From Mytilus trossulus (Eukaryota), in NCBI RefSeq assembly GCF_036588685.1, contig NC_086379.1:63054001-63118000 (forward strand): a stretch of DNA of 64,000 nt, written 5' to 3'. The notes under the pieces are model-generated. The model ran no database searches. It saw only the letters and a program-made list of their open reading frames with translations, and was not told where the DNA came from. Of the stretch, positions 1 through 64,000 are shown piece by piece (the stretch's first letter is position 1; the number at the start of each line of letters is the position of its first letter). A program made the position numbers and the translations under genes.

Positions 1-690
1 TATATATCTGTATATAAACTCTTGAAGGTCCTTTTAGACAAATTCTGAAAAACTTTGTCATAAAAAGTTTATTTAAAAAAGTTGTTCACATGATGTTGTT
101 AATGTAATGTACATACATAATGTATATACTTGTCATTTTAATAAAGGGTGTGTTGTATAAGTAGTAAATAACATATACATGTATAACACATGTTTACTAA
201 TAGCAATCATTTATACAAATAATGGTTCATATTGACATACTTCATTTGATACATGTAATTACTAATTATTTATGCCAGACCCATGTTCCTGTAAATATTA
301 ACAATTTATAACTTAGTACAGCATATTTAGTAACTTAAAATTTAAAAATTCTAAACAACAAACAATCAATCACTAGTGAAATTTTGACCTTGTAAGCTTA
401 TGGTATATACAATGTATATGAATATATTGTTGTCTCATTGGCAAATATACCACATCTTTTTATTTTATATTCACCCCAGGATTTGTTGCTGGTGCTATGT
501 GGATGCAGTATAACATGTTATTGTATAGCAATATAATATTTCCCACAGAAAGTAACCAACAGTTAGCGTGCAATAAATTCCAATATTGCACTAGTGCAAT
601 AAATCTTCAAAATTCATGACGTCATCAATGTCAAAATCTTATTTAAAACCAATTTTTACTTTCAAATATTATTTTGCTATACAATAAAAT

Positions 691-808
691 GGTAATTGCA
701 TGAATATTGGGGAATATTGTCCCTCGTAGAACATATATTGCACTTGCAAGCTCGTGCAATATAAATTTCTACTCGGGACAATGTTTCCCAATATTCATGC
801 AATAACCC
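691..808. repeat. ~118-bp imperfect palindrome, probably part of a non-autonomous transposon
   Basis: The arm ggtaattgcatgaatattggggaatattgtccc...tattgcac is nearly the reverse complement of gtgcaata...gggacaatgtttcccaatattcatgcaataacc. Confidence 0.7.
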
Positions 809-976
809 TATATTACTGTGCTAATAATATACATGTGTACATGCATGCCCTTATTATTAACAGTTAAGTTTTTCCTTATCAGAGAGAGCTGTGTTGTCTC
901 CATGGCAATCATACCACATCTTCTTATTTTCATATGTTACGTAATAGAACTTACTACCCTTCTGTATAATACTTAC

Positions 977-1130
977 ACGTAAAGCTTCATTCTCTGTCAT
1001 AAATTTATTTTTTTGACTTTCATTGTCTTTGTTTTTGGTTTCTAGCTGTTCCAATTGTGCTTCTAACTCTAGCTCTAACTCCCTGCTACTGATCTGAAAT
1101 TCTTCTAATTCTTCTTTTGTTTCTTCCAAA
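977..1130 (-). CDS. NDE1: Nuclear distribution protein nudE homolog (NDE1/NDEL1), coding exon 2
   Basis: Encodes LEETKEELEEFQISSRELELELEAQL, matching the NudE coiled-coil N-terminus. tttcag acceptor, gtaagt donor, 154 nt, phase-compatible with exon 1. The gene continues beyond the window start. Confidence 0.9.
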
Positions 1131-4100
1131 CTGAAATGGATAACACAATAAAATTCAAATTTTGTTAAGTTGAAATAAATCTTTTATTTATATAATTTTT
1201 AGAGAAAGCAAAACATGTTTGTCTTCAGATTTTAATTTGTTTTATTATAATATTAATCCCAATATGTATTACAACTTAATTATTATTACATGTACAAACT
1301 GCCTAATCTAAACCTTAATTTTGTATAAAAATCAATGGATCTTTATCACTTGTGTTATATTATAATGTCAACCCCATCTAAGGATTCTTTTTAGTTCCTG
1401 TTCACAATATTACATGTTAAGCATTTAAGCTAGTAAAGGGTATATTTTCAAAAACAATCATTCACAACTTATAAAATACACAGCAACATTTAGTTAGAGG
1501 GAGACATTTAGTGAAAAAAGGACATTAAAATTTGATGTCTTATTTACTTAAAAGATAGAGTACTTATGTACATTATGGAACAATACATATCTGAGGGGCT
1601 TGCTTGTGCAAGTTGCTTTAGCGGAGCAACATTTCAGCTTTTTTCCATAATAGAATAGTACCTCTTTCCTCCATTGAAATTTTTGTTTTGCATACTTCAT
1701 TCGCATAGGATTTTTCAACAAAATATTGAAAATATGCTTTGAAGTATTAATGCATTGTGAAAAACAAATATTCCATCAAATGAATTTTAGTCAAATATTA
1801 TTATGAATATCCTTTTCATTTTCAATACAAATTTTATTAAGTCTGATGCAGACACTTTTAGTCAAAGCGTTTCAACTGAGGTACTACACAGGCGTCAAAA
1901 GGAGTCATTATGGAGTAAAGGGGGTGGCGTCAATAGGCCTCATTATGGAGGAAAGGGTTAACGTCAAAATTCACTTTCTTCATCAAGGTCAATGTACCTT
2001 CAAAACATATCTGATGTGTATAATTTGCAAGTGGTTGTTTGTTAAGAAAAATTTCAGCCCCTATCCAATATACAATTGAAAACCTTTTTCCAAGTCAAAA
2101 TTTACTTTCATCAAGGTGAATGTCCCTGGAAGTTTCTTGTAAGATTATTATTAATCTTATCTAATCCTGATTATGATAGCAGCATGACATATTTGTCACT
2201 GAACATTAACCAAACAAAAGATAGACATCTGTAAATTAATTAAGTAAAAAGTTTGCAAATCATTGTTGACATTATGATTCATAATAAATGTATCAGGATC
2301 TTACACACAGTCAAAAGTTCTAATAGTTATGTAACACAAAATTACAGATAACCAGTAGCTACATGTTACCTAACAACTTTTTTTTCAGTATCAATACTTT
2401 TATTTTACGTATACTTATTAGCATTTTTAAAGGAAAACACTGGATATGCAACAACTTGGTTTGTATTACACTATTATTATAAACTTAAGGGGTTGATTAC
2501 ATATATACACAACTAATCTAGGTATATCACAGGTGGAGGATTAAAGTTGAACTTTCAAATAGTTTAAAGGTACCGATCACAGAGACAGAAATTCATTTAA
2601 TGTAACTATAACACATCTGGATGGAAAACTTCTCATATTCAACAATTGACAATTGCAAGCACTTAAACAAAACTTAAACTCGAAATCTAAGTCAAGAAAA
2701 TATATTCACAGCCAGTGTCAAAGATCTGCCTTATTCCTTTTACAATCTGTTTTTAAACAGAAATAAACTGACTTCATTGCTATTACTCACTCAGTGTACA
2801 AAAATAACTCAACATGAAAGGTGGCATTATCTAAATGTTAAACCTGTGATGCAAAAATATTGTACTACATTATCAGCTCATCCCAAATCATGATTTTGTT
2901 TCTTCTACACACCTATACACATTCATAGCTAATGGCCCACTCATATCAATTTAAGTTTGTATTTCTATGACCTGCCCTTGTTAATTTCAAAATGCAGTAA
3001 AAAAATCAAAAGATTCACTTCATACATTCTATTTGTCAGTGGCGGGGCCAGGAAATTTTCATAAGGGTGTTGCCCACTGACTGCATAAGATTGGGGCCTG
3101 CTCCAGTCATGCTTCAATGATTCCCTAAATAATCAACCAAGTTATTCCCACAAAATGGGGGGGGAGGGGGGAGACACCCTGGAAAACCATCTAAATCCAC
3201 CTCTGTTGACAAGCTATATTTGAAAAAGCATTTGATTCATACAGTTGTTTATTTTTAGATAAACACATAGTCAATGAAACCTTAGTACATTGTAAACAAT
3301 TAAGACATGTTCTAAGACAAATAACTTTTTTCTTTGATATGAAATGAATACAATTATAAAGTTGATTTCACTTGAATTATAAAGTTGATTTCACTTGAGG
3401 AAAAATATTTTGAAAAACAATAGAATAACCTTTTCTTTTGTGACATTGAAAACAAATAAGATTTGTTTCCTTTTTTCTTTTGTGACATTCTAATCAATGA
3501 AGTTCTTGTTCATTGATTTTAATATCTGATCAAATATGAAACAAAAGACATTTAAATCTTTGACTTAAAAAGTAATCCAATTTTAAATAATTCATTTAAT
3601 ATTTTAATATGTTTAATATCTATATATATACAAAAAGTCCTGTTGTACATGTATTTATTTGTTTAGTCTGATTGTAAGATATTTGACAAGAATGCTTACT
3701 GACTGTATTGATATTCTTCTTTAAATGTTTATGTTATCAAGGTGTCAAGGGGTTTATATTTGAACATGAACAGTTTAACCACATCAAGTATCTATTTTTC
3801 ATTTCATCAGTTGGTTTTCATATAAACATATATCACACATTTTGTGCAAGCATCAAATGAATGATAATGATCGATATTTCAGAAATTCAAAACATTAAAC
3901 TTCAAGAAAAGATGTGTACACTAAAATGTCTTATCTGCTGAAATATTGGAATCATTAGAAAGAGCATAATCTTCTAAGAAGTAAAACAGCATACTTCCAC
4001 AAGAAAAACAAAGGAAGTTACTGGTAACTAACAGGGTCTAAAAGATATAAATTATAAGATGATGGGTTGTAAATCAACCTACTTCACAACACTTCAGGTA

Positions 4101-7090
4101 TGGTTTTTAGTAGAAAACACATATATATATAGCTACTGTGAAGTGTAAAGGTACCAAAATAAATAGACATTTCTTAAGTCATTTTTAAACTAACCAAATT
4201 TGAGACTTGCGCTTTTTCTAATATCAAAATCTGAGAAAAAAGTCTGAATACAAGAAATATATATGTACATGTACAATAATAATGAGTTATATTGTACATG
4301 TGCATTTACATGATTATTTTCAGTAACAATATATTCATTTGAGTAACTTTTCCTTTTTCTGGCATCAGCAAATGGAACTGACCTTATAATCTTCCTTTAA
4401 TATACATTTAAACAATTTTCAAATATTTGTTTATTTATGTATTTAACATGTTTAACATCCATCCCTGGCAGTATTTTTACTTCATTCCTTTTTTCATAAA
4501 TTATCAAATTGCATGTGTGCACTTTCACCTATAATCATTTTTCTGTGTGAAGCTCAATATAATAAATATGCTTAAAGGCTTTGTTGCACCTGTCTAGATG
4601 ATTAATCTACAGCATAAATGTTTGTTCAACTAATTTACAAAACTTGTAAATACGTGTAACAAGTAATACCATTAGTATTCTTTGGTAGGTACATGTATCA
4701 TGCATATGAGAGTTTGTTCATTAGAATTTTGAATTTAGAAATTAAAAACTTTTTTAGTATGGGTATGAATTTTAAATGTTAGGGTTAGACTGACACTTAT
4801 TAGGGTATAACGTAGGCATGGCACAAATGTACGGAAATCCTTAACACAAAATTGTTTTGCATATTTCTAAATTGTGTGTTTTGTTATGATACATTGTACA
4901 ACACCAAAAACTAAAATGTTATCTTCTCTCAACCAATACATGTATCATGTGTATATACCAAATGATAAAATGTTTTATAGATGTTAAAACAGATTTTTTT
5001 ATGTACAGTACATGATTTGTATTTTGATAACAATTTCATTGTAAGAAAACAAAAGATTAAGTCAGAACCTAGCCAGGGGTCATCTGGGTGAAAAATCAGT
5101 CCACTGTAACTTACATTTTTTTTGTACAATACAATTGCCAGTTGTGCCATTTCATTAATCTTAACTTCTCCTTTAAATGCTGTAGTACTACATGATGTAC
5201 TGTCAGTACAATGAAATTATTATGAACTTTAATTATCTACATGGTCCTTTGTCATGTTGGAACTAAGAAAGATGTGCAATTAATCTGAGGATTTTCAATT
5301 TGCAAAAGATACAAATTCTACATGTACAAAACATACATGACACATAGATATAAGAAGACTGACAATGAGACAACTCTCCATCCAAAGTGCTGAAGTCATA
5401 ATTTGTAAAAGACTTCAATTTAAATTTAAGTAAACCATTTTAGGTCATAATACGGTTGTCAACACAGAGCATTGGCTCACACTGAACAGCAACCTATAAA
5501 TTACGTTTGGGTCATGTGTTACATGTAGTAACTTTATTTTGTCAACAAGACTATGAAGACATACATGTACAATGTATTGAGATCAAAATGTTATGGATAT
5601 TTGTCATGTCTGGATATTTATTGTAAGAAAGAATTGAATTTAGTGGACAGTTGCATAGACTTACATTTTTTGTACATCATTTAATATAAATGTACATTTT
5701 GAACATGTTGAACAATGATTTAGAAATACATTTTGTTTGTTGCATGGACAGATTTCTTGCAATATTTTAGTAATAATAAACTTTTTTATAAAATGGCAGG
5801 AGTGTGGAAATATTTGTTATGAGCACTTGTCCCTGTGCAAGGAAAACTGTAAATTTTACTTGTCTGGAAAATAGTTGCTTGCCCTGACGGTCCATATGAT
5901 TATTGAAGTATTTTATTGTTAGCTTATACATTTACATGTACATTGTAATTTGTATATGATTCTTAGAACTGTTTTGCATCACAAACAAATGAAATCCATT
6001 TGTTTATAATGTGTTAAATTTAGCAAAGTAGGAAATGGGTTAACATCAAAACCCAACAGCAAACCAACCAAATCAAATGACATGTCAAGACCACACCAAT
6101 TTTATTTCTTGTTCTACAGATTTTTCAATAAAAAAATTGTGGAGAGCAAGCGATTTGAAAATTTTCATAAAAATAAAATAAATTTACAATTTTTTCAGGC
6201 GAAGCTTGAAAAGTAAAGGCAAGCAATTATATTTTTTTTGTAAACATAAACTCATAACTATAGGTTCTGACAATTGTGAATACTTATCAAAACAAGATGG
6301 TATAAAACTTGATTTAACACTTGTGTTTTGACATTTCTTTCCTAACTCAAAAACTTTATCAACTGCCAAGTGCTTTTTCACCTGTTCACAGCAACATGCA
6401 ATGCCTACTTTGAATTATGACTTTTTGTTTCAGGCAACCATTAATGTTAAATTCAATGTTCGGTGCGCGGGGTGACTTTGGGTTTGGGTTTGAGCTATTC
6501 GTAAATGTGTGTACATTCATTTTTTGTTTGTTATATTGTTCAAAACAGACATGACAGGGCTTAAGCTTTGGCCCACACCAAACAACAAGCTATAATGGAC
6601 CACAAATGTTAAACAACCCAAACAGTAAAACCAACGACCTAATATATAAACAAACAGAGAAATACCTACATGTATGAACCACACCAACGAAGTTTTCTTC
6701 AGCCGACAAATAATATTGCAGTTGAAGGCAACCACTTCTCCTTCTAAATACTTTGTTTTAATAACGAACATCCGACAGCAATATTTGTTGACTTTGATAA
6801 TAAGTCTGTGTTCATGGTGTAAATGCCTGAAACAGTTTAAAGGGCCCCATTTGATGTTGACTAAAACGTTCTTCATCTTTTTAATGTTTATAAAAATATG
6901 ATGTGGGGAAAAGACATGAATAGATTTTACAAGTGGGGTGATTTAATTTACCAGTTTGGGGAAAAAAAATTAAAAGTGGGTCGAGTTGGTGAAAAAGTGC
7001 CAGTGGGGCAAGTTGTCCTGCTTCCATATCAAATAGCACATATGTATCATAGCTCTACATTATGGCATGCTAATATGATTTTATTCTTAC

Positions 7091-7170
7091 TCTTGTTTAA
7101 ATTTTTCCGCAGTTTTCCTCCAGTAGTCTCTTTCATCTTCAACAGATGCAAATCTTTTGCTATCGTCCAT
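7091..7170 (-). CDS. NDE1: NDE1/NDEL1 coding exon 1
   Basis: ATG at 7170 gives MDDSKRFASVEDERDYWRKTAEKFKQ (NudE F..EE..YW motif), then a gtaag donor. 80 nt; GA+T joins exon 2 in frame. Confidence 0.88.
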
Positions 7171-7990
7171 CTTATAACAGTTATAAGTTATGACCTATAA
7201 ATACTGTTGTTCATGTACCACAATTGTTTTAATTCTCACATGGAAAATATAACATCAATGAAATGATAATTAGTCACTGAAATTTCTATCTGTTCACATG
7301 TCAAAACATTTTACGTTGTTTGTATTGGTTTATAAAAAAAATAATTAAAAACTGCGAGGATGTTAGATTTGGTACTGTCAGAGTGATGTTTGTAGAACTA
7401 TTCAAATTAACATTATCATTTCCTTTTCGTTAATTTGAAAGAATATCAATGACAACTTTTGAAAACTTCTTTGATGGAGACTTAATTCCCAGTTAACATA
7501 AATTGATTTGCTAAATGTTTCGCATTCTTCCAACGAAGAAACCGGAAACTGACTTTCCTAGTCAAATAAACGCTTTATCCTAGATCTTTCGTGTGTTTTA
7601 AAGTGATTACCGTATTTTCTCCAATAAAAGTCATAAAAAGTAAAATCACAAAAATACTGAACTTAGAGGAAAATCAATTCGGAAAGTCCATAATCACATG
7701 GCAAAATCAAATAACAAAACGCATAAAAAACGAATGGACAAGAACTGTCATATTCCTGACAAGTCGTTAAAGGTGGGACACACAATCTTGATAACTTTTA
7801 AAAATATTGCAAAGTGTGAATTAAAACCGTGTCGGGCTAAAATGCAAACATATTTATAAATCGACACCAGCGACAAAAAACATATACATAAAACAAAGTG
7901 CCAAACCAGAGAAATGGTCAAACGGGTCAAGTTATTAATCATCTTTGTTCAGATGGAAAAGAAGAAGAAGTTAATTTTCAGAGTATATAT

Positions 7991-9581
7991 GTTACAGTAA
8001 ATAGGTGAAATTAGGAATTACATGTAATTACTAAAATTTAGGAATTACAGGTAATTCCCGATGCACTTAGTTAATACAAGTAATTCCTGAAACGGCCCAG
8101 TTATTACCAGTAATTACTAATTTTAAAATGCATTTTTACACCTATTTACTGACTGCTAAAGCAATGTTATTATGGTCAGATGATCAAAAGTTATAGTAAT
8201 ACTAACTAGCTATATATATAGAAGATCAGTTAGTACTCTTAAAATATTGAATGGTTGATTTGTATTAAAAATATCTTGAATAAATATGGACTTTTAAATA
8301 TATGGTTAAATCAGAGTAACTTAAGTTTTAATCCAAATTGGTTAAAGTTGAGCATTATACATATATTTTTTAGCAATTTCAGCAGACATCAAAAATGGAA
8401 AATTCTCCCAAAGCATTATGTTTTAACTTTAAAAAAACTGTTTGAAGAATATTCAGACTTAGTACCTTATAAAGATAAGATAACGTTATGTAGGTTGGGA
8501 ACTGGAATGAACTGTTATGTGTATTAGCTTCGAGATATAAAAATAAATAAATATATTTTTTTTGTTTGTTAAATCATAAATATGATATAGTACAATTATA
8601 ATTCAGCAGCCAATCTGGTTCTATTTTGTTAAATTAGCTGAGAAACAAGGTTGATAGGTTGTGCACTTGCGAGTTAATATTTGGACCTTATTGAATACGT
8701 ATTCATGTGACCTTCAATTCAACCCCTAGCTGGAGATCGGTTATCGATGTATTAAGTTATTAAAATTGTAAGGGTTTTACAGAACAAATCGTCTCGCCTA
8801 CTTTTTCTGTTAATCGCAGGCTCAACAAAAATGAGGAAAAAATATTATAAAATTTTCCTCTTGATACTATTTTTTACTAGTACTATAAGAAGCTTCTGTA
8901 AAAATTGGGTAAAAATCCAGGATGGTTTAAGTATAATGTTTTAAAAACTTTAACTGCAGAGTATATGTAATGTTACCTGGGGAAAAAAAACTAGTCCGTT
9001 TATCCTGTTTATAAGTAATATAGGATAAAAAGGATTTCTTTTACAAACTTTACTTTCGGATATTATTTTATGATCATAAACATTTAGCTTCTGTCCAAGT
9101 TTGGTAGAAATCAAGGATATTTGGAGAAAGTTATTTTAAAGTTTTAAAACACAGTGCATGATTAAGATTTTAGTTTAACAAAATTATGAAAATCAATTTC
9201 GGATTGATATCATTGTCTTGCATGCATATATTTACGGAGTTTTAAGACCTAAAAAACAAACATTTTCCTGTTTCAATTCCCAAACACTAAAGAGTGAGCA
9301 CTTTTGATGTGCCTTATATTCCTACATCCTTAAGTAAGCTCCCTTAAAATCCCTACCCCTACACTTTCTTATTTGGTATCTTGAATTATGTTTTTAATTT
9401 TAAAACAAAAACATTAAGTTAGTAAATAGCTGTAAAAATGACAGAAAAAATCAGTAATTACCAGTAATCACTGAAACAACTAGTAAATACATGTAATTAC
9501 TAAATTGGCTAGTAATTACAGGTATTTACTGAAATGTTTAGTAATTACGAGTAATTCCTAATTTCACCTATTTACTGTAAC
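7991..9581. mobile_element. Non-autonomous TIR DNA transposon (~1.6 kb)
   Basis: Perfect 31-bp TIR GTTACAGTAAATAGGTGAAATTAGGAATTAC at both ends, TA-rich flanks, subterminal GTAATTAC palindromes, no transposase ORF. Confidence 0.85.
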
Positions 9582-11262
9582 ATATATAATATATGTTTAG
9601 ATTTAATAATTGCCCCAGAATCAGTATTTCAAAAAATGTAAATGTGTACAACTACTTAAGACTTTACTTTACAAATCATTGGAACTTAACCAGAATGGCA
9701 AATATCTTTTATTTAATTTCATGTGACATCTCTATCACCCTCTCAGCTATGTGGTATTTATATAAAGTTGACGACAGAAAAAAAACTTACGGAAATCTGC
9801 TCAGTTTTCATGACTTGTTTATTTAGCCTATGGATTTTTCGAGCCATTAGAATATTTGCAAATGTAAAAGAAAATTTTGGGGATCATACGCTGAAAAAAA
9901 TTGTTCGCTTGATTTGTTTTAAAGGGAGGGGGTTTTGCTTTAAATAAAAATCGCTTCAAGTGTATAGCTGAAGCCTTCTTCGTCTTCGCTAGCCAAGATG
10001 AAGCCTTCTTATACATGCATGTATATTTATCGTTTTTAACAATGCACTGGGGTACATTGACATGCAAGGACATCTATATCAATCACTACCATTTAATTTA
10101 AAGGGGGGGGCTAGGATGAAACAAAATACATTTTTTAAGTTGTAATCTCTGTCCTGCCTTTTATTTTGTCATCATGTTTTTTTCTTTTAAATGTCTCATC
10201 CTCCCTTTTTTTTTACTCAAAACTCCTGTCCTTCCGCTTTTAAATTTCATGTTAGCCCCCATATAAATCAATACAACCATGTGCCCGAATCTAAAGCATT
10301 GATCGTCCAGAAAGTGGTTTCCAATCCAGGAACACCCACCCAAGAGAACAAGTACAAATTGCAGGCTGGTGAAAAAAATAACGATGAAGCCTATTTTTAC
10401 ATAACATCAACACTTTTCATTTTCATCAAGTTTGTATTTCACCAGAATAAAAAAGAATTAATTGCGTATCCATCCTTGTCAAAATCTACATGGTCATGCA
10501 CAGCATAAAACACACAAAAGGCAAAGGAACAGGAATTATGTTTTCCGACGATGTTTCTGCAACACTGCATTTGGTCATTTTGCAATTTACTATACAGAAA
10601 CTCTCGGACCAGACTTATAAAAAAGGTAGGTGTGTCGAAATAATATCATTATAGATTAAAGAAAAATGTCAAGTTGTTTAAATCAGTACGGTAAGAGTAG
10701 ACTGAAACTGAGGCGGGAACTTTTGAAAGGAACAAGCAAAAACAAATATTTGTCCATTTCTTAACATATGAATGAATCACATAGACTAGCTTGTGTTGCA
10801 ACTTGTTGTGTTTTCTGATAACTTGAGTGCTGCATATTTCCTTTATTTTATTGCACAGTATTATGAGGATCATCATGAAGAAACGGTAGAAATATTTTGA
10901 CAACAATCATGGGTTTTTTTCGGATTTGTTCCGCGTTTTGAAAATACAGTTGATTTTTACGTAGTATCAACTACAAGTAATAACATGATTCAAGATCCGA
11001 TACCAGGTCTTTCACCAACAGGCCGATCCCAATGTTTGACCAGCATTAGGTATTCTTTCACGATCACTGATGATCTTTCTCATTATAATAAAGCCTACCA
11101 AACGATCGAAAGCCGTGGACAGGGTCAGACGCCTGGTATAAACCAGATATAGTACCCAAAAAATACAATAATGCATTATCGAGGTAAGATCTGACAAAAT
11201 GTCCTTCAGTGTTACTGGACGTGCAAAATTCATGACAATTGTTATCATAGTTTTGCCGTTAA

Positions 11263-13137
11263 GAGGGCTCCTGGGTATAAATCTTTTTTTTTCTTCTAAT
11301 ATATGATTTCGCTATATTTTTTTTTATAAAAGAACTTTTTCATATACTTAAAAGAAAAATGAAATACAAAGATGGGATCACCCAGGGGCATAGCTGCCGT
11401 TAGGCACTTTAGGCACGTGCCTACACATAATTTTTTACAAATATTTTTTTTTCTTCCAAAAAAATAAAAAAATGATAAACAACGTTATCTGTAGATGAAC
11501 GCCAGTTAAGTTCTCAAAACCCTTTGATTATCGAATGTCAAGTTCACACTAGTCTCTCGTTCTTAGTGAATGGAATGTTGGAAAGAAATGAATGTTATTA
11601 TGTTTTTACCTTATATAGAATCTATAAACTAGAACTTAGTTGGTTCAGATCATTTCACTTCTATCAACAAAAACTTGAATGAACCTCAACTTAGACACAT
11701 GCATGAGTGTTTTACTTTAATTAGTTGTTAGTTTTCAACTAGCTTTCCATTTTGCCCTCACCCGACTTGCCAATGTTGGTTGTCCGTTTGGCTGTGCAGG
11801 ATGTATAAATACGCAGTCACGTTAGGTCAAAATGGGGACATTAAATCCGATGCCTAGTTGTAGAGAGAATGCCACTCTTTGGGGAGTTCGTAGTTGGTCT
11901 ACTCAAAGGCAGAATTTCTGCTCTTTTCCAATAATCCCTCATTTTCAAATTTCCAGACCTTCGTTCTGGACGATACCTATTACAGGACCTAGCTCCCTGT
12001 TGTATGTATTTATTGTAAAAAAAAAATTGTCCAAATTCCTAACCCGGTAGGGATTTTACAGTAGAGGATACTAGTAAAGAAATATGCATTTCTTGAATTT
12101 TGTTACGATGGTATGAACAGAACAGAACTGTGTGTATGTGTTTATGTGGCTAGGGTGTAGGTTTATAAGAATAAAAAAAAAGATTAATGATTATTTTCCA
12201 GCCAAACGGATCGTTTTATTATATAGAAATATTAGTGTTTACGTGGATTCCTATTTTTTTTAATGAAGGATCGTCACAATATTTACTATTAATTAAGTTA
12301 TACGTATATATCAATCAGAATGGAATAGATATGAAAATACCAAACAGGGTGTACTGCTTCATTAAATGGATACGCTGATCTACGCTGGGCAGTGCATAAT
12401 GTGAGTTTTTTATCCATATTTCCGATTGTACTGCGTTACCTAATTCACTAGTCAGATTACTCATAATTCTTCGAACTTTTCATCATGTATATAATAATTA
12501 TCATGAATAAATAACCAGTAAATTTAATATTTTTTAACATAAAATTATACAGCTAAATTGCTTAAAACCGTTTTCCGTCGGGGGGCGAAACCCCCTGAAC
12601 CCCCTACCAGGGCTCTGCCCTGGACCTACTGGGGGCCTTTAGCGGCCCCCAGACCCCCTGCCGATTGGTGCCTACAGTTGGCTGAATACCTAGCTACGCC
12701 CCTGTCACCGTTCATTTAAGCTCACAGTCTGCATCTGGAAGAAACATACATTTTGTCGTTTTTTTCTGTTGAACTAATAGGAGAAATAGATGTAATATCG
12801 AAATAAAAAATAACCTAATTACAGAAATCGCTTAAATTTTACAATTATTTAGTTTATGTACAGCTTATTTGAAAACAATAATAAAGAATAAAGGTCACCG
12901 ATGAGTTAAAAAAAAGATATTTCAAATTTAATGCCCAAAAAAATGGCATTTTTGCACCAAAGGGAGATAATTTGTAGCTTCATTTTAAAAGTCATCTTGG
13001 GCCAAACCGAATCAATTTTTTTGGGTCGATTTTAGTGACCATATCTTAAAGTTAAAACTAATAGTGTAATAGTTAAAACTTGTAATGAAAAATAAAGGTT
13101 TATTTTTTTGCCGAAAATTTTGTACCCAGGAGCCACC
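11263..13137. mobile_element. Non-autonomous DNA transposon with TTAA target duplication (Kolobok-like)
   Basis: TTAA|gagggctcctgggtataaa ... tttgtacccaggagccacc|TTAA. Confidence 0.75.
11383..12704. mobile_element. Nested non-autonomous DNA transposon with 5-bp TSD (hAT5-like)
   Basis: tcacc|CAGGGGCATAGCT ... AGCTACGCCCCTG|tcacc. Confidence 0.8.
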
Positions 13138-13762
13138 TTAAACAGATGCACAAATCATAATTTAGGAAGCTTGTACATACGGATTGTGTAATTTTAGCAT
13201 GATGCGTGTGAGACAGTGATGATTAATTTAGCCATTATAAACGATACAATTTTTTTTTATATTTCAAACACTTCAAAATGATACATTTCCGTTGAAATGC
13301 AATGACACGAAAACTTTGATTGATTGATGGTTTCAGGTGCGTTTTAATGAACTGATAAAAACACACCTGACATCAAATAAAAAGTGTGTATTAAAAGTTA
13401 ACTTTGCAATCAATTTTCTATTATTATTTTAGTTAATTGTTTTTTTACAATTTTATCTACAAAAATGCATTTTCTTTTATCTGCATAGAAATCTACAACC
13501 GTTTTATAGGTACTTTAACATATTCATAGATTTTATGGCATACAATATTCAGGGGGAGATAATCAATGTACACTAGTTTCTGTATATTTTATTATTAATA
13601 TCAAGTTTTCATTATGCTTGGGTTTTTGTTTGTTTTCCAAATAAATAAAGTTAAACGACTGAATTGAAAGTATATTGTTGAAAAAACATGAACCCCTACC
13701 AAAAATTACTAGATTTATCTTAAGTGCTCTAGAAGGGTAGGCATATATATTTTGCTAGACAT

Positions 13763-14215
13763 GTGGCTCCCGTCGTGTTGCTTATGTACGGACCTGTTGA
13801 TTAAATTCGAAAGGTCACATTTTGAGAAAAGGAGACGGGATGGTTGTTACGACACTTGGAACATATCTGTCATCATCTGTGAAACAGATATTTCAGAACG
13901 GTCAATCAACTCGTGATGGCGTCCGTAAAATAAACGAAGATTTCAACTTCACCACTTGGAACTCTTGGCTTAATAGCTTTATTGTGGGTAGCAATCATTG
14001 AACAAGTAAATCATGATAGGAATTGCAAGCCCTGTTATACCAGATCAACTGGGAGATACACATAAACTCCGTTTGCAGGCATTGCTGGAATGTTGGCACA
14101 TAGAAATGGAAAGTTCACAATTTGGAAGCTGAAATCATGACATCTCTTTTGTCGCAAAGTTTTTTGTTCAATAGGCCCACAATCAGGAGGTCAATTGTCA
14201 TTTCTAGATACAAGT
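13763..14215 (-). mobile_element. Degenerate Penelope-like retroelement fragment (C-terminal RT region)
   Basis: Minus strand gives frameshifted DKRD..DFSFQIVNFPFLCANIPAMPANGVY..SQLI.Y.RAC and FYGRHHELIDR motifs. Confidence 0.6.
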
Positions 14216-16371
14216 CAATGCACGAGACAGACTTAAATTAGTCAATCCCAACCTTCATGAGAAAAATGTGACAAACATTTTCAATTTGGCTACTGATGTG
14301 TCAAATGCAGTTAACAGGAAGTTGTTGGGTAATAAATATGAAAACGCATCTCACGGTATAGCTAACTCCAGCTCATATAAATACTCAAACCAAATTTCAG
14401 AAATCCTTGTAATTTTGATCCTGAGAAAGATATCATTTCGGATGGACGGATGGGCAGACTATGCAGAGATAAAACAGTATACCCCCACTTTTTTAAAAGC
14501 AGGGGTATAAAAATCAATATAATATATGTACATTCGAAAAATAACATTTAGAATATACTATATGCACTTGATAAGAATTTTTAATACGAACATAGGGCTA
14601 AAAGCAGATTCTGAGATCATACATTTGAATCCCCGTAATGTGCTGCATGAAACTATGTGTTGTGGTATAAATGATTCCAATCATTTAAACTGTTACAGTA
14701 CATCGGATAAAATGAAAATCTATAAATATCTTGAGATGTTTGCATTTGCCTTAAATGAGTGTGGATTGCTATTTCTGGTTCGATTGTCTAAAAAGGAATC
14801 AAAAGGTATAATGTGAGGGACTGCAGTAATTTCGTGTATAGTTTTGGATAAGAAACAAGTCTGTATCTTACACGCCTAATTTTCAGTGGGTACTAATTTA
14901 AAACTGTCATTATTTAAGTAAATGAACTGGTGTTATGGAAGCGGTTATATCTGAAGCGGGCTTCTCGTTTATGTTCATTTTGTGAAATTTGCTGTTTTAG
15001 ATGTGGATCCCAAATGGTTGACCAATACTCTAAGTTTGGTCGGACAAGAGTTTTTAAATACATAAGCTTTGACTTTATGTGAATTTAAGATAATTCATAT
15101 ATACTGAAATATTCTTCTGTTGAGACAACTTTGTTTCTGGTGTATTTGTTGTGCGACACCCATAACAATAAGATATACGAAAAAGAAGATGTGGTTTGAT
15201 TGCCAAATGAGACAGCTCTTCACAAGAGACAAAATGACACATAAATTAACAACTATAAGTCACCGTACAGCCTTCAACAATGCGCAAAGCTCATACCGCA
15301 TAGTCAGCTATAAAAGACAATGTTAAAAAAAATTAACGGCCTATTTTTAATATGTACAAAATAGTGAACGAAAAACACATATGTTTCACAGTCACATGTA
15401 TATACAGGTTCCTAACTTGGGACACACAAGTCTATATATATCGAGTTATGTAGACCTTCAGGAGTTTCAGATTATTACAGAATAGCATCTGCAAACATTG
15501 ACATTTTTTTAGAGTCACTTGTCACTAGTTTACAGTTTTCTTTAAATATTTCTGGTAGATCAATTATATATTCATTAAATGAATTTGGACTCATATTATC
15601 TATCTCCTTGTAAAACTCCTTTGTAAGTAGAGACACATGGAGATATAGATCCAAACACGTTTAAGACTAATGCAACTTTCTGTTACAGCCGATTGCATTG
15701 AGTGTGTACATAGAGGTAGTATCTTTGGTTAGCTTGCTTGCATTGACTGACCTAATAGGGGCCCTTTCCAGACATGCTTCAGTGATTCACTTTATCTATC
15801 AAAGTCATCTTCGTATAATAAAGGAAAGTCGCAACAAACACATTCTAGATTGAGGTATATTTAAGCAATTGAAGAAACGGCACACCTGGAAAAGAGAGGC
15901 GCGCGAATGAAACCAAAGGGAAATAAGCATTGGAACATAACCTGGAAATGATTTATCTAGCAATCTGCTCAGTCTTATGTTCTATGTTGTATTATGGGTA
16001 CTGATGTGTGTCTGTTGGCCTTTTTTTTTATTGGCCATGAATTTGTCAGGTTTTTTTCGACTTATAAGATTGAATGTCCATTTTGATATTTTTCGCTTAT
16101 ACTTTGTGGATATATTTCACATATTTTCAAAGATCTGCCGTATATAGGTCATAAGCGAGTAGGGTGGGAAAGCTACTTTATAGCTCTTTTTTTTTAGCAC
16201 CAAGGCATCGCCTTTTATTTATTTTATCTATTTTATCAGGGCAAAAATAATGATTAAAATAGATGAAACAGTTTTCAATGTTTAATAGAAACGCAGATGA
16301 TAATGCATTTAATAACATATGTAATAAATAAAAAGCAAGAACACAGCAGATGATTTTATAAACTATAACAG

Positions 16372-16529
16372 TTAACATATCATACATGTTGCTTCTTTTT
16401 TATCACTAGGACAAAACCTCATATCTGGAGTTGATCTTAGATACCATTCTGGCCATGACCCATCGTATACGGGCACGTCTTCTTTCCCACATAAATAGGC
16501 AGCAAATGCTATGCAACAGGCAGTAAGAC
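16372..16529 (-). CDS. MPST: Rhodanese-family sulfurtransferase copy A (divergent MPST-like), exon 3
   Basis: ttttag acceptor; encodes (G)[28 protein letters not shown], the rhodanese C-terminal signature; ends ...EATCMIC*. Confidence 0.88.
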
Positions 16530-17075
16530 CTAAAACAGAAGTACTAAAATTGAGAATGGAAATATGGACTGTGTTTAAGAGACAACAAACAGAATTAAGA
16601 GCAGACAACAGATGAAGGCAAACATGCAATGGGTCTTCAATGCATCGAGAAACCCTAAACCAAAATATATACTAGTTAAATGATAAACTCCGAAATATAC
16701 ACAAGAAACTAAAATTGAAAATCATATATAAGAAACACATATCATAGAACAAAGGATGTTGGGTATCGTTCCAAGACACATGTCTCTTACAATGTGGAAC
16801 ATTTTTTTCTATCTAGGTCGATAAACGGTAACCAGCAAAATAACCTTTTATAGATTGTGACTTGGATGGAAAGTTGTATCATTAGCGCTCATGTAACATC
16901 TTCCTATATCTATTGACAGCAAATATTATCTCACTACATGACAGTCAGGTAGCGGCTCTTTTCGTTGGACTTTTCAAGAACAGGTGTTCAATATTTTTTA
17001 ATTACGAATATTTTAAATTTTTTAACTATCTTAAATATTGTTGAATGGGTCTTATTTCTGTGACTATAACCCCAC

Positions 17076-17365
17076 CACAGTAATTCAGTGGTTGTCGTTT
17101 GTTAATGTGTTACATATTTGTTTTTCGTTCATTTCTTTTATATAAATAAAGGCGTTAGTTTTCTCGTTTGAATTGTTTTACATTGTCTTATCGGGGCCTT
17201 TTATAGCTGACTATGCGATGTTGGCTTTGTTCATTGTTTTAGGCTGTATATATACGGTGACCTAGCTGTAGTTGTTAATGTCTGTGTCATGTTGGTCACT
17301 TGTGTGTCATGTTGGTCACTTGTGGACAGTTGTCTCATTGGCAATCATACCATATCTTCTTTTTT
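17076..17365. mobile_element. SINE-like interspersed repeat, high copy in this window
   Basis: Ends ttgtctcattggcaatcataccatatcttcttttt. Related copies near 430, 895, 5350, 15180, 24780, 37835, 42070, 55350 and 58660. Confidence 0.6.
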
Positions 17366-17585
17366 ATATATAGTATAAAAGAAGGGACACAAAAAAGTTC
17401 TTAACTAATCCTTATACCATGGTCATTTTTATTATCGGCAATTTCTGAGATTATTAGTTCGATTTAAGACAATCGGATTTAAAGTCACTTCCGGTTAGAT
17501 TTGCTACAAATGCACACGAAAGATAAATATTCTAAGGAAGCAAGTAAAAGATCTAATTGGATTATAGACAAGAAACATTGCTTAC

Positions 17586-17744
17586 CTGAAGCACAAGAGG
17601 ATACTAATGGTTTTGATAGATCAATTCCAGTTTCATTGAAAAGTTTTTTAAGCTCTTTTACATCAAGCATAACACCGTTTTCCTTATCCACAATATCTTG
17701 ATAACAGAGATTCTTTGAATATGGTATATGACCAGACTCTAAAC
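17586..17744 (-). CDS. MPST: Sulfurtransferase copy A, exon 2
   Basis: 159 nt; GLESGHIPYS...KPLVSSCAS(G) with the catalytic Cys; AG/GT boundaries, phase 1-1. Confidence 0.88.
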
Positions 17745-19054
17745 CTATAATAAAACAGAAAAGTAAAACTGTGAGTTACTGCTCACTGAGTGATACCCCC
17801 GCCGAAATAGTTCGGCAAACAGGTTGTTGAGTGATGAATCTGAAAACCCATCACATGGTATAGCTTACTCATACATGTACATAAACCCTGAAACCAAATA
17901 TATCAGAAATCCCTGTATTGTAATTCCTGAGAAAATGTGACGTTAATTTTCAACTTGGCTAATTATGTGTAAAATGATACAAGTGTTCGTTAAACGGGAA
18001 ATTGTTGAGTGATGAAGATGAGAACGCATCACACGGTATAACTGACTTATATAAACCCTGACACCAATTTCAGAAATATCATGGCCTTGTCAACTAGTTC
18101 CTGAGAAAATTATGACAAAAATATTAATGGGACAGACTGACAGACTGACTGAATGGATGGACAGACAGAGGTAAAACAGTATACCGCCATTTTTTGTTTA
18201 TGTCAAATCTTATAACATATATATACTTTTGTTCAAACGTAAGTACACAGTAGGAGATCAATGATTATACCAACATTTTTTTTAGTTATTGTAACAGATT
18301 TCCAAAAAAGGGTAATCAAAGCATGTTGAAAATATCATTTGTCCTTTGAAATAAAAAAAGCTATCGTATTTAACATGCAACCAAATATAACTTTGCCAAA
18401 CTTTGAATACCGAGATTTCCGGAAAATCATATTACAGTGGAACTGCTTACCTCGTAGTATTTGTTTTTTTTCAAAGGAATTGAGTTTACTGACTGGTTGA
18501 CTAAGACTATCCTGTCTGAATTTTGGAAGTGCTCATGGAATTGTAAGAGGTTAAATATTGTATATACATTTACAATTCAGTTATTATAAGACATGTCATT
18601 TACGGTTAATGAACGAGCTGAGTCTTGGAAGTATTTGATACTCTGAGAAGAGACAGTTCAGTTAGGCCAGATAATAGAACTATGTCCCCGTACAACTTGT
18701 TTGTATGCTGGAGTTCTGAATGCTTAGTCCAGTAGTCGTCAGTTCTAAAAAGGCATTCATTTCGTAAAAACTTGTTAATAGATGTCTCAATTTTACCTAT
18801 TTTTTCAATTCAGATGGACTATTTTCTTCGTTCCAGTTTTGTATAGTCCTGGAAGTTAGCTTTTTCTTTGGTCGACTTATTGGAGATGTTTGCATTCCGT
18901 TATGAATAATCGATGGTGTGGATCTGTTCTAAAGTGTTATACTAATTTTAGATGTGTCGGAACAACCCTAATATTAAACTGGACCCCTGTGGTGTTCACT
19001 TATCTCTACGCTCGGTGAGAAGCTATAGACGGAACGGCGGACAGTTTACCATTT

Positions 19055-19130
19055 CAATCGTAACTACTCGGCCATTCTCGTTACGCAGTTATTTCTTCGT
19101 GCAACCAGAAAGGCCGAGTTGTTCCGATTG
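19055..19130. mobile_element. 76-bp palindromic MITE with 10-bp TSD
   Basis: tttaccattt|CAATCG...CGATTG|tttaccattt; absent from the paralogous intron of copy B. Confidence 0.75.
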
Positions 19131-19154
19131 TTTACCATTTATAACTTAAAATAC

Positions 19155-19743
19155 CTTCTCTTGCTTCCGGTTTGATTCCCATAAATTGTCCTCCTCCTCG
19201 AGCATCCATTAACTGAAACGAATTATCTTTCAAGTTTTTCACAATATCCTCGTATGACTTTACTAAATGTGGGTGATAAATACCGTCGAATATTGTTTTC
19301 GGAACCTGAACAACTTCCGATGTCGTCGGTAAACCCTCAGAGCACCATTTCATAAAACCACCGTCAAGCACTGACACCATTTCATGTCCAAAAACTCTGA
19401 ACATCCACCAAATTCTTGGAGCAGAGAAAAATCCGTAGTTTACTCCATTATCATAAACAACAATATGAGTGCTATTATCAATACCTAAGTTGCCTACATA
19501 CTGCTCAAAGCGTTTTGTGTCTGGTAACATGAGACCGTAAGGAGAGGATTTATCACAACATTCTTTGATATCAAAATATAACGCTCCCGGGATATGCTTT
19601 TCTTCATATTCTTTTCGACCGTTTCTGTTCGAAGATGGCAAGTGAAAAGAAGAGTCAAGAATCCTAATATCTTTTGGATCTCCACTTTTCATTACATTAT
19701 GCAACCATTCAGTTGTGACCAGAGCACTTGCTTTCGTCAACAT
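19155..19743 (-). CDS. MPST: Sulfurtransferase copy A, coding exon 1 (joined protein 301 aa)
   Basis: MLTKASALVTTEWL...HIPGA.YFD...APRIWWMFRVFGH...LDGG; 589 nt followed by a gtattt donor. Confidence 0.9.
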
Positions 19744-22700
19744 TCTACAAAAGAAAATACAAATGAAAGGCACGACTGTACATGTAAATGATAACTGAAG
19801 TGAACAATCGACTTGTAACGCTCACTTTCAATTCATTATTGTATTGGCTGTTTGAATTGTAATGCAAGATTTCATGTTTTAAGCAAGGAAATTCTATATA
19901 AACTGAAATAGGTCTTCAATAACTACAATACTGGAAACTATCAAGAAACCTGTTATACCCGGCCATGATTGTCAGCCTTCAATTGCACTGCTGTGGCATC
20001 AATTTTAGGATGGGTTCCATTGTACTGTTGGATCAAACACATGCAGCCTGCATGGTAACCAAATGCCGTCAAATATCTTAGTACGGTAAAGTTGATTGCA
20101 GTTTTTGTCATGAGTTGAACACAATCCCCTAATACAGTATATACAGTCAACCACTAAAACACAAACTCATGAGTACCACACACAGGGGCGGATCCAGCCA
20201 TTTTAAAAAAGGGGGTTCTCAACCCAGGATAAAGGGGGGTCCAGCTATACGTCCCCATTCAAATGCATTGATCGGCCCAAATTCGCTAAATTCGATGTGT
20301 TTTATGACCATTGCCTGCTTTACTCTTGTAGCTTTTTTTCATTTGTCCTATTGAATAGTCGATAACCATGATAACTAAAGAAGCCATGATCAAAGACAGA
20401 ATTGATAAATGTGTCGTACTGACGTAAGGGACATAACTCTATGCATATTTTAACTAATTAAATAAAACTTGCTAACTAATAATTTAATTTAAATATAAGA
20501 TCAAAAGTCAATTCAAAATGTTTAAACACTTTTGTAAACAAACTGACTAGTCCAGATAATTATGACATCTTGAAAGGCTCTTATATTAATTTTTGTTTAC
20601 GCCTTACATCGTCGAAGGCATTGGAAGGCGCTGAGACTACTATAACTAGTAGTCTCAGGAAGGCGTCAAAGCAAAAATATAAAATAACCTTCAAAGACGT
20701 CATAATTATTTGGACGAACTGAAATCCTGCGGAAAAGTGTGGCTTTCAAAACCTAATTTATGAACTAAATATGCAATCTACATACAAAATATAAAATCAC
20801 AACTTACAGAATAATAAATTAGAAAATAAGGTTTCATGTCTATATGTTATGAAGCTTTCGATACTAAATATTGCTCAATCAATAAGTAACTTTGAAACTT
20901 TTACATACAATATGAATTATTTTCGGACTTTCACTAAACTTTTGAAAATAACTATTTTAAAATCACCTATATATTTCTAAACATAGAATCGATGTGTATT
21001 TAATAAATTCTTGAAAAGTTTATCAATTATTTACATAAAAAAAAGTATCGCGTCCTAAGCGTAACCAACACAAAAATAATTAATCTCAATGGAAACGAAA
21101 TAAAAGGATTTTAATCTATGCAAAATATATACAATTAATCTTAAGTGAAATTGATAAAAATAATTTTAGTTCAGCTTTACCAAAAATATAAAGTAATTAA
21201 AACGCTTTAATTCAAATGAGACAAAAATACAAAAAAATATAATTCAACTTACCTGGTGTAAAACAAGAGAAATTCGGGTAAATGAAGATGTTTATTCTTG
21301 TAAATCAGTAATCAAAGTAACCGTTGGAAACCTTAATTTTTTCCGTGCGGGCGTGGTCAAATGATCACTGATTTCTTAACTTTCTCCTGTTTTCACCAAT
21401 CAAAATTTACCTTTTATCACCTTGACCACGACCTATTTTCACTGGTTGGTCAATAATCAAGTCATGGGTGACAGGTGTTATAGTTAACAATTTCACACAT
21501 GAGTAACAGGAAAAGGTTATTTACAAAACCCTTAATTTACATGTAAGGTACATAATCCAAATTAAATCATTTAGAACTTATATGTCTCTTTGTTATCTTG
21601 CTTAATTACGGAATCTAGATATTTAAGTTGTATGTCATTCTTCTTTATTTGTTATGGTAAAATTATGAATTGCCAAAGACAAAATTTTAGGTATAACAAA
21701 TGTAAAACATTTATTTTTAGAACATCAGACATAAATATCAGGAGCAATTTTACAATACGTAAGAACATATTAACTTAGCCATTCGTTAACACGACTATAG
21801 ACATGATAAAGGTGAAATATTTTTCTCATCTTTCTGAAAGACAAGAGCATTGGTGAATTACTTTCCTTTTTGTTTTTTGTGTACAAGCATACAAATAAAG
21901 GCAACAGTAGTATACCGCTGTTCGAAACTCATAAATTACAAAACCGGGTTACAAACTAAAACGGAGGGAAACGTTGAAACATTGAAAAGAAATGTAAAAT
22001 AATACCATTAGCTTTGTAACTATTAGCTGAAAGACTATATAATATTACAGGATGCATGTCACTAAAATAACTGACTAATTTGAATAAAACAAAGCATATG
22101 TTTATAATTTATAAATTTGTAAACATTAAATAGATTTGAACTTATATCACTACCCTTGTTTCCGACTACTGTGCCTATAGAGATATATTCAGATATATAT
22201 AGAAACGTTTTAGACCAATCAAACTTTCGTTTTAGGTTTTTCTTTTTACCCAAACAATCAATGTAGGATACTTAACCAGTCAGTCTGAACCATAAGGAAT
22301 TCCTATCTATATATATATATATATATATATGCGAATTGAAAAAGTCTTATATCATACATTGACATTTTGATGCAATAAAACACAATGAATTTAAATTGGT
22401 CCTTAGAAAAGAAAGAAAAAGACGTATATAACTATGGTTTCTGTTAAAAATTATGTTAAGCTCTATCCTTTGAGAAACACTCAAACTTTCAAAATCACAT
22501 AGAATATTCAGTCATGTGCCATTTTTCGACAAAGACGGTATAATTTAGTCACGGCATTATCAGAAGTGCATTGTGTATGTCATGATTTTGGTTGACAGCC
22601 CAAGAAACACATTTAGATCTGGGACTTTTACTAGAACTAAAGATTGAAAGACTTTTTGATAAAAAAAAAATTCTAGCGTGACATAAATTCAGGGAAACTT

Positions 22701-23301
22701 CTCCCCATCTTTTTCGATAGCAAAGTTCTATTTTAATGAAGTTTTGATAAAAACATACCTGCTAAAATTTTCAGTATTACACCGATGTATTTTACTGACT
22801 GTGTCGACAATACATTAACCCAGTCATATAACTTTTCATAATACAACATTTAGCAGGAAATAGTGATAGAAATTGTGTATTTGAATGGATGTATTTTCGG
22901 CCGTAACAACCAAACAGAAGCCGAACAGGGTAGGGAATTGGGTCACTAATCTGATCTGGTATTAAACTTTGCAATTGTCCAAACTCGATTTTCAAAGTTG
23001 AAAATTTTATCCTAAATTTGTCAACAAATGTTAAGGATCATTTATAAATGTCATTTTACTTGTAATCGTGCATGTATCAAAATTCCGTGTCCAGGCTTTA
23101 TACAAGGTTGTAACCAAAGCAAAGCACAGTATTTGAATCGGCTTGTTTTACTTGCAATTTTGAGCTTTTTCAATTTTGCTTGATAAAAATTATCGCCCAC
23201 GTTGTACTTCTTAAAGGTATATCCTACAAATACGGCATTTTCTGCTTATCAACACTCGTGGCACTTATTTGGATAAAAAGAGGTCAAGTAACGAAAAGAA
23301 A

Positions 23302-23488
23302 ATGTCTGCCATAACATTTGTTTTGTTATCATTTATCAGTGTTTCTTCTGGACTTCTTGAAGGTTTACCATCTCAAGAGGAGCTGCATAGTGACGCAACT
23401 CTTCAGCTTCTCATATCGGAAGTTACTAGACTAAGCAATGAACTCAAAGAGGCTCAGGAGAAAATTACCACATTGGACAAACAAGTCG
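23302..23488 (+). CDS. Secreted C1q-domain-containing protein, exon 1 (signal peptide and short coiled coil)
   Basis: MSAITFVLLSFISVSSG hydrophobic signal, then heptads LISEVTRLSNELKEAQEKITTLDKQV; G|gtaaaa donor, phase 1. Confidence 0.85.
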
Positions 23489-23739
23489 GTAAAAAACACT
23501 TCTTAAGACATCTACTCTCGTGATCTCTTTTTCTTTCGAGAAATTAACATCTCATACAATTGGTTTTTTTATCGTTTATTCTACTTGATTTTTATAAATA
23601 TTTAAAATTATATTATTGTTTATTTCAATACAAAAAAAAATAAAATTACTGTTATGTGTATTCTTAAACAAATTTAAATGTTCCAAAACAAAGGGTACTA
23701 AATTTACTTTCAAACGATTGTCAGTGTTTTATTTTCCAG

Positions 23740-24191
23740 ACAAGCTAACGAATAAAGATCGTGACATTGCGTTCTTTGCTTACCTAGGACCTGGTTTGGT
23801 AAACCCTAGTCCTGGAACAACAATAGTTTTCAATGAACCAATGACGAATTCAGGCAACAATTATGATCCGCAACATGGAGTGTTCACGGCCTCTGTCAAT
23901 GGAACATATAATTTTCACCTAATTGCCGCCTCCCCCGAGAACAGCGACCCATCCCATCAGTTGCATCTATACATCACAAAGAACAAGCCTGGATCCTACG
24001 TGTCATATGGTTGGTTGGATAGAACGACAGACCATTGGGTACAGACCAGTGCTTCTGCTGTTCTTCATTTGATTCAAGGAGACAGGATTTGGGTCGAAGT
24101 TGGGACAGTCGTAGGCTCTCACACCCTTGCAGGACACAGCGATAACAGACCACACACATATTGGTCTGGTTTTCTGATCCATGCTGATTAA
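23740..24191 (+). CDS. C1q-domain-containing protein, exon 2 (globular C1q domain; 212 aa total)
   Basis: ttccag acceptor; IAFFAYL..TIVFNEPMTNSGNNYDPQHGVFTASVNGTYNF...LHLIQGDRIWV...WSGFLI; AATAAA at about 24203. Confidence 0.92.
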
Positions 24192-25586
24192 AACATTTAT
24201 CAAATAAAACAACTAAAGATTAATATTGTTAACCTTTCTTAGATCATTGATTTCATTTCCATATTTGTACATCACTTGTTTTTGTACTGCCCATCGGCGG
24301 ATCCATAGTAATGGGAGGGAGGCGCCCACCCCCTTTTTGTGTGAAAATTTTGTTGATTATATAGGGAATCACTGAAGCGTTTTAGGAGTGGCCAACAGTA
24401 TTTTGAAGTCTAGCAAAACAAAATTCGATAGAATCATTTCGATTCTGATAGGAATATTTAGACCTTTTGTAATGCAAAGCGGACCTACAATACACATTCA
24501 AAAGGCAACCATTTTGATTTGGTGAATCAAAGACTAAACTAAAAATATCAACATATATATACTCAATATAATTTAAATAAATTACATATATACTGAAACT
24601 TACTTTTAGAATAATTACTTTTTATATTATATTTCATATATAGCGAGCAAGCTTTTAAAAACAACAAAACTGTCCGTTTCGACGTTGTTAAGACTATAAC
24701 TGACGTTGCAATTTCAATGTTTTGTCATAATTTTGTTTAGCTTAATGTTTGAAATAAATCAGTATAAATCATGCCGCTGATTTCCTCGTTTGAATTGTAT
24801 TCAGGAACGTTTATAGCTGACTATACAGTATATATGAGTGTTGATCATTGATGAAGGCCGCATTGTGCCCTACATGCATGCAGTTGCTTACATCCAAGTC
24901 ATTTGGATTCTAGTTGAAAATTGTCTCATTGACAATCATATGTACGTCTCCTTTTTTATATACTAGTAAATACGAAAACATTTTAGTTGCTGAAGCATAT
25001 AATTCCCCTTCATCTATCAAAGTCACATTGGTAAAGGAAAGTCACAACAAACACAATCTAGTTTGTGGTATATTTAAGTAATTGAAGAAACGGCACACCT
25101 GGAAAAGAGAGCGAATGAAACATTTACTTGGAACAAAACCTGGAAATGACTAATCTAGCAATCGGCTCAGTCTTTAGTTTTGTATGTATTGTTTCGGGTG
25201 CTGTTTCGTGCCTGTTACCCTTTTTCTTTAATAGCCATGGAGTTATCAGTTTATTTTCGACTTATCAGATTGAATGTTCATTTGATATTTGTCGCTTCTA
25301 TTTTGTGAATACATTTGACAGATTTTCATTTAATCGACGAGGTTCTAGTATTTGGACTAATAAACGAGTAGGGTCGAAACACTACTTTATAGCTTTTATT
25401 TAGAACCAAGCCATCCCCTTTTTTCTATTTCATTTATTTTCATCAGGGCAAACACGATAATTAAAATAGCTGAAACAGTTTTCAATGTTTAATAGAAACG
25501 CAGACAAGAATGCATTTAATAACATATGTAATAAATAAATAGCAAGAACACAGCAGATCATTTTATAAACTATAGCAGTAAACGTA

Positions 25587-25732
25587 TCATGTAGATTCTT
25601 TTTTATCACTAGGACACACTCTCATATCTGGAGATGATCTTTGGTACCATTCTGTCCATGACCCATCGTATACGGGCACGTCTTCTTTCTCGCACAAATA
25701 GGCAGCAAATGCTGTGCAACACGCAGTTACAC
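25587..25732 (-). CDS. MPST: 3-mercaptopyruvate sulfurtransferase copy B, exon 3
   Basis: (G)[28 protein letters not shown]...KKEST*; ttttag acceptor. Confidence 0.88.
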
Positions 25733-25936
25733 CTAAAACAGAAGTAATAACATTGAGAATGGAAAAAGGGAATGTCTCAAAGAGACAAAACCCCGACTAA
25801 AGAGCAGACAACAGCCGAAGGCCACCAATGGGTCTTCAATGTAGTGACGTGCTTAAGCTGGCCCCTAAACAAAAAAGTATATACAAGTTCAATGATAATA
25901 GACGTAAAACTAAACTCCCGGTAAAATATACAAAAG

Positions 25937-25962
<26 letters not shown>

Positions 25963-25967
<5 letters not shown>

Positions 25968-27672
25968 TAATTCAGTAACTGTATCAGTTTATTTTCACAA
26001 ACTGATCCACGCTTAAATAGATTGAATGTTGATTGTTGCTATTTTTAGACATTATATATTCATGTTTTTGACCACACTGTAAAACCTATTTTATTATATG
26101 GTAGCGAAATATGGGGGATGTTTAATTCTCTTTCCTCTAAATGTAAGAAGGAAGATATATCTTTTGAAAAATTATATTCAGGTTTACCCTGTGAGAAACT
26201 TCATATAAAATTTTGTAAATTTATGCTTGGGGTACACAAGAAAACAACAAATGCTGCAGTGTTATCTGAACTTGGAAGATTTCCAATATATTTTAATATT
26301 ATAAAAGGAATGTTATTGTACTGGTATAGATTAGAGAATTTAGGTAATAATTTTCCTCTATTAAAAGAGGCATATACACAATCAAAGACACTACATCACA
26401 TGAATATAACATCATGGTATGGTTCAATAAATGTTGTTTTTAAAATACTTGGTATTGACTATACAAATGCCATAAATGCTCCATTTTGTGAATCCTTATA
26501 CAAATTTAAGAAATATATACAAACCAAGCTATCAATATTGTTTATTAGCTGTTGGAAAAAACAAATAGATAAATTTTCAGACAGTAAACTGAAAACCTAC
26601 CTTTTATATAAAACAAATTTTGGTTTTGAAAAATATCTAACATCGATCAAGAATTTTGAACTTAGAAGAAGTTTTACTAAATTACGTGTATCTTCTCATA
26701 GATTACAAATATAATTAGGTAGATATCAGGGTATTCCCCGAATTAACAGAATATGTAATAAATGTTCTTCCAATACTGTCGAAGATGAGGCTCATTTTCT
26801 ATTTGATTGTAACAAATTTGAGGATGATAGGAATTGTATGTTAGCTAGTATTGCACAATATAATTCTTATTTTAATCATATGAACAGTCAAAGCAAAATT
26901 ATCTGGTTATTTAGAGTAGAAAATGTTGACTTACTTAAAAATAATATGTAATTTTATATACAAACATCTTCCTTAGTGAAGATTAGTTAAAGGAAATCTA
27001 TGTGCGTATATACATTTGATTGGACATAGAAAATTATATTCATCTGAATATCACAAACATACTAGCCGATTAAAAAAAAAAAGTAATTGTTAAGATATAT
27101 TATTTATTCAAATGTTCTCTTATATCCTTGAGGCATCGTCCCCTGGTATCAACTGCATTCAAGTTACCTATGATGCTTCCTTGTTTGCATTTGATACAGG
27201 TAGGAAAGAGACATTTACACACATTTACATGACTATGGCCCATAAGGTATCGCCCCCTGGTGTCAGCTGCCTTTAGGAAACCATAATGCTTTCCTATTTG
27301 CTGCTGACACAGGATGAGTCATGGACATGTTTAATTTCTACTTTCTTTTTGGCTAATTATTATATATTTAATTGATCCAACTTTTTGTGTACTATACATA
27401 TGTGGATATCTATTTTTCTTTTTTTTCTTTTTGGGCTGCTTGTTTGTTATCTATATCAACCACACTTGCAATAAAATGCATTAGTATTAAAAAAAAAACA
27501 TACTATAGATTCTTTATCTATGTATTCTTTAAGAACTTAAATAGTTCTCGTTTAACTTTTCTTTTTTTTTTATCTCATTGTTTGTATTGTATTATGAAAA
27601 AATTATTGATGTTGTAATGTTTATGCCCTTTGGGGCCCATAATTGGAAAATAAAATATCTTATCTTATCTTA
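25963..27672 (+). mobile_element. 5'-truncated non-LTR retrotransposon (CR1/L2 group) in intron 2 of MPST copy B
   Basis: ORF2 C-terminal motifs PILLYGSEIWG, ELGRFP, LRVSSHRLQI*LGRY...RIC..C...EDEAHFLFDC with an in-frame TAA at 26712. The 3' end is AATAAA plus (ATCTT)n, and the element sits within a (TA)n tract. Confidence 0.85.
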
Positions 27673-27685
27673 TATATATATGAGA

Positions 27686-27945
27686 GCTCAGGTGGTCGTG
27701 TAGTCTAGCGGGACGGCTGCAGTGCAGGCGATTTGGTGTCACGATATCACAGTAGCATGGGTTCGAATCCCGGCGAGGGAAGAACCAAAAATTTGCGAAA
27801 GCAAATTTACAGATCTAACATTGTTGGGTTGATGTTTAGACGAGTTGTATATACATTATGTACACAGCCATGTATCACCATCATTGATGGCGATCCGATG
27901 GATACATCTGTTGTAGGGTTGTCACTGACTCAGACGTACTTATAT
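27686..27945 (+). mobile_element. tRNA-related (SINE-like) repeat
   Basis: A-box-like TGGTCGTGTAGTCTAGCGG and B-box GGTTCGAATCCC, spaced too far apart for a standard tRNA; inverted copies at 28531-29233. Confidence 0.6.
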
Positions 27946-28530
27946 ATATATATATATATATAAACGAGTCTAAATTGAAAACTACGTTCAAACCTATGAC
28001 TGCGTTGGATAAAAACCGCAATTTTTATACGTGTGCATGTCAAACAAGTTTCGTTGTAGAAGGGTCTAAAAACAGCACAAACAACATTTTCCAAAAGACC
28101 AAAAGCGTGAAAAAGTATATTTAAACAAAACGCATTTGACTAACAGGTCGAACAACTGATGTTCTTTAACCCTGATGACTGCCATTGGCGATTGCCAAAT
28201 AAAATTGATCACAAGATGTAATAAAATGGATCTTAATATAAATTTAATACGTCACAGAAAAAAAAATAATTGTTAAATTGTGGACAGGATGTTGTGCCAC
28301 AAACATTCGGTGTCAATATTTCTTTAGTACACCATATCCGGATTTCGACAATAAGTGTCTCTTCAGTGATGTTAGGGATCGAAACGGTATTTGGAAGGCC
28401 ATATAAAAAGTACCCTCATTTTTAGAGAAAGTACCCTCATTTTTAGATTTAGTTAGAAAATATGATACATGCCCAAACAAAAAATATAAACGAGTCTAAA
28501 TTGAAAACTACGTTCAAACCTATATATATA

Positions 28531-29233
28531 ACTCGTCTAAACATCAACCCAACAATGTTAGATCTGTAAATGAAAGCAAATGTTTTGTTCTTCCCTCGCG
28601 GGATTCGAACCCATGCTACTGAGATATCGTGACACCAAATCGCCTGCTCTGCAGCCGTCCCTCTAGACCAAACGACCACCTGGGCTTCACAAATAATAAA
28701 GCTTTCGGTGGCCGTGTGTTACCTTTCCTCGTCAGTTTTAATCTAGCGGCGTACTACAGTACATGATATATAAGGCAAAGAGATGTTATTGTTACAGATC
28801 AGCTCAATTATCTATAGTAAAGGATCCTACAAATTAATGCAAGATACAGTCACAGAAAATAATTATATTTATAAGTACGTCTGAGTCAGTGACAACTCTA
28901 CAACAGATGTATCCATCGGATCACCAGCAATGATGGTGATACATGGCTGTGTACATAATGTATATACAACTCGTCTAAACATCAACCCAACAATGTTAGA
29001 TCTGTAAATTTGCCTTCGCAAATGTTTTGTTCTTCCCTCGCGGGATTCGAACCCATGCTACTGAGATATCGTGACACCAAATCGCCTGCACTGCAGCCGT
29101 CCCGCTAGACCACACAACCACCTGGGCTTCACAAATAATAAAGCTTTCGGTGGCCGTGTGTTACCTTTCCTCGTCAGTTTTAATCTAGCGGCGTACTACA
29201 GTACATGATATATAAGGCATGGAGATGTTATTG
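28531..29233 (-). repeat. ~438-bp tandem repeat (1.6 units) of the same tRNA-related element
   Basis: actcgtctaaacatcaaccc occurs at 28531 and 28969; gggattcgaaccc (reverse B-box) occurs twice. Confidence 0.75.
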
Positions 29234-29898
29234 TAAGGATTTAGGGTATCTCTCCATGACACAAAATTAGTTCATGCACAACAACAAAAAGCAAAGGAGC
29301 AGCGCTTTTATTGCTTTTCGTCATCTCAAAGTAACAGCGAGGCCTTTTAAGCATGTCACTTACAATGTGGAAAATTATTTTCCAATTAAACGGTACCTGC
29401 AATATAACTGTGACAGCAAAGATGTTATATTTTTTTAATTACGAATATCTTAAATTCTTTAACCGTATCTAAAATATTATTGAATAGGTCTTATTTATGT
29501 GACTATAGTTTAAACGAAGGGACACAAAACAGTGCTTTACAAATCCTTATACCATGGTCATTTTCATTCTCGGTAATTTCTGAGATTATTAGCTCGATTT
29601 TAGACAATCGGATTTCAAGTCACCTCCGGTTAGATTTGTTACAATAGTTATCAAAGGTACCAGGATAATAATTTGTTATAAAGTTAATATGCCAGACGCG
29701 CGTTTCGTCTACAAGATAAGATAAGATAAGATATACATAAGACTCATCAGTGACACTCAAATCTAACCTTAAAAGCCAAATAAGAAAAACAAGGACCGAA
29801 AATTTCAAAAAGTTGTGCCAATGCACACAACAGATAAATAGTCTAAGGAAGCAAAGTGAAAGATCTGATTGGGTTTTAGACCAGATATAATTGCTTAC

Positions 29899-30057
29899 CT
29901 GAACCACAAGTGGATACCAAAGGTTTTGATAGATCAATTCCAGTTTCATTGAAAAGTTTTTTAATTTCTTTTACATCGAGCATTACACCGCTTTCCTTAT
30001 CCACAATATCTTGGTAACAGAGATTCTTAGAATCTGGTATATGACCAGGCTCTATAC
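29899..30057 (-). CDS. MPST: MPST copy B, exon 2
   Basis: 159 nt; GIEPGHIPDS...KPLVSTCGS(G); joins exon 3 to give the canonical CGSGVT loop. Confidence 0.9.
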
Positions 30058-30514
30058 CTATAATAAAACAGAAAATTATTGTATTTAAAAACACGAATAT
30101 AAATTTTCTAAACATTGAATTCTGAGATTTCCGGCAAATTATATTACAGTGGAACTGCTTACTATAGTATTTGTTTTATTCAAAGGACTTCTGACTTCTT
30201 CTCCCAGTGGGCACAAGCCGTCAACTGGTTGACTTAGAGTATCCAGCCTGAGCTTTGGGAGTGGACATTGATTTGTAACCAAGAAAATTCAGAAACACTA
30301 GGTTCAATGTATATACATTTACCATTTAGTATTATAAGACATGCCATTTAAGTTTAATGACGGGGCTTTCTTGTGCAATTCGATACTCTGAGAAGAGACA
30401 GTTCAGTTAGGCCAGATAATATTTCTTTTGTCGTTCTGTACGATAGAGTTAGAACGCTATCCCCCGGTTAATCTAATTTTATATGTGTCGGAATAACCTT
30501 AATAACTAAACTAC

Positions 30515-31103
30515 CTTCTCTTGGTTCCGGTTTGGTTCCCATAAATCGCCCTTCTCCTCGAGCATCCATTAATTGAAACGAATTATCTTTTAAGTTGTTC
30601 GCAATATCCTCGTATGACTTTACTAAATGAGGGTGATAAAGTCCGTGGAATATTGTTTTCGGAACCTGAACAACTTCCGATGTCGTCGGTAAACCCTCAG
30701 AGCACCATTTCATAAAACCACCATCAAGCACCGACACCGTTTCATGTCCAAAAACTCTGAACATCCACCAAATTCTTGGAGCAGAAAAAAACCCGTAGTT
30801 TACACTGTTATCATAAACAACAACATGAGTGCTAAGATCAATACCTAAGTCGCCTGCATAACGCTCAAAGTGTTTTGTGTCCGGTAACATGTGACCGTAT
30901 GGAGAGGATTTATCACAGCATTCGTCAATATCAAAATATGACGCTCCCGGGATATGCTTTTCTTGATATTCTTTTCGACCGTTTCTGTTCGAAGATGGCA
31001 AGTGAAAAGAAGAGTCAAGAATCCTAATGTCTTTTGGAACTCCACTTTTCAAAACATTATGCAACCATTTAGTTGTGACCAGAGCACTTGCTTTCGTCAA
31101 CAT
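30515..31103 (-). CDS. MPST: MPST copy B, coding exon 1 (joined protein 297 aa)
   Basis: 589 nt; FDIDEC...PYGHMLP...DARGEGRF..KPEPRE, with MPST-type residues intact. Confidence 0.92.
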
Positions 31104-32652
31104 TCTAGAAAAGAAAATACAAAAGGAAAGGTAAAACTATTTAATATAACATATATTTGTCAGGAGCAATTCCTACTGAACATAAACGGTCAGGAGATAA
31201 ATGACAGATCATTTCTACTGTGCACCCAGCACTAAATATTATATCTAACATGGAAGCCAATTCAACGGAAGATCTCTCAATAGCAAATGTATAGAGCTAC
31301 GCCCCCAGATCCGACATGCATTGTCAGGAGACTCAGTACCAAACAGAAGATTAGAAAATTAAGCAAGTTACAAGTACACATACCAAATATGCGGCCACGC
31401 ATAATGTAACAAAGTTACATGGTCATATGCATGTGGTGTTAAAGAGAACATTTACTAAACTGTTTATGTTCTTATTTCCTAATCACAGGACCCTTTATGT
31501 CATTTCGAGATGGATGTTAACAATTAATGTTTAAAATCATACAGCAAACTATCAGGAATTTCCTGTATCCGGGTGACTTTTACTTTTTCTTGTCAATTTT
31601 CCGCTTATACCATGGAGTCACGATCTCTTCATCGTCAAACCTAGAAAAACGTGTGCACAAGTAAGCATCCAAATTGGAGAATCTGAAATTAACAGGCCAT
31701 GATAAAAAGGCGGACAGGACTGAGGTTTTAAATTAGATTATAGCTTACAAATCATTGTTTTATTTTAATACTCCAATCCATAAGACACTGAAACCATCTT
31801 CTATTAATAGGATCAACTTTTACGCAAAGACAGACATTCAGTTGAAGCACAGGTACTTGCTTTCTATCCATTGCAAGATCTACTATCCCTTTATAGGAAT
31901 CCCTTTCTAGGAATAGTAGATCTTGTAATAGAAAATAAGTGCCTTTGAGTTGAAGGCCGAATGCAACAAAATATGATTACTTGGGGTACCCCCATGAAGG
32001 GCCTCCTCGGTACGGTACTGATCGAGACGCTGTCCGCCGGTAATTCAAGAGTTTTAAACATAAACATATATCAGAAGTTTTTCTCAGATAATTCGCGGGA
32101 TAGACAAACGTTTAATGTCATCAAAAGTTACGAAAAAAAACTCGATGCATGATTGTGCTATTCGGTTTAGAACATGAGTGGCGTGGGGACTGTTTGATTA
32201 CTATGATATTTCGGACGTGACCCACAAATTACACTACAGTTGACACAGTTTTGAGTCCTCTGACCTAATTATGAGTGTTTTAATTTGAAACGTACACTTA
32301 TTAATTTCAGTAGAAATGAAGTTATGTAAATAGAATTTATTCGCGCAAAAAGTTTTTAACCAGCTGGTAACTAAGTCATTCGTTTACGCGACATTTAAGG
32401 TGAAACTTTTTCTCACCTTTCTGAAGGACAAGACTAAGCATTGACGAATTACTTCCCTTTTTGTTTTTGTGTACATGCATACAACATTGAAAAGAAATGT
32501 AAAATAGTATCATTAGCTTTGTAAATATTAGCTTAAAGACTATATAAAATAATAAGAGGCATGTCACTAATATATCTTACTAATTTGAATTAAACAAAGC
32601 AAATGTTTATAATTTGTATTAACGTAAGCGACATAACTTCTTTTGTGTGAAA

Positions 32653-32799
32653 ATGTCGTCCGACGAGGAATCGGATGAAATCGAAGATCAAGAAAAATTA
32701 GAAGAAAAAGTAGACTTTACATCGTCCAGACAGGCCAAAAAAGAAGCAAGACTTAATCAAATTATTTTCGAAAACGAACATAAAGCCAAAATAAGAAAA
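32653..32799 (+). CDS. SIRT7: NAD-dependent deacylase sirtuin-7, exon 1
   Basis: MSSDEESDE...RQAKKEARL...KIRK|gtatgc; 147 nt, phase 0. Confidence 0.75.
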
Positions 32800-34044
32800 G
32801 TATGCAAACATTTCGCACTACTTTGTATAGCATACACTTTTACTCTTACAACTCCAAATATATCATGTAACTTTATAGGCACAAAATGTGCACCATGTAA
32901 CACAGAGGTCCTGGTGGAGACAAGCAATTTTGCAAGAAAAATCATGCTCTCGGGTTACAATTTGTTACACACAGCACAGGGGCTTGTTACAATTGCCGGG
33001 TTTACTATCCATACGAACCCCTAAAAAAACACAAGGGAGGAAGCTAATTTGCGACAATGCTTCAAATTATTGTTGTAAATTTTTTCTAAGACTTTCACTT
33101 ACTTTGTGACCTGGATAAATATGTTCCCACTTGAATTATCTCTCCAATGACATATATTTGTTACCTTAATTAACCTATATAACTATTGTAATCCTTAAAA
33201 CAAACTCAACATTTCTGAAATAGAACGAATCGAGGCCCTAAATTTGAAAATGAGTAATTGATTTGATTTAACCATTCTTCCTTGGCTGAATAACAATGTC
33301 TATTTTTTTCTCAAGTGCTGCAGGAAGAACTTGTATTCTACAGTCAACCCTTTATTATATGATACAAAACCGTATATGTATTCTTATCCTGCTTCTATTT
33401 GAAGGGAAGGGCAACATTCAAATCATTGTTTATGTTGCAGTTCACTTTGTGATCCGCTATAAAATGCTGTTGATTTTAATGAAAAGTATCATCGGTAAAA
33501 TAGAGATACATGTTTTCAAGTGTTAACTATAAATTGTCTGCTAAAACATTAGTTCTTACTGTACATTGTAGGAAAATAAAACATGTATTTGTACTCGCTA
33601 CAAAAAAGGAGAAAGCTCTGCAACCATTGCATTTCGAATTCTCTCTCATTTAGATTAAAGCTCATACGAATAAATGTTGCATATTCAGACAATGAACGAA
33701 TTTAATAATTTTAATTTTTAATGACAAATGTAATCTACACCAATTATCCACATATGCAATACACTCTAAATTGTTAAAAATTCATTTTACCTGAAATACA
33801 ATATTTGCAAAACATAAATTACCTTTATAGCAATTATTACTTGGTCAGACTTGTTAATTTAGTAACAATCACTTGAAGTCTTCAGCCTACTGATAAATTG
33901 TAAAGCCTATCAGATATGTTACACCTTAGCATAATAGCTTTTGCAAAAAGACTTTTGAAACCTCAATATTTTAATACTTTGATTCCTACCCTTTGAACCA
34001 TAAGCTTGATACACCATTGTACTTAAGCGAACAAACAACCATCA

Positions 34045-34185
34045 CACTTTAGAGTGAGACGCCATCTTACTTTGATGTAGACCATCGCACTTTAGAGTGA
34101 GACGCCATCTTACTTTGATGTAGACCATCGCACTTTAGAGTGAGACGCCATCTTACTTTGATGTAGACCATCGCACTTTAGAGTG
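34045..34185. repeat. 43-bp minisatellite, about 3.3 copies
   Basis: Unit cactttagagtgagacgccatcttactttgatgtagaccatcg at 34045, 34088 and 34131. Confidence 0.9.
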
Positions 34186-34978
34186 ATCATTGCACTTTTA
34201 AAGTCCTACATATATATATGAATGAGGGTATCAGGGTTATGCATCATAAAGACTGATGTACATATACACCTTATTGTTATTTGGAAATCTGCGCCTGTTG
34301 TTCAGAGAATTAGCGCTGTCGACTATTGACATCATATACAACAATCACTTTTACATTTTAGCATCAGACATTTATCTGGTTTAGTTATATTTGTCTTACA
34401 TGTCTTATGTGTACAGTTCTTGGCAGATTGCTATTGAATTTAAATCAGAAATGTTTTTCACAAGTTATGTCGCGTAAAACATGACCAATGGTAAAAACAT
34501 ACAGAGAAAATAATAGGCTATCTTTCATTCATTTTAATACCTCCATAGGTTAAGGAATTCTGACGTTCAGAAATGTTTATAATGTAAGATCCTTCTTTTT
34601 CACCGACTAAAAAGTATAAAATATAAAAGGAAAGCTGAATAACAGTGTCTGTGTGGCATGTACAAGTCAACATTGCCTAGTTTCACCCTTGAATGACAAG
34701 TTTTACACATTGTTGTATTTTTTTTAAAGGAACCATTCATGTATACTAATTATATAGAGAGAAGCTTAACAAAACAAAATATCAGAAGGAAAATTCATTC
34801 AAATATGTCCTTGCTACTTATACTTTATGCACAAATATCATTAATTATTAGTGGAGTTAAATCTTACTAAATATTAAATAGTCTTTGGTTTAGAAGCAGT
34901 TGAGCAATTTTTGGATTATTTTTCCATGTTAACAGTTAGTACCTTTTAGACTGAAAGATGACTTTTGAAATTTTACAG

Positions 34979-35116
34979 GTTTCAAAAATATTAAAGAAAA
35001 AAGACCATGATATAACAGATGAAGATAAAGATATTTTGACACAATCTCCAGAAATAACTAATCGATTGGTTAAATTAAAAGAAAGGAGAGGAGCATTAAA
35101 ACAAAGAGTATTAGAG
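34979..35116 (+). CDS. SIRT7: SIRT7 exon 2
   Basis: VSKILKK...LKQRVLE; 138 nt; AG/GT. Confidence 0.85.
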
Positions 35117-35709
35117 GTACTGGTAAAATATGTATATAGATAGCTTTTGTTGCATATTTCCTCCCTTGTGCAACATGTGCAAGACGGTTTTGAAATAAAA
35201 ATAATATTTATAATATGTCAGGGTGACATAAAAAGAAGAAAAAAAAAACATAGAATAACAATATGTCACACAAACTTCTTGAGGGTGCCATTATAAGAGT
35301 AATATGTATATATTGGGTAAAAAAGAAACAGAGGAAAAGCAATATGTCACCAACATTTTTGATTGGGTGACATAATTTCTGGAATTTCTGAAATTCCATA
35401 ATATTACATATATTTACCTGACTTGCAATTCAAGGACGGATTTATTTTACTGAAGACTAAAATGAAACATAAATTTAACTAGTCTTTGTACATCGTTTTA
35501 CATTTTTTATGCCCCACCTAGGTGTGTTTGTCAGTCTGTGTGTCTGACTGTTCGTTGGTCCTGCCTCAGGTTTTTGTTCAAGGTAGTTCTTCCCTTCAAT
35601 AGAATCTTTCTAATTTTAACGCTGTTGTCTGATGTTGTTTAATGCCCCACTAGTATAGGGATAACATCTCTGTCAATTTACTTGATTATTGTATAAAATC
35701 TTGTTCTAG

Positions 35710-35814
35710 ATTGAAGATCCTGCTGAAGAACTTGAGTTGAAATGTGAAGAACTAGCTGAAGCCATAAGACATTCCAATAAAGTAGTTGTATATACAGGTG
35801 CTGGTATTAGTACA
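35710..35814 (+). CDS. SIRT7: SIRT7 exon 3
   Basis: IEDPAEEL...VVVYTGAGIST, the NAD-binding motif; 105 nt. Confidence 0.93.
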
Positions 35815-36097
35815 GTAAGTTTCTTTCCATGATCCTAGTATTTACACACTCTTATACATATAACTAGCTGTCAGTGTATGTGGATAATTACAGAATTATT
35901 TATGTGTGGAATTTAGTTTAAAAAGAAAAGATATATTTTAAAAATGAAAAAAAGTTTTGAAACAGCCAGTTTCACCACACAGATTGATCATATAAATGTA
36001 AAAGAACATTATCTAATTAAAGTCTTATTGATGCATGCTCTACATTTCATGTGTATGAATTTCTGTATTAATCTGAAAGAATTTTATTTTCTATTAG

Positions 36098-36168
36098 GCA
36101 GCCTCTATACCAGATTACAGGGGACCAAATGGAGTTTGGACACTGCTACAAAAGGGGCAACAACCCAA
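36098..36168 (+). CDS. SIRT7: SIRT7 exon 4
   Basis: AASIPDYRGPNGVWTLLQKG; 71 nt. Confidence 0.93.
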
Positions 36169-37309
36169 GTAGGTTTTCTAAAAGCTTGCATTATTCTTTC
36201 TCTAATATTTCTTGCAGTTTAATTTCAGCATCTATTGCATCTACAGAACTATTGAACTGACTAGTGGGTCTCATTAAGGTCTAAGCATGACGCGGGATTG
36301 CCGATTTTTTGTAAACGGGAAATGAGGTCTAGCGGGACCCGGGAAATGACAAAAAAGTGAAAATTGCTTACGTATATAGTGTAAGCAGGATACTGGAATC
36401 TGACAAAACAGTAAGCGGGATCCGGGATCGGAACCCCCCAATGGGAATTCTGACTACAGCTGTGTGTTTATTTTCATGTTTTGAAGATTTACAAAACCCT
36501 GGTTAAATTTTAAGAAAGGAGATTGATTTAGAGATTACTGAAATCTACAGAAACAATGTTTATCACTTTCCTCAGAGTGATTCTCCATTTCTGATGACAT
36601 CTTAAAGTAAAAGAAAGTAAATTTTCTGTAAATCAAAAATACACCCAAGTTTGAGGTTAAAATATACAGGGAAATCATACAAATTAAATCTGTTAGTATC
36701 ATCCATTCCAGCGGTGTAAAACAATTATATTGTGGTTCTCACTATTTATAAAAAGCACTGGACACCTTTTTATTGTTATTATTTAGATTTATAATACTTG
36801 GGCTTGGTTATCAAATTAGTCCACATTGAAGTTTAAAGGGTCTAAAATTGAACATTATTTGATTTCATCAAAAATTGAACATTGTTTGATTTCATCAAAA
36901 ATTGAATTCTTGGGGTTCTATGATATGCTGAATCTAACCATGAATTAATATTTTGGATATTGGATCATAATAGGTAAATGTCAAATTTAAGATGTTTAAG
37001 TTTAAGTTTTTAGACCACATTCATTCTGTGTCAGAAACCTATGTTGTGTCAACTATTTAATCACAATCCAAATTCAGAGCTGTATCAAGCTTAAATGTTG
37101 CTTCATTTCTTGCCCCAACTGTTCAGGGTCCGACCTCTGTGATCGTATAAAGCTGCGCCCTGTGGAGCATCTGGTTATTTGATGTATGCAAAGTTAGGAT
37201 TTTGACTAAAAATTAATTGTTGAATGATCATGGAAATGGGATAGTGTGAGCCAGAAACTGTGTACAAAGGAAATACATTTTTGTTTCACCCCTCATTTAT
37301 TTTTAACAG

Positions 37310-37382
37310 AGCTCAAGATTTATGTGATGCCAAGCCTACTTTGACACATATGAGCATCAAGAAGTTACAAGATGAAGGACAT
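37310..37382 (+). CDS. SIRT7: SIRT7 exon 5
   Basis: AQDLCDAKPTLTHMSIKKLQDEGH; 73 nt. Confidence 0.92.
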
Positions 37383-38151
37383 GTAAGTATTATATGAGGT
37401 TTGTTTATAAAGTAACTGATATGGATTGTTATTCCTTAGTTCAACAGAGTTGTAAGAATGTAGCATTTTTTCATTTTTGTGATCATGTATGTATTCATTG
37501 TCTCATACGCCCAAATTAGTTTTTGAATGTTTCTGTGTGTTTAAAATTATAGGTTATAGAAGTACAATATTTTGTCAAAGGAAGTGTCCATTCCAAGTAG
37601 GTCACATTTGACTTTGAAGTTTTATAATAAATTAAAACAAGAAACTACCAGATGATAAAAAATGTACCACTTGATAAAATCTGTTTTAGATTCTAACACT
37701 ATGTAATGAAATTATAGAATACAGGTCACATACATTTTGAATTTTGGTTGTGGAACATTAACTGGTAAAGAGTTTTTACAAAAAGTTTATCATAAAGTTT
37801 TAATTGTTTGTTAAAAATCCAGTAGACAATGTGATAGATATAGGAAGATGTGGTGTGAGTGCCAATGAGACAACTCTCCATCCAAATAACAATTTAAAAA
37901 TTAAACCATTATAGGTTAAAGTACGGCATTCAACACGGAGCCTTGGCTCACACCGAACAACAAGCTATAAAGGGCCCCAAAATTACTAGTGTAAAACCAT
38001 TCTTACGGGAAAACCAACGGTCTAATCTATATTTAAGATGGACATCATATTGAAGTCCAACCATAAGAAACATTATTAAAGTGTGCTGAAAAGTAATCTA
38101 GAAAAAAAAATCACTGCATTATTTATTATCAAAAAATTAACCCATTAAGAT

Positions 38152-38442
38152 ATTTTTATGCCCCACCTACGATAGTAGAGGGGCATTATGTTTTCTTGTC
38201 TGTGCGTCCCTTTGTCTGTCCGTCCTTCTGTCTGTCCCGCTTCAGGTTAAAGTTTTTGGTCAAGGTAGTTTTTGATGAAGTTGAAGTCCAATCGACTTCA
38301 AACTTGGTACACATGTTCCCTATGATATGATCTTTCTAATTTTAATGCCAAATTAGAGCTTTTACTCCAATTTCACGGTCCACTGAACATAGAAAATGAT
38401 AGTGCAAGTGGGGCATTCGTGTACTGAGGACACATTCTTGTT
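38152..38442. mobile_element. Helentron/HINE-like non-autonomous repeat
   Basis: tttttatgccccac...ggggcat stem, (GTCY)n microsatellite, end gtactgaggacacattcttgtt; related copies at about 35505, 45660 and 51380. Confidence 0.7.
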
Positions 38443-38450
38443 AATTCCAG

Positions 38451-38549
38451 GTATCACATGTTGTATCTCAAAATTGTGATGGTTTACACATGAGAAGTGG
38501 TCTGAACAGAAGAAAATTATCAGAAATCCATGGAAATATGTACATAGAG
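38451..38549 (+). CDS. SIRT7: SIRT7 exon 6
   Basis: [18 protein letters not shown]...[10 protein letters not shown] (QNCDGLH motif and catalytic His); 99 nt. Confidence 0.95.
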
Positions 38550-39431
38550 GTAAGTTATGTTACAAGGATCATATTTAGATTCAATAGTTTTGCATTGCAA
38601 TTATTTATCATCTTTATGTCATCTATACACAATTAGGCTGTACTGTTGATATTTTATTGAACTGTGCAACTAGTTTTACAGGAGTTATGCCTCTTGGATT
38701 TAGAATTTCTCTGGTAAATCACACCTTCATTTCGTGTAGCATATTTTTAAAAAAAAAGTTGATATATTTAATACTTTAAATTCAGATATTATTGGGAATT
38801 GTTTTTTTAATGTGACATGGTGATTATATTTACAATAAGAACTAACTAACATTCTAATATCTGATACATTTATCTGTATGCAGATTTTCATTAAATCACA
38901 AGAATTGATCTTTTCTTTCAAAAATGGGATAATAAATGCACACATTAAATTTAATTTCTGAATTTGCAGTAATTTTATCCCACTCCAGGAGTAGGGGCTA
39001 GATTGTGTGCACCTTGTCCATCTGTCTGTCTATTCTTCTAACAAATATATCTGTCAGCCCTTTTTGGATACTACTGTAACAGAATGACTTATTAAGTGGT
39101 CATCAGTCTAACATAGATGAGTTATTTGTTTGAGTGAATTTCAGATATTTAGAAATCTCTTCCTATTTGCTGATACTTTGTCTGTATATTGAAAAAACTT
39201 TTTCTTCAGTACATGAGTTGTAAGATGTGAGCTATTTTTGAAGTTCCACATTAATAAATTGTCTTATATGGTATGTCTAGTACAAAGCAGGATTTATTTT
39301 CATGTTCTCTTCCTCAATATGCAGTTGATTTTCAACTTTCAAACAGCCATCATCATGGTCATCAATCATGTTAAGCAAATAAAAAATCATCCTTCATAAT
39401 TAGTAAACTTATTTATTTATGTCTTTGTCAG

Positions 39432-39668
39432 ATTTGTTACAGTTGCCGGCCACATCAAGAGTACATCCGACTATTTGATGTGACTGAGAAGACAGGGGTG
39501 AGACGTCACCAGACAGACAGGAATTGTCATACCTGTAAACAGCCACTTAAGGATACTATAGTACACTTTGGAGAGAAGGGAGGGATGAAATGTCCATACA
39601 GATGGAAAGAGGCTGCAAAAGCTGCAGATAGATGTGATATAATCCTATGTTTAGGATCTAGTCTCAAG
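39432..39668 (+). CDS. SIRT7: SIRT7 exon 7, using the first donor
   Basis: ICYSC...CHTC Zn ligands, DTIVHFGE, DIILCLGSSLK|gttggt; 237 nt. Confidence 0.9.
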
Positions 39669-41975
39669 GTTGGTTCTGGTAGATGTGATATAATCCTATA
39701 TTTAGGATCTAGTCTCAAGGTTGGTTCTGATAGATGTGATATAATCCTATGCTTAGGATCTAGTCTCAAGGTTAGTTCTGATAGATGTGATATAATCCTA
39801 TGTTTAGGATCTAGACTCAATGTTGGTTCTGATAGATGTGATATAATCCTATGTTTAGGATCTATTCTCAAGGTTGGTTCTGATAGATGTGAAATAATCC
39901 TATGTATAGGATCTAGTCTCAAGGTTGGTTCTGATAGATGTGATATAATCCTATGTTTAGGATCTAGTCTCAAGGTTGGTTCTGATAGATGTGATATAAT
40001 CCTATGTTTAGGATCTAGTCTCAAGGTTGGTTCTGGTAGATGTGATATAATCCTATGTTTAGGATCTAGTCTCAAGGTTGGTTCTGATAGATGTGATATA
40101 ATCCTATGTTTAGGATCTATTCTCAAGGTTGGTTCTGATAGATGTGATATAATCCTATGTTTAGGATCTAGTCTCAAGGTTGGTTCTGATAGATGTGATA
40201 TAATCCTATGTTTAGGATCTAGTCTCAAGGTTGGTTCTGATAGATGTGAAATAATCCTATGTTTAGGATCTAGTCTCAAGGTTGGTTCTGATAGATGTGA
40301 AATAATCCTATGTTTAGAATCTAGTCTCAAGGTTAGTTCTGATAGATGTGATATAATCCTATGTTTAGGATCTAGTCTCAAGGTTGGTTCTGATAGATGT
40401 GATATAATCCTGTGTTTAGGATCTAGTCTCAAGGTTGGTTCTGATAGATGTGATATAATCCTATGTTTAGGATCTAGTCTCAAGGTTGGTTCTGATATAT
40501 GTGATATAATCCTATGTTTAGGATCTAGTCTCAAGGTTGGTTCTGATAGATGTGATATAATCCTATGTTTAGGATCTAGTCTCAAGGTTGGTTCTGATAG
40601 ACGTGATATAATCCTATGTTTAGGATCTAGACTCAATGTTGGTTCTGATAGATGTGATATAATCCTATGTTTAGGATCTATTCTCAAGGTTGGTTCTGAT
40701 AGATGTGAAATAATCCTATGTTTAGGATCTAGTCTCAAGGTTGGTTCTGATAGATGTGAAATAATCCTATGTTTAGGATCTAGTCTCAAGGTTGGTTCTG
40801 ATAGATGTGATATAATCCTATGTTTAGGATCTATTCTCAAGGTTGGTTCTGATAGATGTGATATAATCCTTTGTTTAGGATCTATTCTCAAGGTTGGTTC
40901 TGATAGATGTGATATAATACTATGTTTAGGATCTAGTCACAAGGTTGGTTCTGATAGATGTGATAAAATCCTATGTTTAGGATCTAGTCACAAGGTTGGT
41001 TTTGACAGATGTGATATAATCCTATGTTTAGGATTTGGTCTCAAGGTTGGTTCTGATAGATGTGATATAATCCTATGTTTAGGATCTAGTCTCAAGGTTG
41101 GTTCTGATAGATGTGATATAATCCTATGTTTAGGATTTGGTCTCAAGGTTGGTTCTGATAGATGTGATATAATCCTATGTTTAGGATCTAGTCTCAAGGT
41201 TGGTTCTGATAGATGTGATATAATCCTATGTTTAGGATCTAGTCTCAAGGTTGGTTCTGATAGATGTGATATAATCCTATGTTTAGGATCTAGTCTCAAG
41301 GTTGGTTCTGATAGACGTGATATAATCCTATGTTTAGGATCTAGACTCAATGTTGGTTCTGATAGATGTGATATAATCCTATGTTTAGGATCTATTCTCA
41401 AGGTTGGTTCTGATAGATGTGAAATAATCCTATGTTTAGGATCTAGTCTCAAGGTTGGTTCTGATAGATGTGAAATAATCCTATGTTTAGGATCTAGTCT
41501 CAAGGTTGGTTCTGATAGATGTGATATAATCCTATGTTTAGGATCTATTCTCAAGGTTGGTTCTGATAGATGTGATATAATCCTTTGTTTAGGATCTATT
41601 CTCAAGGTTGGTTCTGATAGATGTGATATAATACTATGTTTAGGATCTAGTCACAAGGTTGGTTCTGATAGATGTGATAAAATCCTATGTTTAGGATCTA
41701 GTCACAAGGTTGGTTCTGATAGATGTGATATAATCCTATGTTTAGGATCTAGTCTCAAGGTTGGTTCTGATAGATGTGATATAATCCTATGTTTAGGATC
41801 TAGTCTCAAGGTTGGTTCTGATAGATGTGATATAATCCTATGATTAGGATCTAGTCTCAAGGTTGGTTCAGATAGATGTGATATAATCCTATGTTTAGGA
41901 TCTAGTCTCAAGATTGGTTCTGATAGATGTGATATAATCCTATGTTTAGGATCTGGTCTCAAGGTTAGTTCTGAT
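39627..41975 (+). repeat. 51-bp tandem repeat x46 spanning the SIRT7 exon 7/intron 7 junction
   Basis: Unit GATAGATGTGATATAATCCTATGTTTAGGATCTAGTCTCAAG|GTTGGTTCT. First donor at 39669, last at 41964, exactly 45 x 51 apart. Confidence 0.97.
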
Positions 41976-42333
41976 AACGGGCTCGTCTAGATATTCCACA
42001 TGATATAGTCAGTATCAAAAACGAAACTACCTATTATTCTATATGTATTCTGGGATTATGTAAAAATGAGAAAATGTGGTATGATTGCTAATCGGACAAC
42101 TCTCCATCAGACCAGACCTAATATTGCATAGATGTAAGCCACTATAGGTCAATGTACAGCATTCAATTATGATTTAAACCCTTATCCTGTGTTAAGGATC
42201 TTGGTGTAAAGTAATTTTTTATAATACTGATAATACTTTCTCAAGAACATAATTTTTAACCGTAGTTTTGATGTTATAGTTATACCCATATTGAATTCTT
42301 TTCATAATATGACTATATTGTCTGGTTTTTTAG

Positions 42334-42454
42334 ATACTGAAAAAATACTCATGTTTGTGGTGTATGGACAGAAACAAGAAGAACCGACCCCAATTGTATA
42401 TAATAAACTTACAGTGGACACCAAGAGATGATGCTGCTACTACAAAAATCAATG
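42334..42454 (+). CDS. SIRT7: SIRT7 exon 8
   Basis: ILKKYSCLW...LYIINLQWTPRDDAATTKIN(G); 121 nt. Confidence 0.92.
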
Positions 42455-43199
42455 GTAAATTTTAACATATGATAATTTAGGGGTGTTTGTAGAAGGAAAG
42501 GGTTGATGCCCATGATACAACGGCACATGAAAAAAAAGAGAATTTCATAAACTTTACATAAGATCAGACCAATGTAAAACAATATTTTATGATTTGATTT
42601 ATAGATTGGAGATATTAAACTGTGGATTTATTATTCATGGAATACCAACTTTTGTGGGTAAAGAGATTAACCAAAAATTCAAATATTCAATATATTACAT
42701 ATTTTCTGAAGTAATAAAAAGGAGATGTGCTTTGATTGCCAATGGAACAACTCTCAACAAGCTTAGTCAGCTATAAAAGGCTGCAAATCACAAATGTAAA
42801 ACAATTTAATTTTTTTTGGCTCAATCCACAAATATTGGTATCTACATAAATTAATCCCTAGTAATATAAGGCTATGAGGTAAGTGTTATTTGTTTCAAAA
42901 GCATTCTCCATTTTTATACAATCGCAAACAATATTTTGGGATCGTATAATGGTATGATGTCGTTGTTGTGTGCATCATCTGAAGTCACATTTTGTGTCAG
43001 GACAATAACTTTAGTTCAAGTAAATGGATCTCTATCAAATTAAGTAAGAAGGTTCAAGACAACAAAAGGAAGGTGTGGATTGATTTAAGGGATGATGGTC
43101 CAAACTGTTTTGGAATAAGGGGCCCAAAACAAGCATTTTCTACTTTCAGTATATAAACTTGTGTAGAAGTATTTTAATTGCTTTGAAGTTGTATCATTA

Positions 43200-44212
43200 G
43201 GCCAGGATTTTTTAATTTGTTGGTTTACGGATCCGCCGACCAGATTTTGCCGATTCCTAGAATAAAAATAAAATTGACTTTTCATGCTTTTTTATTCCCG
43301 CCGACCCAAAAAAATACATTATCCCTGAAAAATAATTAAATTCTTCTTTTGTTATGAAATAAAATGCATGAATCACTAACAAAATTGATAACACTCTCTG
43401 TTGTGAAAAAAACAAACTTCCAGATTACGTTTCTAAAAATAGACAAATCAATTATAACTGACCTTGAAATGTCGTTTACGCAAATAATTTTGTGGAAAGA
43501 AATCTGTGTTTAAAACCCATTACACAATAAGTTCGTTTCCCTTATTTGTCATCAGTCTGTAAGATGCATAATCTCATAGAAATAGATTTGTCCAATTGTG
43601 GACAGGTGGAAAGCACCTTGGAAGTAAAAGTTCTGAATATCAACAAGTCATTTAGAATTTTCTTGTTTCATGGATAATAAAAAAATAAATATCATCCATT
43701 TGGATTAAAAACGGGAATGCATGACACTAGATTAACCCGATATTCTCGTTTTTTCTGTGGACGAGTCTATTACGTTTTTGACACGTGTGTTGAAACTTAT
43801 TTTCGTACGACGTTTTTTACATTTTTTTCTTTATCAGTTTTCGTTTTTGAAGATCATTACTCACCAAATTTTCTGGAATTGATTAAGAGCTACGCGAATT
43901 TGTTTTTCTTGTTTATGAAAAGACAATTTAATTTCGTCTTTGTCTGAACACCCCCCTTTTTTTACGGCAAATCATTAGACAATGTCATCCGATATTTCAT
44001 TTATGACAGCTAAACAAGAATATTTCATCGAACTAAAATTTGAAATGATTATAAAATAGCATAAACACATTTTGTTAGAAAGGTGAAATGTATATTTATT
44101 TTGCTTTTTTTTCTGTCTTGAAAGATATTTTTTTTTCTTTTTTTTCCTGACCGACTGACCCGACTTTTTCATGGGGAAAATCCGTAAACCAACAAATTGA
44201 AAAACCGTGGCC
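43200..44212. mobile_element. Non-autonomous DNA transposon with TTA TSD (PIF/Harbinger- or Zator-like)
   Basis: tta|GGCCAGGATTTTTTAATTTGTTGGTTTACGGAT ... ATCCGTAAACCAACAAATTGAAAAACCGTGGCC|tta; interrupts an older repeat. Confidence 0.8.
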
Positions 44213-45341
44213 TTATGTTTAATACCACAAGTAGAAGTTTTGGATTCATTTTGGGGGCTATGGTGCCAACAGTTTAGGTATTAAGAGCCAAAAAGGGGTA
44301 AAAAACTAGCATTTTTGTAGTTTCTGGACTATAACTTGTGTGTAAGTGTATGGATCTCTCTTACATTGTACCACAAGGTTCCATGTCACAAAAGGAAGGC
44401 TGGGATTGAGTTTGGGGGTAGTTGCCCAAATCATGTGGGAATAAAGGGTCCAAAAAGGGTCAAAAACAAGCATTTTTTCTTGTTTCCAGACAATAACTCG
44501 TGTTTAAGAATATGGATATCTCTGAAATCGCACTACAAGGTTCCATACTACAAAGGAAGGGTTGGGTTTAAGAGTGGGGGTTATTGCTTCTAGGAGGGGT
44601 TCAAATATTTTTCAACATTTTTTTTAATTTTCAAGAAGAATCTTTAATTTCACAGTATTGTGCAATAGATTTGTTAGACAGAATCAAGCTTGAATATTGT
44701 GTTCAAATTTGCCACAACTGTTCAGGGTTCAACCAAATATTATGAAACATTTACACAATGCTCATTACCACAAAACACAGATCAAGTTTGAATTTTGGTG
44801 GCATTGCTGTAACCATTCTAGATTTGTGCCCCTTTATAAATTGAAAAATTGCCAAAATTATAGTGTCTGTTATCCAACTTAAATTAGGCATCATCTGTGT
44901 CCATGGGGACACATTCTCTATTTATTTATTTAAAAAATAATATTCAGTTTTTGAAAGTTTAGAATCAGGGGTAATGAAACCTATTTTTTTGGGAGGGAAT
45001 TGGAAGAATGAATACTTTGATGATTTATGTAAAACTGTCTTTTTACATAGAGGTCACTTTCATTTTAAGAATTCAATAGCAGTTTGAGTAAATGTTATTT
45101 AAATCATGCATAGGTATGTTGACCTTTTATAAGTACATTTGCAACTAAAAAAAATGCAAAACCTTGGCTTTTAAATATTTGAATTTAAATACAAACAAGC
45201 ACCTAAAACACATGAAATTTATAAAGTGTTCTTTTTATTTTTGTAATTTAATTTTACTTATCATTAATATTCTGTTCCACAATAAAGCAAAGAAATTCCA
45301 AAACAGTTTTGCATATTTATTGTATATCAATTTTATTACAG

Positions 45342-45408
45342 GTCGATGTGATGATGTAATGAGACAAGTGATGAGGCATCTTGGGTATTCCATACCTGAG
45401 TATTTTGA
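45342..45408 (+). CDS. SIRT7: SIRT7 exon 9
   Basis: (G)RCDDVMRQVMRHLGYSIPEYF; 67 nt. Confidence 0.92.
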
Positions 45409-45659
45409 GTATGTATTGTTAACTTATTTTCTTATCACTAAAAAGTTTTATATGAAGATAATGTATCTCTAATTTCTTGTCCATGTATGGCTATACTTTT
45501 TGGTGTATCAGCTCGTCAATCTTTGAAGAAGGTTTTGAGCATCATTGAAAAGACATTGAAAAGATGTAACTTGATTATATGCAGTGGTAGTTCCAACTAT
45601 ATCATGTTATAAGTAGGTTATACAGTGCCAGATAATTTAACAGTTCTAAGGTTCTTCCC

Positions 45660-46270
45660 CTTTTATGCCCCACGTACGATAGTAGAGGGGGCATTATGTT
45701 TTTTGGTCTGTGCCTCCGTTCATTCGTCTGTTCGTCCGTCTGTGCATCCGCTCGTTCAGGATTTAAAGTTTTTGGTCAAGGTAGTTTTTGATGAAGCTGA
45801 AGTCCAATCAACTTGAAACTTAGTACACTTGTTGCTTATGATATTATCTTTCTAATTTTAAAGCCAAATTAGACGTTTGACCCCAATTTCACGGTCCACT
45901 GAACATAGAAAATGAAAGTCAGAGTTTCAGGTTAAAGATTTTGGTCAAGGTAGTTTTTGATGAAGCTGAAGTCCAATCAACTTGAGACTTAGTACACTTG
46001 TTGCTTATGATATGATCTTTTGACCCCCATTTCACAGTCCACTGAACATAGAAAATGAAAGTGGGAATTTCAGATTAAAGTTTTTGGTCAAGGTAGTTTT
46101 TGATAAAATTGAAGTCCAATCAACTTGAAACTTAGTACATATGTTCCTTATAGTATAATCTTTCTTATTTTAATGCCAAATTAGACTTTTGACCCCAATT
46201 TCACGGTCCATGGAACATGGAAAAGGATAGTGCGAGTGGGGAATCTGTGTACTTTGGGCACATTCTTATT
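45660..46270. mobile_element. Helentron/HINE-like repeat with 3 internal tandem units
   Basis: Same termini as the 38152 copy; ttttggtcaaggtagtttttga recurs at about 45771, 45939 and 46082. Confidence 0.72.
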
Positions 46271-46493
46271 TTCCCTTTTAATCAAAGCAATGTACAAATA
46301 CGACTCAAAAATGATCTATATGGTCTCATGTGCTCATAATTACCATATAATACAACCATAGGATTTTAATACAGTTTTATGTATTTTTGAAAATAGCAAT
46401 TCAATTTTCTTGGAGTCTCTAGTTGAAGATTAGCATCAAACAAAAATAATTGCTCACAAAGAAATGCTAATATGAATATTATTCATCTTGTAG

Positions 46494-48846
46494 GGAAGAA
46501 GACCCATTATTTTCTCTTGCAACATCTCTTCATGAAAAAGAAAATGACACAACAAGTAAAAAGATTCTGCTAAAACCAGACATTGATGATATTACTAGAC
46601 ATAGAAATTTAGTTGATGCAAATCGTAGAAATTCAATAGAATCTGAAAGGAATAAGAATTTAGCAAGATTAAGTAACACAAATTTGACTGATGTAAAAAT
46701 ATTTCCTTCAAGTTCTGTTGCAGGAAGTTCAACAAATTATTCCGTGGGAATAAATACTCAGGAAAAAATGAATACAGAATTAACTGTTGTAAAAACGGAG
46801 AAGATTCATGATCAAAATCATTTTATTCATAATCCTTTAGATCATTCATTAATTCACCATAACCATGCTCTTAAAACAGCGCTGGAAAAAACTCATACCG
46901 AGAATTTCTACCGCTATAATGCAATGTGGGCAAAATCGCCATTAAATCCTTACAATCCATATTCTTTACCTCCATTTCTACCTGGGGTGCCAAACGGTAG
47001 ACAACAAATAAAGTTTGGTGAAGTTGCATTCCAGAAATATGTCGATCAAGGGGATAATCAAAGGAAGGAGGTCAAAGTTGAACCAATTATAGATTTAACA
47101 ACATTTGCTGGAAAGAACCCTAAGCTGGAAAACAACAGTGCCAAAAATAATAAAGTAAAAAACAATTGTACTAATTCTCATGGCAAAATGAGATCACCAG
47201 AAGAATTACAAAACATAGATTCTAGAAGCAAAACGGTAACTGTTCCTTGTAAAGAAAAGTGTGCTGCTAGTCCCCGAAAATCAAAAACAAATTCAATCCT
47301 AAATAACGAAAAATGTAGTCCGGATGGAAAGGGTGATTCAAAAATAGGACACTCAGAACCTATATCTAATTCTACAACTGTTACACAAAGCAGTAGAGGA
47401 AGAAGGGTTAGGAAATCATTCTGTCCAAACTGTCACGGTGTTAGTGGTGACTGTCCGTGTACTGTACTAGAATCTGTAAAGAAAAGAAAACCACCAGCGT
47501 GTGGTAAATGTGAAAAACATCCATGTACTTGTCCAAAAACAACAACTCCAACTATTTGTCTACTATGTAGAAATCCTCTCAATAAATGTGAATGCAAAAC
47601 AAACATTAAGGAACATCCTTCCAAATGTAGTGCATGTGGATTGTCAAAAACATCATGTAAATGTCAGTCCTCCAAATGTTGTGCATGTGGATTGTCAAAA
47701 ACATCATGTAAATGTCAGTCCTCCAAATGTAATGCGTGTGGATTGTTGAAAACATTGTGTAAATGTCAGTCTTCCTTCAACAATAAGCTAATGCCGTGCC
47801 AGTTTTGTAGACACACTCCAGATAAATGTAAGTGTGCTCAGAATGGCCAAACATATTTATTGCTGTGTCCAATTTGTCATCAGCATAAACATCTGTGCAA
47901 ATGTGTGCTAAATCATACCTCTTCCTTTACTCAGGGTGCAAATGTGCCAAATTTTACAAACTTGTCTAATTTACCAATGGCACCTTTAATGCCATTTTTT
48001 GACTATGCAAAATTTGCATTTCCAATGAACAATATTTCGCCGCTTTACATGCCGCAAGTCTTTCAGAATAATCTTATGAATGGTCTGCTACCAAGCAATT
48101 ATTTAAATGCTTTGTTGCCAGGTAACAGTGTTAATCCTATGTTACCTAGCAATGGATTAACTGGTTTCCAGTCAGATAAAGTTCTAAATGGAACATATAG
48201 TGCTAGAAATGTCAATAGTTTGGTACCAGTTAATCATATGACTAATGCATTGAAGGTAGAACCAATATTACAAGATCATTCATACTTAAATAAAGAACAG
48301 ATGCAATCATTGTCTCCTAACTGTGATAAAAATTACCAAAGATCTCAAAATGAGAAACAGACAGTTGAAAGTGTATCTTCAAAGACGGGTCTGAAGACTG
48401 AAGAAAGTAAACCTACAAGAACAGGTCTGACGACTGAAAGTATATCACCAAGAACAGGTCCTTCGACTGAAAGTATATCACCAAGACCAGGTCTGACGAC
48501 TGAAAGTATATCACCAAGAACAGGTCTGAAGAGAAGCTATAGTTATATAGATGACATTCAGAAAGAAGAAGAGGACATTGTTTCAGAAACTACTCCAAGA
48601 AAAATTGATTTAAATCATTCCAAGAGCCAGAAAAAAGAGCCTGTAGCAATTAAAAGTACAGAACCATCAAATCCTATTGTTATAGATATTGAAGATGAAA
48701 CTGAACAATGTGAAGGTGAAAAGGAAGGTCAAGGTGATAACGAAAAAGAAGATCAAGAAAAACCTAAACTAATGAGGAGCATGTCAGTTCCAGCATGTCC
48801 AGGATGGTTCGGGAAAGGTCTTAATCTTCGAAAGAAGCGTAGATAG
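46494..48846 (+). CDS. SIRT7: SIRT7 terminal exon 10 (very long C-terminal region)
   Basis: cttgtag acceptor; EDPLFSLAT matches the post-catalytic DP.F.LAT motif; in frame with the 720-aa ORF; ends PGWFGKGLNLRKKRR, like the SIRT7 GWFGxG plus basic C-terminus. Confidence 0.88.
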
Positions 48847-50091
48847 TAACAAATGATATTTAATGTATTTTTCTATACAAAATGTTTATATTCAAGTCAT
48901 TCAGGGATTTTTGTAATAATTTATAAAAATATGTTTTTTGTGTTTTAATGTATGGAAGTTTGGTTTGAATTGTTTACAATGATTGTATGTTTAATTTTCA
49001 TGATAAAAAGAAGAAAATACTGTAAACCAATTAATTTTTTCGTGTGTAGAAAAATTTTGCGAATATAAATAGTCTTGGAACATCATCAAAATTGGAAAAT
49101 AGTTAAAAACAAATAACTTTGAATCCAGCAAGTTAAGGCTTAGTAAAAAGAGTACACAGAAATTATTTATTTTCAAAGTTATTAATTTTTGGTATTGATA
49201 AAACTGGCATGCTGCCGTGCAGAATTAATTGTATTGAATTATTAACAATATAAATAACCAACAGTACAGCCTACTGGGTAGGTTATGGTAAGATATAAAG
49301 AATTTACCTGTTACTATGAGGGTGTAGCATTATGTATTTGTAGTTAATGTGCACATTTGGGCATGACTTTTTAGTTGTACCTCTCAACTGATATGGTTTA
49401 TACATCTTGAACTAGAGAGACAGAGGCTCTAGTACTCCTTATTAGGTCACCACGTAACATTTAAAAAATCCCTCTGTCACCATATCTCTAAAGCTAATAA
49501 AATACAATATTTTTAAAGGTCACAAGTCCTGTAAAATGAGATGTCAGGCTTCAAAAACCGCTGCAAAATTTCAGGTTTGATTGGACCATGTTAAAAGCAT
49601 GCAAGGTCGCAGGTTAGTTAGGTTAGACTAAGTTGAAAGGTTGCAAGGTCTTTGATTAGTGCATCCACAGCTGCAAAAGGACTATGTGTGTTCAGAAAGC
49701 ATGCTGGCATTTTCTCACATGTATATATATATTGTCTCAGATCAAATATCACTGTACAGCATTATACATTTTTATGCATGTTATTATGGGCATAAGATAT
49801 TGTAAGTTATATCTGCAAATAAGTACATGTAGTACAGAGATTTATGGGTATGCAACAAGATCACATAATAGGGTCGAATTTATTTTTAAAACAGGATTAT
49901 TCTTTTATTAATAAGTGAACATAGAAATATATGAGTGCCTGTACAGCAGGTAAATTTGACAAATTAACTGCTACTTATGCGAAATACTGTAAATTAAGAA
50001 ATTATTGCATGCATTTATTATTGCTTTTTTTAGAGAATGGACGTCAGATTGATAATTTTGATTTCTGTGAAATCTGCATACAGCTCTTTCT

Positions 50092-51160
50092 ATTTTTGTC
50101 GAGCCTTCGACTTTAGTCGAAAAAGCGAGACTAAGCGATCCTACATTCCGTCGGCGGCGGCGGCGGCGTCCACAAATATTCACTCTGTGGTTTAAGTTTT
50201 TGAAATTTTAATAACTTTCTTAAAACTATACTGGATTTCTACCAAACTTGGACAGAAGCTTGTTTATGATCATTAGATAGTATCCAGAAGTAAATTTTGT
50301 AAAAATAAAATTCCATTTTTTCTGTATTTTACTTATAAATGGACTTACTTTTTACTGCGGGGAAACATAACATTCACTCTGTGGTTAAAGTTTTTAGAAT
50401 TTTAATAACTTTCTTAAACTACACTGGATTTCTACCAAACTTGGACAGAAGCTTGTTTATGATCATTAGATAGTATCCAAAAGTAAATTTTGTAAAATTG
50501 AAATTCCATTTTTTCCGTATTTTACTTTTAAATATGGATTTAGTTTTTTCTGCGGGGAAACATTACATTCACTCTGTGGTTAAAGTTTTTAGAATTTTAA
50601 TGACTTTCTTAAACTATCCTGGGTTTGTACCAAACTTGGACAGAAGCTTATTTATGATCATAAGAAAGTATCCAGAAGTAAATTTTGTAAAAAAATAAAT
50701 CCATTTTTTCCGTATTTTACTTTTAAATGGACTTAGTTTTTCTGCGGGGAAACATTACATTCACTCTGTGGTTAAAGTTATTAAAATTTTAACATCTTTC
50801 TTAAACTATCCTGGGTTTGTACCAAACTTGGACAGAAGCTTAGTTATGATCATAAGATAGTAAGATCCAGAAGTAAATTTTGTAAAAAGATAACTCCATT
50901 TTTCTGTATTTTACTTTTAAATGGACTTAGATTTTCTTCCAGTTAACATTACATACAGTCTGCAGTTAAAGTTTTCAAAACATTTATTAGATTCATTAAC
51001 TATCCTAGATTTTTACCAAACTTGGACAGAAGCTTCATACAATCATAAGATAGTATCAAGAGGAATATTTTTATTGATTTTTTTCCTCACTTTTGTTGAG
51101 CCTGCGATTTACAGCAAAAGTAGGCGAGACACTGGGTTCCGCGGAACCCTTACAAATTTT
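50092..51160. mobile_element. Helentron/HINE-like element carrying about 5 tandem ~194-bp units
   Basis: ttcactctgtggtt at about 50179, 50373, 50568 and 50760; (GGC)n near the 5' end; 3' hairpin gggttccgcggaaccc; T-rich ends. Confidence 0.75.
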
Positions 51161-51379
51161 TGATTAAGAATGCAAGTTCTTATTTTTGCATTACTTACCC
51201 GGTTGCATTGTTCACATTAATAAAAATGTTATAATTTCTGAATTTACAGTATGTATTATGATGCAGTCATTGCAAAACATAATATACCTCACCACTTACT
51301 GAATTATCCATGACATAAGAAGTACTTATCTTTAATCACTCTTGCACATCTGGACATCTGACAATTATTAAAAACTTTC

Positions 51380-52368
51380 TTTTTATGCCCCATTTATGGG
51401 CATTATGTTTTCTGGTCTGTGCGTCTGTTCGTTCGTTTGTCTCTTCGTCTGTTCATCTTGGTTCAGGTTAAAGTTATTGGTCAAGGTAGTTTTGATTAAG
51501 TTGAAGTCCAATCATTTTGAAACTTAGTAAACATGTTCCCTATGATATGATCTTTCTAATTTTAATGCCAAATTTATAGAGATTTTCCCCCATTTTCACA
51601 GTCCATTAAACATAGAAAATGATTGTGCGGATGGGGCATCCGTGTACCACTCAGGGGCATTACTTAAACAAGCTATTTTTTTTAATTACTTATATAAGTA
51701 ATTTTTTATTTTGAAAATAATAAAATTACTTATTAGAGTTATTTTAATTTTCAATAGAAACATAGACTAAATGTAGTTTTCATGATTTTAAACAACATTT
51801 TATATCATAAAATAAAGAATTTATCAGATTTAAGAGGAGTATAGAGATAAAGGGTTACTTTGAAAATAATGACAAAAATATTACTTGAATAAGTTATTTT
51901 TAACATTTTTGAAAAAAATTGCAATTACACTTATCTAAGGCACATATGTAATTGATTTAGGTTACAAATTATAAATAATTTCATGTCTTAATTAATTCAC
52001 TAGTATCTATCTATTTATATCAGTCTACCTTCAAGATTTTAGAGGAAAATGATAAATTAATAGTCCCAAGAGACCAATCTTTGACCCAGAAGCGTTGGTA
52101 TCAAAGATAAGTGCATCGGAAAGTTAACTAGTGTTTCTGAAGAATTAGTTTTTATATATCAAGGGGAAAATAACCAGATAACTGTGAAAATTATTTAAAG
52201 CTAGTAAAATCTGTATTCTTGGACACCTATAAAAATAATATTCAGAAAAATAACTTATATAAGTTATATTTAAATTAGCCTCGTTTTCAACATTACTTGT
52301 ATAGGTAATTTTAATTGTTACTTGTTTAAGTAATGCCCCTGACTGTGTACTGGGGACACATTCTTGTT
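51380..52368. mobile_element. HINE-like repeat interrupted by a nested MITE
   Basis: Same family as 38152; the 3' end gtgtac/tggggacacattcttgtt is split by an insertion. Confidence 0.7.
51648..52347. mobile_element. Nested MITE with CAC...GTG ends and probable 3-bp TAC TSD
   Basis: 22-bp perfect inverted repeat tcaggggcattacttaaacaag / cttgtttaagtaatgcccctga. Confidence 0.8.
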
Positions 52369-55300
52369 TAAATATAAATATACATGTACTATAATGCTGA
52401 GTCATATGGCTTTCACATTTACATGTTATGTTTGTGCATGTAATCACAAAAAGGACCTCATTAACAGGCTTACACAAAAACTTCTCAAGCAAGAGTTGTG
52501 AGGAATAGGTACTTAAATTGATAAGTTGATGCTACACATGCTTAAAGGTCACTATCACAAATTGGTTGCCTGATAAAATGTCTCAAATTTGTTTTATGCT
52601 TTCACAGTTCTACAATTTACTTTTAGATACTAATTCATTTGTCTGCTCTGCAGTTTTACAAATGTGTCCTAGACTACTATTCCTCATTTTGACATTTTGA
52701 CATTTGACAGGTCAAACATGCATAGTAGGAGGCAATTACAATGTTGGGGCACCAGTTCTTCCTCTATTTGGAGTTCATGCAATGCCTCAGTTTTGTTTAT
52801 CTTTATGTTTACGGTATCTTCTGAATGGATTTTTTTTAAATAGTTTTATGTAATTTATATTCTGCTGCACAGTAGGTCACACATATCAGTGTGTTAGCAG
52901 TATAAGTAAAACATAATTTGCTAATTCTTAAGGACCAATAATATGTGGGAGGGTAGAAAAGTGCATTATATGGAGACTTTTTATTTTGGTAAATGGTTCA
53001 AGCTGGCCTAGTTTCAGGCTATTTAGATATTTATCTGTTGTGGATTGTAGGTTGGTATTGAAATGAAGTAATATTTTTCTACAAGAAAATTGGTCTGTGA
53101 CGATTTATAGATATATACTTGCTAGTCTGAGTTTGGGTGTGCAATTTTCATGTTTTCTATATGGACCGTGCTCTCATTTCCCGTGAGCCCAACAAGTCCA
53201 AAACATCTCAGAGCAAATCTTAGACTAATTTTAGTTATGGTTGAGGATCTAGATCAGAATTTAGGAACTTACTATTACTGATAATTTTGTACATTTCTTA
53301 ATGTGAAGAATAGACAAAAATGAAATGATTTTTTGCAATTTCATGATAATCTGCATACTCATATATGTACCAGATATCAGAATTAGAGTTTGCAATACTG
53401 CGCCCAATGGTATTATTTGCATGAATTAAACCTTGCAATTATTTCTGAATTTACAGTAACTTTTTGTATCTCAATTTAAAATTTCTAGACAAATGTACTT
53501 TTCTTATCTGCAATCTACATTTTCTAATGCATAGAATTTGTTGTATTATATAATACCAGGTAGTTTTCAAATTCATCGTTTTGTATTGTGTAAACCAAGA
53601 TCATTCAAAAAGTTTAACAGTTGGTGAATTATTTCCTTGTTTTTTGTATATTCATAACAATAACATGTTTTTGGGGTGTAGAAGACTTTTGTAATTATTT
53701 GATGATATGGTTGAAAGTGTATATTGATTAGTTTGTGAAGTATATTTTGTAAATCAAGTTGCAATATTTGTACAAGAGTTTACATTATTTATTTATGTAA
53801 AATAGGATGCAGAATGTATTTATATGGTATAGTATGTTGTATTGAGTGGTTGCAAACTTTTGTTTTTGGAAAATTTTGAAATAAAACATTGAAAATCTAC
53901 AAAGTAAAACTTCTTTTATAGTCATATTTTTTGAGAGATGAAGTTGGTTTCTTTCTGTGTGTTAAAGAATACTATATGTAGCAGTAGAAGTTGCTTGGCC
54001 CTGATTTAGAACATGTCTAGGACTCTAAGTGAGATTTGTGAGTGAGCAAAGGGTCACAGATTTTAGTGTTATGACATCTCTGACTGACACAGATAGTACA
54101 AACATATGAGAAAAGAACACAAATTTGCATGCATCTTACCTGCCAACTTGCCAAAATCTCAATCAGTTTTTAGTACGGCACAACAATAACAAAGGTTACA
54201 TGATTGCTGTGCACAATCTTTTGTTTTCTAGAAAAAGAATTGTGGTCTGATATTGGTATCACATTGTCGACAACCAAAGATATTTGGTTTCCAGACAATA
54301 ACTTAAGTATAAGTAAATAAAAATCTATGAAATTTAAACACAAGCTTTATGACCACAAAAGAAAGGTTGGAATTGATTTTGGGGGTTATGGTCCCAACAG
54401 TTTAGGGGACCGATATAAGCATTTTTCTAGTTTCCAGAAAATAACGTGCGGAATGGTGTATGGATCTCTCTGAAATTATAACATAAGTTTCCATACCACA
54501 AAGGGATGGTAAGAATTGGCTTTAAGGGGTTATGGCTCAAACCGATTAAGTGCTAAAAAGGGAGAAAACAAGTGTGTCCTGGTTAATGGACAAGTACAAA
54601 ACATGATTTAAATGCAGTGTAAGGGAGGTAATTCACACTGTTTATGAATTATGTATAAAGTATTAATGTTGTATTTCCTTGAGGTGATTAACTGTCAATT
54701 TATTTTCCGAAGTTACTGTTATAGATATGCTGATGCAGGTAATTAAATTTTAGCCAATATTTTGTATGTCATTTTCTATTTTAAGATTTGAATGATGTAT
54801 TTAAATAGGTTATTTTGGTTGCAAACTCCAATTGAATCCAAATCCACACCTGTATTAAATGCGAATATTGTGTCCATTTTTGCCCCAACTGTTCAGGGTT
54901 GGACTTCTGCAGTCATATCCAGCTGGGCTACGCCAAACAGTTTATTATTTAATGGTTTACTGAAGATGAGATAATAAGCCCTTATCTTAATTTTATTCCC
55001 ATGATTCTCATACTTATGTTATAATGTCAACCATGTATGGTGGATTCAGAAATTTGTATAAGGGGTGGACAACGACGGCCTAAGAAGGCCAGCTCTAGTC
55101 CAGTGATTCCTTATTTATAATCTACAATCCCCCCCCCCCCCAAAAAAAAAAAGGGGGGGCCTGCCTTCATTATGAACTTACATGTAGCTACAATACCATT
55201 AAATATTTTCTGTTGTATGAAAATTATTAAAGTGACTGATGACTTTTGAAAATATGGACAAAAGGACATTTATCTGAATCCATCTGACCTTGTGAAAATT

Positions 55301-56574
55301 AAGACAGTAAATTGTACTTTAAACGATTTGACAAAATGACAACACTGTATGTAGATATAGGAAGATGTGGTATGAGTGCAAATGAAACTCCATCCAAGCA
55401 TAGATATAATGGCCATTATATCTATGATCCAAGTAAAAATTTAAAGAAATAAACCATTATATGTCAAGTTACAGCCTTCAACACGGAGCCTTGGCTCACA
55501 CCGAACAGCAAGCTATAAAGGGCCTCAAAAATTACTAGTGTAAAAACATTCAAACTGGAAAAACAAAATCTATATAAAAACAAGAAACACGTATCAACTG
55601 GTCTGTTACAATAAGTGAAATGTCCACAAGCTACCAATTGGTATGTGTATGCAAGGACCTGGATTTGTATTTAAAATCACTTTCTAAACAAATCTTTGGT
55701 TTATGAGAGGACTGCATTTTTAAATTTTGTAAATCAGCCATGCTTTTCTTCTGACAGGTGAACAATACGTGTCACAAAATATGTTTAATATTAAGATATT
55801 TGAAGACATGATAAAATAACTTAATTCCTGCCTGAACATGTTATATTCAATTATTCTATTCTATTGACACCTGATTGTGTATGATGAATTACTAATATTG
55901 TGTAAATATTAATTAAATTGAAAAAACAACATTGCCGAACATATTTAGCCGGTTATTCCTTGAATGCCAACATCCTTTGATCTTCCGACAATTTACCTGT
56001 AAAATTATGTTGGCATTCAAGGAATAGGTGCAAGCAGTTATCACAACAAAAGTGCATGCTTATCAAAACAATCATACTAATTAAACACAGGTAAATTACA
56101 GGTAGTTAGTTCATGTTTGTCAAGGTGTTGAACATTTTTTGCGGTTACTGCTTGAACCATATGATCACCTCTTAACATAAAACTTTGAATCATCTTTAAT
56201 TGTTGCATCACAAAGTGCCTTTTGTCAGGAATTCCAGGTTGCACAAATTCTATAATAGACTCTTTGGACTTTGATGTTTCTTTTCAATATTTCTAAAGTT
56301 GTGTGTGCTGTAATATCCTCCCATATTTCTGAAAACTTATGTAAGATTACACTATTTTATTTTGTTCAGTGGTTCAGGATATATTTCTTGGTTATAATAT
56401 ATATTACACCCTTATTATTGTAAGTGATTCATAATATATTGTTCAGATATTTGTGATATTTGTTAATTTTGAATAGCATAATATTCGTTTGTAGACAGAG
56501 CACACAGAAAACAGTTACATATATCATAACATTAGCAAATATATTTGCAGATTGACATAAAGCATTACAAAAAT

Positions 56575-57350
56575 GTCAGTATTCACCACAGAAACTAACA
56601 AAACCTTTAAATAGACTTATTAAGAAGGGATATAGTTACGATACTGTTGTCAAGTCATTGAAGATTGCATATTTTGGCGTTAATATTGATTCACTTATAG
56701 GGTCTTTGCATCGGAACTAAACACATTTATTCAAAAAACAGTTGTTGGCATGACACGGGTTATGTTCTTCTCATATATGTTATGATGGTATGATACTAAA
56801 CCCCTGACGGGAAGGATTGTGCCTGATATTCATATGATGAAATCATAATCTTTCAGTCAGTTTAATTGAAGTCTGGAGCTGGCATGTCAGTTAACTGCTA
56901 GTAGTCTGTTGTTATTTATGTATAATTGTCATTTTGTTTATTTTCTTTGGTTTCATCTTCTGACATCAGACTCGGACTTCTCTTGAATTGAATTTTAAAT
57001 TGTTATGCGTTTACTATTCTACATTGACTAGAGGTATAGGGGGAGGGTTGAGATCTCATAAACATGTTTAACCCGGGCGCATTTTTGCGCCTGTTCCAAG
57101 TCAGGAGCCTCTGGTCTTTGTTAGTCTTGTATTATTTTAATTTTAGTTTCTTGTGTACAATTTGGAAAGTAGTATGGCGTTCATTATCACTGAACTAGTA
57201 TATATTTGTTTAGGGGCCAGCTGAAGGACGCCTCCGTGTGCGGGAATTTCTCGTTACATTGAAGACCTGTTGGTGACCTTCTGCTGTTGTTTTTTCTATG
57301 GTGGGGTTGTTGTCTCTTTGATACATTCCCCATTTCCATTCTCAATTTTA
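56575..57350. mobile_element. Interspersed repeat, probable retroelement 3' portion
   Basis: The terminus ttgtctctttgatacattccccatttccattctcaatttt has inverted homologues at about 16550-16660 and 25752-25890. Confidence 0.55.
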
Positions 57351-58326
57351 TTATGTGATCTGATAACAATTGTTGAATATTTTATACAAGCAATTTTCAC
57401 ATTCAACAGTATCATGAGTATATTACAAGCATGACAAGTGTAAAGTTTAATTGATTGTTCATTTGAAAATTCTCATATTAAATAATAAAATATTCAAAAG
57501 GATATGGAATTAAATAAATCTGTATCTTTTTTTCTTTTAGTTTGAAATAATTTTATTTAGCTAGAATTCCTTAAATACTTATGATATGTCTTGTTTTATG
57601 TTCCATTTCCAAAATATTTTTTAATCAAAAGTTATAAAATGTTTTAATTTCTCTTTTACTTTAAAATACATAATACTTTTAACCCAAAAAGCTATTATTT
57701 TTTCTTATCAAAAAGTGATAAAATGTTGCAATTTTATTAAATTCACTAATTATCTTTAACATTTAAATACTTATAAAATAATTTAGACAGTAATAAAAAC
57801 ACCAGTGACCAATTGTTCTTACATAAACATCTATTGAAATATTTTTGTTGGCATTCAAGGAATAGGTAACATATAAAATGTTGGCATTCGAGGAAGACAC
57901 CATTTAGCCAATTAGCATAAACAGTTCTCACAATTTATTATTTATTTGTTATTTGCAAGTGGATTAATAAAGACAATTGTATTAATATTTATTTAATTGT
58001 TCTCTGTATTCTGTCATATTTGTATATACCTTGTTTTATGCTAAAGCAATGTTGTTGCTAATGCAATAAAGATTCATTCAATAATTATGAATTATTAATT
58101 TCCTGAATTTCTTCACCTGTTTTCAATGTTTTATGTAATTAAATGATAAAGTATTACAAGAATTTTCGACATCAAATGAATTCGGGTAAAAAATAAAATT
58201 AACACAACGGCAGGGACATTTATACTAAGTATTATGTACCATATATCTGAGACTACATGTACTTTAACTCGGACTATATGTTACCTCGTCAGTAGTTGCA
58301 TGTATATATCATGGACGCATAAAATT

Positions 58327-58448
58327 CAGGGGCGGATCAAGCCAATTTAAAAAGGGGGTCCAAACTATATGTCCCCATTCAAATGCATTGATTGTCCAAC
58401 CAAAAGGGGGTTTCCAACCCCGGAACCCTCCGCCTGGATCCGCCACTG
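58327..58448. mobile_element. 122-bp MITE with 5-bp TSD (hAT5-like)
   Basis: aaatt|CAGGGGCGGATC ... GATCCGCCACTG|aaatt; relatives at about 3037, 20183 and 24293. Confidence 0.82.
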
Positions 58449-61400
58449 AAATTGTTGTCGTCTCTTTGGCGTACTCCCTCAACATCTCCTTTTAATCATA
58501 TATAAGCCAAAAACATTAAAAAAAACGGGTGCATGCACAAGAACGTATCTGTGCAAAATTGCTTGGAATTCTATCAATCAGAAAAACAAACAAAAATTTT
58601 GTTCTTTTCTTTAATTGTATTTGAATCAGGCCGACAGTTTTCTTATTTCAACTGCTTTATATGTAGTTGTTGATTCGGGACATTTTATAGCTTGCTTTGT
58701 GAAATGGGTGTTTCTCATTGTTGAAGGTCGTACGATGATGTGTAGTTGCGAGTAATTTTTACGTCATATTTGTCTCTATTGGAGAGTTGTCTCATTGGCA
58801 ATCATGCCTGCAGCCAATCTCCATTTTTATATCTTTTTGCGCCAAAAAGTAACTCATTTGCGCCACAACTTAATTGCGCCAATACTTCTTTTGCGCCACC
58901 TAATTTTCGAAACTACAGGTATCATTTGCGCCAATAAAACAATCATCTAATTGCGCCAATTTTATTTATTTATATTTATTTATAACAACTAAATGATTGA
59001 CTTCCCTTTCCTTTATCCGGCCTTGGGAACGGCAGTTCTTGCAATTTTCACCAAGTAAGAAAAACATTTTCTTGTAACACGCTTCTGATTTTGACGGCAA
59101 CAGACAAAATACTAAGGGAATGTAAAGCCATGTATAGTATAAAGTTGTTTGAAATATTTTGGACAACATTTATAGGTACCATCAGCAAAAACTTCCTCTG
59201 TACACATTGTACACATGCATACATTTTAGATTAGCCTCGCATCTTATAAAATTAGCCCGCTTTTTTTATCGTTAACAATACAAAGTCATCATCTTTGTTT
59301 GTAACAATTAACACAATATCATCCAATATTCTGTGAAATTCTGCTTGTTTGTTAGGTTGAGCCGGATGCAGTTTTCTTCTCTCTCTATACATTGAATGAC
59401 GCACATATTTTAAATCTTTCTTTATTAAATTGTATTCTTCAATTTAGAAAAGCTCTGAATTTATCATTTTTAGAAGGTTGTTATGACAACATATCGGTTG
59501 CTTTTCTTTTTCAGACATCTTCACTCGTGGAAAAATATTCTATTACTAAACAATTCATTTTTTTTCAAATTTGACGAGTGTTCAGTTAAATCTTAAGTAG
59601 AATGGTAAATTATAGTAAAACATGTGGTGTCAACGTATATTTGTTCCACCTAACAGAAGTTCCAGTGGAAACTTTATTATAAACAATGTCATAATACCTG
59701 TACCTGATGGAACAAATATTCTATACTATTTATTCCGTTAGGAACATCTACTGTAACATTTATTCCTGAGGAAATAATATTCCAGTATAGTTTTTCCCTT
59801 TGGAACTTATATTATGAAGGAACTTCTATTCCGTGACAGCACAAGTATGATACAAGTATAAAATTTATGTACAGGTCAATGTGGCGCAATTTCATTTCAT
59901 TTATTGGCGCAATTAATACCATCAAAATAAAAGAGAGTGGCGCAATTTATACCTTTTCAAAACTGCAATTGGCGCAAATTGATTCTGCCCCATTTTATGT
60001 TATATTGATCCCAGCTTCACTACTATAACACGTGCATATTCATGAAACTGGAAGATTTTTATAATAATTCATGTGATATTATACTGTTTAGAAATCAGCC
60101 TATAACCACAGTGTACCACTCTTTATTCTTAATTAAAGACAAACCAACTTTTACACAAAAAAACAACCAATTGTGTTTAGCATCTTTTTGCAAATAAATT
60201 TATATATATTTTATTTTATTTTTTGTATTAGTAATTATATTTTCAAAAATCAAGAAATTAAAAGTCTTGTAATAAGATGGTACACTAAATTATTTATGTA
60301 TTGCAAAAAAGGGCCAATTAATTCTTGTTATTCATATAAATAGAACAACTTTGTTGCAGTGAGTTTGTAAATTTGAGTAAAAATCACTTAATGATGTACT
60401 TGATTCCTTACCAACACTTATTAATGTGGTATAAAATTCGACATTACCTTCAGTAGGTCTTGCTTTGACTATATGTTAACATAGTTATTTATACATGTAT
60501 GTACACAAAAAATACTTCAAGAAGTTGGGGAATTGCCTCCCCTGACTCACTGCAACAACTTGTGATCTATTAACTTATCAGAAAATTATATACTATCATG
60601 CATGTTATTTAATCCATCTTGTATGGGAAAGGATTTGTATAGGCACTGCCTTTTGTCCAATCCATTTGTTTAAATGTACATTTGATATTTGAACAATAAA
60701 ATATTTTTGAATTGAATTGAATAACACGTGCATTGTGAAGGGATATAGGAATTATTTTCTGAGACAAGTGCCTGTGCTGACGACGTCAACATGGTCAACA
60801 GAAGGGTCTCAATATTTCGTGTTTCACATGCAAGAACATCAAATAAATATATGTCTATACTTTCTCATTAATATGTTTTGTCCAAAAAAACTTAAGGATA
60901 CTTTTGATGTAGAAAAACAACTTTTTTATATAAATCTTATAGACAACGGGGACTGAATCGGTTGTCAAGGTATACAACACAGGGGTAATATTAACTTATG
61001 ATTCCGATTTCAGAGCGAGAGATTTGTAAGAGATATCATGATTACTTTTTTTGTGAGAAATCTTGTGAAATATAAAAATACCATTTAATGAACAACTTAA
61101 GCCTGATACGACACAATGGTTTGCAGGTCGACAACCCACTAATTCATTTGTGATAATATAACACTCGAGAGAGAATATTAGATTTCCGCAAACCCTACTC
61201 TTTCTTAGTAAATGTACTACTTTACTAACAATATCAATATATGTAAATATGAAAATATTTTTATTAATTCAACAATTAAAATATTAATAACCTTTCAAAT
61301 GACCCGCTGAGACATATATCGGCTTTTCAAATGTGTATTCTTTCTAGCCATTGTTTTTTTTTTAGAATTCTTATTTCGATTAAAAATTAACATGTATTTT

Positions 61401-61628
61401 TTGTTTATCCAATTCTCCATTAACAAAGTGCTAAAAGAACAATAATTGATATACATCAGTTATTATGTTAAATATTTATTGAAAAAGTTCAATTGATTTA
61501 CCTGTAGAGGGTTTAAATACCTATATAGATTTCACGGTACTCTGATTAGACCAGTAGACTTGAAACTTTTAAGTTAATTGGTAGTACGGTTCTCAGTAAG
61601 TTCTAACCAGGATGTTATAAAGTTGATC

Positions 61629-61698
61629 ATGTCGGAACATTCGTTTTTTACTTTGTGTGTTTTGTGTCTTGGATTGTTTCAGTATGGGTCATCTGAAA
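61629..61698 (+). CDS. Probable first coding exon (signal peptide) of an unidentified secreted or membrane protein
   Basis: MSEHSFFTLCVLCLGLFQYGSSE, then A|gtaagt (perfect donor, phase 1); TATA-like tatataga about 105 bp upstream. Confidence 0.55.
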
Positions 61699-64000
61699 GT
61701 AAGTACAATATTCTTTTATTACTTATGTTCTAAATCATTCATTTTGGGGATACACTCTTGGAAGTATTTTCTGATATTTGGAAACCCCTGTAACCACTGA
61801 CCCAAGTTTTTCTTCACAATTCATAAAGATATTAGATACGAATTTACAAGCACATGTATTAGATATCATATATGTTTGTTCTTTATTCCTAAATACCCTA
61901 ATTTTTGTGTCAGTGTTTACACATAACAAGAAGATAAAATATCGTAGTGTAGAGATATAAGTGTTTATAAGAATAAAAATAGATCACCAAGCATCTTAGG
62001 TAACGTTCTGATCACATCAAAATACACTATTTTGAGAGCATATTTCCTGTTTTGTCACAGTGATATTTTGATCGCATGTACAAAAGAAAATTTATTTTAG
62101 GATTCATATTCGTGTATTTACTAGTGAATAGCTTTGTTCGATTATTTTAGCTCCTTTATTTTTGTAAATATCTTACAGTTAAAAACTTTATTTGTTTACA
62201 GAGGTATTCAAAATCGTGTTTTTTTAAAAAGATTGTGAAAAAGGCATTATAGATAATTACACAATCAGACATTATTTCTAAAGAAGAAAAAAGGGAATTA
62301 ATTTGAACAAGGAATTTAACACTATAATAAAACTGATCCACTTTGTTAATATTTATGTTAGTGTAAATCTTAAGACTGAAAACAAGTTGGGACAGACATA
62401 TCAAATAAAAAACCATGACAACTAAATTGGAATTTAAATCATGCACCAGGGTACAACTAAAACGTACAATAGGTTATTGGCCCTTGTATTATCATAAAGC
62501 TAAATCAAAATTAAACCAAAACAGAGAAAAGGGGGGATTTAACACATTACAGTTTAAATCATCTGTCCAATTAGTATAAGGTTTTCTCTAGTATATGTTG
62601 CACTAAATTATTCAGTATATTAACTGACTGACAATAGTTAATTTATCTATTAAATTATTTTTTGGAACAACAACAAAAAAGTATAAGTCTCATGGATTTA
62701 TTTTACTTGACGACCATTTTCAATTTGTTTTTCGATCGGCCTTGTTGAAATAAAAACCGTATCATATAGTCAAATTATACATATGCCTATACAAGTAGAT
62801 CAAATATACAATTTTTGTAGACTTTGTAAACATTACGTGGAGTCCTTAACCCCCATACAACCCCCACCCCCCAAAAAAAGAAGAATGTATTTGTCTATTT
62901 TGGTTAAATGGAAGTCATGTGCGGACGAATTGTGAAAGGTTATACCAATTTTCAAATGCTGATTTAAAATAATCGATAAGGAAAAAAATACAGATGTTTT
63001 CTTAAATGAAATAGATACATACAAATCCATGAAATCGTTATTGTCCCTCCATGCACGTGGAAAAGTTACAACAAACTATGATTACCTTCCATAATACAAG
63101 GATAGAAAAAGCTTGATCTAAACATTCGTATAGTTGACTATATCTTTATTCAAGGAATGATGATAAAAAAGATTGCTATTAAGTAAAGTATAATTTAAGC
63201 ACAATTTTAAAGCTTCGTCGTTCTTTAACATGACCTTCCCATTTTAACATGGTAATAGATCCTTCCTGTCAGTGTGTTGCAGATATTGAGGATGATCACT
63301 ATTTATTTTTTCTTTGTCCAAAATATGCAACCCGCAGTAGAGAAACCTGATTCAATCTGTATTTTCTCCCAAAAAAAACTGTGGTTCAGATAATATTGCA
63401 GAAACCCTCAACTCTCAAAAGTACAAAATATCAAATTTTCAAACAAGGTGACTTTTGATCAGAAATAAGATTTCTTGTACCTTATGAAGTGTTATTTATA
63501 ACATGGACCCTCATCATCGTCCTCACTCAAACTATTATGTTTCACTCTTTTTATATATTTCCGTCTCTCTTCTTCATTTACAATTCGTATATTATGTATT
63601 AAAGATGGATTATTCTCGTAACATGCATGCTTATATTATACATATACATGTACATGTAATTATTGATTTGTATAACATGTTATATTGTATTACGGAAAAG
63701 ACCTCTTAAAAGGTTTTGATTGTGTCTAATACAATTTGATTAGCTTGTTATTAAATGGAATGAAAATAATTGAAGATTTATATCATAAGATACAAAGTTA
63801 TATATTCCTTAACAGTGAAAAATTATGGTGTGTGTGTATAATGGATTTATGGATACGAAATGCTTTGTAAAAATAAAAGCGCTCCAACATGTGAAAGGGT
63901 ATCAATGGAACCTATTTGACAAAAACACAAAACAAACGAAAGTCAAACAAATAAAAAAAAACACCCATAGAACTTTAATGTAAGAATGTACTGCTAGAAA

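What the first reader, a model, noticed from the sequence alone, without database searches (positions are those of the whole stretch)
16372..19743. Sulfurtransferase copy A has a rewired active site but keeps its catalytic Cys
Seen: the paralogs are very similar overall, yet A differs at functional positions: FDIDEC>FDIKEC, PYGHMLP>PYGLMLP, GEGRF>GGGQF, PEPRE>PEARE and loop CGSGVT>CASGLT. The ORF and splice sites are intact. Known: in mammalian MPST these positions correspond to the Asp and His of the Ser-His-Asp triad (human D63/H74/S250) and the mercaptopyruvate-binding Arg (about R188). The MPST loop is CGSGVT and the rhodanese loop is CRKGVT. Inference: B is a canonical MPST, while A is neither MPST nor TST and may have a new sulfur donor/acceptor specificity.
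Basis: partly seen in the sequence, partly recalled or inferred. Interest (0 to 1): 0.75.

Follow-up and report, generated by a model that had tools for sequence, protein, structure and literature searches.

The report
Rewired mussel sulfurtransferase with prenylation tail
Blue mussels carry a second, spliced copy of a sulfur-transfer enzyme that keeps its catalytic cysteine, has replaced the residues its relatives use to grip and activate their substrate, and has gained a four-residue tail predicted to attach a lipid anchor, so it likely does a different sulfur-handling job at membranes, although slow decay of a spare copy is not excluded.

Summary
Observation confirmed. The window is Mytilus trossulus (protein match) and holds two tandem MPST-family genes, both intact: A (301 aa) and B (297 aa), 38 residues apart. 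B has every MPST site. A keeps Cys247, Ser249, Arg195, Glu193 and Thr252 but replaced Asp60, His71 and Arg186 (human D63, H74, R188). Those three, plus 194 and L251, are shared by A copies of M. edulis and M. galloprovincialis; G184 and the CASG loop are not. Loss of the triad is common in the family (rhodanese lacks it); loss of Arg186 is rare (196 of 201 near homologues keep it). A is spliced in RNA-type runs. Against a new function: A changes about three times faster than B, some alleles hit conserved residues, and one transcript contig appears to lack the insertion. Best reading: a selected, non-MPST persulfide carrier, probably membrane-anchored (0.45); relaxed spare copy 0.30. New variant of a known kind; no activity has been measured.

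The parts
19155..19744 (-). Copy A, first coding exon (ATG at 19743-19741; residues 1-196). Holds E12, K60 (19566-19564), L71 (19533-19531), G184, Q186 (19188-19186), A194 (19164-19162), R195
   Evidence: contigs of runs X1 and X4 with 1-4 other letters
17586..17744 (-). Copy A, second coding exon; ends in the catalytic loop C247 (17595-17593), A248, S249
   Evidence: splice joints 19153/17742 and 17584/16527 in run X1
16372..16529 (-). Copy A, last coding exon: L251, P276, L280, tail and stop
16372..16387 (-). New C-terminal CMIC (16386-16375) and stop (16374-16372); the 4-nt insertion relative to B lies at about 16387-16384
   Evidence: same ending in P0123 and P0124
21253..21345 (-). Non-coding first exon of A (donor at 21253/21252; upper end not determined); no counterpart found upstream of B
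   Evidence: joint 21253/19744 skipping 1508 nt, GT-AG, in run X1; no ATG below 21465 and no blastn match to the B region
30515..31104 (-). Copy B, first coding exon, with D60, H71, R186, P194, R195
29899..30057 (-). Copy B, second coding exon, ending in C247-G248-S249
25587..25732 (-). Copy B, last coding exon, ending KKEST-stop
   Evidence: joint 29897/25730 in runs X11 and X13
15790..22113 (-). Extent of the duplicated unit around A: 15790-16686 matches 25008-25898 (80%), 21771-22113 matches 32368-32618 (79-89%)
23302..24191 (+). C1q-domain gene lying between the two copies, outside the duplicated unit
   Evidence: Pfam PF00386, E 3.8e-18; ORFs

Best explanation
Copy A is an intact, spliced tandem duplicate of the mussel MPST gene that keeps Cys247 and has replaced Asp60, His71 and Arg186, so it likely no longer uses 3-mercaptopyruvate well and likely works as a persulfide carrier, which its new CMIC tail is predicted to hold at membranes by farnesylation. 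Steps: (1) shown: duplication before the trossulus/edulis split, ORF and splicing kept; (2) shown: the shared early changes fall on the donor-binding pocket (60, 71, 186, 194, 251) while the Cys loop, Glu193, Arg195, Ser249 and Thr252 stay; (3) inferred from rat mutants and from the rhodanese literature: without Arg186 the carboxylate of 3-mercaptopyruvate is poorly bound, and without Arg186, Arg248 and Lys249 thiosulfate is too; (4) inferred: Cys247 still sits in the helix-dipole loop and can carry a persulfide taken from a less charged donor (H2S/polysulfide, a small persulfide, or the persulfide of B) and pass it to protein thiols; (5) shown: a 4-nt insertion plus two substitutions turned 3' UTR into CMIC-stop; (6) predicted: farnesylation, cleavage and methylation at Cys298 move A to the cytosolic face of membranes, while B keeps the ancestral job.
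For: Intact A-type proteins in three species: 5 of the 10 members of cluster 1; complete 301-aa forms in 3 of these 5. A clade support 100/99; a trossulus-only A+B clade is rejected, p-AU 0.001. GT-AG joints across all three introns of A in run X1. Pairwise A/B dN 0.062, dS 0.179, ratio 0.35, Fisher P 3e-5 against equal rates. The 38 positions that vary among four A sequences avoid conserved columns: 7 of 38 lie in columns at least 80% conserved against 108 of 296 overall (P 0.009; mean-conservation test P 0.002). 3 of 9 active-site positions are among 13 shared A changes (P 0.005, post hoc). Arg186 is kept in 196 of 201 near full-length homologues, the Gln only in A. Rat R187G (the same Arg) made 12% of wild-type H2S from 3-mercaptopyruvate (PMC4594004, passages) and behaved like C247S in thiol consumption (PMC5585270, passages). 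AlphaFold model of A matches human MPST 4jgt, TM 0.86-0.93, rmsd 2.0. CMIC scores positive in 4 of 4 prenylation and 2 of 2 cleavage predictors, where 15% of all 8000 Cxxx are predicted cleaved (PMC9231725, supplement row and passages); its Ydj1 heat-map score is 3.28 against a cutoff of 3 (PMC10320760). No CaaX-like end in any non-A protein among 354 of at least 250 aa. The N-terminal 24 residues carry net +1 to +2 in three A proteins against +4 in three B-type proteins, which fits, weakly, a loss of mitochondrial import. MPST persulfides pass directly to protein thiols (PMC10060159, passages).
Against: No activity, donor, acceptor, lipid modification or location was measured. A changes faster than B: 28 against 9 polarised changes (binomial P 0.003), rough ratio 0.55 against 0.18 if silent changes are split evenly; 29 against 10 differences between trossulus and edulis. 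M. edulis A (P0123) carries W13C and G128D at columns 92-100% conserved. In run X1 the A contig over 16269-16527 is 4 letters shorter than the window, with 7 other letters; the only A/B indel there is the tail insertion, and the 3 listed differences are all B states, so this allele probably lacks CMIC (the gap position is not printed). Identity of CMIC in three species is no proof of selection (P 0.58 for any four sites). The direct Ydj1 enrichment of CMIC is modest (0.72) and comes from yeast. In the H2S-to-H2S3 assay R187G kept 61.5% but the dead C247S mutant kept about half, so that assay says little about an Arg-independent activity. Arg186 also helps hold the persulfide in rhodanese (PMC10433728), so its loss may weaken any transfer. 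Annotated A isoforms drop the catalytic Cys (P0004) or residues 155-197 (P0006).
Confidence: 0.45

Rival explanations
1. A is a spare copy under relaxed constraint. It lost the MPST donor site because B covers that job, is kept folded and transcribed by weak selection or inertia, and the CMIC tail is a chance read-through.
For: About threefold faster protein change than B; alleles with W13C, G128D, C210R, G248A or G248S; annotated isoforms without the catalytic Cys or the lid loop; probable tail-less allele in run X1; no A-type protein among the 1 M. californianus and 2 M. coruscus NCBI proteins.
Against: No stop or frameshift in 5 A-type proteins of three species (2 are partial models); variation among A sequences avoids conserved columns (P 0.009); early changes concentrate on the pocket (P 0.005, post hoc); a canonical-type CaaX from four random codons has a rough chance of 0.4% (post hoc).
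Confidence: 0.3
2. A is still an MPST, tuned down: it uses 3-mercaptopyruvate with high Km and low turnover, in other tissues or another compartment than B (division of labour, not new chemistry).
For: Arg195, Glu193, Ser249, Thr252 and a neutral CG/ASG loop are kept; rat R187G retains 12% H2S and 56% H2S3 output from 3-mercaptopyruvate; many homologues lack the triad His (61 of 201); spliced A contigs dominate in X1 and X4 and B contigs in X11 and X13 (weak, contig depth does not rank genes and the runs were found with A).
Against: Three MPST-specific residues are lost together; R187G behaved like the dead C247S mutant in a second study.
Confidence: 0.13
3. The tail works as a CxxC dithiol, not as a CaaX box: Cys298 and Cys301 on a flexible arm take the sulfur from Cys247 persulfide and release H2S, standing in for thioredoxin.
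For: CMIC is formally CxxC; residues 294-301 are disordered in the model (pLDDT under 50); vicinal dithiols accept MPST sulfur and release H2S (PMC10060159).
Against: The motif is at the very C-terminus and all predictors call it prenylated and cleaved, which would block Cys298 and remove Cys301; reach to the active site could not be measured; a better acceptor does not explain loss of the donor site.
Confidence: 0.07
4. A is a non-catalytic or nearly non-catalytic rhodanese-fold protein, a membrane-tethered sulfane-sulfur store or adaptor.
For: An annotated isoform lacks Cys247 but keeps CMIC (P0004); an MPST-family protein sits as an accessory subunit on yeast complex I (6yj5).
Against: Cys247 and its loop are kept in all 4 A sequences that cover them fully and in the fifth as far as it goes; that retention is also expected by chance (P 0.44 for six sites).
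Confidence: 0.05

Closest known systems
Mammalian 3-mercaptopyruvate sulfurtransferase (MPST; PDB 4jgt, 3olh, 5wqj)
   Same: Two rhodanese domains (PF00581), same fold (TM 0.86-0.93), catalytic Cys in the second domain, Glu195, Arg197, Ser250, Thr253 equivalents kept; neutral loop.
   Different: A lacks the equivalents of Asp63, His74 and Arg188, has Ala/Val for Pro196 and Leu for Val252, and ends in CMIC. B differs from human MPST in the pocket only by F for W36 and F for Y108.
Rhodanese / thiosulfate sulfurtransferase (TST; PDB 1boh, 8agf)
   Same: Same fold; no triad Asp/His (Glu and Val in bovine, Glu and Met in human); one A allele has Glu60 like TST (P0128).
   Different: TST keeps Arg186 and has the cationic CRKGVT loop that binds thiosulfate (PMC9369223); A has neither.
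Uncharacterised two-domain sulfurtransferases with a remodelled pocket
   Same: 16 of 131 cluster representatives with the catalytic Cys have another residue at Arg186, 10 of them also at 60 and 71; two unnamed exon-1 fragments, P0013 and P0014, have lost both arginines.
   Different: They are distant (under 50% identical, alignment of this loop unsure) and none ends in a CaaX-like motif; A arose recently beside an intact paralogue.
Canonical CaaX proteins (Ras type)
   Same: Cys four residues from the end, Met and Ile at a1 and a2; predicted prenylated and cleaved.
   Different: The motif arose from 3' UTR; only two lysines upstream and no second anchor is evident; not tested in mussel.
Thiosulfate/3-mercaptopyruvate sulfurtransferase cluster of PMC9063065
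   Same: Listed among ortholog clusters with Ka/Ks 1.3-1.9 in M. edulis and M. coruscus (passage).
   Different: [quoted passage not shown] That it is this locus is likely but unverified, and my A/B ratio is 0.35.

Membership tests
Two-domain rhodanese superfamily | Two PF00581 domains, catalytic Cys in the second, rhodanese fold | tested here: met
   Cys247
MPST | CG[S/T]GVT loop (PMC7995614) | tested here: not met
   A: CASGLT, CGSGLT or CSSGLT. B: met
MPST | Ser-His-Asp triad (PMC12926118; the number D63 is recalled) | tested here: not met
   A has S249, L71, K60 or E60. B: met
MPST | Arg188 and Arg197 binding the substrate (PMC12926118) | tested here: not met
   Q186 in 5 of 5 A sequences; R195 kept. 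B: met
MPST | Turnover of 3-mercaptopyruvate | not testable with these tools
   Needs an assay
TST / rhodanese | CRKGVT cationic loop (PMC9369223) | tested here: not met
   Neutral loop in A
TST / rhodanese | Arg186 (PMC10433728) | tested here: not met
   Q186
CaaX prenylated protein | C-terminal Cys-aliphatic-aliphatic-X accepted by farnesyltransferase | tested here: met
   CMIC; published predictor tables and yeast heat-map score. Sequence criterion only
CaaX prenylated protein | Motif fixed in the gene | tested here: inconclusive
   Present in 3 of 3 complete A proteins; probably absent from the X1 transcript contig
CaaX prenylated protein | Isoprenyl group on the Cys in vivo | not testable with these tools
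   Needs labelling or mass spectrometry
Pseudogene | Broken frame or splice sites, no transcript, neutral change | tested here: not met
   Intact frame and sites, spliced contigs, variation avoids conserved columns; lineage-specific dN/dS not obtained

The most novel reading that the evidence does not exclude
Blue mussels evolved a prenylated, membrane-anchored sulfurtransferase in a few steps: a tandem MPST duplicate lost its 3-mercaptopyruvate site under selection and built a farnesylation signal de novo from its 3' UTR, giving a dedicated persulfide donor for membrane proteins, with the anchor possibly still segregating among alleles.
Probability: 0.25. Interest if true: 0.75.

Novelty: new variant of a known kind. 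Interest (0 to 1): 0.5.

Why it matters
Which enzymes write protein persulfides, and how they find their targets, is an open question (PMC10433728, abstract and passages). A natural pair that differs at 38 residues, one a full MPST and one stripped of the donor site but keeping the Cys loop, separates donor use from persulfide transfer and can be tested with two recombinant proteins. If the tail is farnesylated it would be a sulfurtransferase aimed at membranes by a lipid anchor, of which I found no example in 354 homologues or in the titles and abstract openings of the 20 papers listed of 32, and a clear case of a targeting signal born from untranslated sequence. It may bear on how intertidal mussels deal with sulfide and hypoxia (inference). 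If A is only decaying, it is an ordinary young duplicate.

Tried and rejected
No whole genome is held for this window, so further copies and synteny outside the window were not examined. A metagenome scan for relatives gave 33 loci, all 35-46% identical, none of a mussel, so there was no outgroup DNA and no branch dN/dS. A search for short C-terminal fragments gave 6 proteins, none of Mytilus. Alleles in DNA runs were not obtained, so fixation of Q186 and of the tail in populations is open. Low model confidence at residues 186-200 of A is not a sign of a broken lid: B shows the same dip with the same 22-row alignment. Gene conversion between A and B in the window is not shown by tract length (longest identical run 75 nt, P 0.09), though trossulus A and B share K44, Q146, P269. 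The date of the duplication relative to M. californianus and M. coruscus is unresolved (A+B clade p-AU 0.26; best tree 36/19). The X1 joint from B exon 1 to A exon 2 was considered as a chimeric gene and rejected: that contig carries the Q186 letter, so it is more simply a second A allele laid on B. X4 has no cover on B exons; that is no proof of absence. TST-like convergence was rejected because Arg186 and the cationic loop are missing. Three look-ups in earlier findings returned nothing. Paper searches for a mussel MPST study and a prenylated sulfurtransferase showed none by title or abstract opening; one search missed PMC9063065 because of its spelling, so such searches can miss mentions. 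PMC11304957 was opened only for two library-frequency rows and is not used.
Full report
What is in the window. The first coding exon of copy A matches a Mytilus trossulus protein at 100% (P0003, annotated 3-mercaptopyruvate sulfurtransferase-like, 301 aa). Two genes lie in tandem on the minus strand with a C1q-domain gene between them. A has coding exons 19743-19155, 17744-17586 and 16529-16372; B has 31103-30515, 30057-29899 and 25732-25587. All splice sites are AG/GT and both frames are open. Homology extends to flanks on both sides, so the unit was duplicated as DNA. The proteins differ at 38 of 297 positions; dN 0.062, dS 0.179, ratio 0.35.

The observation. Counting along the alignment of B with mouse MPST (5wqj), D60, H71, R186, R195, C247 and S249 are D63, H74, R188, R197, C248 and S250. 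A review places the substrate beside Arg188 and Arg197 and names a Ser-His-Asp triad (PMC12926118, passages); His74 is named as a pocket residue in PMC13050340 (passages); the number D63 is recalled and comes from no call.

Which changes are shared. The 90% cluster of A holds 10 proteins, 5 of A type (M. trossulus 1, M. edulis 2, M. galloprovincialis 2) and 5 of B type. All 5 A types have E12, L71 and Q186; position 60 is K in 4 and E in 1; position 194 is A in 4 and V in 1; the 4 that reach exon 3 have L251, I256, P276 and L280. G184 and A248 occur only in the window's allele (S248 in one other). So the shared A state is GxGQF and C[G/A/S]SGLT, not CASGLT. The A sequences form one clade (100/99) and a trossulus-only origin is rejected (p-AU 0.001); placement against M. 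californianus and M. coruscus is unresolved. The one M. californianus and two M. coruscus NCBI proteins are B type; the two M. coruscus proteins are identical over 300 residues and their accession numbers are two apart, as are those of an M. edulis A/B pair, which hints at an older duplication homogenised in that species (inference, synteny not seen).

How unusual the changes are. Among 201 near full-length homologues from two searches, Asp60 is kept in 133, His71 in 140 and Arg186 in 196; the exceptions at 186 are the four A proteins and one Ser. Bovine rhodanese has Glu and Val at the triad positions. So triad loss alone is ordinary and R186Q is the rare change. Further out it is not unique: of 150 representatives at 50% identity, 131 align a catalytic Cys, 16 of them have another residue at 186 and 10 differ at 60, 71 and 186 together (the loop alignment is unsure at that distance).

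A ends in CMIC-stop, B in KKEST-stop. The DNA alignment shows a 4-nt insertion at B's stop codon; B's 3' UTR read in A's frame gives MIRLLL-stop, so two further substitutions make the last Cys and the stop (direction inferred from the ST-stop ending of B, M. californianus and M. coruscus). The complete A proteins of M. edulis and M. galloprovincialis end the same way. In a published table of all 8000 Cxxx motifs CMIC is positive in 4 of 4 prenylation and 2 of 2 cleavage predictors, against 15% of motifs predicted cleaved (PMC9231725, supplement rows and passages; one supplement of pictures could not be read). In a yeast screen its enrichment is 0.72, its Ydj1 heat-map score 3.28 (cutoff 3) and its Ras heat-map score 15.4 (no cutoff seen) (PMC10320760, supplement rows and passages). 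No non-A protein among 354 of at least 250 aa has a CaaX-like end. The motif is also a CxxC.

Expression. Twenty of 24 listed runs hold words of A exon 1. I laid 4 of them, all contigs, RNA by guess. Run X1 has GT-AG joints across all three A introns, including a non-coding first exon ending at 21253; X13 has the exon 1-2 joint; X4 has contigs over exon 1. The B exon 2-3 joint appears in X11 and X13 and not in X1 or X4. This shows spliced A RNA; it does not rank the genes. One result runs against my reading: the X1 contig over 16269-16527 has 255 letters for 259, with 7 other letters. The only A/B indel in that range is the tail insertion, the three listed differences are B states, and seven B-type letters from 16417 to 16352 (leaving out the two of codon 288) would account for the count. 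That allele probably lacks CMIC; the table does not print the gap.

Selection. A is under some constraint: only 7 of the 38 positions that vary among four A sequences lie in columns at least 80% conserved in 79 non-Mytilus homologues, against 108 of 296 overall (P 0.009). It is looser than B: 28 against 9 polarised changes (P 0.003), 29 against 10 differences between trossulus and edulis, and a rough ratio of 0.55 against 0.18. The M. edulis reference allele has W13C and G128D. Annotated isoforms skip exon 2 or use an inner donor in exon 1. A genome paper lists a thiosulfate/3-mercaptopyruvate sulfurtransferase among clusters with Ka/Ks 1.3-1.9 in M. edulis and M. coruscus, without ids (PMC9063065, passages, outline, section 23, one supplement searched).

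Mechanism. The fold is intact (pLDDT 83; TM 0.86-0.93 to human MPST). Rat R187G gave 12% of the H2S and 56% of the H2S3 from 3-mercaptopyruvate (PMC4594004, passages) and resembled C247S in a second study (PMC5585270, passages); A adds loss of the triad, so it is inferred to be a poor MPST. Thiosulfate use rests on the cationic loop and Arg186 (PMC9369223, PMC10433728, passages), so it is inferred to be a poor TST. What remains is a Cys in the helix-dipole loop, which can carry a persulfide and hand it to proteins (PMC10060159, passages). I commit to a persulfide carrier fed by a less charged donor or by B, anchored by farnesylation where the tail is present (0.45). The donor is the weakest step. 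Rivals: relaxed spare copy 0.30, tuned-down MPST 0.13, CxxC acceptor arm 0.07, non-catalytic store 0.05.

Membership and novelty. A belongs to the two-domain rhodanese superfamily, descends from MPST, and fails the sequence tests for MPST (signature from PMC7995614, passage) and for TST. B passes the MPST tests. The gene is annotated, and remodelled pockets exist elsewhere in the family; the combination with a CaaX tail born from 3' UTR was not seen in the homologues or in searches, which cover open-access texts only. Verdict: new variant of a known kind, interest 0.5; the boldest reading has probability 0.25 and would deserve 0.75.

Noticed in passing
window 39627-41976: A 51-nt unit repeated 46 times (95% matches) begins inside a Sir2-family exon (PF02146; SIRT7-like is a recalled label). 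Each copy repeats the exon's 3' end with a GT, and the frame stays open for 822 codons, so there are dozens of candidate donor sites or a repeat-expanded protein.
   Followed up: no
P0005 and P0132 (M. coruscus): Two B-type proteins with accession numbers two apart on one contig are identical over 300 residues: possibly the same tandem pair homogenised by gene conversion, or a newer duplication or assembly artefact.
   Followed up: partly
window 19284-19279 (A exon 1, codons 154-155): A silent GGA-to-GGT difference at Gly154 makes an inner splice donor; annotated isoform P0006 uses it and loses residues 155-197. Isoform P0004 skips exon 2, loses Cys247 and keeps CMIC.
   Followed up: partly
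P0013, P0014 (unnamed Logan proteins): Exon-1-sized relatives, 57-58% identical to A, that keep Asp60 and His71 but have Phe at 186 and Ile at 195: an independent loss of both substrate arginines.
   Followed up: no
clusters of P0009 and P0010 (unnamed JGI/ENA/Logan proteins): Relatives about 65% identical to A with Ser at the triad Asp and His or Lys at the triad His, varying among members.
   Followed up: no
window 26049-27650: A 221-codon ORF in B's last intron with no Pfam match, covered by long contigs in all four runs; it looks like a retroelement remnant (recalled resemblance).
   Followed up: no
window 21771-22113 and 32368-32618: The duplicated upstream segment lies, in B's case, just before an ORF on the opposite strand (32623-33024, no Pfam match), so B probably sits at the original head-to-head position; A has a first exon with no match near B.
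   Followed up: partly
window 857-1183: Minus-strand coiled-coil exon with no Pfam match; resembles nudE/NDEL1 (recalled).
   Followed up: no
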